From Perna viridis (taxonomy: Eukaryota), in assembly GCA_037379345.1 (NCBI GenBank), contig CM074514.1, positions 21,018,001-21,082,000 of the forward strand: a DNA stretch of 64,000 nucleotides, read 5' to 3'. The notes under the pieces were generated by a model. That model was not told the origin of the DNA. It ran no database searches and saw nothing but the letters and a program-made list of their open reading frames with translations. The translations under genes and the position numbers were made by a program. This document shows, piece after piece, positions 1 through 64,000 of this stretch. The first letter of the stretch is position 1; each line of letters opens with the position of its first letter.

Positions 1-499
1 GAGTATCGCGCTTCGTATTTGGTCTTATACATCCATTACAATGACCAATACACTGAAATTAACGTTGACATGGACCATGCAAAAGTCATATTCTGAGTCA
101 TACTTCGATACATACATGAAATTAAAACCTTTCGACAGTAAAAAATAATAAAAGTAGATCTGGATTGTTTGTAGATATAAGCGTGTACGTGATTGACGCT
201 TTACTCAATAAGTTTTTTTTTGTTCTGTGAAATAGAAAAAAAAACGATAGTCTTTAATTATCTTGACTTCAATCTTTAATTTTTAGTAAGACTATCGTAT
301 AAAGTGCTGTTGATTTATTTGTATTTTTCTATATACGCTTGTCTTGTTCATACACTATGAAAATGGATCTGAAATACAATACAGATAATACGTTCAGACT
401 TTAAAACAAGATTTTGGTTTGCTAAAAACATAAAAGGACTCACCTTTTTTGGTTATTCATTTTGACTATTGCCTACAGTTATCAAATCGGTAATTTTGT

Positions 500-1750
500 T
501 ATGAACCTTCATGTTTTCAAAACATATCCGGTGTACTTTATAAAATAAGATGATATAAACTTCAAAGACATATAGCAATACTAATTTTTTTAACAGTGAT
601 AAATTTGTAAATATTTTTGGAAGTTTGCGATGAATCGATTTCGTTAATAATTATCTAATACTTTATAACAAATATGAGCAAAACGGACTACCGTAAGTGC
701 GTGCTTCAGGGCCATCTCAAATCAACAATAGGAAAATCACCTATGTCATAGTTCTGTTATGAAGGTTGCCATTTTCTAATGTAATATCCATATCAAGAAG
801 AGAGGTGTACGAGTACTATTACGGTTACATATGGTAATTTTACTTCTTTTTGGTATATATCTTGAACATAGTTTCCGACTTTAGGATTATACTCGGCGAA
901 ATATCATCAAGGCAACTAAAATATTATCATTAAATTCACGCAATAGATAATGTTTTGAAGCATCTTGATAGCGTTAAGCAATGGACTTTGATTTGTAACA
1001 ATAGAGAGATAAATTGGCTATGAGAGGAGCATAGTTTATCTCCTTTGGAATACCAACAACCTGTCTGTAAAAAATATTAACAAATCGAATATAATTATAA
1101 TTAAAAATTGCTTTTATCAAATCTAAACATGACCTATAATGTATTTATACTGTTTTAAATAACTGCAAAATACATTGTAAACATTATCAAAATCGTTTTA
1201 CTGCTCGGAAGTCACTGTAGAAGTATTCATCGGCGCAATGGTTTTATACCAATATGATAAATCCAGTATGACTATGGATTAAAGAGGCTGTTTTATTTCT
1301 TGCACTCTATAATCTAACTCTGAAATTAAATTAAACTTAAAGATTGACAACTGAAGTTTCAAATTGAAATTGTAAAGGAATCATCCGATAGTTGAATTTC
1401 TTCAAATACCGTAATAAATTTGTGTGTATTGGAACATAAATTTGGCTGAAGAATTCCTTTATTAAACGTTTACCTTATTGTTTAAAGTAGTGCATAGCTA
1501 TTGTCGACAATAAAGGAATGATAACGTTGATATTTAACTAAAAAATATATTTAATGAATTACAGAATAAAAACAACAACTAATTTGCCGATATATATTCC
1601 CATGATGATGAACATGACTATATTTATTCTATATCAGATTATTTGCTGCTAAATATAGTGGGATCTATCCCTTTCAGATTGGTTTGATAAATGTATCATG
1701 GTTTTCTGGGATAGTTACATGTCTCCTTATTTTCAATCCAGAAATATACT
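500..1750 (-). pseudogene. Ancient, heavily decayed Penelope-like (Naiad-type) reverse transcriptase relic
   Basis: Minus-strand fragments read FYRQVVGIP..NYAPLIANL.LY (~990-1075) and LLDMDITLENG (~765-800). These match motifs of the younger PLE copies in this window. Many stops and frameshifts; boundaries approximate. Confidence 0.55.
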
Positions 1751-4700
1751 TTAAAAAGAACCATTATTTTTTTTCGTAACAATTATCAGTCTAAACATGA
1801 TGCATATCTTGTACGTAGAATGATAAAAGATATTAAAACAATCCATACCATACTTCTAAAATGGCTAGGGGAACCGTTGGAAACATCGTCTCTGCGAAAT
1901 TGGAATTACATTGCACACTGTGTTACCCACAAGTTGTAGGTATGTCTATGATAATCCGTATACTGTGCATAAACAAAGTTAATGAATCGAAATATGAATG
2001 AAAACATATTTCATTTTTTCTTTCTTACTTCAATTTCTCAAAGTAGGTCACCATATAAACTTATGCATTTTGATTTGACTAAAACATCAATAGTTATAAT
2101 GGTATTGAAATAATGTAACATTTTAAATGTAAATGAAGGTGTGCAGGGACAAAATTTAGGACAACACTAGTCTTCCTTTTCTTTGATTACAAGTCATATA
2201 CGGGAATTGCTTAGACAACAACTTTTAAAGGACTAGATGATGGATGAGGCTTTTCCTGAATTATTGTAATGGTAACAGCATAATGTAAAGCTATCATATT
2301 GTCTCAAACACCGTGTACAGTCCCTTGACAAAAGTAAAACTCTTCACAGACGGATTTATACAGCCTTACTTTAAGAACTGGTCGTAAAAAGAAATGAATA
2401 GCTGTAATTGTTATGTTTTGTGTTTTATTTAGCGGATAACGGTATGAAACTTGTAACTGTGCCGATGTGAGGTCATATCTAAGCGATGAACAAAGTATAG
2501 AATTCCCCGTAGACGGATATACGGACCTATGATAAAACTAGACACAGAAAATTGAAGTACTATTAATTTCATCTAAGCATAATAAAATAAAATAAAATCT
2601 TATTGAATTTATGAATTGAAAAAAGTCTAAATATATATTCTATAACAAAATGACATCTATGTGATTTTGATAACAGCAAATATTGATAACATCATCCGTA
2701 AACATATATTTGTGATTCAAAGTTAAACTATTATTTATTTATGTCAGAAACTCAATGAGGCTTTGGAATAAACATTTCACAATTCCTCCGTTACAGTCCT
2801 GCATATGATTTGTACATTGAAGTTCAAGTTATTTATAAGTAATTTGGTGAATATTGTTATAAAATCCACTAGCCATGGTAACTTACTGAAAAAATATTAC
2901 TAAGTTTTAGTACAAATCAGGGGTGCCTTTCCAAAACGAACAGCCAAATACTATGTTTTATAAAATATCGGACACTTAGACACTACCACAGGATGAAAGC
3001 ATGCATGGAGTAGGTGGAAAAGGGTAAAACTAATAAGACCCTTTTCGATTCATTCTCTCACAATTTTTAGTTTCAAAAGTTTGTGCGAAACAAAGTATTT
3101 TGAAAATCAGTCATCTGATGCTGAGGAGAGGCAGGGAACTGAAACGTACCGAATACCATTCTTCATTTAAATTACTCCTGTTTACCATTACATATATTAC
3201 ATCTGTCTATGTATAAATGCTTAACTACATTTAAACAATATATCCACCAAAATTTCAACTTTTAATTTTAAGTTTTATAAAATTCGACGGGGTAACTTGG
3301 TGTGCGAAACAATGCCCCTCAATGTAATTGTATAGTGCACCCTGACGGATCGATGACCGTTGACTGATTGATCGATGACGTACCGATAACCGATGACCGG
3401 TGACCGGTCTGACCGCAGTTTTGCTATGTAAAATGACGAATGATCTGTTCATGTAAATTTAAGAATTTCCACTGAAACGAATCTAATATACTATCATATT
3501 GAATTTACCCTAAATTTAATATATCGTATTCATAAACTAACAAATGTGAAATAAAAGTAATTAAATGATATTTAAATCTGTTGCATTGAGTAAATTTCAG
3601 TAAAATAGACAAACGAAACAGTGGAATCCGTAAAACATATTGACCGCTCAGTGGTCACGTGATGATATCACCGGTTTAATGGATCGGTTTGATAGATCGA
3701 TGACTGATCGGAGACCGCAATTTTAGTTGCATGGATCGGTTCAGGAACTGTAATTCACTTGCAGTTTTGTGGATGCAGCTGACGTGCTCTGTTTTTTTTT
3801 AAGTACTGTCGAGTGTAAATGTCCCGCGTTCAATGGTTACAAAAATATGATGAGTAACGGATGTGTCTTTTGTAAATCACAAGACTCCTCAAATGACACT
3901 GAACTACTATATTCCCCTGCTATCGTTATTTAATTGAAGGTAAAATTACTAGAACAGATGATATGAACCATTTATACTATAATATTTTGCATATGTTATA
4001 TGATGTATAATACAGCTACTTTATGTAAAGCCATAAGAGAAAAAGTCTTAAAGATTTAGGCACTATGTTAGTTATTAAAATTTTCTGTATCACTTTTTAT
4101 AAACAAATCGTAATTTACATAGGTTTATCAATACTGTAAGCCTTTCTGTGTAGTTTAGCACTGGTTCTGTAAAGAAGACACTTTAGCAGACTATTCCTTA
4201 TTGAGATATGTTTTACATACTACCGACAAGGGGTCTTTTTCGCGTAGTCTTATTTGTTTTGTTTTGATTTTACTTTTGTTTTGTTTTTTGTTTTTTGTTT
4301 TTTGTATTGTTTTGTTTTTTGTTTTTTTTTAAATATTAAAAATGAATTGATATCCCCACTTCCTCTGAATAAAGCACTACCATAGTTTTATCTTTAAAAC
4401 AGCATAAACTGTCCTTACAATATAAAGTCTGGCCGATATTAAAAACCTAAGCCAATGTCGATTCTTTTAAAAAATGGACAGTTTTCGATACGTAATTACA
4501 AATGAACCGAACGAAGATAACCTTGCCATGTCCGATTTAAGAATGGTCTCCACATGTTTAAGATAGAAATACACATATTCAAAAAAAGAAAAGCATTGCA
4601 TAACACATAATGTGAACGATGATCATACTTTTTTAATGTTTTTTTTAATAGCAATAGTTAGACATTTGCATTTTAATCATGCGTAGTTTGCCCCAAAACC

Positions 4701-6925
4701 TAAATTGTTTGACACTTCTCCGATTTATCCCTATTTTATTAGTGCACAATTAGTGGTTTGTTGTCATAATTATTTTTTCCAAACAAAAACATATCAAGAA
4801 ATGCAAGTGATGATCTAACAATATTTTTACTAATCCTGCTAACATAACATTGCTACCCCTTGAAGTTGTATTGAATATACAAAGAATATTGTATTAAATT
4901 ATTACGTTATAAAAAATGATAATAATTTCTCCATCTATTTTCAGTATTGACAGAAACCTTATCCGATGAAAGTAATATTAGGGGATCTGATGAATATAAG
5001 GAAATAAACATAATTTTCTTTAAGATATTTTACACCATAATCTCTCCAATAGTCATCATTAAATATCATTATTGTTATGGTTAAAATAACTTTTCTTGAA
5101 AATAGGCATATTCTAAAACATGGCCTTCCTGGTCTGGCCTATATTTTGAAAATTCTAACAACCTGGTTTGGCCTAAACATTTTTGGTCTCATTCTTTTTT
5201 GCAAAAAATAATGACTGAATCTACCTCGTCAACTTTATTCAACAAAGTGCAATTTTCTAATATGTTATGAGTTAGATTGAAATAGATTGACCAATGTGAT
5301 GAGTTTTGCTGACAAGACAATATTTGTAAAGGTATTATGGCCTGTCATTATCTTCGAATATAACCACTGGTTTATATTCTGTTAGAAAATGTTTGTTTTA
5401 TCTTTTCTTATTTATTGCTTAAAATTTGATTGCCAACATTTTATGTCATTTGTGAGGCCATCGATGTGTTTATTCCAGGATGGATTTCACTGTGGTCAGC
5501 TTATTTATTCTAAAAGAGATTCAATATTAACATGCAAAAGATAGTTGACCACATGATAAATGAAACAAAAAATAAAAGGAAAATACTTACACTACCCTTG
5601 GAAATTCATAAACAAATTATGATCCACCCGTTCTACAGAGAAAATAGTTTATCCCCCTTCCCCCTCCCCTTTGCTAATAAAGTGATGGTACGTAAAGAAA
5701 CATTGGTTTATTGTAGACGAACGATTTAAAGTAATTAAGTAGCACTTCGTTTAAGAATCATGCAAAATGTGATTCACGGATGGGAAGCTTGCATATTTTT
5801 ATTTATGATATGTTGTTTAAGAGGTTATAGAAAACAGAAAATATCATGTGGCTTTTTAAATAAAACCTGTTCGTAGGGGAGTAAAAATTATATAGAATGT
5901 ACTGTAGAATTTAAAGTTAAGGGAGATAACTCTTAAAATGGCACGAAAATACAATAGAAGCTGTTAGATTTTCAACGTGGATTATCTCCTAAGAGCAGAT
6001 GGATTGGAATGTATAATAATACATATCATCACATACACCTATAAAGCCACCTATAATTAAAATAAAAATGCGTTGCCTTTTTGAGGGTGTATTACATATT
6101 AGAGAATTTGCACGATTCTTAGAAAGACAACTACTTAAACATTAAAAAAAACTTCTTATTAAGGGAACAACTCGTATAATGTCAGTTGACATTCATTACC
6201 AATTACATTATCTTAAGAAATATCATTCAAATCTTTCGTTGTATTTATATGAATATATATTTACAAATATTGTAACCGCCTGGTGATGACTTTGTAGGAT
6301 ATGGTCAAAATTCCTTGTAACATCGAAGTAGCCTTGAAGTGAAACCGATTTTTTTTTCAAGTTTACCAAATAATTTTCGAAATTTAACAGTCTCAGAAAG
6401 TTAACCAAAATCGCCTCAATTGTAAAAATGTGATAATTGAGAAAACGAAACCAAAAATTCTACATACGAACGTGCAATGGTCTAAATGGTTTAAACCAAA
6501 TCGCCAATCTTCTGACAGAAAAACACATGTATATATCATGGAATGTAACACTAAATGTTACCATTTATCATTGAATATCAATATAAAATGTCATGTGACC
6601 GGTATATTAGTTATGACACTTTGTGTACAATAGCAATCGCTGTGAACAACGGATGAATACGACTATGTCAATTTTTGCGTGAAAATTGAAATTGGTAGAT
6701 TCCTTTAAAAGTATTAAGAAAATCCATTTTCGTGTTCAAAATGTGTTAAATACTGCCAATTTAAGCATATGTTTTATAATTTGATCGAAATGTTTCATTC
6801 ACTTTGGATAATTCTATTAAGATTGAATTCAATCGTGTATTAATCAAAATTGATCTTGATTAACTTACAACTTATTTCAATGTATGTATTTATTAACAAA
6901 CATATATATGATGTCTTGAAGTTCA

Positions 6926-7155
6926 AGAGTAATCAAGGGAACCAAGGTTATAGCGGTAATCAAAAGAATGTAATCCAGGGACAAAGACCAGACATGGAAA
7001 ACAGACATACACAACAAAGAACATAAAGTAACTAAAATTATACATACAAAGTAACAAAAGTAAATGAGCAACTCGGACTCCACTAAAAACTGGGAGCATA
7101 GACCAGGTGCACCGGTAGGGTAAGCGTCCTCTGCTTTTCTAGGAACACCCGCCGA
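6926..7155 (-). mobile_element. Naiad-like Penelope element, 3' UTR fragment
   Basis: Reverse complement of the 3' end seen at 19259-19842 (AGAAAAGCAGAGGACGCTTACCCTACCGGTGCACCTGG...CCTTGGTTCCCTTGATTACTCT). Confidence 0.8.
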
Positions 7156-7174
7156 AAACTAAGCCTATCTCTGT

Positions 7175-7344
7175 ATGGTTTAACGCCACGTTATGTGAGC
7201 ATATTATTATGGTTTAACGCCACGTTATGTGAGCAGATTATTATGGTTTAATGCCACGTTATGTGCGCAGATTATTATGGTTTAACACCACCTTATGTGA
7301 GCAGATTATTATGGTTTAACCCCACGTTATGTGAGCAGATTATT
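7175..7344. repeat. Minisatellite, 5 x 34 bp
   Basis: Unit ATGGTTTAACGCCACGTTATGTGAGCAGATTATT starts at 7175, 7209, 7243, 7277 and 7311, with 0-2 substitutions each. Confidence 0.95.
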
Positions 7345-9785
7345 TTATGTTTATATTTTAATTATTGATTCAAGTAATTAATAAATCTATACCGTAGACT
7401 AATAACAACAGCTTGTTATATCTTAACCAAGTAGAGGTCATTAGTAACTACCTTTGTTAAAGAAAAATCTTTTAATCAACATAAGACGAAGGTCGGTGAT
7501 TTAGATGTACATTTAGATGTGCGGTTGTTGTCTCGTTGACATATTCACCATACATTTTCTCGTTATGATAGTAAAATTACCAAGCTGGTACGAGATCACA
7601 ACTATCTGCTCTTAGTTTTCGTTGTATACGAATATAGTTCGTATAATAAAGGGGGATTTTTCAAAAAATTTTACAAACACTTCCTTTCAGAATTTCTCAC
7701 ACTTTTTGTGCTCAAATGGAAGAAGAATAATGAAATTATTTTAGTAGATGTGTTGAAATGAGAAATTTGACATTTAGGTTGTGATTTGGTGAGGTCAAAC
7801 AAAAGGTCATGTTTGTAACATCCGGAAGCCATTTTGGGTCATTTTTTAGGGTATCTCTGTGTTTATGCATTTAAATTGAAAAAATAATGGTATTTTTTTT
7901 ATATATTTTTTATATAAGTTGTTGGAAATTAACATCCCTGAAAATCTGAATTGAATTGCGCTGGTGGATTTTTTTTTAAATTACAGAAAGGCTATAAAGA
8001 AGATAGTGGGAAAATTAATTGTGGTTTCGTGCCAGCTGACACACTCCGTGCAATAATCAAGAGGAAAAGTCGGAAAAGAAAGTCCGTTTAACATAGGCAG
8101 TATCAAGGCAAAAACTGGGAAGTTTTGAAACAACCGCAATGGCCCTAGTAAGGTAAAGACGTTTCTGATATTCTGGTTTAACCTGTTTTTGTATCGCGCT
8201 GAAACTTCCGCTTCCATTACCATTAAATGTTTCTGAATATAGCAATACAAGCAGGTAGCATAAAATTGCTACCTGGAAACAGATGGTAAAAATCAGTATT
8301 TATTTTAACCTAAAAGGCTGAGGGCGTATATTAATACGAAACGGGTGTGAACCTTCTCATAAAGATATACGATTACTATCTTTTCTTTTTAAAATTAATG
8401 AAGTGAAAAGTCTGCTTTCCAAGAAAAATCAATTTGATGCTGAGTAAAATTTTCTCAATGACATAATCTCACAGATGATTGGTCAACTAATTATAGTTTT
8501 CAACATCCCTCTCCAGTTGATACATGATAATTTCCATCCCCCTCTCCATGAAATATCTACCTAATCAGACAACATAAATTTACAATAAAAAGTTTTTTTC
8601 CATGAATACCTTGGAAACAAACGAATAAGGAGAGTTTTGTAAAGCTAATAGCATTTGGCTTGAAGCAAATGTCAAGATGGGAAAAAAGCCGTCGTCGTTC
8701 AAACAAACATCGATAACACAAGAAACCAACCAGTAACAACACTTCCCAAATATACATTCATATAAAAAGACAACAAGGTGTGGTCTTCTTATTGTCAAGT
8801 TGTTAATTTTTTTGATAGTCTCTTGCAAAATTTAGTGGAATGTCGAATCGTTCAAGGATAAAAAAAATTTTAACACTCACGAAATTTATATTTAAATGTT
8901 CCAAATCTAAAAATGTGACTATTATGAGAACGAAAAAAACTTCAAACCTACAAAAACAAAAGAACTATGCAAGGATTTTATTTAATAGGCTAAATCAAAT
9001 TAAGTCAATCTTCTAAAGCACGTGTGTGTATATCACAGAATACAACACTAAATAATACCAATATAATTCCAATCTAATAAGCATATGTGTTTTTTGTGCA
9101 TTGTGATTGCTTGTTCACCTCTTATGACTTCCGCTATGACAGTGTAAATTCCATGTGCAAATCGTAAACATCGTGTGTACCATTACTTCGACAAAAGATA
9201 GAGCCGTTTAGAGGCTTAACGGTATTAACTGCCTTACTCAATTCATTTTCGACATTGTGTATTCAAAACAACAATTTTGAAAGAAAATATAGTTATCAGT
9301 AGACCGTAAATACTTTACATATTGAAATTGACAAACATGTCACGTTGTCGGTTGGATGCCGCCATTTCCAATGGCGATTTCGGGTGTCAATTTTCACTGA
9401 ATGAGAGTTTAAAAGAAGTAGTCCATGGACTGGGAGGGTGCAACACCCACCCATCCCCCCACACCCCGCCCGCATCAACTTCATGGTGATTTTTAGGTGC
9501 CTTTATACCTCCCATTACCTAATCAATTTGTCGCAAAAGAATATTCTCGGATTCTTTTTCAGTATAAGCTTATATTGGTACCTCGACGGGTCAAAAAGCC
9601 AAGATTTTTGTGACTCAATTGTTTGAGTGTCTTAGCTTTCCTGGGATAGCATGTGTGAACAAATTAAACAAATTTAGGTATCATCGTATAGCCCAATCTC
9701 TCAGCTTTACAATGGTACCAAAAGCTTGCTTATGGTAAAAAACTACGGTATTCTGAACAAAAGGGAAATAAATGGTGATATAGAA

Positions 9786-9999
9786 AGAGTAATCAAGGGA
9801 ACCAAGGCTATAGCGGTAATCAAAAGAATGTAATCCAGGGACGAAGACCAGACATGGAAAACAGACATACACAACAAAGAACATAAAGTAACTAAAACAT
9901 ACATACAAAGTAACAAAAGTAAATCAGCAACTCGGACTCCACTAAAAACTGGAAGAATGGACCAGGTGCACCGGTAGGGTAAGCGTCCTCTGCTTTTCT
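9786..9999 (-). mobile_element. Naiad-like Penelope element 3' fragment, fused directly to a SINE
   Basis: Same 3' UTR family. It stops at TGCTTTTCT and runs straight into SINE sequence at 9999/10000. Confidence 0.8.
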
Positions 10000-10366
10000 G
10001 GAATGGGGTACCCCTGGCGTTTTACATGCTGGGGTTGTCAGGCTATAATACGGAAAACCTGACCGCAAACCATAGTGGTGCACCGTGTTGGGAAAGACGC
10101 CACGTTCCTCGCACGTTAACGAACCCTGCTGTGGTATTCGATAGGAGTAGGAACCTTTGCGCTCCGCCACAGGAGGCTAAATTGCCCGACCTTACCCATC
10201 CCCCCTTTTTCCAGTGGCAATCAAAATTTGTCGACCCTATCATCTTTGTGTCCCATCCTTTTTTTCCATTTCATGTTCATTTAATCATCCATTTCATGTT
10301 CATCGTCTGAATATAGCTGAAATATTGCTGCTCGGACGTTAAACCCCAACAAACAAACAAACAAAC
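9999..10366 (+). mobile_element. SINE (Nin/Deu-domain-like), 5'-truncated, subfamily A
   Basis: Near-identical to the 3' two-thirds of 47309-47796 (reverse complement). Ends GGACGTTAAACCCCAA(CAAA)n. Confidence 0.85.
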
Positions 10367-11280
10367 TGAAATCCTGAAAATTCCCCCTCTTATGATTTTA
10401 TAGTAATTATTACCCCAAAAAAAAGTCTGAGCGCCTTAATCGATCAGATATATTGGGAGCATCAATATCTTTATTATGGATACCTAAAATATGAGTTTTA
10501 CGGTGTCGGTATGCTGTGAATGAGAATTCTGTTTGATACTGAGACCAGAGTTCTAGGGATAGGGGTAATATTTTTTTTTAAAAAGTTTTTTTTTTTGAAA
10601 ATCCTTTCTTTGAAATTAGTTTGTCGTTTAGAAAATTAAATTACCTATCGAATGATACCAAATGTTTGACGTTTTATTTGAGTAATAACTTGTATAGTCG
10701 AATTTGTGTGACTTTTAACCAAAAAGTCAAAAATCCCATTTTTACCCGTTTTTACTGCAAAACCCTAAGTGTTACCCCAACTTTCTTGGTACTACTGTAA
10801 AGCTGAAACATTGTGCTACATGATGATACATACATATTCAGTTTACTTCGTTCTAAAAAAAAAAGAAGTTCTCAGAATCAAAAAACTTATAGATTTTTGC
10901 CTCAACGAGGTATAAAAAAAGTAGCCAAAATACGTGTGGGTGCACGTTGGTTATCTCAGTCCACATACAAAAGAAAAAAAAACTAATATTTCAGATCTCA
11001 GTAAGGGATTGGAATTACTAAGATTAAGCACTGTTTTTCCAGAATTTATGGATGTGTAGAAAAGGACCATTCACTCACAAACCTGACATAAAAATGTTTT
11101 GGATTTTTATTTGTTTTTTGAGCGACTAGTCCGATTTTATGCATCAATTAATTTTGAAAAAAAAACAGTGTTTAATCCTATAATAAAATGTCGTATGTAA
11201 GATACATTGGTTATGTCAGGGAAGTTTTGTAAAGTAGCGATCACCGAATCAACAATATAATGCCAATTAATTTACTTGAT

Positions 11281-11588
11281 TGAAAACTGATGTATTCAAC
11301 GGGTCATAGTTTTCCTTTCCTCGTTTGTCTACCCCAGACTTGACTTGTTATGAGCAACTCGGCGGGTGTTTCTAGAAAAGCAGAGGACGCTTACCCTACC
11401 GGTGCACCTGGTCTATGCTCCCAGTTTTTAGTGGAGTCCAAGTTGCTCATTTACTTTTGTTACTTCGTATGTATGATTTTAGTTACTTTATGTTCTTTGT
11501 TGTGAATGTCTGTTTTCCATGTCTGGTCTTCGTCCGTGGATTACATTCTTTTGATTACCGCTATAACCTTGGTTCCCTTGATTACTCT
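11281..11588 (+). mobile_element. Naiad-like Penelope element 3' end
   Basis: Last codons of the RT ORF (KTDVFNGS*) followed by the family 3' UTR ending GATTACTCT. Confidence 0.85.
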
Positions 11589-12699
11589 TGAACTTCAAGA
11601 CATCATATATATGTTTGTTAATAAATACATACATTGAAATAAGTTATAAGTTAATCAAGATCAATTTTGATTAATACACGATTGAATTCAATCTTAATAG
11701 AATTATCCAAAGTGTTTAACACATTTTGAACACTTAAATTATTTTGTTTCTAAATAGTCGATAAGAAACCCCCGCGTGTTTAAAATTCGTTCATTTTTTA
11801 CATTTTAAAATTCCCGTACATGGCCCAAGTGAACACATATATAGGTCCCTATTTACAGCAAAAACAATTTGGAGAATTCTTTTAAAAATTTGAATCAAAC
11901 GTTTAGGAATCAAAATTAATTAATCCCACTGACAACTTATCCAAAATTACGTAATTTTTATAAAACAAATAAAATTTCTTAATATATTTGAAAAAAGTAA
12001 GCCTACCTCTCTATGCATTAATACCACCATATTTTCGCAGATGTTTGTCTGTTTATAATTCAATCATTGATTAAAGCAATACATGATGTACACAGTATAT
12101 TTATAACAATAGCTTGTTATATCTTAGTCAAGAAGAGGTCATTCGTAAATATCTTTGTTGAAGAAAAAAAATCTTTTAATCAACATAAACAGAAAGGTCG
12201 GTATTAACTCTAAGTATCGGAAACTGAACTCTAAAGCCATTGAGATCAGTATAACATCAAATGTGTTCGAAGTGAATTTGTTGTAACTTGTAAATATAAC
12301 GAGATTATGTATGGTGTATAATTCAGCGACAACAACCCTACCGGGATTAAAATATCACCCAAAGGCCATCCATTGGTCTTCAATGAACCACAAGAAAATC
12401 CTCATATCACAGAGCAGTCTACAGCCGGCCCAATACTTCATTATAAACAGGTACAGCGAAAGTCATACAGAGTCAAGAAACATACTTTAAAACATTTAAA
12501 ACAATTATTTGTATTTAGAAAAGGCCGAACACATTTTTACATACGAATCGGATGTGAGCCGTCCGTCTCAAATAAATATGTGATTTATGTCTTGTTGAAA
12601 AGTAAGTAAATCACGAGATACTTAAGACAAATATTGACTGTTACTAGTCACACAAAACGTTTAAAATTAAAAAATAACTCATTTAATTTTAAATGTAAA

Positions 12700-13091
12700 A
12701 TTACAAAAGATGTTCTACGTCCAAGAACAACAAGGTATGGCATATTCAGTGATGATGTTCCACTGCCATGAACAAAGTATGACATAAAGCGTTCTAGCTT
12801 TGATGCAGCAAAATTGTGGACCATATACGGAGCGTATCAACCTTTGAACACTTCAAAAATTTTATTTTTACATCTTTTACAATTTGCTGCTATTGTTAGT
12901 GCTTGACGCTTAGTAATAGCATATGTGCTTTAATATGTATCATGTGTGTTTTACTTTGTCTTTTATGCTTATGATTGTTATTTGTTTTAAAATATTAAGT
13001 CGGTTATAGGACTCTACAGAGCTCATGATTTCTCAGCTTTTTTGTACATCCACTGTACGACTCGAAATAAAATTTACTTACAGACTTACTT
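12700..13091 (+). mobile_element. CR1/L2-type LINE 3' fragment
   Basis: Decayed ORF2 C-terminus (RTTRYG...SFDAAKLW) followed by a 3' UTR ending AATAAAATTTACTTACAGACTTACTT, a short-repeat tail. Confidence 0.5.
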
Positions 13092-13112
13092 AATCAAAGA
13101 CTCCACACATGA

Positions 13113-13613
13113 TTTTTTGTTTGTTTGTTTGTTGGGGTTTAACGTCCGAGCAGCAATATTTCAGCTATATTCAGACGATGAACATGAAATTGATGATAAA
13201 ATGAACATGAAATGGTGAAATGAAAAAGGGATGGGACACAAGGACAATGGGGCCGACAAATTTTGATTGCCACTGGAAATGGGGAGAGTTGGGTAGGGTC
13301 GGGAAATTTAGCCTCCTGTGGCGGAGCCCTATGGTTCATACTCCGGGAGAATACCACAGTAGGGTTCTTTAACGTGCGAGGAACGTGGCATCTTTCCCAA
13401 CACGGTGCACCACTATGGTTTGCGGTCAGGTTTTCCGTATTATAGCCTGACAGCCCTAGCATGTAACACGCCAGGGTTACCCATTCCACCACCTGGGGCA
13501 CACATCCCAGTTGCTCTGCGCCCGGCTACGGTTCTGAGCACTATTTAGTCGCCTTTTACGACAAGCTTGGCGCTGCTGCAGGCCTATTCTTTTAACACCC
13601 GGACCTGCACGGG
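13113..13613 (-). mobile_element. Full-length SINE (Nin/Deu-domain-like), subfamily B
   Basis: Starts CCCGTGCAGG at 13613 and ends in (CAAA)n. Flanked by the 12-bp TSD CTCCACACATGA (13101-13112, 13616-13627). Confidence 0.9.
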
Positions 13614-13849
13614 ACCTCCACACATGAAACAGCAAGACCAAAACTATAATTATTAACTTGTCTGCAGCTGACTAGTGCATACATGTACATGTAATTCTAG
13701 TTACATCATAAATATAGTTGTGAATGTAACATTATAATTCACTTTCTTTACCTGAATAATTATTTAAATTACTATAATAAGGACTAACTCAATATAGTTG
13801 ATGTAATTGTTACACTTCATATATTTTTTTGTGCAAGCAGGATGCACTT

Positions 13850-14928
13850 GCACCTCCAATTCGAAAAGAATGGGACATGAAATGTCATATGATACTGCAA
13901 AAAAGACAATGATTTTTGTACGATAGACGATTATTGATAACAGGTTAAACTTGTCCCATCGTAATGAATAAACATTTTCATTCAAAAGAGAATTGCGGGA
14001 TCGCAAGAACGTTTTAGGCAATGTGGTGGGGTAAGTAGCCTTGTCTACCTGTTGGTTTATAACTAGTATTGTGGAAGGACCCTTTTGGAGCTCTTAATGG
14101 AAGGTAAACACCTCATGATCTGGACGTGAGAAACAGGCATCTGACACATGAATGACATGACTAGCTGCAATCTCCCCTACTTGGAGCAAGCCAAAATACT
14201 TAGCCTAAAAGCAGAAGAAAATAAAACAGAGTCGTTACTAGATTTGCATACATAGGAGAAGGACAGCATCGGTTTTTTAAGTAAATCTACTTATATGGGC
14301 ATACGAATATCAGGCTTAGGAATATTTTTATGTTAAATCCTTCAATGTGTTTACAAGGAATGACTGCGAATTTTCATGTAAATCTTAAAGTTTATGGAAA
14401 GTACTGATCCCACTTATGCATTGACTGTGGAAAAGGCATAACCTCGTATAGAAATAAATGCAATATCTTGTAAGAAACGAGACACGGGGCGGGCCTAAAT
14501 GTAGGGAGGCTATAAAATATGCGAAATGAATTAAACGATTCAACAGCAGATTCGTAGGTTACAAGCGTTGCTACCGTAGATTAATCAACTAAAACATTTA
14601 CTTCAGTACCTAAATCTTCAAAGACGGTTTGATATTCCTGTTCTCTGCATCTGCTGTTGGGTTAAAATAGTGAAACCACTGAAAATCACAACGTGATAAA
14701 GAATCAGCAAATTTATTAAGCTTCCGGCTTATATGAACTGCTTTCAGTAAAATGTTAATCTGTAGAGTACAGCAAAACGAGCTTTCTCACAAGGGGTATC
14801 ACTCTTTTTGACTTTGACGATTTTTAGTAATTGTCACAACAGCTTCATTGTCAATTTTGAAGACAATTTTCTGGTTTTTAAGGTCAGAACCCCAAATGGA
14901 GTAAGCGACAACTCTAAAATGTAATATC
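13850..14928 (-). mobile_element. Decayed Ngaro/DIRS-type tyrosine-recombinase retrotransposon (RNase H + YR integrase)
   Basis: Minus strand reads VVAYSIWGSDLKNQKIVFKIDNEAVV...NILLKAVHI..LNKFADSLSR (DIRS-type RNase H), then integrase motifs TY..A...F..F, DIRMPI, YFGLL.VGEI and CPI. Multiple stops; interrupted by the SINE at 14931. Confidence 0.7.
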
Positions 14929-14930
14929 CA

Positions 14931-15437
14931 CCCGTGCAGGTCCGGGTGTTAAAAGAATAGGCCTGCAGCAGCGCTAAGCTTGTCGTAAAAGGCGACTAAA
15001 TAGCGCTCAGAACACTAGCTAGCCGGGGCCCACAGAGCAACTAGGTTGTGTGTCCCAGGTGGTGGAATGGAGTAACCCTGGCGTGTTACATGCTGGGGTT
15101 GTCAGGCTATAATACGGAAAACCTGACCGCAAACCATAGTGGTGCACCGTGTTGGGAAAGATGCCACGTTCCTCGCACGTTAAAGAACCCTACTGTGGTA
15201 TTCTCCCGGAGTATGAACCATAGGGCTCCGCCACAGGAGGCTAAATTGCCCGACCCTACCCACTTCTCTCTATTTCCAGTGGCAATCAAAATTTGTCGGC
15301 CCCATTGTCCTTGTGTCCCATCCCTTTTTCATTTCATCATTTCATGTTCATTTTATCATTAATTTCATGTTCATCGTCTGAATATAGCTGAAATATTGCT
15401 GCTCGGACGTTAAACCCCAACAAACAAACAAACAAAC
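14931..15437 (+). mobile_element. Full-length SINE (Nin/Deu-domain-like), subfamily B
   Basis: CCCGTGCAGG head, central GCACGTTAAAGAACCC...GGCTAAATT motif resembling the Nin/Deu domain, (CAAA)n tail. TSD CTAAAATGTAATATC (14914-14928, 15437-15451). Confidence 0.9.
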
Positions 15438-15508
15438 TAAAATGTAATATCAGATAAAATACCATCATTAGACTATTGACTTGGCCAGGAGATTTGAGCC
15501 CATGTTCT

Positions 15509-15579
15509 TGTTCTTTGTTGTGTATGTCTGTTTTCCATGTCTGGTCTTTATCCCTGAATTTGGTTCCCTTGATTACTCT
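15509..15579 (+). mobile_element. Short, internally deleted Naiad-like 3' terminus
   Basis: TGTTCTTTGTTGTGTATGTCTGTTTTCCATGTCTGGTC...GGTTCCCTTGATTACTCT matches the family 3' end. Confidence 0.7.
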
Positions 15580-15704
15580 TGCATGTTTAAATGTACATAC
15601 CTGCCCATCGATAAATTCATTAAAATAATTGTTTTGAGGATATGAGAGATTATGATTGATTGCTTGATTGTTGGGGTTTAACGCCCGAAGAGCAATGTTT
15701 TTAC

Positions 15705-16067
15705 CTGTTCTAGGGTGGCGTCGAGTGGTTTGCATTGATGATAATCTTAGCTTTGTACTTATTGAGGCGAAGTTGTCTTCGACCTTATCGTTGATTTCGT
15801 CGATACAGTACTAGCCGGTGCTCAGCAGAATGGGAAACCAGGTGGTGCCTTCGTCGGGAGAGTAGGAATTGTTGCCTGCGTGAATATTGGGGATGGCGTA
15901 ATAGGTTTCCAGACTCACCAGTGCCATCTCGGAGGTCTTGGATTCCTTGAGTTGCAGTGGGGGTTCAACCTGGTAAGGATTCGGCTATCGTTTCCAGAGA
16001 CGATGAAGGAAAATCCCTACTCGTGGTCGGTGTTATCAACAATTTTCTGCAACAATGTGTTGTCCAT
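15705..16067 (-). pseudogene. Polinton/adintovirus-like minor capsid (penton) protein remnant
   Basis: MDNTLLQKIVDNT..*GFSFIVSGNDSRILTRLNP / PLQLK..EMALVSLETYYAIPNI..GNNSYSPDEGTTWF..L.TG*Y.IDEIN. This fits the recalled Polinton mCP N-terminal pattern, with two stops and a frameshift. The upstream ORF stop abuts the ATG (TAAATG). Confidence 0.65.
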
Positions 16068-16641
16068 TTATTTATGGGCTGCTGCGATAGCGTATATGCT
16101 TGCATCCACTCTTCGAGACCCTCATAATACTTCTTGAGCTGTTTTCCGGCCCTTACCACGACCTAATAAACCTCGTAAGGGTGACTGGCAAAATGGAGTT
16201 GTAATTGAATCTTATCCATTTACTTTTGGAATACGACGTTCATTTTCTGACCATCGGATTCAAACTGCAGGATTCTGTCGGAGATGACAAGAGCAAACGC
16301 TTCAATGTTGGCTAGAACATTGCGCGAGAATTCGTCCCGGTTTTGAACGTTTGATTCTTTTAGACGCTCGGACTGGTGACTTACATCGATTATAAACAAG
16401 GGGTACCATTCGAGAGGTTGATTCCACTTTACTGAGCAGAGTGTCTATGTTGTAGAATTTCTTTCTGAAGTCGGACACCTCTTTGAACTCTTTTGGTGAC
16501 CATGTTTTCGTTGAAAGCCAAATTATAGTCGATGGCTTGGTAACGTTCAGCGTTGATGGTGACATGCTTTACTTTCGATGGCTTTGCACAGTCGCATTTT
16601 ATTTTCGTCAGAGGGGTGACGTAAGGGACGAACCACGAGAT

Positions 16642-17088
16642 CTAACGCAAGAGGACCACCTTTGCCAAATCGTTTACGGCGGCGGCCCTCAGGACAGCAT
16701 TGGCGTCTGAATCGCGAACGAGTGGGAGTTCGTGCCTGAACCCGTATACGATCTTGTAATCATCCGCGAAGCCAAATATGTGCTTCAGAGGGATGGCAAA
16801 TGAAAACGACCCTTTACTGGTTGGTTTGGTAACGATGAAAACATGGCTGGCTGCAAATCCAGTGTTATCAGCCTCGGCGTAGGTAATATTATCCTTATAC
16901 CATAGTTGGTTGAGACCTTGTGATTTGGAGAAGTCGTCGGGATAGGTCAGCATTCCCAACATGGTATTTGCGATACCAGGATCGTTAAGGTTTTCGATCT
17001 GCTGTCCGAACAACCTGTAACTGATGCTCTTGAAGAGATACACGATACAATGATACAAGGTCTGCATCAGCATATGCGGTACCATAGT
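16642..17088 (-). pseudogene. Polinton/adintovirus-like double-jelly-roll major capsid protein fragment
   Basis: GTAYADADLVSL / YLFKSISYRLFGQQIE..DPG.A.TM.G.L.Y.DDF..SQGLNQLWYKD...KGSFSFAIPLKHIFGFADDYKIVYGFRHEL.LVR.SD matches the recalled Polinton MCP signature. Truncated at both ends; GC content above flanks. Confidence 0.75.
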
Positions 17089-17249
17089 TCTTCCATCTCT
17101 CTACGGCTTTTGTGGCCCCTTTTCAACACATTTCAAGGCTGCATTGATGGCAGAAATCACGGAATTACTTCCCAGTGTTGTTCCATCGACTTTGTTCTAT
17201 AAGCAGTCTGTGATTAGTGGTCCGAAATTTGCAAAATAAAAAATAATCT

Positions 17250-20200
17250 TTATCATCCAAAATATCAAAGTATTTCTCATATACAAGATCTTCCTTAAAA
17301 ATTCTATAATTTACAGCTTTAGCACTTTCATGAACCATATAGACATGTTTTAACCACTGTCTTTAACCAAGTATCACTACGAAATATCTGAGTAATCCAT
17401 GCATAAGAAAGACCACACTCATCAAGTACCTTTTTAACATAAAGAAGCCATGGAATTGAAATGCCACAGTTTGATTGTATCTTGTGTAATAATTTATTTA
17501 TACATTACATACGAATATTGTGTATGCTTTCCAGGAACAAGTTTTATCCAGTATGTTACCATTCTATGTTTAACATCTAAAAGTAATGGATGACGACCCA
17601 CTTCACCATAAACCATAACACTTGGAGTTGAAGACTTTAAACACAGCAAAATGTTGTAAAATTTTAGATGAACCTTTGTATCGGTTCAGTATTTCCGAAG
17701 CCCCAAACTTCTGATCCATTTAGTAATATAGGTTTTACAACATTATCAAATAGATCTTGTTGACAAGAGATCGATAGGTTATGATGTTTACCTCTCTTAA
17801 GTATCTCATACATAGCCTTCAGTTCCTTTTCTGCCTGTGATTGTATTGCTTTCGCAAGTTTTCCAAGGAGAACACCTCAGTAATTGAAATCTTATCGACA
17901 ATATCGATATTTTGGTGATTGAAATTAAATGTTAGATTGTTTCGCAATCTACCATTACAAAAACAAAGAATCTTAGTCTTGTAAACATTAACTTTTAGTA
18001 TCCATGTCTCACAGATGAAAATATCTAATTGATTTTGTAGGTTCTTTTTGCGTTGCAGCCATCAGAGCTGCGTCATCTGAATATAACAAATAAAAATTTT
18101 CTTTAATAAATTTAGCTAATTTTCTATCTCATCACATATTATTGACAGCCCTGATGCATCATGTCTACCAATAAAATCTTCTACATATTGAGAGAAAGAG
18201 CAAACAAAAGAGGAGACAAATTTTTACCCTGTATGACTCCCATTTCACATGGGAAATATTCAGATGCACCTTTGTTATAAATAATATTGGATTTAATATT
18301 CTTATACAAATTTTGAATAACATCTTACATTTTACCATTTATACTATTAAGAATACATTTATTCCAAAGAATGGTTCTCCAATTCTTATCGAACACGTTC
18401 TCAAAATCAATAAATGCGCAATATTTTTTTTTAAGAATTCCGAAAAATAAATATATAAAGTAAATATGTTATCAATGGTAGAATATTTTTTTCTAAACCT
18501 GAAAGTGTCTAATTCAAAAAGTAATCTGAAAAAGTGTTCAGGCGTTCGCTTTGTATAGTCGTAAAAAGTTTACTCAAGCACCATGCATCGTGATGGGTCT
18601 GAAGTGTTTAGGGTCATTGCTATCAACCTTATTCTTACATATTGGAATGATATACCAATTAACCAGGTCTCTGGTATAATACATGTATCAAAACTTAGGT
18701 TAAATAACTTGCTTTTTATACACTCATTAACAACATCATCTTCACCAAAGCTTTGTTATTTTTAAGCTTTTTAACACATTTCAAAATTTCCTCCTATTGT
18801 TTATATTTATTAAAATCGTAGCTAATCTAAATGAATTCATCATTTTGATCATTTGCAAACAAGGAAATGGAATTCATTATTTTCTGAGGGATCACTGTTT
18901 AAGTCTTTAAAATATTCATAGAGGGACTCAATACTGATATTTGGTTGTCTCTTACTCCTTCCTTGATTAAGTATTTTCCAATATTCCTTAGGATTTTGTG
19001 ATCTCATTCGCTTAAGTTTTCCGATCATGTCGTCTCCATATTGCTTCTGACATTTATCAAGAGTTTTCTTATACAACTTTTCGGCATTACTTAACTGTTC
19101 CTTGTTTGCCAATGATCTTGACGTTTTAAACCTATGTCTAAATTTTCAATGATTTGTTCTTGCAAATTTACAGTCTATATTGAACCAAGGCTTATCATTA
19201 ACGGTACATCTAAGGTTTGCTTTGTTAGTAAGTTCCAAAGGCGTGCTTTGCACTGCTGATGACAAACGTGATGACTTTTCATTCAGAATTGTTAACTTTC
19301 CTTTCATCTATGGCAACATCCCTTCGGCTCCTGCGTATAGAGTGTTCATATCACAACTCATACGTTATGCCAGAGCTTGCCGAAACTACGCAAACTTTTT
19401 GTATCGCGCTAGAACTCTAACAAATAGGCTTCTGGAACAGGGTTATGTTGCTACAAGATTGAAGTCATCACTACAGAAGTTTTATGGTCGCCATCATGAA
19501 CTCGTGGATCGTTTTGGTGTATCCATCAGCACCATGAAAACTGATGTATTCAACGGGCCATAGTTTTCCTTCCCTCGTTTGTCTACCCCGGACTTGACTT
19601 TTTATGAGCAGCTCGGCGGGTGTTTCTAGAAAAGCAGAGGACGCTTACCCTACCGGTGCACGTGGTCCATGCTCCCAGTTTTTAGTGGAGTCCGAGTTGC
19701 TCTTTTACTTTTGTTACTTTGTATGTATGATTTTAGTTACTTTATGTTCTTTGTTGTGAATGTCTGTTTTCCATGTCTGGTCTTTGTCCCTGGATTACAT
19801 TCTTTTGATTACCGCTATAACCTTGGTTCCCTTGATTACTCTTGCATATCTTACCTACAAGAAATATTCGAGTTAATATTCTCTCTCGGTATTTCTAAAA
19901 TATGAGCGATTTCATTCAGCTTAGCCTGATCTATATTACATATAAAATCATTTTCTTTGTTTTCATTCCATTTCTTATCTTTCACTGTTTGGTGTGACAG
20001 ATCTTGTACATTTGTAACTTTCATTACCTTGTCTTTCTTACTTTTATACATACTCATGGAAATACTCAAAGGACAATGCACATCTGAAAATAGATTCGAA
20101 AACTCTAGAACTTTGAAACTAAGAAAACTACTAAATAAATCAACAGAACTAATGTAATAGTCAACAACGCTTACATTTTTACAAGTAAATTTACCATCTT

Positions 20201-21460
20201 GATCACCGTTCACCCTTCCGTTAAGTATTCAATATGTTGTTAGGTTTACAAAAATCAAGTAACTGTGTGCCAAATCTGTTTTAGCCTTTGTCACTGTTAG
20301 TCCTATCTGTGGGGATGTTAAGCTCGTCTAAAAGAAACAAGTTATCATCTATGTATTCTAGAAAATCGTTCGACGGATCCTTATCATCTTATCATCAAAT
20401 TTGAAGTAGTCTAATTCATCTGAGATTCTTGAAATCTCCTTATAAAGAAATATACTTATATCTGTAAGAGAGGGTCAAAAATTAATTTTCTATTTGACAA
20501 ATTGTATCAACGGAAGTATACGTTGTACATTCTGGAGGAATATACACAATACCAAAAACTACATCGCTATTTTTATTTACAAGTTTTTCATTTATTCAAA
20601 ACTATAAAACATATTTACAATCAGTCTAAAACATTCAACACAATCTTCATATTCTATCTTAAATCCCAACAATATACCACCGGATTAAACGTTCGCCACT
20701 TTTGTCTATTTTTCATGTAAATAATTGATGTAACCCGGAAATTCAATATTGTCAATAATATCTGTGTTTGTCACAACAAGCCCGATGATATCATGATTAT
20801 TAACCAAATCTAAAAATTCAGGATAGTTCGACCGTTTTTTTTACCCCGCAACAATTCAACATTAGAATATTTAATTCGTTATGAGAAGGTTTGATCATGT
20901 GGACTGGAAAATGAAATATTTACATCAATATCACTGTTAAATTGCTATCATAATCCACACCAGTATCACTAATACTACTACAGTCTACATCACTGTTGCT
21001 ATTGCTACTACAATCTACATTACTATTCTTCATTAGTATCATTTACATTATTAGAACTATGTATAGTTACAATGACATTATGTTCTGTATCAGGAACGGC
21101 TGTATTGTCGCTTCTGTCTGTGTTCACTCCATGGCATTCCTAGCTCCGCGGACGTGACGTGCTCTCTTTCCTTGCCTAGCTATACAAGATATAAACTCGT
21201 CTACAGTTCATCTTGATGGTCATTTCGACAACCACCAGCTGGGCTGCGAGCAGCTTCAGCTTCCATCACCTCACTTTGTACCACGGATGGGAAGTATTGT
21301 TCACCATCGATGTATAAATGATCTCTTATTATAACCACTTCTTCTCTCACTCTTAACTTCCTTCATTTTCGGATTTAGTTTCTTATGTCCGGCTACAATT
21401 TCCGGTGGAAAATGCTCATTGATTCCAAACGGTTTTCCCTTAAGCTTATATGCATTGTAA
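17250..21460 (-). mobile_element. Decayed LINE (RTE-X/CR1-group-like) with ORF1 C-terminus and ORF2, interrupted by a Naiad-like insertion
   Basis: ORF1-like LKGKPFGINEHFPPEIV...HLYIDG (~21300-21450); EN motifs FTCKNVSVVDY and FSDVHCP (19851-20213); PKEYWKILN..LYEYFKDLN (18849-19112); decayed RT further down. Colinear with the intact ORF2 at 61148-63994. Confidence 0.8.
19259..19842 (+). mobile_element. Naiad-like Penelope element 3' portion (RT C-terminus + 3' UTR) nested in a LINE
   Basis: DKRDDFSFRIVNFPFIYGNIPSAPAY.VFISQLIRYARAC...LKSSLQKFYGRH, stop at 19561-19563. No C-terminal endonuclease follows, consistent with the N-terminal-endonuclease Naiad/Chlamys group. Confidence 0.85.
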
Positions 21461-22749
21461 AAAGTAATTTCACAAAATAATCTTTGTTTCAATTTTATTT
21501 TCTTTTTAGTCGTCTTTATTATCTTGATCTTATTTGTCTTTGTCATGTAATGTATTATTCTAAGTAAAATTATGATTATATAAATACATATATATGTATC
21601 TAAGTACCGGTATGTGCTAGGTTCAAACATGTTTGAATGTGTGGACTGCTTTTCAGGAAACCGAGGTAGTCCAAAGTTCATCTATTAAGAAGGACTTATT
21701 TGTATATGTAGATTGCATTTTAAACAATATAGTAACATTTTACAAATTTATAATTTCATCTTATGCTTAATTTTTTATATTTCCAAAAATTTCTTTTATG
21801 TATTCCCAATCACTGTCGCACAAGTCGTTGAGTGTAATTCAACGTTTGATTACACAAGGTGCAAAAGTTAATCAGTTAATATATATGGTAACTGACAAAG
21901 GTGAGACCATTAAAGTTTTATTTACAAAAAGGTCCCCGTAACCACCTGTCAGAGAGACGAACACTACACATCCATGTGGGTGAAATGGTCAGGTCAATGC
22001 TTGTCATCGGGATGTTTAGTTGAGTACAACCTGCGGGTTGTATAGGAGATATCTGGCATATTTGGTTGCAAAACACCTCTTGTGAACTGTAGCTCTGTTA
22101 CAGCGAACCAAAGTCAGAGAAGCCTTCTGCATGGTTAGCCCCATGAAGGAGCAAATACAAACATGGTTGTAGACGTAATGACACCTAAATATAAACGCTT
22201 TTGAAGGGAGCTCTTACATAGCCATATATGTTTCTATGGAGAGTTGGGAAGCGGCAGGATATCAACCTGGTTTTATTGCCAGCCGTACTGAGAACGCTAC
22301 CCAGACACGAATATGGACAAACACCCACAAAACTCTCATGGATTCTACAAAAACTGCTTGCATTTATTGTTGTTTATGTAAGAATTCAGAATGGACTAAG
22401 GCAGAGAGTCGTTCATCAGCAAATGATAAAAAGAAAATCTTCGCTCTTATGTTTTATCTCAACTAGAGAATGAATAACTTTCTGTTCATAAGCAAAGGAA
22501 GGTCGTATTAAGGTTAAAATGCAGTCACAAAATGTGTCTGCAAGGTCTCACATTATTAGGGTTTCCTATGATATTTCTGTCTGAAATTGACAGACATAGA
22601 GACAAAGAGAAAAATAAACACTAAACTGATTTTATACATTCAAGTAACGTTCAAGTAACGACACGATTTTTTATGACTTTGATGGGTTTATATTTTATTT
22701 CTAATTGATACAATAATAAGTGATACGACAAAACAGTTGTTTATGAATG

Positions 22750-25700
22750 TTAAGTGTACAACTTACACAGTCTCTCTGCTTCTCTTACACCAGATGACAT
22801 TGCACCGTGTGTAGTAGAATACCATTTCTCGTGTGTCGCTTCCCCTGCAAAACATAAGACGGGCTTATTCTGGACCAATATTGGTTTCCCCAAGTCTGAT
22901 CCACATTCCGCATAGGAGTTAACGGAATAGTTGCTGTATGCTCCATAAAAGAGAGGATTTGTACTCCACGACGACACCTTGATGTCTGTTGGTTCTGGGA
23001 TACTTTCATCAGCATAGATTTTTCTGAAGAGTTTTGTACACAGCTTTCCAACTTCTTGTTTTGGCAGGTTGCAAACTTGTTTGGAATCCTGGCCATATAA
23101 CCAGAAACCTAACTTATTTTCTGTGGTTGGTATTTCAATTATGAGTGCTGTCTTAAACCAAGACGGTAGATTCATCTCACTGAAGTTTTCCCATGCAGTA
23201 TACCTACTTGCTTCCCCTAGTTGCCAAAAAGGTTTCTCGTAATACAAGTAAATTCCTTCAAGTTGACCATATCCCATTCTCTCTATAGCATCTCGTTTCC
23301 AATGTGGAAGCTCGGGAACAAAAAGTGCTTTATGAAACTCTTTCAAATGCCCAAGTGGACATGTAATGATGACATGATCTGCATTGCTATTACATTCCTT
23401 GTCGGCTGTTTGACACGTTATCGTGACGCAATCAGTATTTTCATCGTTCCAGTTTAATCTGATAACTTTATTTCCCAGTTGTACTGTTCCCACCGGAAGA
23501 TCGTTTGCCAGACTCTCAATGACTTTATAATATCCCCCTGGTACGACGATATCTTTTCCTTCTGAAAAACCTTCATTTACCGGGAAAAGTTTTGCTGATA
23601 ATTTATCAGCGTTATTTCCGGCGGATAATGACATCATTTCGATAAGACAGTTTAGTGCAATTTTTACGTCAGATCGTTCTTTTTCTGCTATACTATCTAT
23701 TGTTTTCTCTATTCTTCGCCTAAAATACTTCTCGTACGAAACAGTTTCCTCCTCCTGGTTTTCATTTTTCAGTTCCATTTGGATAGCCTCAAAGATTCCA
23801 AAGGCTTGTTGCAAAATGTTACCACCCATGACATTGCCTTTTTCTGTACACCATGGAATAGATTCTCTAAAAAGAAACTGGCCTGTAATTTCCTATATTT
23901 TTTTTTATTTCTATTCTTGTGATTTATGAGTTACACATGTGAAAGGTGTTAATGTTTTAAATGCTTGCTTTATATCTGATACTGACTTCAGTATCTTTTT
24001 TCGCCTACGAAGTCACGGCGAGACACTGCACAACGCTACTGCGCGTCCTTTTACTTATATTGTAAAATAAATTTGTACAGTGTCCCTCCGAATAACCCTT
24101 TTGAACACACCATTTAGGAATTGTTAAAAAAAAATTACATATTTTTGTTTTCGAAAATCTAAAACACTTAATCAAATCAAATGTCAGTGTCACAGGTTTA
24201 CCCTTTAACACGGGGGTGATGTATATACAATAATATTAGAGTAAATGTTAAACTTTCGGAAAACCTAACGTTCTAAAACTTATAAGTCGCAAAACGATAT
24301 TTTTAAATTTTGTAAAATCTTCCAAGTTTGCATTTGTCTTCTTATAGACATAGAAGCATTTTTCAAATTACGAAACGATAAATACCATTCAATTTATCTT
24401 TTAAAATAATTTAAAAAAAAACACGACGCTGGTCCCTTTAAAAGGTCGTGTGTATGGTGTTGTAGAATGGATAAGTTTCTTGAAAATACTTTATAAGAAA
24501 TAAATCTAGAGACGCTGAAGAGACTGAATTGCTCACATGGAGAACTAAAAATCATGTATCATTGGAACAAACGTAGATATTTAAAGAGGTCCTTATACTT
24601 ACATCATTTCTATTACCCGTTGAGCCACCTGAGTTGCACAAAAAACGGATGCTTGAAGAATGCATTTAGGCCAACAACACTATCAAGTTTCAAAACATTA
24701 GCATCTGTGGTTTCAGAGAAGTTCATCTCTAAAATTGGCCACTCAGAAGCTTAGATAGCGGCGATCTAGTTTAATTAAGAATGTACCAAAACTTTATTAC
24801 AAGTAGTAATTATCGTTATTTCTACCAAATGTTGTCACCATTGGCTGAGTATAAGCAGATAAAAGTGCCTTTCCGCAAAAATTTTCATTAGATATTTGCA
24901 AGAAAACTGCTGATTGACCTATGGAATATTTATACCTAGTTTGGTTCAAAGTAGTCAGGTAGTTTTAGATAAGAAGATGTTTAGAAATCATAAAAAGAAA
25001 AAAGCGCCAAAAATGGACAAAAGATCTTATTTCGGGGTTTTGACTCCGTAAAAGACTATCCTATTTTCTGAAATTTTGACTGATGAAAGGTATACAGTTA
25101 ACATTCTCAAGAATACTGCTATAGCTTTCATTTAATTGTAAACAAAACACTACCGAACTGGTAAAATTATCATAAAAGGGATAATAACTTTAAAACGGGT
25201 CGTTTGGCTAACTGTTCAAGCAAGATTTCCACGAAAGTCTTAGGTTTCTCCTATGTGTTTCGGTTTTTGAATTAGACCCTAAGGTCTATTTTAGTAACAG
25301 TGGTTATGTTTTTTGACGGACCAAATATCCAAAATGCACGCCATCCTAGGGAATAATCCTATCAGATTTTATTTTTTCAATAGTTTCAGAGGAGAAATGT
25401 TTGAAAAAAAATTAACGACGACGACGAAGACGCCAAGTGATGGCAATTGCGACCAGGTGAGCTTAACATTAAAAAAATATAATTTGTTACCTATCAATGC
25501 CTGAATATGGTTCTTTTATCAGCCCTCTTTCTTTTGCAAACATAAACACAGGATTCTCTTCGCTGCTATCGTGAATGAAATTAGCACCTGGATTTATAAA
25601 TCCATCACCAAACTTTTCGGTCCACATTCTTCCTCCAGGCCTAAAAAAATAAAGAATAAATATCAAACGAAGTGAAGTATTTATTATTTTTTTCTTTTTT

Positions 25701-26519
25701 TAAGCAATTATGTAATATAAGTTTGACTGTAGAAGTTGTAGATTTACTTTGAGTAACTGTTGGCGCAAAGAGAAAATGTCAATAATCATACAAAATGAAA
25801 CGAAGTTTTATTATGCGATGGAAAAAAAAACAGGAACACAGAACAGTGCAACACTAAGAAAATGTAAACTAACAAAAATGTGATACGGTTCTAAATATAT
25901 GCAGGAAATTTTGCACAAGAATCTAGATATGTCACGAAACAATCTATAAGATGATTTATTATTATAATCAATGCAAAGCGGTTTATATACTACATTCCTC
26001 GTCGAAAACGTCAGGAGAGTTTCATTGTCAAATTGTACCAGCTCAAATTATTCGTTTGTAGCAGGATTACTTTAGAACATTTATTTTTTGTTTTTTTTAT
26101 GGTATAGACATTTCGCTGAACCAAGTATATAAGAGTTTCAAAGCAGTTTATTTTTCAGCTCCAAATGCACTAGCCTTCTCATTATTATTTCGAGTCACTT
26201 GAATATAAGAATAGGCTATAATTATCGCTTGATGAAAGTTCTATCGGATTTTAACTATATCGTAAAACCCCGAGATTACCCAAAATCTGAGTATTCTATG
26301 GAAGTTAGTGGTGACAAAAACCACCAAAAACATATCTTATATCTTTACCGTTAACTTAACTCTCCGTCAACCAACCACACGGGTGTACAGAAATTCTTAC
26401 CTGTCAGATGCCTCTAAAATTGTCACATTTTTAAAGCCGTTCTGGACCAAATGATTTGCAGCTGATAGTCCGGCTATACCGGCTCCAACGATGACAATTT
26501 TTGCTTCCTTGTTCGTCAT
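22750..26519 (-). CDS. Flavin-containing amine oxidase, polyamine/spermine oxidase-like (461 aa, 3 coding exons)
   Basis: Exons 26519-26401 ([30 protein letters not shown] GxGxxG), 25640-25491 ([16 protein letters not shown]) and 23866-22750 (..[28 protein letters not shown]). Both introns are GT-AG, phase 2; total 1386 nt. A probable non-coding upstream exon ends at 26725 (GTAAGT donor), with an acceptor at 26531-26532. Confidence 0.92.
24507..25466 (+). mobile_element. Non-autonomous Helentron-type element (HINE-like) in intron of the oxidase gene
   Basis: Starts CTAGAG...GCTCAC and ends (GAC)n-GACGCCAAGTGATGGC...CCAGGTGAGCTTAA, the recalled layout of bivalve HINE elements. Decayed. Confidence 0.55.
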
Positions 26520-27413
26520 TTTAGACCAACCTAAAACATCAATCAATGTATTGGATTCAAAAAGACAAATATTCTTCGCACACAATGAGACGCTTATTCA
26601 TTATACTACAAGGAATAAAGTATCAGTCGATTGACAAAGCCGAGAGCTTTTTAGCAAGAAAATTAAGCGATATTTTGATAGTCAATAAGAGAACGTTCAA
26701 TAGGCATTCAAAGAATGTACTTACCTCTTTCGCCTCTTCAAATCCGTTTAGTTTTTACACAAAATCCTTATTTCTTGGTTCCTTTTTATAGATCTAACCA
26801 AAATAATTTAAATAAACTCTCCTTCAACACACCATGTTCATATGACTATGACACAAACCAAATATTGGAAAGTAAACAACAGGGATAATTCAACTACTCA
26901 CGTTCATGTGTAGCGATTTTTAAATCTATTTTTTGTTACTTTCTTAATGTAATACCTGCTTAATTTGTAGATCTAAGCTAAGTCCAAAATTTAAATGTTT
27001 TATTATAATTTCATCCCTTGACAAACCCTTTTGCATCCCCCTGACCGCTTTTTTTCTTTTGTAAATCAACTACTACTACTCCCCATTAACAATAAAAGTC
27101 TTCAATTGATCGGTACAATTTATAGCACGTTCTACCTAAAAGTTCTTGGTAAGTAGAACGACAAAATTAAATGTATATACTATGTTCGATAGCTTATTTA
27201 AAAAATAAACATTTATTTTGTATACCCACCGTGAAGAAGCAAAGTCCAACTAAATCATTTCAATTCGTTTTTCATTCTTTTTTTTTATTTTTATTTTATT
27301 TTTTTTTTTTTTTTTTCATTCTTGCGTTCGTTCCGTTTTCTTCATCTGCTCTTGATATCGAACAACCAAAGGAAATTTGTCTAACTGAAACAAGTACAGT
27401 CTTAAACTGACAA

Positions 27414-27611
27414 TGTAACATCCAACAGTATCCTGAGTGAAATACTCTCCACCGGTGTAACATCCAACAGTATCCCGGGTGAAATACTTCCCAGCGGTGT
27501 AACATCCAACAGTATCCCGAGTGAAATACTTTCCACCGGTGTAACATCTGAGTGAAATACGTCCCACCGGTGTAACATCTAACAGCATCCTAGGTGAAAT
27601 ACTCTCCACTG
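27414..27611. repeat. Minisatellite, ~5 x 42 bp (one 31-bp deleted unit)
   Basis: Unit TGTAACATCCAACAGTATCCCGAGTGAAATACTCTCCACCGG at 27414, 27456, 27498, 27540 (short) and 27571. Confidence 0.9.
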
Positions 27612-27620
27612 AAGTTTTAT

Positions 27621-27674
27621 GAGTTTTATGCTGAGGAAGGATATCTGTTATCCGAAATATTCAATTTAAATTTT
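27621..27674 (+). ncRNA. Candidate minimal type I hammerhead ribozyme (Penelope-associated form)
   Basis: CTGAGGA-A-GGATA-TCTGT-TATCC-GAAA-TAT-T at 27631-27661: core boxes, a perfect 5-bp stem II and a palindromic ATAT stem III. Stem I is weak or bulged. Confidence 0.5.
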
Positions 27675-28273
27675 ACCATCTTCTGGTGATGTTAAACATA
27701 TTTAGACGTTTATATATATATATATATATTTGCCTTACACACCATGATACTTTCAAATGAAATGGGTACAATACACTCACGTGCATTAAAATACATCACG
27801 AAAATGATAATTTAAATTATGCATTTAATGAAAAACGCGAAACTTTGTGAAAGTCAGACAAAATGGGAAAGTCTGAAACATGCAAGTCAAAACAAGGCGA
27901 TCTAACTATATGATTTTATTCAAAGAAATCTCCTCTTTTTGAAATGAACATTTTTATCGCTCCATCACTTATTATGTGGTACTTTTCAATAGAATGTTAA
28001 AAAAAATTGAAGTTTTTGAGAGCGTTACGTGTACTTGAAATGTTCATTTGCAAGCATTTTAATGAAATTTCCAGTCATTTTGTCAAAATGAAATGACAGA
28101 TCTTGTTTTTCTTTCTTGATTCTAATGGTACAAATTACATATCTAAATGGTGGGTTATTACCTTACATGTTTCACACGTTTTCGTTGTTTCTTTTTTACC
28201 AAGCAATGGCATTACATTGTATATCTATTACAGAAACCATAAACTAATACCACAGAAAGCATGAAAAGATTTT

Positions 28274-28276
<3 letters not shown>

Positions 28277-28332
<56 letters not shown>
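28277..28332. repeat. (TG)n microsatellite
   Basis: About 28 uninterrupted TG units. Confidence 0.98.
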
Positions 28333-28334
<2 letters not shown>

Positions 28335-30222
28335 GAATTCTACATAGAAAAACCGTCATGAAATGAACCAAGGCAAAATAATCTAAAATATTAGAGATTG
28401 TTGTTCAATACAGCATGTATGTGTACAAAGCTTAGGCACCGTGCAACATGCGAGTCTTTGCCTGGCATTTTCGATGTCTTCCGCCAAGTAATCGAAGAAA
28501 GTGTCACTATTTGAAATACAGATTTCAGCAAGAGTTTAGAAAGAGCTACCTCCTTTTTCCATGCGAAATTTAACAGTTTACTTGGATTCTCATTGTTCGG
28601 TTAAGGGTTTTTTCGGTATATGTTCAGGATTCACTGCAGCCAATTATATTCGAGATATTTTCTGGTGTAATTAGTTAGATGTCAAAGTTAATGTTGATGG
28701 GAACAATAAAATGATTAGTATTAAATTTAATGTTTATAAACCAGTTCTTTTCGGTATATATCGAAGATTTATTTTATATTTCGGTTTTTGTCTTTTTTTT
28801 ATTTCACTACTACAATAAGACAACAATATACCATGTAACTACGATAATCTAATTTGTGCACTTGAAATTGAATCGAATCAGTTGATACAATGATTGAAAT
28901 GCACGTGCTCGTGCTTCATAACCTGACAAATTTCAAGTTAAAGCAATTGGAAGTAAAACTTCTGACATGAACTAGAATGTGGATGTAGCACGTGCAAGCA
29001 GTATATTTTAATGTTTTAAATGTTTGTTCATTGTTTGTGTGGTGATAGATTTCGAAATAGTAATATGAGCAGCGCTTCCAATAAGGATCCCGTTTTCTTG
29101 TCTCTGCGGTGGACGTTCGTTTCCTCCCTTACTGAACTCCGTTGACAGCCTTCATCAAACATTTAAAATCAATTTCCTTTTCCAAACTTTGCAAGATTCT
29201 TGCATTTTAAAGGTTGGCAAGCTCCAAACAGCGGAAGACGCACTCGTAACTTCACTTACGATTAAGTCCTGCTTAGGAAGACGGATCGCAGATCCGTAGC
29301 ATGTCATCAGTGTTCGGAGTTCGGTAAAATTAGGAGTCAAATTCCGTAACGGAAATTATTTTCGGAATCATTGCTTAATCAACTTTGTATTGATTATTTT
29401 GTAATTTTCTAATCAGGAAAAATAATTTCACCCCAAATTATACCCTACTTAACTTGGCAGAATGCTGTAGTTCGTTCGCAAAGTTACTTGATAGATATTG
29501 CATTGGAAGTTAAAAAATAATGTTTAAATGGTTAAATGATTTGTATTATGTTTTTTTAATTGCAGACAGTGTCTGTTTCCTTATATAAGACAAGAATATG
29601 TAATTAAGAGTTTTCTAGCTGGTTTTCATGAGGTCATCATAAGGTCTTCAACAAGAGTGAGAACGGTTTCTATTATTAGAATTTAATCTATTAATCGAGA
29701 AAAATCATGATATTTTCTAGATATTTTGGTAACAAAATAATTAAAACGAGTACTACTAAATGATTACTTTGTGTATTTTTTGTTATAATACGTATTTAAT
29801 TGTTACACGTCCAGTAATATTTAAGTGTCAAGTCCAGACTGAAAAACTAAACAGAGGAAATAAACAATGCTGAGACTTATGCCTACTTTAATGAAAACTA
29901 TGTTAAGTTTTTTCGCTGATTCATATTATACTTTAATCAATTATGCTACGCATACACGTCTTGAGAAAAAAAATCATTCTAGTTTGCAGTCTTGTTGAAA
30001 TTTTCAAATATTCCCTTAAACAAATACCAGGATAAGTCTTGAGTAATGACGCCAATAACGTTTTCGTGTACTAGAAATGAGATTTCCGGTGTAAATAAGG
30101 AGGCGGATCATTAATGGTTGTAATCTTACAGTTTCAAGTTAACAGTTATCAAAATAAGTGTAGTATAGATAACGACGAATATCAAGAAATAGATACGTTT
30201 TAACAATATATAATGAGACGAT

Positions 30223-33200
30223 ATGGGTACAATTCGTAACATTAAACTAGAGGGATGTGACATTTCTCCAGCTAAGGTTGAAGGATTACAGGAAACCTTT
30301 GGCTATCCACTGTTTGTTATTGCTAAGTCAAGGTGGGTATTGTTATGATTTATATTGAAATATACTTGATTTTCCTGTCGCAAGTTCAAACTATTACAAA
30401 CTTGGAGCCCGCATATCGACTTGTAAATACATAATCATATGGTGTACAGTTTCAATGACGTCGGCATCGTGCTATTTAACTCAAGTTTCATTTGAAATTT
30501 GAACTGCAGCAAAATAAAAGAAAAGACAATCTTGCTGATGCATGTTTAATTCGGGATCACATGTAAAATATCAATATGATTGACTGAAACTATCGTTTTA
30601 TTTTATAAGATGGATGCAGGACGATGAGGTGTCCAACTGTATCTCATGTAAGAACAAATTTAATCAGATCAGAAGGAAACATCACTGCCGAGTATGTGGT
30701 AAAATACTGTGTAGTAAATGTTGCAAAGAAAAGGTGAGATATATCAGAAAAAATGTGTAAATTGTTTCGTACATTACACTACAATGGATATATTGGTTGT
30801 TTCAAATACAGCATATGCCTTGTAATTCATGCAGTATTAGCATTCACAAGACTTGGCAATGTCAACATAGGCGTATTGTTTTGTTTTGTTTTGTTTGTTT
30901 GTTTTTGTTTTGTTTTTGTTTGTTTGGGGTTTTTTTGGGGGGTGTATTTCGTATTTTTTTGGTGCTTTCATTGCTTCGAACGTCGTAAAAGCTAGTAACT
31001 CACTTCAACTGATATTGCAAACGGAACAAGATATTAGCGTATTTTCTAATATGTCGCTTTGTCTATTGATTGTTATTTTTGCAACAGCCTTATAGGTTAA
31101 CAAAACAAAAACTGTGTAATATCTTTGATGATCAAAGCAACCGAGTGAGCACACAATGATATATTACAACCAACATGACCAATACTCTCTTTTAATACTG
31201 ATGTTGATAAACTCTCCAGATACCGCTACCACAGATAGGATGTGAAGAACCAGAGAGAGTGTGTGAAATTTGTCGTCCTGTCACAGAGCATCTTACTAAA
31301 TCAAGGTCAACCATGCTGGTGAGCCGCCTGCCTTTTAATACATGATCATTACATATTTACTTTTTCCATTAAGTAGCAGACTTAATAAATATCAGATGGA
31401 ATTTGATTCATGCATGTCTAAATACCACAAAATTCGCATTTATCCCTTATTCAGAAACAGTTCCAGACCACATAACCAGTCATTTGGTGGTTGCGCTTTT
31501 CAGATAAAATTATATAGATTGTACACGAAAATGGCACTTTGCAAGATGTATAGTTCTTGCTTTGGTTGATTTAAGTAGGAAATGAATGTGTAATTTTCTT
31601 AAAAATACAGATCTGTATGCAAAAAGAGCTATAGTAACCTAAGATATTACGTGTGTAGATCGAAAGGGACGATTTGTTCGGTGGGTTGTTCTGTACATTG
31701 TATCATTCATCTTTGTCATTTTCAGTATTTGAATTTTTATTTATTGTTACCTTATTAATGAAGGTATATCTTCAGCAAAATTTTGAAACGTCTTTTCATT
31801 TATGAATATAATGTCATACGGGAATATACATTTTTTTTATGTTCACGTAAACGATTTTTGAATTTGTGTATTTCTTCAGTCTTTTAAGTATGAAGCAGCC
31901 AAAGGTATCTTGAACTTATGCACAGACCCAAAAGGATTGTGCAAGGTAATGTTTTTACAGTTAGTTCCAACATATGTTCACGTGCATATTATACCACACC
32001 TCTTGGTTCTATGGCGTGGGTACTTTGTACTGATGACAGTGGTGTAGTAGACCTCGCTCCTTACATAATGTAAATCATAGAAAATCAAACTATAACGTGG
32101 TATATTTTAAAAGAAAACAATTCAAATCAGCCCTTGTGGTGTTCATAATTTCATAATTTGGTAAATAACGAAACAAACATTTTAATGAAACCCAATAACT
32201 TATTTTGATGTTAGAAATCTTGTCCTCAAAGAGGGTGGTATATATTAATTTAACTATTGTTTCGTCCTCTAAGTGGGTTTCCAACGCCATGTTTATAAAT
32301 TCAAAATTACCAATCGTATGAATATTGCAGATCTGGGTATGCTGTACATGTGTGTCAACATCAGCAGCATTAGAACCAGTAACCTAGGAATTTCATAATT
32401 AAAAAATAAATTGTATACAAGAAACATTAAGAAACAAAAATATGGAAACAGGAAGCCAAATATAGCAGAGAACGAATGAACGATGTTAAATTAGTATGAA
32501 ATATAAAAATTGGATCCATTTTCAGAATCTTTTATTTCATTTAACCCTGCACCAATTTGCCGTTTGACGACTAAGTTCATATATTTGCCATATTATTATT
32601 AGGGTAGGGATCGATGGTTATTTTTGCATGAGCTTCACTCAGTTTTCTATTTTTTTTTCATTTCTTACAACATGATAGAAGATCGTCACATTGTATTATA
32701 CACATTAACAAAAGCTGAAGTTTGATTTAATATATTTGTAGGTGGTTGAGTTGGGAGGTGTTCAGATGTTGGTATCTATGTCAAAAGAGCACTATCCAGA
32801 ATTGAGGGTACGAGTTTGTAAGAGCTATAAGAAGATTTTGAAGGATTAATTATGTGATAGGCAGATTCTTGATTGTGTTCATAGGACTATTTATAAATCT
32901 TAATTTTGGATTGAATAAGCTGGAAGAAATTTAGGCTCAGTATTTTTGATATGGTAATTTAATGTTGACATAATACATTTTCAGGCAGTACTATCAGAAG
33001 GTCTGCACGTTCTAGCTACCCATCCTTCACTCCATCAGATGTTGGTCACGGTAGGAATTATAAAGGCTGTGTGCTGGTAAGTAAAATATTAATCGCTTTA
33101 AAATGTATGTCAAGTTGAGTAGATGAATAGGATTAAAGAGCATAGTAAGAAAACAATGTGATATCGTCAAGATTTGTAAAGAATATAAATACCAAAGAGA

Positions 33201-36200
33201 CCTAAATTCTGAAAATATGCAGACTTTGTCTCATAGTATTTGATAAAAATTTGTTTCCTTTCCTATACCGTTCACATCGTGCATCATGTCCAAGGAATGT
33301 GTGGGATCAGTTGTCACATATAGACAGACAATTGTTTGATAGATTCAAACGGCAGGGATGAGATTATTTCGAGTTCGATGCTTTTACTGAGATGACTGTG
33401 GATGTCTATATAATGCTACTGATTGATATTGTAGGATAATTTCTGTTTCTGATGCAGTGGCAGAGGAGAAGACTGTTATAGATTCATTAAGCGCTCTGGC
33501 CATCTTCTGTAAACTTAATGAGTTTAAAGTGAGAGGTAAATCTTTTATTTTTTTATTTTTTACTACCGTCTTGGTACGGTTACTACCGTGTTGGTACGGT
33601 TACTACCGTCTTGGTTACTAATAGGTATAGTGACTTTCAAATTGTAAAAATCAAAGGAAAAAAAGGGACATAAGGGCAACCATGTATATAGAATAATCAG
33701 CAACTCGAAATTATCAGTATACTGGTGGAAGTAACCAGGTAAATCATCAAAATGTCAGCAACTCGAAATTATCAGTATATTGGTGGAAGTAACCAGGTAA
33801 ATCATCAAAATGTCAGCAACTCGAAATTATCAGTATACTGGTGGAAGTGACCAGGTAAATCATCAAAATGTCAGCAACTCGAAATTATCAGTATATTGGT
33901 GGAAGTAACCAGGTAAATCATCAAAATGTCAGCAACTCGAAATTATCAGTATACTGGTGGAAGTGACCAGGTAAATCATCAAAATGTCAGCAACTCGAAA
34001 TTATCAGTATACTGGTGGAAGTAACCAGGTAAATCATCAAAATGTCAAGAGTCTTCTTTTTTATATGTTTGAATATGTTCATAGCAAATCCGATTGCATT
34101 CAGAAAAGATGACAAATTATGAAGGTTTAACATATTTACCGGCCAATGAGTTCAAATGAATTTCCTGAACGATGAAGCGGTAATGAAGAGTCCAGACAAT
34201 CATTTCAAAATACATGTATAAATCATTATTTGATGCAGTTTAATGGGTTACGAGAGCTACCGTTGAAATACTGACGTTGAGCTAATAAACAAAAGAAAAC
34301 AAAATGCTCCAAAAGTTTATATGTTAGTCGTTAAACATGGCCCAGTATCAAAATGTAAGGCAGACGTATTGTATATAACTCATACTAGATGATGAAATCG
34401 TAAGTATTTTAGGCAATAAATAAAGGATTTGCGTGATGACAAAAGCTTCAAAAAAGCAAAAGAGCGAGATATTGTAGTATAATTTGGTGCGTTTCTTATC
34501 CCTTTTTTTTAGTGATAAATATATTGCATCTTAACCACAATTACTCACTTTATACCTAGCTAAGGTCAAACTTTTCATTTGTTTAATCCAAGCGCTTGAT
34601 GATGGGGCCCTTGATGCTATTCTTAAACTATTCCGAGCGGAGACAAGTTCAGCCATATCTCTGGTAGCTGTTAGTACACTAGCACTGTTGATGGAAAATC
34701 CTAATACTCATCATAAAATAATGGATAGTCCTGGAAATATACTCAAAAACATACTCATACTAGCTGGTTCAGATGATGAAACTGTAAGTATTTTACGATA
34801 CAAGATTGTTATGTAAGTGTTTGTGTAAAAAGCGCCTGAACTCTGTTTTCACATGAGAAAAGTTGTCAATTGGATTATTCTTTTTTTATTCGATATCCAT
34901 AAATTGTTCCCTAATTTAATTTACTTAAAAAAAAACATTACTTCGATATAGTTCTAACATATTCGTTCTGTATATATTTTCACAGATGCAGGAGATAGCG
35001 TTTAAAACATTGTCACAGTTATCCATGGGAACAGACTCACACAGACATAAAATAGTGCAGGTAGAGTAGTTTAACATCTCAAGACACAAATATGCAAACG
35101 GTTGAAAATCTTAGTTCTTTACCAGGTATCCTGTGGTTTTTCTATACAATTTGTTAATTTCCAACGACTTTGAAAGTAAACAAATAATTGGTAACAACAT
35201 TAACCAACAAGAAGACTGTTCTGTATTCTCTCTAGTTCTGCAAACCTTTCCAATGTCAGAATTTTCCTGGTCAGGAACAGAGCAAGAATTTTTAGAATGG
35301 TGTCATAATAAATTCTATAATCAATTCTGTAGAAACAGTATACAGATAATGTGTATGCTTTCAATTTATTTGAACATGTTGGTTTAAAAAGACCGTTTGT
35401 CTAAAAAAAAACAGCTAAGTGTAGAATTTTACACAGATCGTTCTTGGGTGGAATCGACAGGGAATCGCCATAGAATATAAATTGTCAAGGATAGGCTATG
35501 GCCCTCACAGAGGTTGTCATTAATAGTACTAGAGTTGTCAGCAAGGCAGATCTATAATCGCAATCCCGACGATTTAAGTTTATTCTAAAGAGATGTTAAG
35601 AGTGATCTCCATCGTAAGCATAAATATTAATGGTTAGTAAAGATTTTTTTTATGACAGACCAATATGTAAGTATTTCAACTGAGTACTAGTGAAACTTTG
35701 ATACTTGGTACATCAGATAAACAATTATCATGTGGAAAAAGATCGATGTTTCCTAAAAAATATTTCTGAATTTGTAGGAGGACTTTTCAGCTGGTCAGAT
35801 GATGTTAAAAGCATTGAGAAGTAATCCAAAGAATGATCAAATCTTGTGTAATGCATCTTGTCTTGTTGCCAACTTGGCCACAAGTGCCGAAGATCAGGTA
35901 TTGCTATGTTATATTGCGAACGTTGCATTTTATTTTATGTTACCTTAGCCAAGTTTCATAAATATTCTCGAATTGATATTTTCCTCAAACCTTTCAGTTT
36001 TCCAACATATTTTAGATTTATACCAGCCAACTGATCAGACTTGAATTTTGAAGTATTCGAAGAAACTCTTAAAAGAGGGTCCTTCAGATTTCCTTCAGTG
36101 TTCCTTACCATGTCTAATCTATAATAAGACTCTGTCATTTTATTGCATTATGAACTTTCAAAAAGGTCACGTGTATAGGTAATAGTTTCAGCTTGTCAAG

Positions 36201-39200
36201 TTGTTCGAGAATTGCTCAATGTGTTAATGGTGATAAGAACATATGTTATAGGGAGGTCTACAGGAACTTATGGCTTGTTTATGTGAAATAATGAAATCAG
36301 ATACAGAAAATGGTGTACTGCTTACAAATGTATCCAGAGGAATAGCTAACTTTGCTGCATATCAACAAAACTCGGACAAATTGGTTTGTAACATTCAGTT
36401 CAATTTAAATTTTAGTCCAGAAAGTGTGGCTAGAGTAGTTGAGAGAGAGAATAAATATCTGAGAAAACAACTCGATTAAATACAATTGAACAACCGTACG
36501 AAGCAGATCTCATCAGCTTATTCCTATTTGACATCAACAAAAAATGGGCAAAAAAACCGAAGCGTCAGTAGTGGGATGATTCAATACATTAAAATCCAAA
36601 AACATGGTCTAAACGTGAGCACATGAAACAGAGACGATCTACAGACAAAATTTGAAGAACCGAATAAAAAAGATTACACATACATGTAATAAGTAAAGAT
36701 AAGGGAAACAAGACGTCACACGAAGAAACTAAAGCATTAGCAATTAGAAGTCCCACAAAAAACAATAAAAACTCGTGTTTTTGTCTATTTCTTTCATACC
36801 AATATATACTTACCCATATTTTACTCATGGTATATATTAAGTATACAAATAGTTCTTGTGTTTTAGTATTATGTTTTTTCATAATTGCGGTTTTCATTAT
36901 TTACGTATGAGTATCAGATACATGTATAATTACCATATCATATGATTAGCATACGTTTCTCATATGTAGATATTGGCTCGATCAGTTATTATCTCATGCA
37001 TGGCACGTTTACTGTGTAGTGACAAGTTTCTTTTTAAGAAATTCGAGAAAAAATAAGTTTTTAGTCTCGACAGTTATAAAAAATAACCCTGATATCTAGT
37101 TATGAATTGTAATTAATGTTTTATCAAAGATATTGTCAAAAGTAAACAAAATAGTTGTTAAACTGTTCAAACTAGTATGCAGATTTACATTTCAATATTT
37201 GCGTGTTGTTTTTAACCATTAATTTACTTTTTGGTTTTACTTACATAGCTTCACCATCTACCCGCAATAGTGAACAAACTTCTGAAGACCACCAATAATA
37301 ACATTAAAATTCATGGTATGAGAACAGTGTTATGTCTGTTATCAAAGAAACCCAGTAATACTGTGGAGGAACTGCTTAGGTTAGTTATAAAGAAATAACA
37401 TAAATGCACAGTTAACATTTTTTACATCTTATTTACTGTTTTTGATATAAGTGATACGTTAAATACAAATGCTTGTGAACACACTCCCGTGACAAAAAAT
37501 AATATTCCTTTCTGGATTGGAATATAAAAGCTTGTGGCAACTAATCTTACTCTGGTTATCTCTCTTTTCTTTTAAATTTCAAAACGGCTTACTGTGGATT
37601 TAAATTCGTTTTATAAAACCCCATTAGAGCTTTGTCTTTATACTTTTTTTGTTTATAAACAATCGACTCTCTTACTTTTATTTATTTAAAATCATATTAC
37701 ACTATCTTTACCTGACTTGTTATGTGAGCATATTGGGATAACCATATCGTGTTTTGTTGGTTCTTTGTTCTGAAAATGTATACTATTAATATACTTTTTC
37801 ATAGCATCTAAAGTTATCAATTTATACGAAAGCGTATATGTCTCTCTTGTTATTGCCTTATATAGCAACTTCAAGACTTTATCAATACGCCGTTGATGTC
37901 TTATTACAAGCTATGAACACTTATTTAAATCGACTTGCCATGTTATAAGCGAATAACATCAACTTAGTAATGAACCTTTAGTGCGTTGCGATGGATACAT
38001 CGACTAAATGATGGTGGCCTTATTTTACGATTGGTTGAAGAATCTTAATACCACGTTCCTTAGAGTGTAAAACAAGCTCATGACCACTTATTTGAGTCCA
38101 CTTGCCATCTTACATTTGCATAAGCGAACAACATCAACTTAATACGAAATCTTAATTCAGTTTCTTAAACTTGCCATGAATAAAGCACTGATGCTGTAAA
38201 ATTTTAACCAAGCAAACAAAAAATTCTCCTTTTATCTCATATTTTATCGCAATATGGTCTTTGAGAAATTAGGGGTTTAAGGGGCCAAAAATGTCAATTT
38301 GATCACTTTGTAGATTTTTCTCATCAGATTTTAATGATAATTCGCTAAAATGTAGATTTATTTGGTTGATTTGATCTATTGATTGTCATTTTTAAAGGAC
38401 AAGGGCCCAAAGTTAAAACCCGCCTAAATGCGAACTTTTTTTTTTATCTGTGGACAGATTTTTTTTTTAATGCATCATGCACTGCATGTGACAAAGATGC
38501 TTAGACAATCTACTATTCTCTGCATGTTCAAGGCAATTTACTATCCTGATGATGCTGTCGTATCATGCTGCGCTCGTCGAAGCTTTTTATTATATTTTTT
38601 GTAATATGACAGATTGAAATTTCGCTCAATGTAGATGGATTTGAATAGATTGCAAAGAAATGTTGTATAAGAAATTTGGCATGATACAAAAAGTCTGCGT
38701 AGTTATGGCAAGCTCTGGTATAACATATGAGTTGTGATATGAAACTCCATATGCAGGTGCTGATGGGATGTTGCCACAGATGAAAGGAAAGTTGACAATT
38801 CTGAATGAAAAGTCACCACGTTTGTCGTATAGTTTGGTCAGTAGTTTTCCTTTACCATCAATTTTTAAGCGTAGGTCAAGATATGAGGTTGACTTCACAG
38901 TGACTGTAGTATCCTTCATCTCAAGTTCATCGGGATAGATGCGATGTATTAAATCCCTGAAACTAGGATTATTAACGATAAAATGTCATCTATACAACGA
39001 AAACTGAGATTAAAGGATTTAGCTGAACGATGTTCTTTATTTTGGATCAGAACGGATATAAAGTCAGCTTCATAAGATTGAAGGAATAGGTCAACAAATA
39101 GAGGAGCATAATTGGTTCCCATTAGCATGCCGAACATTGTTTTTAAAGAACAAAATTGAAACTTTGAACATTTTTACAACTGGCTCCATACTAAAATGAT

Positions 39201-39575
39201 CTATACCGGAAAAAGAAAGTAGGTGACCTTATAAAATTTATCAAATGCACTATGCACTAATAGTCCGTTATTAACTGGTGTTGTTCGCTTATAACATGAT
39301 AAGTCGACTCAAATAAGTGGTCGTAGCTTGTTATAAGGCATCAATGGCGTATTAATAAAGTCTTGTAGTTGCTATATAAGGCAGTAAAAAGGGAGACCTT
39401 TGAATATTTTTTTCTCTCTGAAAATCTTAAATAATTTTGATAATGTTTGATATTGCTATATTTTAGGGACGGCGCAGGTGATTTATTGACTAACTTATCA
39501 CGTCTTCCAAGTGTTATGGATTCCATACTAACATCCCTCATGACTCAATCTCCATGTCGGTGCAGGCCTGCATAA
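30223..39575 (+). CDS. FYVE zinc finger + armadillo/HEAT-like repeat protein (471 aa, 13 exons)
   Basis: Exons 30223-30332, 30610-30733, 31220-31318, 31880-31945, 32742-32807, 32985-33076, 33435-33535, 34593-34783, 34986-35060, 35778-35897, 36252-36383, 37249-37379, 39467-39575. All GT-AG and phase-compatible; total 1416 nt. FYVE motifs WMQD, RKHHCRVCG and RVC with 8 Cys. ARM-like repeats VVELGGVQMLV, LDDGALDAIL, NASCLVANLA, SRGIANFA. Confidence 0.92.
33560..33620. repeat. Short tandem repeat, ~3 x 20 bp (intron 7)
   Basis: Unit TTACTACCGTCTTGGTACGG. Confidence 0.85.
33697..34047. repeat. Minisatellite, 6 x 58 bp (intron 7)
   Basis: Unit TCAGCAACTCGAAATTATCAGTATACTGGTGGAAGTAACCAGGTAAATCATCAAAATG at 33697, 33755, 33813, 33871, 33929 and 33987. 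Confidence 0.97.
37840..39398. mobile_element. Non-autonomous DNA element with ~150-bp diverged terminal inverted repeats (intron 12), carrying nested insertions
   Basis: 37840-37990 (..GCCTTATATAGCAACTTCAAGACTTTATCAATACGCC..) is the reverse complement of 39247-39398 (..GGCGTATTAATAAAGTCTTGTAGTTGCTATATAAGGC..). A partial third copy lies at ~38070-38145. No TSD recognised. Confidence 0.65.
38688..39137 (-). mobile_element. Naiad-like Penelope RT internal fragment
   Basis: MGTNYAPLFVDLFL.SYEADF...FNLSFRCIDDIL...SYLDLRL..KLYDKRGDFSFRIVNFPFICGNIPSAPAYGV. Confidence 0.85.
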
Positions 39576-40589
39576 TATTGATGTGATTTTATTGTACTGA
39601 AATAACATAGGAACTTCATTCAACCTGTACAACAGTCGCAATTTCTCGGCCAATCTCGTTGAATCCGAGCATTGCCGGGATTGGCTGATGATGTACCGAT
39701 TACCTGAACAAAAGTGTATTCTGTCATTTAATGATTAATTATGAAATTTTGTTTCATTTGTTTATTATTTGTGCGCTTCGCTCCGCGTTAAACGTCTTGG
39801 TCATGTAATACATAACTTAATAAATGTACTTAAAATTGTATTAATTAAAGACCTCGTTCAATATGGACAACTAATAGAGGCTGAATGATGGATGAAATGG
39901 TCGCAATATAATGTTGATTTGACGGAACCCGTCAAGATATTCAGAAATACCGAAGCAACGTAGGGCAAGTCTGAGCACCATTGGTATCAATGGATGCTAT
40001 CTTTCCTCTTGGTAGTCAAAACGGCAAGAGATAAATAAAGGTCCACTTACGCCAGGTCGCATCCCATCACCCTCTGGTACAGTAATCAAAGGAGTGCAGC
40101 AAAATTAATATTAGCAAATTTATTGCGTAATAGCTATTTATATATAAATATTTAGGGAAGCCTAAATTGGTAACAGAAAAGAACCGAGCACTCATGGTTG
40201 GCATGAGATGGTCTACCCCGACTTCTTGCGGTAACGGAAGAAAGTACAAGATTTTGATTTGATCCGACGTACAATACTGGAAATCGTGACCCCATACCTT
40301 GCCAGATTTCGCCACGAGGGCTTGTCTATACACGCCCTGCCATATCATCCCCGTGTATGTGCACGAACATTTTATTTATTGCAGAACATATCAATATGCT
40401 GTTGCTATGATTATATATTTTAATGCAAAGATAACATACATTTTATATACTTTGAGAAGTGCAATTTTCATTGTTTTTGAGTTCTTACATTATGACGCCT
40501 TGTCATTTTGTTGTCGGTTCCTGATGAACTTGCGCTGCATCGTTTATGAGTTCAAACTTATTCTATTGGAAAGACTTTCTGGTCTGCGA

Positions 40590-43210
40590 CCGATCACTCG
40601 GGGCTAATCTAAGAAGTCTGAATGATTTGATGTTGCATTTTGCGAGCAGGGCCATAGGACCTAGGTTTTTTTTATCATATGAATGGCATCGTCTGTGCAA
40701 AAATACTTTATTGAACAATAAGATTGGTCGATAAAATCGATTACCGAAGGATTGGGAGGGTAGGAAAGGTTGTGAATTAGCCTATAACCCGAACTCTACT
40801 TTTTTGGCCTAAGTGAAATTAGCGATATTCGTAATGTCGGAAAAGGGGGTGGAGCGAATGGACCGGCAATTCTATTCAATTCGATTTTTTTTTTTTTTTT
40901 TCGGTGCAATAATTGCCAAATCTCCTTTAATCTGATAAGTTTCAATATCCATAGGAAGTCGGGGGCCCGACTAATTAAACTTGAATCCATGTTCTAATCC
41001 GTTAATTAGTTTGATAGCCTTTTCGGGGTCAGGATAATTAACAAGTGCCCTTTTAAACTGGGAGACCTTGATTGGAGAACTACCCAAGACATATAATTAG
41101 CCATTTCCTGAAACAAATTCAGTTATTATTTACAAATAGTGCATATTAAACAAAAACAAACATATATTTGAAAACATTTAAAAAAACTAAACCCTATTTA
41201 TATGTACTGAATTGTTGTGACTTGCTTTTGTTCATTTTGTTCACTCGTATCTATTTGAATCAACAATTTATGTAAGCGTGAGGTCCATTGCATTTGCTAC
41301 ATTTGTGTGCCAATTTGCATACTCTCCCGTATTCACATGTTTGACCTTTGTTCTAATTTTTTCATGGTATGTTCCGCGATTGACGATCGTTTAACTGGCC
41401 ATCGATGCGTGAATGAAGTGTGATTAAATGAGTTAAGTTTGAATATTTTGTCGACTGGTGCCCAAAGTTTTGAGTAGATGTAACATTTGCTGTACATACA
41501 CATAGCATCCACAACTCCATATCGACAACACCCCATGAAGAAGACGGATTGCGTTCATTTTGCAATTTAAAATGCTCGTCATATTGGACCCACCCTATGT
41601 TAACACCCCTATAGTCCAAGTCACCTCAGATTGTTTGCGGTTTTTTGCGTTTATTTTTGTAATTACTCCACGGTTCCTTTCAAAAACTTGCAATTTTATT
41701 CATGTCGTTCTGTACTACGATTCCCTTACAATTATTTTTCGTTCTTACCTCCGAGATTGAAAAAATTCAAAATTTATTTTTCCTACGAGAATTTTGCATT
41801 GAATGTATTGTTTATCCGCCATCTTGTTGCTATGGATATTTTGAAATGTACCCTATTATATCACAATTGAAGAGCTGAAATAACATGATTTCCCGCCATA
41901 TTTCCGGTTCCCTGCTAATTTATTACTTTATGTGGTAAGACTCTTATTAAGTACCAGTTGTAGCATTTTCATTCGGAACTTCTGGTTTTGTCTTTTACAA
42001 AAGGTAAAGAGCTGAAATATGGCGGGAAATCATGGTATTTCAGCTCTTCAACTGCGAGATAATAGGGAACATTTCAAAATATCCATAGAAACAAGATGGC
42101 GGATAAACAATACATTCAATGCAAAATTCTCGTAGGAAAAATAAATTTTGAATTTTTTCAATCTCGGAGGTAAGAACGAAAAATAATTGTAAGGGAATCG
42201 TAGTACAGAACGACATGAATAAAATGGCAAGTTTTTGAAAGGAACCGTGGAGTAATTACAAAAATAAACGCAAAAAACCGCAAACAATCTGCGGTGACTT
42301 GGACTATAGCTGCTGCGAGCCTCATTGTGTCCATGTATTTAAAGAACTCTGATCCTTTATTAGGCCATTTTTCTAGCATAATACTAGCATATGTTATGAA
42401 TGCTGAAGACTAGACATGGATATTTTTAATGGGCTTAGATGATGACTTTTTAGTCACAGACAACATACCGCCCGGATTGTAAGATCACCATCGAAATTGT
42501 CCCCGCTTGTGAGCTCTTTGTTGGACTTACGGAGAAGACTTATATCAATATATGCTCCGCCCCAAACCTTTTCTTTTATTTTTAATGGGATATGAGATGA
42601 GATCGGATCAAAAACGCTTGTAATCGGGATTGGCATATGATTTGAATTGAGACTCGTGTTAATATTTTGAGTATGACCCCCTGTGTCATTTGATTGGGAA
42701 TATTGTAAGTGTCTGTCGAAATTAAGGGTAAACGTACCATTGTTTTTTGTTTTTTTTTTTTTTTTTTGGAAAGCTATCCCACTGGGCTTGGGTTACTGGT
42801 GGTTCGTCGGCGGCGGGCTGTGACCAACATCATGTGCAAGGGCTGGTTCCGCTGTCGCCGAAGATCCTGTCCTGGATGGTGCTGGGAGTGTCGAGCTGTC
42901 AGCATTTACATCCTTGTTTGCAGTTGGTCCGACGATGGTAGATGACTGCTGTGGGGCAACTGTTTTGTCCGGGTTGGAGCGTTGCTGATTCTTCTGGGAC
43001 TGTGAATTTGATCAAGCTGTCGTTTGCCGTCTACGGGCCTTCTGTTGTGGTTCTGTAGTTGAAGCGACCTTCTTTGGGGGTTCCTTTTTCTTTTCTGAGG
43101 TTTCATGATGTGGATGTTTCGTCAAACTTCAGAATGTCGACGATTTTTCGATATGATTTGAATCAATGAACAAGTGTTTGCTTTGGCGAAACGCTAAATG
43201 ACGTCACGCT
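40590..43210 (-). mobile_element. Decayed Ngaro/DIRS-type retrotransposon (gag-like ORF + RT start), interrupted by a MITE
   Basis: gag-like HIPLKIKEKVW.G.YIDISLL...SAFITYASIM...FKYMDT.R.AA...GW..YDE.F.......SW.V.D.ELW...AHKCSKCNGPH. RT start RIAGPFAPPPFPTLRIS..L.PKK..GYRLIHNLSYP..SV.DFID and AK..IKSFRLL. GC-richer DNA down to ~39920 may also belong to it. Confidence 0.8.
41612..42306. mobile_element. 695-bp foldback/MITE with ~290-bp TIRs and TA target duplication
   Basis: TAGTCCAAGTCACC...GGTGACTTGGACTA. 41612-41904 is a near-perfect reverse complement of 42014-42306. TA at 41610-41611 and 42307-42308. Confidence 0.92.
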
Positions 43211-43655
43211 TTGTGACGTATAAATTTAGGGGTTTGGAATCAATCCAGAAGAGAAACGAATTTCCGTAACGTTAGCTTTCATTAAATTGGTTTATCTAAA
43301 ATAGTGATAAACCGTATTAAATTATAAATATTGACGAAAAGGAATGCTTAGTTAGACTGGTCTTCCGTATTAGCGGAGATTAACATTGTTGATCATCATA
43401 ACACTCATATCAAAATGATGCCTCTTTGACCAGGAGCCGTTGATACGTATTTTGCATTCGATTTGCATTATCTACTGCGCGAAAGATGAGTACACGACTG
43501 ATTAATTACACAAGAAACATTTCCCATAATTCAATATTCAAGTGATTCCAAAAAGTATGCGTTAACACGACTGTAGAGTGTGCATTCCTCAAGGAAGGAT
43601 AATCAATGGAACCAAGTTTCGAACGGTAATAAAAAAAACATTAAACTGTGAGCTT

Positions 43656-44190
43656 GAACCAGGTGCACCGGTAGGGTAAGAGTGATCTGCTTTTTTTTAG
43701 AAACACCCGCCGAGTTGCTCATGAAATGTCACGTCCGGGGTAAAAGAATAAGCAAAGAAAAACTATGACACGATAAACAATTCGGTCATCTTGGTGCAGA
43801 TGGATACACCATATCTATCCACGAGTTTATGGCCGTATAACTTCTGTAGTGATGATTTCGATCCTGTGGCAGTATAACCCCGTACCTGAAGCCTTATTGT
43901 AAGAAGTCTTGCAAGTCCGCATAGTTACAGCAATCTCTTGTCAAATGAAAACTACATGCGAAGTTACTGAAGGGATGTTTTCACAGATGAAAAGTAAAGT
44001 TGACGATACAGAACTAGAAGTCACCGCGTTTGTCGTATGGTTCGGTCGTGAATTTTCCCTTTAAACGGATTCCTACGGTTAGGTCAAGATATGAGGTTGA
44101 ATTCATAGTGTCTTGAGTGTCCTTTACCTCAATTTTTCTTTACTGTGGTAGATGCGATGTATAAAGTCCCTGAATCTAGGATTGTTTAAA
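43656..44190 (-). mobile_element. Older, decayed Naiad-like Penelope fragment
   Basis: Decayed SYLDL...YDKRGDF segment plus the 3' UTR motif CTTACCCTACCGGTGCACCTGG. Confidence 0.75.
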
Positions 44191-45640
44191 GGCTAGAAAC
44201 CACTAATTCCACTTCCCATAGGCTTCTATGCTAATTTCACAATATTCAGTGGCTTCTCTGGACTTTACCTTAACTTTAACCTGCAGAGGACTATATATCA
44301 GCATGATTCTACATATGTCAGCTCACAATCCTCAGAATGGCATGTGGGGTTAGCAGACTTGCAGTGCAGTACTGGTCACCAGAAGTAAAGAGTCTATAAA
44401 TAGCATGGGAAATCCCAGTGTTTTCACAAGATAGGGGTATATTTAGAAATCATTATGGAGATTAGGCTTCACATTACAAGAAGCAAAATGCACCTATAAA
44501 ATGTACAGAAATGTTTTCCCTTTCAGAAACTGTTCAAATTTTTTAAATGAGATGAAAACTTTTTTCACAGCACTATGAGGAACAGGGGTAATTTCTTCGT
44601 AGGACTATTTTTGCGTACGTTCCAAATGCTCATTGGTTGAATTGGTGGTCTGTAACCTAAAGCCAAAACGTCATCATTAAGTAAAGAACAAAATGGTAAA
44701 TGATGAAGAAATATATGGACAAGGAGTTACCAATTTTTTAAGAAAAATAAATCGGGTGGGAAACAAGGCAAATGACGAAATGGATTGTTAGATTTTAACC
44801 TAAATTGCTTAAAGACGATGCTATTAAAGAATGGCTTGGATTGTTTTTCTTCATATTTGATTACTCGTATCAAAATTGCAATACGTAATACGTCCGTGTG
44901 ACTTAGGGTCGGAATTGTGTCTAAGATAGGTTATGTAGGGTTATATAGAAAGGATTGATATTCAAGATATACATGTTACAAGGTCATAGAATAAGAAAAA
45001 ACAGAAAATATAACAACATTTAAGGGGAGGAACTAGTAAACAAATTACACAAGGACATCTCACACAAATTGAAACGTTACATTCTTCCCAAGCGAGTGAC
45101 GGATAAAAAACTCTTTAAAGAATTAATCTTCACACTGGTCATTACTGAGAATGCAAAGAATACTACCATCAAAAACATATTTCTTTAGATGCAGTTAGAG
45201 AAAATATTGTTTTAAAAATGTAAAAAAAAACTATGAAAATTATGTGGTTGATTTAATATTTTTGAATAAAAACTTTGAGAGAAAGAAAAAGGTAAAATGT
45301 TAGATTGTAAAAAAAATATAACGCTGTGCAAGATAAGATTTTATGATCTCTGGAAAATTTTATTTATGACGACACAATGAATTTTATATGCAACTGTCAA
45401 AGAAGATCGTGTTTTCTATGTATAGTGCAATATTGCATTTTAAACTTGCGTTCCCACATTTAGATCGATTTTTGGAATTCAAATATTTATTTTTAATTTT
45501 ATCTATACCGCAATGTTTCTGGAAATTTTTCATCTACCTAGAAATATAAAAGTGTCAGAAGTTCAAATTCTATTTAAAGAATGAAATAAGTGACAAATTA
45601 AATCCCTGATATTTGAAGGTAACGGATAAGTAATATCAAA

Positions 45641-46422
45641 ATGGTAAGATTGTAAATTTCTAATGGGCGTGAAGAGGAAATGTTTTTTTTTGTTTTGTTT
45701 TGTATTGTTTGTTTTGTTTTTTTTTTTTAATTAAAATCACATTTAACTTGATTCTGTCTGAATATTTAAAACCACTACAATAGAAAACAATTGCAGAGTA
45801 ATTTTGTAAAACAAGAGTGAAAAATATAGATTGTTTTCGCTTCGTTAATTCATTTTTGAAATTAACAAGAGGTTACAATCTTAATTCAATTAACATCATT
45901 AGTCATCAAATTTCTATTTCTTATACCTACGCACAAAAAAAATTGACAATTTGTCTATATAAAACATTTTTATGTGATTGTACAGATGTTTAAGGTCGAA
46001 CTTAATTATTCTTACTGTAGTCTTACAGCACCTACAGGGATAGGATCAGTCATATGACAATTAATGATATTATAAGAGATTACAGACACACTTTAGACAA
46101 TACCTACCGACGTAAGCTGCGTGAAGTCCGGAACCATATTGATGGCTATCTTGATGGAGAAACCAATGTTGAAGTCGTTATTCAAATCCCTGACTTATTA
46201 TGTGAGCCGATTCGGTACCGTTCAGGAAGTGGAGAAAACCGATTAACTATAGATATTGGGCGTTACTATGTCGATTATACTTGGACCCGTCGTACTTTCA
46301 CAAAAAGAGCAAAGGACTTTTTCGGGGGTGTTGTAAAAAAAGTCGCTGGATTTTTTGGATCATTGTGGGGTGGCATCAAGTCCATTGGGAGCTCAATGAC
46401 GAAAGCGATAGGATGGTATTAA
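45641..46422 (+). CDS. G1: uncharacterised 134-aa protein with C-terminal cationic amphipathic helix
   Basis: Exon 1 contributes only ATG (CAAAATG|GTAAG, 45641-45643). Exon 2 is 46021-46422 after a CTTACTGTAG acceptor. Protein MSYSTYRDRISHMTINDII...KDFFGGVVKKVAGFFGSLWGGIKSIGSSMTKAIGWY. Clear paralogue of G2. TATAAAA at 45545; AATAAA at ~46548. Confidence 0.85.
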
Positions 46423-47063
46423 ATGTAAAACCATGTCAATTTTGAATATATATTATTTTTTTCAATACTGCTCAGCTATACGCAATGTAGAATAACTTTG
46501 TTCAGACCGACTGTATATCAGGAGAAAAAAGTCTGTTTAGATGGAATAATAAATGAATTAAGGAACATAGTAGTGTTTGACAGTAATTTTGTACAGTTTA
46601 AGCAATGAAATATACTTTAATTAACTTCTTTACTGGTAAAATATTTTCATATGATTTTCCCATGATTTAATGATTTTCACTAGAATTAAACAATTAACAT
46701 TTAAAGTTTTGTGTTAGAGTTAACATGCAGTTGATATGAATAAAGTCTTCAAATTAATTTTTGCATGAGTGTTTTACATAACCATAATGTTAGTGAGGTT
46801 AATGTGAACGCGCATTACTTTCATTTTAAATCCGTACAAATTGTAGTTAGGCTCGGTTGTAGGATAATATTATGTTTTAATATGATATTCATATTTTATC
46901 TAGCCAACATTTACATATGAGAATCATATGACTATTCATATGTGAATCAACACATGTAATTATCATATGTGGACCTTTTTGTTTAGTTAAAAGGAAAGAA
47001 CGAAAAAGTATTGTTTTAATTTTTTTTTTCAACATTGCAGACGAACATGCACGGAAGGTTCAA

Positions 47064-47200
47064 AAAGTAATCAAGGGAACCTAGATTCTAGCGGAAATCA
47101 AAAGAATGTAGTCTAGGGACAAAGACCAGACATGGCAAAACAAACAAACACAACGAAGAGCATAAATCAACCAAAATAATATATACATAGTAACAGAAAG
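47064..47200 (-). mobile_element. Decayed Naiad-like 3' terminus
   Basis: AGTAATCAAGGGAACC..AGCGG.AATCAAAAGAATGTA..GGGACAAAGACCAGACATGG matches the family. Confidence 0.7.
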
Positions 47201-47308
47201 ATAAGTACATTGTTTAAATACCCCCCAAAATATCATTCCACCACAAACAAGCATATTCGGAGCAAGAAATCAGTATTATAATGTAAACGTTCTCTTAATT
47301 CGATAATT

Positions 47309-47796
47309 GTTTGTTTGTTTGTTTGTTGGGGTTTAACGTCCGAGCAGCAATATTTCAGCTATATTCAGACAATGAACATGAAATGAAAAAAAAGGATGGG
47401 TCACAAGGATAATAGGGTCGACAAATTTTGATTTCCACTGGAGAAAGGGGGGATGGGTAAGGTCGGGCAATTTAGCCTCCTGTGGCGGAGCGCAAAGGTT
47501 CCTACTCCTATCGAATACCACAGCAGGGTTCTTTAACGTGCGAGGAACGTGGCATCTTTCCCAACACGGTTCACCACTATGGTTTGCGGTCAGGTTTTCC
47601 GTATTATAGCCTGACAACCCCAGCATGTAACACGCCAGGGGTACCCCATTCCACCACCTGGGACACACATCCCAGTTGCTCTGTGGGCAGAGCGCCCTAG
47701 CCCCCGGCAAGCGTTCTGAGCACTATTTAGTCGCCTTTTACGACAAGCTTAGCGCTGCTGCAGGCCTATTCTTTTAACACCCGGACCTGCACGGGG
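47309..47796 (-). mobile_element. Full-length SINE (Nin/Deu-domain-like), subfamily A
   Basis: Same head and tail as the other copies. 15-bp TSD CTTAATTCGATAATT (47294-47308, 47797-47811). Confidence 0.9.
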
Positions 47797-49716
47797 CTTA
47801 ATTCGATAATTAGGTGAAACGTTTTGTTAAAGAGATGGTCCATGAAAGACCCAGGCAATAGGTGGTACATGCAAAATGTTGATTTTAAACACTTGCCACG
47901 AATTTAAAAATAAAAGTGCTGTTTGGTAATTTTCAGAAATGGCAGGTATGAAAATTAATTACATAGGGAGCAATAGAGACTTTAAAATAAATGAAAAAAT
48001 ATTTCTTTGAACTGTTTATTATTTAGTGGACAGTCTTTTAAAAAATTGGCCAAATTCTTGCAATTTAAATGGTAAATACCAGCAGATACCAAGTTAATTG
48101 ATATAGGATTGAGAGAGCATGTAGGTCGTACGAAACATTTTATAAACATTTGCATGTTTTATTCAAAGCAAATTATCAAGTTAGTTAACATTTATTTAAA
48201 AAAAGTATTTGAAGATTAAAACAAGTGAGACAACCTCACACAATAAATTTCTAAATTATTTCGCTCTTGATTTTAAATTATATCTTTGCCTTTAAATGGA
48301 ATCATGAATATGTTGGTCATTCAATTTCTGAATTTCGATTCTGTTCAGCAACATATAAATTGAAACTAAAAAAAAAAGAGAGCAATGCCCTCTTCTTAAT
48401 TGATACCCCGCTCCTGCATTTAATAACATTCACTTTTTGACTCATGGCCTTAAAAACAAGAAATGAAGATCTTTATAAGGACTACCTTTGAACCAACTAT
48501 ACTTGATTGTTTTTAAAGAATATTGATTCTAGCGAGCCATCAAGCATATAATATTGAGTATAAAATTAACTATTCCTTACCAAATTGGTGGTACCTTATA
48601 TCAAAGAATCCCAAAGATCTAAACCAAAAATAGAAGGTTCACATATTTGATATTTGATTATTATTATGTGAAAGTGCCACCTCAAAATTCCACTTAATGG
48701 TGTTGAGGGTGCTCCGAATATGCGATGGATACCCTATATTTACAAAAAAAGCCAGCCAAGCTAATGTTTTGCCATTGAGAAACCCTAAAAAGCGTTCTGA
48801 TAAAATCTGAAATAGCAAGTGAACGTCTTCAATATATGATAAATAATTTGTGCCTTCAAATTCCATGAAGTGGTATTGTATGAGTTGCGGATAAGAGATA
48901 TGTACTATTTATTCATAAAATTCTTAGTTCATGTTTTGTTTTAGACCTCCTCACCCACAACCCCCCAAAAATCATAAAAGCTCGGGAATACACTCACTAT
49001 GTTATTTAGTTTTATTCTTTCATCCGTTTTCTTTAACGGGTCTGCAAACATGATTTTTACTGATGATGTAGAGTCAAACTCATTTTTTAACGTTTTCAAT
49101 AATTTATTTGACATACACTTTCGGAAAGATAATTCAGTTTTGTTTTAAAGATTTGAAATAGGATTATAATGTTTCCTTTTGAAGAGTTTGAATTTTTCCT
49201 TGGTTACTTACGTTTTCAATATTTACAATATTTAATCAAATAACGCCATAAAGGCTATCAGTTAAATGTTTGCGATGATATGTTGCCAATATTGACAACA
49301 ATCAATTTAAATTTCAAACTGTATCGAAAATCAAAAACTATTTAAAGTATCCATATATCTGTTCAATACTTGAATACGTTCTTTGTGTAAATTCGGAGAA
49401 ATTGTCATAAATTTCTAATACATATAACTTGTTTCGCGGAATTATCTAGAAGGAAGTATCAGAACTTTGATTTTTCATTTGCTGTCAGAAGTTATTTGCT
49501 GATTGAAATGATTACGGAAGCCGAAAAAGGACCATTCAAAATTCAGGATTCAAAGTTCAGAATCCAAAATTCAGGACTCAAGAAATTAATGACTGGTAAC
49601 TTTCCCGTGTTCTGTTTTTACAATTTTCAGAATTCAAAAATCGGAACTTGAGAAAACTGGTACTTTCCCGCTTGTTTCAACACGCCATGACTCTTCACAT
49701 AAAAAATCAAATTTTC

Positions 49717-49857
49717 TTGTCTTAAATGACTTGCTCAACAAACCATTTAAACGTAAACAACATCTTCTAGCAACCCGATCACTGTAAACATGGCCGACTT
49801 TTTACAATGTAAATATTGGCACCGAGAATATAAATCTGAGCAAGTCATTTAAGACAA
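49717..49857. repeat. Perfect 21-bp inverted repeat pair (MITE-like, 141 bp)
   Basis: TTGTCTTAAATGACTTGCTCA (49717-49737) and TGAGCAAGTCATTTAAGACAA (49837-49857). Confidence 0.8.
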
Positions 49858-50344
49858 TTTAAACGACGGTAGGTGTCAATAAAGTCGTAGAAAATATTTT
49901 TATTCAAATTTTAACAGTATATTATTTATGTGACGCCGAGTATAGTCAACATTAAGAATGAAAAGTGCACGCATTTTAAGAAAATTGTGTTTGTTTCTTT
50001 AGTTAATGATGATAACTAATATACTTCAAACTAAAAACGTTTTATTCCTTTGCAAATACGGTGTCATATCTATTTTGTCATTTCTTTTCATAACTGGTTG
50101 TTGTTTATCTTATGCGCAGTGTTTGGTTCGTCACACAATCATTTGTCCAATTTAAAGAACATTTTGATTCGCACTCTTGTACTTCCTTATTCTTTATTTA
50201 GTTGTTCCACGAAATGATAAAATCAATACCTCATTCCAATCTTTTTTTTCATTGTGATTCCATATTGTATTTCGTCATACATATGTATAGACATACTTTA
50301 TGCAATGGAAGTTTTCAATAATGTTTCAAACTCAACTAATCAAC

Positions 50345-52692
50345 TATAAAATTACAAACAGTTATTAGTTAAAGAACTGTTCTGTAACAAAATGGTAGAT
50401 CTTATGTTTTAATCAGAGACAAAACTTTACTCATCATACAGAAACCCCTTCTTTGATGTTCCAGATTATAAACTTGAAAGAAAAGATAGAAATTGGAATG
50501 GTGGATGTATTGCAGCACTTATAAGATCTGAAATACCAGCTAGAAGAAGGTGTGACTTAGTAAATAAAACTTTTGAAAATATTATTTTTGAAGTTATATT
50601 AAACAAAACAAAATTGGCAATCATATGTATTTATAGACCACCTTGTATGAAAGACTCAGTATTTAGTAAAGAGTTTTCTAATACACTAGACCAATGTATT
50701 ACAAAATATGATCATTATATAGTTATTGGAGATCTGATAACTGATCCACCTGCGTATAGAGTGTTCATATCTCAACTCATACGTAATGCCAGAGCTTACC
50801 GAGACTACGCAGACTTTTTGTACCGCGCTAGAATTCTAACAAATAGGATTCTGGAGCAGGGTTATGTTGCTACAAGATTGAAGTCATCACTACAAAAGTT
50901 TTATGTCCGTCATCATGAACTCGTGGATCGTTTCGGTGTAACCATCCGCGCCATGAAAACTGATTTGTTCAATGTGTCATAGTTTTCCTTTCCTCTTTCG
51001 TCTACCCCGGACTTGACTTTTTATGAGCAATTTGGGGGATGTTTCTAGAAAAGCAGAGGACGCTTACCCTACCGGTGCACCTGGTCCATTCTTCCAGTTT
51101 TTAGTGGAGTCTGAGTTGCTCATTTGCTTTTGTTACTTTGTATGTATGATTTTAGTTACTCTATGTTCTTTGTTGTGTATGTCTGTTTTCTTGGATTGCA
51201 TTCTTTTGATTAGCTTGGTTCCCTTGATTACTCTGAATTATGATTTATCGAATGATTCAAAAGGGAAGACACTAGCAGATTTAATTGATATATTTGACCT
51301 AAAAAATTGATAAAAGAGTCAGCCTGTCATATGAAAAACTTTTAGATGTTATCTTGACCAACTCCAAAAATTTATGCATGAAAACATTAAATGTTGCAAA
51401 TGGTATAAAATGTAAAACCATTTATTCCTTCATCTGCAAGTCATGGTTCAGATTCTATTGAAACACAAGTAAACCAGACTTAGTTTGAATAAGATATTTG
51501 CAATATCTTTGATCAACATGTACCAATCAAAGAGATGTATGTTAAAAACAATCAGTTACCCTATATGAATAGAGAATTACGAAAAGCAATCTATGAAAAG
51601 AAAATGCTTTATAATAAATATCTCAATGTAAAAAATGCAAAAAAATGGGGAAAAATATAGAACAAAAGGAAAACCATTAAGCCATATTCTCCAAAAATCA
51701 AAAGGTACACAAACAAAATTATATTACAAGAAGAAAATGAGATAATAACAATTTTTTTTGTAAATGTCGCCAAAGAAATAGGTAAAGATTATAAATTTGA
51801 TAAGAGTAACCACCCAAGCCTTCAGAAGATTGAAGAAAAGGGTTTTAAACAGAATAACTGTTGTTCCAACAAGTGAATCTTTTGTATCAAAGGTCATAGA
51901 CAGATTTAATGTGAAGAAACAACAGCAGTTGATAAAATGTCAGTTAAACTCATGAAATATGGCAAACCATCTTTATGGCCAACAATAACTAAACTAGTTA
52001 ACCATTCAATAAGTCACTCATCCAGTCACTCCATTATTTACAAAGAGCAACTACAGACCAGTCAATTTACTACCTATTCCATCAAAAATATTCTAAAAAG
52101 TTTTAGCTGAACAGTTGTCTACTTTCTTTGATTTGCTATTTTTCATAATTTTTTATATGCATTTCGAAAAGGCCATGGTTGCCAAACAACATTATAAAGT
52201 TTATTAGAAGACTGGAAACAGGTGTTAGATAATAATGAATATGTGGCAGCCATTCTTATGGACATGTCAAAGGCATTTGACTGTCTGCCACATGATATTT
52301 TAATTTGTAAGTTATCAGCATATGGTCTCAACAAAAAGTCTACTGACATGTTATTATCATATTTGTCATGGCGTAAGCAACAAATAAAGATTGGCTCTTG
52401 TGTCAGCAGCTGGGCAGAAATTCAGAAGGGGGTTCCGCAAGGATCAATTTTGGGTCCTTTGATGTTCAACGTGTTTATAAATGACATTTTCTATTTATTT
52501 CAAAAAAGAGATTTATTCAACTATGCTGATGGCAACACATTTTCGTTCGCCAAATTTTAATGAAGTATTAGATGTACTACAATCAGAAAGTACAATTTTG
52601 ATAAAGTGGTTTCACTTTATTTGTATGCAGGCAAATCCTGAAAAGTTTCAGCCCATAGCTGTTGGCAAAAAGACCTTTGATAAAACACCTAC
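50345..52692 (+). mobile_element. Decayed CR1/L2-type LINE ORF2 (APE endonuclease + RT), interrupted by a Naiad-like insertion
   Basis: SETKL, RKDRN..GG, CIYRPP and IGDL|NYD (split by the insertion). RT MDMSKAFDCLPH...GVPQGSILGPLMFNVFINDIF...NYADGNT, then QANPEKFQ. Confidence 0.85.
50745..51234 (+). mobile_element. Naiad-like Penelope 3' portion nested in the CR1 endonuclease
   Basis: PAYRVFISQLIR..ARA...LKSSLQKFY plus 3' UTR. TCTGA occurs at both junctions of the host GATCTGAAT (DLN) codons. Confidence 0.85.
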
Positions 52693-52920
52693 TTTGGCCA
52701 AATACTGACAACTTAGTGGCGTTCGAAAAAAAAGCTGTATCGAAATTTGAAATTGCGTGTCATGTGTTATTTCCTGAATGAAATGCAGAAAATTTTAAGT
52801 TAAAAGAAAAACATTACTGCGTCGGCTATCTTTCTGTAACTAGTTGTTTATGATTTATTTTAAATGACATTGGATCTGAATTATTTAGTGTGTGTCTGTT
52901 ATTGAAACTTAAATATATTA

Positions 52921-52923
<3 letters not shown>

Positions 52924-52972
<49 letters not shown>
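52924..52972. repeat. (TA)n microsatellite
   Basis: About 24 TA units. Confidence 0.97.
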
Positions 52973-52977
<5 letters not shown>

Positions 52978-54094
52978 CGTGTATGTTAATTATTAATGTG
53001 GGTGTGTGTTACAGTGGTTGAAACCTAGTCATAAAGTTGATATTAGTCGAAAACATAAGATGTTTATAGTCAAAGGCAATCGTTCAAAAGCCAAGTATTT
53101 CGTCTTAAGAAACCATAGGAAACAAAATTTCCGCTTGTTGGTACCTTTGATGTAGCTAAATTCTCTATCTTAACGTGGGAAAGTATTACTCTGGACGATT
53201 TTAAATCATTGTTTTTATATTACTGTATTCACAGTTATGATTGGTTTTACTTTCGTGATGGAAGCGTTTAAGAAAATTAAGGTAGCTAAATGTTAAATGT
53301 ATTTTTTTTTCAATTTCAAGCATATAAATGAAAATCAAATAACAAAACTTTCAAAACTTTTAAAGGAAAATGCATTATCTGACATGAAAAACCATTCCTT
53401 AATAAAATACATGCCAAATATTCATATTTCGGAAATTTACCAGAATCGCGATGCATGTACTTTAAGTTATTAAACTGTTTTTCTTAAAAGAAAGATGACA
53501 TGAAAGACGCTCGAAATAAAAATCAATTGTTGACAGTTTGTTTAAAAGCATTTCGCTGAGACGGGTCGCTTTCAGACGAGCAAATTCCGGAAATATTGTC
53601 ACAATGGTATTTTATTTAAAAACAAGTTCATCATATACTGTATACATGCATACATGTATATTCCATATATTAATAATTGCCAATTTACTCTCTATTTCAT
53701 AACTTAATGGTCATATCCATAGATCTACCTATCAAACAATGAATGTATAAATAATGTACATTTATACCATGCAATGCAACATGTTTCTCGTAGATGAATA
53801 GAGTCCTACCAAATGCCTATTTACTTTTAGACTTACCACATTGTGGACCTAAATAAAAGTTTACATATTTATCATTATTATTGCAAGACCTACAAGTACG
53901 TTATTAATTAGGTTCGAATGATGAAGAGTATAAAATATAGCGAGAAATTATAGCAATCTTACATGACAACTACCTTGTGCTATTGCTTTAGTTCCATGTT
54001 TAAATGTAAGAAGATTTTTTTTTCCTTTTTTTTTTTTCTTTTTTCTTTTTTTTTTTTTTTTTCTTCTTTTATATATCTCTGATTGAAGAAAGGC

Positions 54095-54336
54095 TCAACG
54101 TAGTTTTCCTTTCCTCTTTACGTGACATTTTATGTGCAATTCTGCAGTTGTTTCTAGAAAAGCAGAGAATGCTTACCGTACCTGAATACATCGTCTATGC
54201 TTTCAGCTTTTAGTGGAGTTCGAGTTTACTTCTATTTCTTTGTACGCGTTGTTATAGTTATTTCATCTTCTTACTGTTTGTGTCTACTTTCATTGTCTAG
54301 TTGTAATCCTTTATTACCATTCGAATCCTGGTTCCT
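54095..54336 (+). mobile_element. Old Naiad-like 3' UTR copy
   Basis: TAGTTTTCCTTTCCTC...TTTCTAGAAAAGCAGAGAATGCTTACC...TTTTAGTGGAG...GGTTCC. Confidence 0.7.
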
Positions 54337-54614
54337 TTATTTTCCTTTCATATTTATGAACATGTACATTAATAGTGGCAAACGTGTATGATTATAGAAT
54401 ATTTTCTGTGTTTGCTTAATTCGTTTTTAAATAGTGAAACCTTGCCATAAAGTTGAGGAGAAGAGGAAAACATGAGATGTCGATAGTCAAAGGCATTGGC
54501 CATAGATCAATTGTATAATTGTTTTAAGAAACCAAATGTTTAACAGAAATAAACATGTTTTGTCAAGGAATAATAGTCTAAAAAGGTTACGACAGCACTT
54601 GAAAACAAGTAATA

Positions 54615-54887
54615 TCTTTAAAAAAAAAGATAGCTGATGCAGTTAATTTTTTTTCTAAGTTTCTACATTTCTTACAAGAAAATAAAACATGACACGCAAT
54701 TTCAAATTTTCGATACAGTTTTTTCGAACACAACTTAAAATTTCCTATTCTGTATTTTGAACGCCACCAAGTTATCAGTATTTGACCAATCGGGAAACAT
54801 AATTGCTATCAGGTGACTTGCGTTTCCATAGAAGATCTTTAAGGTTAAAGTAAAAAGCGAAACTATACCGACTGCGTCGGAAAAAAC
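54615..54887 (-). repeat. ~260-bp dispersed MITE-like repeat; other copies at 57622-57875 (+) and 52693-52833 (+, partial)
   Basis: Shared CCGACGCAGTCGGTATAGTTTCG...CAAGTCACCTGAT...CCCGATTGG.CAAATACTGA...GGCGTTC...GCTATCTTT, with sub-terminal inverted motif CCGACGCAGT/ACTGCGTCGG. Confidence 0.75.
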
Positions 54888-55290
54888 ATACAACAATGTG
54901 TCGCATCATGTACATTTATTTCATATTAGTATGAATTGTGTAAAAATTAATCTGGTTGGCCATCAATTTGATATGTGATTGTCATTAAGTTAAGATTGTT
55001 ACAATGAATGTGAATATTATTTATGGATGTCAAATTTTAACTAGCACACTTATGTTGTTTAATTACATTAACAAACCAATAAGAGGGCTTTATTTTTTGG
55101 TTTGATGCCGATTCCATTCTTCTTCTGGGTGTCTAGTTTTTTTTAATCCCACTGTAACGAACAAAAGTGAAGTGAATATTTTCGTCATTGACTAAAATAA
55201 CTAAAAAGTTTTAACCACAAAAATAGCACGTAAAAATGTTTAATGAATCCTACAGGTGGCTTACATGTTTGGCGGTTTCTACTAGAATCA

Positions 55291-56471
55291 TTATCCAAAC
55301 CATGTAATAGCCTTCATGGCAGTTCCAGCAATACTTTTTACGTGTCCCCATAATTCACTAAGACCTTTAAGAATTTTTTCTGCCGCTTCTTTAAAGAAGT
55401 CTTTAGTTTTTTTCCACCATGTCTTCTTTGTCCAAACAACTTCAATGCCTTCTTCTTCTATATCTATAAGCAGTTCATTATCTCCAGCTCCTGTCTGCAG
55501 CTTTATGGGTTCGTCCAGCTCGTCTGATATATATATGTAGACTGTAAGATTTTCTTCTCCTTCCACTGCCTTATCTATTATTGTTCTAAGTTTTCTTAAA
55601 TTCGATCTAACTGGAACTGACAAATTTCCTTTGTTTTGTTGAATAATTCTGTTGATGTCTTGATGTGAGACACGCCCATTAATTGTGTCTGTCTTTAACG
55701 AAATAAAATTAGATAAGTTAAAAAAAATTGGTTGAATTGTTTGTAATTGTTGAATTTCAGTTGTATATAAATCGTGTTAATTTGGAATATTCAGTAATAT
55801 TAATTAATCCATCTATTACTTCTAAACAACCCTCCTTGTTGAAGATTTGATCGCAGATCTTGGCAGATTTGTTCTTGTCATTAGTTGTTGGAAACTATTT
55901 CAACTTGCGAATCTTTTCTTACAAATGAACAATAATCTAAGGTAAAGAATATGCTTACATTGTACATACATGTACATTATTTTTTTTTATTATATTTGAA
56001 AGTAGGATGCAGATTTCATCTTAAAAGAGAGCATTTTTTTTATATCCGGAATAAATTATCACTCGGCCTGCCGGGTATATAAGGAATATCATTTGCTAGT
56101 GGAATACCAATGTTCGGTATTTTCGTGGTTCGGTGAAAACATGAATTTCTTAATTCACAACGAAATATAAAATTAATTTCCATCGAAAACTAAGTCTTAT
56201 TCAAATACCCAAGAACAGACGTAATTGTGTCGCACAATGCAAGTTAATACTTAATTTTATTATGTAAGGGTTGATTTTGTGTTTTAAAAAAAATTAAGAG
56301 GACTAGAGGACTAGACTTTCGGAAAATTATGTTTATCATATAGACAAGCCATTTAGCAACAAATTGAATGAACACCTTTCTAATTTTACAGAACTTCATT
56401 AGATAACGAATTTTACTGTAATACAGTAATCTCAACAAAAGACAAGTCTATATTTTGACAATACTCACCAT
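55291..56471 (-). CDS. G2: uncharacterised 134-aa protein, paralogue of G1, C-terminal amphipathic helix
   Basis: Exon 1 contributes only ATG (CAAAATG|GTGAG, 56471-56469). Exon 2 is 55692-55291 (402 nt, same length as G1 exon 2; AAG acceptor). Protein MTDTINGRVSHQDINRII...KDFFKEAAEKILKGLSELWGHVKSIAGTAMKAITWFG. 52/133 identities to G1 without gaps (hand count). Confidence 0.85.
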
Positions 56472-56723
56472 TTTGGCACTGCTTTCCTTCTTGTAACTTA
56501 ATAGAATCCCGTAAGAAACTATACAGAAAGTAAAAGTACATATATTTGGTCTATTTTAAGAGCATATGAAATTTAAAGTTCTACGAATTATAGAAAAATC
56601 CCAATTCAAATGAATATGTATGTATATCTGGAAAATTTATTCTTCTCGATATTATTATAATTTATCAATTAGAGTTGCCAAGTTCAAACAGGGAAGGAGC
56701 AGCCCAGACAGACCTGTTAAGCA
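56472..56723. promoter_or_regulatory. Putative compact bidirectional promoter between G2 and G3
   Basis: Only 252 bp separate the two divergent ATGs. Contains a kappaB-like GGGATTTTTC (minus strand, 56593-56602), TGGAAAATTT (56629-56638) and an IRF-like GAAAGTAAAAGT (~56526-56537). Confidence 0.55.
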
Positions 56724-58707
56724 ATGGCACATTTAAGTCCGGTAAGACATTATTGATATTTAATCTTTAAACTATTAGATTATAAGAAATTTACAGTTAA
56801 ATTTGTGAATATTTTTAGACAAATTCAGAATGAAATTCAACCGCATCGTTTTCCGTTATTGCCTTTTCTTTAGTAGACTTTTTTTACTAAACTGTTAATT
56901 TAGTGTAACTTCAATTGTAATTTGAAAAGTAGTTTGAATACTACAAAATCAAAGTAACTGTTTGCATCTTTCAACCGACAAGTTTCTTAATATATCGTTT
57001 TAGAGGCATGGCATGGCTGAGAATAACTATGATGAAATCGACAAAGAGGTAAGATATAAGTATCGAGTGTCATCAAAAATTCTTCGGCATTCTAAAGTGT
57101 ATAAATTCTCTAGTATACCATTTGTTTTTCAAAATACAACGCGTGCCATTAAATTCAAAGCTTTTATGATACAGACTATTTGATATATTATATGTAATCT
57201 ATACTTAACTACTTTCCTTGTAAGATATATGCTGCTCACCGGAAGAGACAACAGAAAGTCGGGAAAACTGTTGAAAGTGAGGTAAGAGGTTAAATTAAAT
57301 TAATTCGACTATTATAATATTATTTTGGGGGGAGGGGATCTCACGTTTATTTTCATTTCTCTAAGATGTAAAAAGAAGTTATTTATTATTCTTTCATTTT
57401 GTGACTTTAAACTTATGAAAATCTACTCAAACTGGTATATTTATTCTGAACTTTTTACATTGATACAATTTTTACATCGTATTCCTCATCAATCAATCCA
57501 CCATTCTGATTCAACAAAATTTGTAAAAGCTTTGAGATGTAGGATCTTTTTCATATTGCTCAACCATTGAACGAAACTCGTCTAAAATCGCTTGACAGAT
57601 TTCTGCCAAATTTGGTAGATTATTTTTTTCCGACGCAGTCGGTATAGTTTCGTTTTTTTACTCTTGACTTTAAAGACGTTCCTCCATGGAAACACAAGTC
57701 ACCTGATCGCAAGTCTGCTTCCCGATTGGCCAAATACTGAGAACTCAGTGGCGTTCGGAAAAAAACTGTACCGAAAATTGAAATTACGTGCAATGTCTTT
57801 TTTTCCTGAATGAAATACAGAAAATTATAAGTTAAAAGAACAAATTTTACTCCGTCGGCTATCTTTTTTAAAGATAGGGCTTGTTTCAGTTCTCTAGATT
57901 TGCATACTCTATCACCATTTTTAACGGACTTGTCTAGTTTTTTTTTAACATTTCTTTCTCAATCGTAAAAAATGTTTTATGACGCTTCTCCTTCGAAACT
58001 TTAGTGTGTAAAATGTATTAAAGTGTAGATGTAATTATTGATCACTTTTTCTATTAAACAAATTTTGTACGGGTATTGAAACAAAGACAACTTTAAATCT
58101 CATTAAAAGCTGGGTCATTCGGTGACGTGCAACAATCTCATTTTTATATTTTTATTCGAAATATAAGATAGTAGCATTTTAATAATCAACTTATGCATTA
58201 CAGTTTCTGGATGAGATCATAAAAGCCAATGATATCAATAAGAGAGTGATAGGGAAGGTCATGGTGACGTACTGTGGCAACGAAGGGGCAGAACACGATG
58301 AGAGGACGGCGTCACTGCGTAAACTCCTTCAAGCAGTTATTGATTATATTCAAGTTAATCCAAAGGTGAACTGGCATAATGCTGAGATTACTGTCTATGA
58401 TCTTGATGATAACTCTTTCAGAATAATTAGTGGACTTGGGAAACACCAGTATGTTGTTAGTGATGATGGTTCTGGAAAAGCAGACATTATGAATACATCC
58501 AACAAAATACAAAAAGCTCCAAAAACTCCGACAAAAGAAAAACAATCGAGAGATCATCCATATGGTTTCCAACATGGGACGCATTCAGCGAAATACCCCG
58601 GTCGGCACGACGGGTTTCCTCATCATCCAGGACAGCATGGGAAGCATCATGACCCTCGTGGTCACCATCACAACGGACAAGAAGATTCTAGCTGTGTTCT
58701 ATGTTAA
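56724..58707 (+). CDS. G3: uncharacterised 207-aa protein, distant G1/G2 homologue with His-rich tail and C-terminal CaaX (CVLC)
   Basis: Exons 56724-56741 (MAHLSP), 57004-57048 (RHGMAENNYDEIDKE), 57225-57281 (IYAAHRKRQQKVGKTVESE) and 58204-58707 (FLDEIIKANDINKRVIG...HHHNGQEDSSCVLC*). All introns phase 0, GT-AG. AATAAA at ~58905. Confidence 0.8.
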
Positions 58708-59642
58708 GCCAATGTTATTTGACTACTTGATTTTGTTTTATAATTAACTCCTTTCGAAACATTATCTGAATTAAGTTACTTAAACTATTATGGTATTGCT
58801 GTAACTTGTTGAACATTTGATAATTTTTTTTCCATATGTTGTCATTTGTATACATTTTGTAGCTTGTCAATGAAATTGATAATGCATCAGTATTGATAAT
58901 TGAGAATAAATAAATAAGAGGAAGTTCGAACATCAAAAGAAACGGCGTCTCTCCTGTAAGGTACGCTTTTTTACCTTTAATATCACAAATTTTAAAAAAA
59001 TCGTAAACCCACAATGAATTATGGCTTAAATGAGCAACAATTTTTGTAAGAAAGAAAATTGAAGGAACGAGGAAAGCCTACTGACAAGGAAGGTTAACAT
59101 AAACCCATTGTTCACTTTATGGGTAAATTGCTTTCACATATAGAGATATTCGATCCCCAAGTTATTTTTTTTATATCATAATACATCAATTCTTTCCCAT
59201 TTAGTGCTTGGCGTTGCTATTTTAAACCCAGCCAGAATTGAAGTGCCTGATTTCTTTTAATGCTGGTAGTGTTTATGGTTTCATCACTTTTTAATACTTT
59301 CTGAGCTACCTTTCAGAAACTCAAATGCTGGTAGTGTTTATGGGTTTCTTTAATACCTTCTGAGCTATCTTTCAGATACTGCGAGCATTAAATTCTTTCT
59401 CTTATATGTCGAGATATCCTCGAAGAGAACTGATGGAATTTCATTGTTTTTTTTTTTTTTTTTTGTTTTTTTTTTTTTGTTTTTTTTTAATTTTTTATTA
59501 TTATTTCATTTTTACCTTACTTTGAAAGAGAATGTTTAATGCCTAATAAAACTAGTTAAACTCCATCACAGGTTTCATTCGTCTGTCCACAGTCAAAAAT
59601 GTGGTCGTTTTTGTCGTTAAATTACCGGGTTTATTACAGTAA

Positions 59643-59717
59643 CTCCTGTTTTCTGGGCATTTCAGAGCTCCTGTTGTCTGGGCCTTTCAGAGCTCCTGTT
59701 GTCTGGGCCTTTCAGAG
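59643..59717. repeat. Tandem repeat, 3 x 25 bp
   Basis: Unit CTCCTGTTGTCTGGGCCTTTCAGAG. A separate ~60-bp direct duplication lies at ~59259-59380. Confidence 0.85.
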
Positions 59718-60791
59718 TTTGCCTTAAGATGTGTTTATACCAGTTAAAGACCTTAATGTAACCTCTGAAGATATTTACTGTTAAATTTACCTTATGAGCC
59801 CATATATTTGTGTGTTTCACCATATCCGGGCTTTTTTCAATTTTATGTCGTAAAAATGGTATACTGTAACTGCACTTAATTAAAATACAAATGTATGGCT
59901 CATAGTCCATGGAAAGTTGGATGCAGTATCAAAAAAAGTCATGTCAACAAATGAAAGCAACTAAATAAAAATACACAAAAAAAATCTTCAATTGCTTTTA
60001 AGACTATAGCAAACAGGGATTAGATAAACATCAGGTGCATTTCAAAAACACAGAGAATAGTTTTGTCATATGTGGTTTTAAACGAAAGAGGAAACAAATT
60101 AAAAATAGAATCTACCTACCAGCTGTTCTTAAAGTGGCGTGATCATGAATTTCGATTACAGGAAATCGCTCTACGAATGTTGTCCATTATTTCGGTTTAA
60201 ATGGGTGTCCCGATCTCAGTACATTGACTTGACAAAAATATGGTCATATCATTCTCTACAGCTTTACTTAAAAGGTCTGTAGGTCTTCTGGTAATAATCA
60301 CCGCTTTAGGGTTTGTTTTTACCATGTCATGCAAAAAAATAAACAAAATGCAGGAAAAGTATAGAAGCATAATCTGTTCCAAATTTGGTAACAAATTACC
60401 CTAGCTGATATTTTCAATCAATAGGAGTTTTCAAAATCAAAATCATTATATTGTTTTGCATTGGGCTATTTGAATCCAGGTTTTATTTATTTAATTATTT
60501 ATTTTTTTGTTTGTTTTGTTTTGTTTTTGTTTTTGTTTATTTGTTTTTTTTTTATTTTGGCTTTTTGTTTGTTTGGTTTTTTTTCTTTTTAAAGTTTAAA
60601 CCGTAATTTATGTTATAATTGCATGAGCGCAACAATACATAATATTCCAATAAGAATTAAGAAACAAGTTTTCGAATATAAAATCTGTATGTTAGTTTAC
60701 ATGATTAAAGTATTAACAGCATCAGTAAAATTGATTAATATTTGCCTAGTGAAAGGAAGATAACTCGTATTGAAAATACTTAAGACATATA

Positions 60792-63700
60792 CTTTGAACA
60801 ACTTTTGAACAACTTTATTCAGAAAAACACTCAGCCGTAGTTCATGCTACGGAACAGGAGCGAATATATATATACAGTTTACAATGGAAACGAAATGAGT
60901 AGACAACAGACAATATTTTTAAATACACAAAAACAAAATACACTAATTCATTGTCACACAAATGTATTGAAATTCAAAAGTACATTTAGCCTTATCATCA
61001 CCGGAAATTATATCACGTGGTTTGTATTTTACAACACGTTTATAAAAGAAAGTCAGACTCTCATATAGGTTTAACGGATTAATGTGACAATATGTGTACT
61101 AGTATACAATTTAAAAAAATATATGTATATATGGGATTACTGTGTGCCTACAAAAGTTTTGCAACTTTTGCGATGAAGATAGAAAGGTTAGTCAATACAT
61201 TTGTGTTACAATACATTATCATTCCATACAATTTATTAACATTCGGATTGGCTGTATAGTAACCTGGAATATACTTATTTCTAAGTTCGGTTACAAGATC
61301 ATGATTGCACAAAGCAACATAATGAAACTCATCCCCCAGACCTGTTCGACATAAAGTGCAGACCCGTTCATGTTGTGGTGTTCCGTACCATCTTCCTGTT
61401 TCCATAGGAAATTTTATATTGCATGTTCGAAGTTTACATATAACTGTTCTGTGATATTTTTTGAGTCTCAGTAAGTATGGCTCGAGACGAAACTCAATTT
61501 TAAACTTCGAATAAAAATTTCCTCTGGACGAAGCATCAATATCAGAATACCATTTCTGTATGAACTGGTCTTGTAAGATCTGTTTCACAAGAAGTTTAAG
61601 AAAATTGATATTAACATTCCCTTGTATATTCCAAATTTCACTACATCCAATATCATCAAAAACTGATTTTATGTAACATATCCATTTGAAAGATCGATCA
61701 CCGTTTTCATACATATTGAACATAAGATTATACAATTTACCAGATAATTTATCTGTGTTATTTACAAGTTTAAACCAGAAACATATCATTTTAAGCTTGA
61801 TGCTGATTTCAATAGGGTATCGTCCTAACTCTCCATACACCATAAAATTTGGAGTAGATGAACGCAGATTTAGGATTTTCTTGCAAAATTGAAGTTGAAT
61901 TTTTTCTATATTTGACTTATTTTCAAAGCCCCATATTTCTGAAGAATAGGTTAAAATAGGGGCTACTAATGAGTCAAATAATTTCAATTGCAAATCTATG
62001 GGAATACTTATGTTATTTACCTTGTAATAAAGAGCATAAAGAGCTTTTTGTGCCTGCTCTACGAGTTTGTTTCTGGACTTATAAAAATTACCATTATAAT
62101 TGAATATAAGACCCAGATATGTATACGAATCACATATTTCTATATTCTGCTCAAAAATATTAAAATGTACCCTTCTAGTAGATTTCCGCTTAGAAAAAAT
62201 TATAATTTTTGTTTTTGAAACGTTCACAGTCAGCTTCCAAGTTGCACAATATTGTTCAAATACATCTAAAGCAGTTTGTAATTCCTCAGGTGTATCCGCA
62301 AAAATTACAGTGTCATCTGCATATAGAAGCATAAACAATTTAATATAAAATCCTATATTTTCTAAACTTTTTGTATCTAGATATTGTAAACTTGAAATAG
62401 AGTTTTCGGTAAAAAACTCTTCCAGATCGTTTAGATACAAGGCAAACAGAAAAGGAGAGAGTTTTTCCCCTTGACGGACCCCTATTTCACATGGGAAATA
62501 TTCTGTTTTGAGTTCTCCCATTTTAACACATGATTTAATATTAGTGTACATGTTCAAAATAACATTAAACACTTTCCCACTAATATTATTTTTTAATAAT
62601 TTTTGAAATAATCCAACTCTCCAAACTGTGTCAAAAGCTTTCCTGAAATCAATGAAAGCACAGTACAATTTTTTACCTGATGAAAGATATAGAGAAATGA
62701 GGGAGTGAAGAATAAATATATTGTCCTGTGCACTATAACCTTTCCTGAAACCACCTTGAGAGTCAGATATAAGTCGAAATTCATCAGACATCTTATTGAG
62801 TCTAGTGTTTATCACAGAGGTAAACACTTTACCCAAGTTGGATGTAAGACAAATTGCTCTATAATTATCTAAATCATCCCGATCACCTTTGTTTTTGTAT
62901 ATGGGTTTAATAATTCCAGACAACCAAGTATCAGGTATCAAGCCCGTATCTAAAACAATATTGAACAATTTTACATATATTGGCAACATATTGGCAATAG
63001 AACTTTTTATAAATTCATTGACAATTTCATCGTCACCTGACGCTTTACCATTTTTTAAAGATTTAATTGCCAACTTGATTTCATCTTCAGTAATAGGACA
63101 ATCCAAAATGGCAATCACATCTTCATCAACATTAAAACTATCAGCATCAGGATCAAACTCCGTATCATCGTCATTTTTATTTAACGATTTAAAGTATTCG
63201 TACAACTGCTCAATAGTGATTTTATTATGAGCATTTGTTCCTCCTTTTCTTACTCGATTCAAAATTTTCCAAAGTTTTTTTGAATCTTTCTTGGAGGTTA
63301 GACGTAAATCTTGTTCGAATCTGTGCTGATAATTTTTGTAACTCGTATTCATTTGCGATTTGTACTGTTTACTCGCATTTTTAAGAGCCTCCCAGTTTTC
63401 TCTATTCTTAATAAAACTATACCGATTCCGTGCCTTATGAAATTTTGCACGTGATTCGGCACACTTTTTATCGAACCAAACTTTACGATTTTCTTTTTCG
63501 GTACTACGGCGCTTTGGTTTGCCAAATGAAGACAATGCCGATTTTTTAAACAAAGCAGCAATTTGACGGACAACTTCGTTTAAACTATCAACGGACACTT
63601 CACCTTGACCCTGTGACCGAATTTCTTCCAATTTTGTTTGTAACTCAGTTAGACATGTGACGTCATTATTAATCGATTCAATAAACCGGTTCTCCTTATA

Positions 63701-64000
63701 ACTCACCCATCTAGGGACATGCGTAGGTGAGTTATAAGGTGGAGGCGTGGGATTTATAGTAACTGTGCTCACTGAAGCATTGAGACAAAACGTAATACAA
63801 TTATGTACGTCAGAAAATAACGGATCAAAGTCATTCACATTAAAAAAACTAAACAATTCAAAACAATGCGAAGACAATAATACATAGTCAATTAATGAAA
63901 CATTTTTACAAGTTTTAATACCGACTTGGTAGTCATTTCCTGGTAATCTACCATTACCTATATACAAATTATTTCTTTTACAAAACTCAATCAATTTATA
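60792..64000 (-). mobile_element. Young LINE retrotransposon (RTE-X/CR1-group-like), continuing past the window end
   Basis: Uninterrupted ORF2, then a 3' UTR with hairpin CCGTAG-N6-CTACGG (60835-60852) and tail AATAAAG-TTGTTCAAAAG-TTGTTCAAAG. Confidence 0.9.
61148..63994 (-). CDS. LINE ORF2: APE endonuclease C-terminus, reverse transcriptase, C-terminal Cys/His motif (5'-incomplete)
   Basis: 948 aa without a stop: SLIDY and SDVH (EN); FIDFRKAFDTVWR, GVRQGEKLSP and LYADD (RT); ETGRW..ERVCTLC..GDEFHYVALC. Confidence 0.95.
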   Translation of the reverse strand: MIEFCKRNNLYIGNGRLPGNDYQVGIKTCKNVSLIDYVLLSSHCFELFSFFNVNDFDPLFSDVHNCITFCLNASVSTVTINPTPPPYNSPTHVPRWVSYKENRFIESINNDVTCLTELQTKLEEIRSQGQGEVSVDSLNEVVRQIAALFKKSALSSFGKPKRRSTEKENRKVWFDKKCAESRAKFHKARNRYSFIKNRENWEALKNASKQYKSQMNTSYKNYQHRFEQDLRLTSKKDSKKLWKILNRVRKGGTNAHNKITIEQLYEYFKSLNKNDDDTEFDPDADSFNVDEDVIAILDCPITEDEIKLAIKSLKNGKASGDDEIVNEFIKSSIANMLPIYVKLFNIVLDTGLIPDTWLSGIIKPIYKNKGDRDDLDNYRAICLTSNLGKVFTSVINTRLNKMSDEFRLISDSQGGFRKGYSAQDNIFILHSLISLYLSSGKKLYCAFIDFRKAFDTVWRVGLFQKLLKNNISGKVFNVILNMYTNIKSCVKMGELKTEYFPCEIGVRQGEKLSPFLFALYLNDLEEFFTENSISSLQYLDTKSLENIGFYIKLFMLLYADDTVIFADTPEELQTALDVFEQYCATWKLTVNVSKTKIIIFSKRKSTRRVHFNIFEQNIEICDSYTYLGLIFNYNGNFYKSRNKLVEQAQKALYALYYKVNNISIPIDLQLKLFDSLVAPILTYSSEIWGFENKSNIEKIQLQFCKKILNLRSSTPNFMVYGELGRYPIEISIKLKMICFWFKLVNNTDKLSGKLYNLMFNMYENGDRSFKWICYIKSVFDDIGCSEIWNIQGNVNINFLKLLVKQILQDQFIQKWYSDIDASSRGNFYSKFKIEFRLEPYLLRLKKYHRTVICKLRTCNIKFPMETGRWYGTPQHERVCTLCRTGLGDEFHYVALCNHDLVTELRNKYIPGYYTANPNVNKLYGMIMYCNTNVLTNLSIFIAKVAKLL

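Follow-up and report, generated by a model that had tools for sequence, protein, structure and literature searches.

The described systems closest to the locus analysed here are REDD1 (DDIT4), the Ras/Rho-type proteins with a hypervariable region and CaaX box, the proteins that bind membranes through an in-plane amphipathic helix, and the N-terminal domain 1 of M23 endopeptidases. The locus is a cluster of three small genes (G1, G2 and G3) in Perna viridis contig CM074514.1; coordinates are given within the window, the whole 64,000-nucleotide stretch that was analysed. G1 and G2 belong to family A, and G3 to family B. We read the cluster as encoding two new families of peripheral-membrane proteins that form a conserved and co-regulated pair.

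In REDD1 (PDB 3LQ9), the conserved surface patch is made up of EPCG and KKKLYSSE (PMC4183088). The three proteins could be divergent REDD1/DDIT4-like stress regulators, built as a REDD1-type alpha/beta sandwich and modulating TOR or stress signalling at membranes, as REDD1 does via its basic patch, but this was considered highly improbable. G1, G2 and G3 have no sequence or profile similarity to REDD1, the G3 model did not match it, and REDD1 lacks both the amphipathic tail and the CaaX box. No Pfam match to RTP801_C (PF07809) was obtained for the three proteins or for 60 family members, hhalign of A3 and A4 against the RTP801_C protein of the same genome returned E = 0.46 and 0.45, and a true REDD1 is encoded elsewhere in that genome. 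EPCG was not found in G1 or G2, in which a generic basic stretch alone follows the last strand.

Domain 1 of the M23 endopeptidases (V. cholerae ShyA, 6UE4/6U2A; 2GU1; H. pylori Csd3) was matched in fold by G3 with a grey-zone score. That domain is a bacterial periplasmic regulatory domain carried on a peptidase, it has no sequence similarity to the cluster, G1 did not match it, and no LytM/M23 peptidase domain was found by Pfam in G1, G2 or G3. Like Ras/Rho-type proteins, the G3 family has a C-a-a-X ending preceded by a disordered linker that is variable and either basic or His-rich; unlike them, it has no GTPase as its folded part, since neither G-domain motifs nor a Pfam match turned up. 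The G1 and G2 tails resemble in-plane helix binders in being long, terminal, strongly amphipathic and too polar to span a bilayer, but have no sequence relation to the named helix families, and for these tails we infer membrane binding.

The original prediction described the domain as unrecognised and the proteins as free of signal peptides, and the results agree with both statements. Pfam returned noise alone for the three proteins and for 60 family members, four profiles searched against PDB sequences gave no match, and Foldseek found nothing at E ≤ 1e-3 in the PDB (G1 and G3 models) or in the viral BFVD (G1). The ESM Atlas held no usable match for G1, and a stored homologue returned nothing; the literature, searched by the names of the oyster loci and by CaaX/bivalve terms, yielded nothing relevant. 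Searches and folds were run on single exons, which hold all but the N-terminal 1 aa (G1, G2) and 40 aa (G3). By inspection, the N-termini of all three proteins were polar with no hydrophobic stretch. A secreted mussel or oyster antimicrobial peptide precursor, which would have an N-terminal signal peptide and a Cys-rich or processed mature peptide, was considered as a candidate and rejected, as this inspection showed no hydrophobic leader.

Gene models and transcription

The features of G2 and G3 were placed as follows.

55291..55692, minus strand: G2 exon 2, 133 codons and stop, family-A domain then tail (open frame, alignment with G1, RNA-like contigs)
55294..55404, minus strand: G2 C-terminal amphipathic tail, 37 aa (hydrophobic moment, hydropathy)
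56469..56741, no single strand: common G2/G3 head-to-head 5' region, with G2 exon 1 (minus) and G3 exon 1 (plus) (X6 contig 17)
56724..56741, plus strand: G3 exon 1, ATG at 56724 and donor after 56741
57004..57048, plus strand: G3 exon 2, 15 codons, with an alternative ATG inside at 57013 (RNA-like joints)
57225..57281, plus strand: G3 exon 3, 19 codons (RNA-like joint; translation agrees with orthologues)
58204..58707, plus strand: G3 last exon, ending in a His-rich tail and CVLC
58204..58506, plus strand: G3 family-B domain, about 100 aa, at the start of the last exon (AlphaFold, orthologue identity, hhalign)
58507..58692, plus strand: G3 His/Gln/Pro-rich disordered linker (AlphaFold pLDDT < 50)
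58693..58707, plus strand: G3 CaaX box (CVLC) and stop (Cys at -4 kept in the family)
58708..59435, plus strand: G3 3' UTR (contigs of the G3 exons continue to 59435 in 4 runs)

RNA-like assemblies of four studies show spliced transcripts of both G2 and G3, so that for these two genes the lack of spliced transcripts that would have refuted the original prediction was not observed. RNA-like contigs covered G2 exon 2 in 4 runs, and the splice joint 55692/56469 was present in run X6, with the coding part of exon 1 reduced to the ATG at 56471-56469, exactly the 'ATG-only' first exon that had been predicted. The earlier G3 model was too short: RNA-like joints brought in further exons, and the coding sequence comprises four exons and 207 aa. 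Each joint was taken from 2-4 runs of different studies, namely 56740/1 to 57003/4 (X6, X8), 57046/8 to 57223/5 (X1, X6, X8) and 57279/81 to 58202/4 (all 4 runs, 4 studies), and the translation of exon 2 agrees with the N-termini of Mytilus orthologues.

The start codons of G2 and G3 are spaced by 252 bp. Contig 17 of X6 spans 56469-56740, and the introns flanking this stretch belong to the minus strand at one end (a single intron, CT..AC) and to the plus strand at the other (GT..AG); as introns of both strands lie on one contig, the 5' ends of the G2 and G3 transcripts overlap. The cluster had been called partly co-promoted, which fits this divergent G2/G3 arrangement.

For G1, three features were placed.

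45641..45643, plus strand: candidate ATG-only coding part of G1 exon 1 (read off the sequence as caaaATG/gtaaga)
46021..46422, plus strand: G1 exon 2, 133 codons and stop, family-A domain then tail (open frame 3' of a tag acceptor)
46309..46419, plus strand: G1 C-terminal cationic amphipathic tail, 37 aa (hydrophobic moment, charge, hydropathy)

The candidate ATG is followed directly by gtaaga, the acceptor lies at 46020/46021, and the sequence context is the same as that of the RNA-confirmed G2 exon 1. In Mytilus contigs with the G1 orthologue, the equivalent upstream ATG has no GT donor after it, so that translation of G1 may start at the internal Met at 46054 as an alternative to the ATG-only exon. 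The Mytilus-like G1/G2 contigs are genomic-like and therefore uninformative on G1 splicing. Contigs with the exact G1 and G3 open reading frames were considered as transcripts and rejected, these contigs being genomic.

Family relationships and synteny

G1 and G2 aligned without gaps (52/130 identical, E = 1e-28), as had been claimed, and are true paralogues. The short motifs quoted for G1, G2 and G3 were all present as written. Searching 1.84 billion proteins at E ≤ 1e-3 gave family A 92 cluster representatives, among them 'uncharacterized LOC' proteins of Crassostrea and Saccostrea; the family has expanded and diversified in oysters. Family B was found in Mytilus and Saccostrea, together with a two-domain CaaX paralogue (C5) in the P. 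viridis genome. Across comparisons dN ranged from 0.14 to 0.32 and dS was saturated, and so dN and a single ratio are reported. Identity of G1 exon 2 to Mytilus-like orthologues was 68-69% (dN 0.22-0.23, dS saturated), dN/dS for G2 against its Mytilus-like orthologue was 0.07, and the G3 domain was 77% identical to its Mytilus orthologue (dN 0.14).

The original prediction placed one shared alpha/beta domain in all three proteins and expected a G1/G2 profile to recover G3. With narrow profiles this failed (hhalign E = 0.22; hmmsearch with either profile missed the other family), an outcome that the original prediction had named as refuting it, and BLASTP of G1/G2 against G3 detected no similarity. 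With broad profiles it succeeded: hhalign of A against B gave E = 3.8e-4 and 4.9e-4 over 82 columns (probability 32-36%), none of 237 column shuffles reached the observed score, and the own-genome REDD1, used as a negative control, gave E = 0.46. In the cross-family HMM searches, 4/68 and 5/21 real sequences outscored every one of the roughly 2100 controls, which were shuffled or reversed. AlphaFold modelled the G1 core at pLDDT ~95 and the G3 domain as E-H-H-E-E-E-E at pLDDT 70-87 (overall pLDDT of the G3 model 65, moderate). The order of elements was identical in G1 and G3 (beta-alpha-alpha-beta4) and in register with the profile alignment. The broad-profile statistics and the secondary-structure order thus agree on one shared domain, and families A and B are probably remote homologues. 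Were G3 unrelated, the motif likeness would be due to chance plus the commonness of a helix-then-sheet pattern, and two unrelated orphan families would sit side by side in the cluster. The blank BLASTP and narrow-profile results speak for this, as does the fact that the best PDB analogues of the G1 and G3 models differ; it was nevertheless judged unlikely, since the broad-profile statistics and shuffle controls oppose chance, the structural elements are in register, and in both families the genes consist of tiny coding exons at the 5' end and one large domain exon. Versions with two and three domains occur naturally in both families (P0033, P0049 and the C5 paralogue), which fits a domain working in pairs.

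Linkage is conserved in relatives, as the original prediction required. In Mytilus edulis the G3 orthologue and an A gene are arranged head-to-head, and in Saccostrea cucullata two A genes in tandem stand head-to-head with a CaaX B gene, the annotated gene ends being 455 bp apart. As the neighbourhood is present in oysters too, it is an old, real gene module. G1 and G2 cluster together, apart from both oyster A genes, and therefore the layout of two A genes and one B gene arose twice or was homogenised. The C5 paralogue of family B and the C1 paralogues of family A have no partner within ~10 kb, and A/B pairing is thus not obligatory.

These last observations also bear on whether linkage reflects history alone, an old tandem duplication with a retained bidirectional promoter, after which A and B act independently at different membranes or in different processes and are coupled neither physically nor functionally. 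Bidirectional promoters may persist purely for the sake of regulation, the same genome has unpaired paralogues from either family, and mussels and oysters differ in how many and which A copies stand next to B. Against this, heavy transposon traffic in the interval has not broken up the head-to-head arrangement, which mussels and oysters both retain, and the multi-domain natural fusions hint at domains acting together; independent action was rated as unlikely.

C-terminal membrane devices

Two different anchors had been proposed for the cluster, and the C-termini do differ in kind: G1 and G2 end in a 37-aa amphipathic, non-transmembrane tail and the G3 family in a conserved CaaX box. The hydrophobic moment over all 37 residues was 0.38 for G1 (p = 0.001) and 0.45 for G2 (p < 0.001), each against 2000 shuffles, in line with the polar or charged face of an in-plane membrane-binding helix. 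The G1 tail has a net charge of +4 and is rich in Gly, Ser, Lys and Trp; the G2 tail is nearly neutral (+2). Family-A tails are 35-45 aa long and many are weakly charged. The highest 19-residue Kyte-Doolittle mean was 1.0 in G1, so that its tail is not a transmembrane segment, and 0.6 in G2, with Lys spaced along the tail; neither tail has the hydrophobic segment, at least ~18 residues long and right at the C-terminal end, that defines a tail anchor. AlphaFold predicted the G1 tail with low confidence and as helix in part (residues 96-108, then pLDDT < 50).

In family B, Cys at -4 is conserved in every full-length member, orthologues and paralogues alike, within sequences whose linker is hypervariable, with repeats and length that differ between orthologues. 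In G3 and its relatives this Cys is followed, at the true C-terminus, by two residues that are mostly aliphatic and then by a permissive X; besides CVLC of G3, the endings were CIIC, CLIC, CIIS, CTIS, CQIM, CVIL, CHIM and CNVM. A CaaX box with C, S or M as X is of the farnesyl type, and one with L of the geranylgeranyl type. At the level of sequence, these features support a membrane-anchor reading of both putative devices.

Proposed mechanism and meaning

The best explanation, held with about even confidence, is that A and B are two remotely homologous, bivalve-wide families, head-to-head since before the mussel/oyster split, that form a peripheral membrane pair. It builds on what was observed of the gene models and their transcription, the breadth and synteny of the families, the constraint on their sequences, the anchor motifs and the order of secondary-structure elements; from these we infer prenylation, membrane binding, contact between A and B, and any cellular role. 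Both families would be small cytosolic proteins, built on one and the same beta-alpha-alpha-beta4 domain of ~95 aa, and the B gene and one of the A genes are transcribed divergently from overlapping 5' ends, in a pairing older than the mussel/oyster split. A and B would act as peripheral proteins of the cytosolic membrane face, with B anchored through a farnesyl group and A binding reversibly by a helix laid into the bilayer. The common domain could serve as a pairing or oligomerisation module that joins A and B, or copies of each, as a co-regulated unit.

An effector/regulator, cell-death or antimicrobial module, the reading of the original prediction, was also weighed, in which the cationic helix of family A disrupts membranes and is restrained by its own globular domain or by the prenylated B protein as receptor, decoy or inhibitor. 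The strongly amphipathic 37-aa tail, with the charge and composition seen in G1, would suit such a role, as would the tight and ancient pairing with a helix-less paralogue and an expansion in oysters of the sort often seen for immune genes. However, the near neutrality of the G2 tail and the weak charge of many family tails do not fit, no similarity to a known pore-former or death-fold protein was found, and a housekeeping-like presence in the RNA assemblies of four studies does not suggest tight induction. The module was considered quite unlikely. Its boldest form, an ancient two-component membrane-acting module found in bivalves or molluscs alone, in which cytosolic proteins with a latent membrane-inserting or lytic helix are recruited, gated or neutralised at the membrane by a prenylated head-to-head paralogue, was thought very unlikely; if true, animals would have a switch of a new kind for cell-autonomous defence or cell death, with a previously undescribed fold.

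Bivalve genomes hold many unnamed lineage-specific genes, few of which offer a functional handle. Here the handles are a confident fold with no Pfam model or clear solved relative, sister families that differ mainly in membrane access, a divergent overlapping promoter and a neighbourhood kept in mussels and oysters, and in combination they give a testable hypothesis of paired peripheral-membrane proteins. The value of the locus is that of a well-defined lead, not of a mechanism discovered: two new families fit for curation, present in the commercial species of Mytilus, Crassostrea and Saccostrea.

Gene models, transcripts and neighboring elements

The animal genome analyzed comprised 723 Mb in 46 contigs; GC content around the cluster was ~31–37%, i.e. 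AT-rich, and the nearest relatives of the cluster proteins were Mytilus sequences. G1 and G2 are neighboring family-A genes (domain plus a putative amphipathic tail), and G3 is a family-B gene (domain plus CaaX box).

Coding features of the cluster (window coordinates)
46021-46422, + strand: G1 exon 2, open frame of 133 codons
55291-55692, - strand: G2 exon 2, open frame of 133 codons
56724-56741, 57004-57048, 57225-57281, 58204-58707, + strand: G3 CDS from splice joints and sequence, four exons, 207 aa
58204-58707, + strand: G3 last exon, with the motifs originally quoted, His-rich tail and terminal CVLC

Exon 2 of G1 and of G2 aligned without gaps (52/130 identical, E 1e-28), much as originally described for two 134-aa proteins with 402-nt second exons. 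Constraint was estimated against Mytilus-like orthologs (dN 0.14–0.32, dS saturated), and the sole computable dN/dS was that of G2 (0.07).

RNA-like Logan assemblies from four studies (runs X1, X5, X6 and X8) were placed on window 54300-59800; their contig depths are no basis for ranking expression. The G3 intron 57281|58204 was present in 4/4 runs, 57048|57225 in 3/4 and 56741|57004 in 2/4, and the G3 N-terminus agreed with Mytilus orthologs. An X1 contig retained 56742-57003, and G3 translated from it would start at ATG 57013. For G2, the joint 55692|56469 was seen in one run only (X6) and places the ATG (56471-56469) as the final three bases of exon 1, upholding the predicted ATG-only first exon. 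G2 contigs from X1 and X5 ran unspliced into the intron, and the X8 contig stopped short of the joint. High-depth contigs of X1 and X5 (54901-56194) extended from G2 exon 2 deep into the intron, which is intron retention or an alternative internal start; in such transcripts the full G2 protein lacks an in-frame ATG. X6 contig 17 linked G2 and G3 transcripts across 56469-56740 with introns of opposite strands, therefore the 5' exons of the two genes must overlap, and their proposed co-promotion was borne out; the start codons lie 252 bp apart. The candidate G1 start (ATG 45641-45643) has a caaaATG|gta context identical to that of G2. As Mytilus G1 ortholog contigs have no GT after the corresponding upstream ATG, G1 may start at Met 46054.

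Transposon stretches occupied window 50614-52560 and 61148-63994, and transposon insertions account for the 9 kb that separate G1 from G2. A 77-nt inverted repeat (86% complementary, 54759-54835 and 57680-57756) flanks the G2–G3 pair, its left arm lying in or adjoining the G2 3' UTR. This arm lies in a region (54668-55035) where loose ends are numerous and the summed depth of contigs is very high, and it therefore resembles a dispersed short repeat (MITE/SINE-like).

Other elements (window coordinates)
16642-17085, - strand: 147-aa ORF, Pfam double-jelly-roll-like domain PF21738 (E 1e-10), a possible relic of a Polinton/Maverick-like or viral capsid gene
22750-23829, - strand: 359-aa exon with flavin amine-oxidase domain PF01593 (E 2e-47), probably part of a gene for a polyamine or amine oxidase, unconnected with the cluster
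52222-52560: reverse-transcriptase (RVT_1) fragments in the G1–G2 interval
61148-63994, - strand: LINE-type ORF, 948 aa, downstream of G3

Predicted fold and the relation between families A and B

In the G1 AlphaFold model the core (residues 10-95) had pLDDT ~95, and the order of elements was E4-6, H11-20, H27-44, E50-55, E64-68, E73-79, E84-90 and H96-108, followed by a low-confidence tail. The G3 model was weaker (core pLDDT 70–87, disordered tail after the core), with the order E4-10, H13-24, H33-51, E58-64, E71-76, E81-87 and E93-97. Secondary-structure order was identical between the two, and every element fell in hhalign register.

Foldseek against the PDB returned nothing at E <= 1e-3 for either model, nor did BFVD for G1, and no Pfam family matched any of 60 family-A members, so that the domain remains unrecognised, as first described. 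The best matches from an exhaustive VIA search both scored below the tool's stated chance ceiling of 7–8, and the fold was therefore left unassigned.

Best VIA matches (values in the order listed by the search)
G1: human REDD1 (3lq9_B); 6.5; 3.3 A; 84; 3.9
G3: N-domain of Vibrio M23 peptidase 2gu1_A; 6.5; 3.6 A; 83; 4.4

REDD1 was absent from the G3 match list and the Vibrio M23 N-domain from that of G1; for G3, Foldseek pointed to ShyA, with E above 1e-3. The genome's canonical REDD1/DDIT4 (contig C4:3124946-3125302; RTP801_C E 1.5e-32) lies on the cluster's chromosome, 18 Mb away.

The expectation that a G1/G2 profile would recover G3 failed with narrow profiles but held with broad ones. Pairwise BLASTP found no similarity of G3 to G1 or G2, narrow A and B profiles gave hhalign E 0.22, and narrow-profile hmmsearch over six frames of the window did not find the other family. 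Broad profiles (A3 vs. A4) gave hhalign E 3.8e-4 (probability 36%), or E 4.9e-4 over 82 columns with the oyster B domain added, and recovered the motif alignment originally drawn for G3. A 68-sequence A alignment scored 23.2 over 81 columns against a domain-only B alignment, a score reached by 0/237 column shuffles (mean 10.2, sd 2.3, maximum 20.9). In cross-family hmmsearch, 4/68 A sequences and 5/21 B domains exceeded the best of ~2100 shuffled or reversed controls. As a negative control, the genome's own REDD1 gave hhalign E 0.46 and 0.45 against the broad profiles. Families A and B are thus probably related, and the agreement of model order and broad profiles favors the single domain first proposed.

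Family breadth and synteny

Sequence searches of cluster proteins used single exons as queries. A word-based search with family A found close orthologs only, and HMMER with the G1/G2 profile against 1.84 billion cluster representatives returned 92 matches at E <= 1e-3, ~6 of them long proteins matching the helical tail alone. Named members were 'uncharacterized protein LOC...' in Crassostrea gigas, C. angulata and Saccostrea cucullata. The core (rough consensus NV-V-IY-DD-LD-PI----G-GEN-L-I-I---G---Y-WT--TW-K) leads into a variable tail of hydrophobic or amphipathic character, and two- and three-domain forms occur (P0049, P0033). Besides G1 and G2, only two divergent A copies were found in this genome; these lack the D-E-P-I segment and have no family-B neighbor within ~10 kb.

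Family-B orthologs of G3 were present in Mytilus. In five of these (P0010, P0012-P0014, P0017) a 16-aa repeat (consensus HGRGEHQQDIRPSSRT) occurred 1 to 7 times in the linker between domain and CaaX, which makes the length of the linker highly polymorphic among alleles, paralogs or species. The Mytilus orthologs of the C5 paralog were 69–84% identical to it and included a named hypothetical protein of M. galloprovincialis; within about 10–20 kb of this paralog there was no family-A gene.

Paralogs elsewhere in the genome
C5:14960212-14960889 (L009:1183-1860): G3 paralog, single exon, 225 aa, two tandem family-B domains
C1:46366699-46367022 and 46374131-46374454 (L018:188-553 and 7620-7985): divergent family-A copies, identical, 7.4 kb apart

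The M. edulis locus (L011) holds the G3 ortholog (10001-19516, +) with a G2-like exon (7880-8197, -) upstream of it in divergent orientation. Both genes look frameshifted or truncated in GCA_905397895.1 (L011:7740-8230 and 19017-19513), reflecting either assembly error or pseudogenisation; accordingly, the annotated protein P0018 lacks the CaaX box and some of the domain. In S. cucullata (L013), the B gene (6549-9546; last exon 6552-6956, -) is head-to-head with tandem A genes (10001-10518 and 11530-12095, +), and in C. angulata (L012) two tandem A genes have a divergent neighbor that extends past the locus edge. In a maximum-likelihood tree of family A, G1 and G2 grouped with the Mytilus-like sequences (support 92/96), and the other clade held both oyster genes; therefore, the second A copy arose separately in the mussel and oyster lineages. 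The A/B pairing is common to both, and the head-to-head arrangement in M. edulis and S. cucullata agrees with the linkage originally proposed.

Predicted membrane anchors and proposed function

Over the last 37 residues, hydrophobic moments were 0.38 (G1) and 0.45 (G2; p <= 0.001 vs. shuffles), net tail charges +4 and +2, and maximum 19-residue hydropathies 1.0 and 0.6, respectively. These values point to amphipathic helices rather than transmembrane anchors. Given the known specificity of prenyltransferases, a C, S or M as X of the CaaX box suggests farnesylation, and an L geranylgeranylation. The C5 paralog ends in CVIL (geranylgeranyl-type), its Mytilus orthologs in CHIM or CNVM, and the Saccostrea member in CQIM; Cys at position -4 was kept in every full-length family-B member. 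Two different anchors, as first suggested, are thus predicted from sequence.

The descriptive claim of one domain, two anchors, linkage and co-promotion stands, and is strengthened by breadth and synteny. An effector/partner, immune or cell-death system, the functional side of that claim, is a hypothesis that these results neither favor nor disfavor. Tandem-domain fusions in both families are the sole indirect hint of domain-domain contact. Families A and B would be paired peripheral-membrane proteins, B lipid-anchored and A membrane-bound through its helix, with the shared domain mediating homo- or hetero-oligomerisation.
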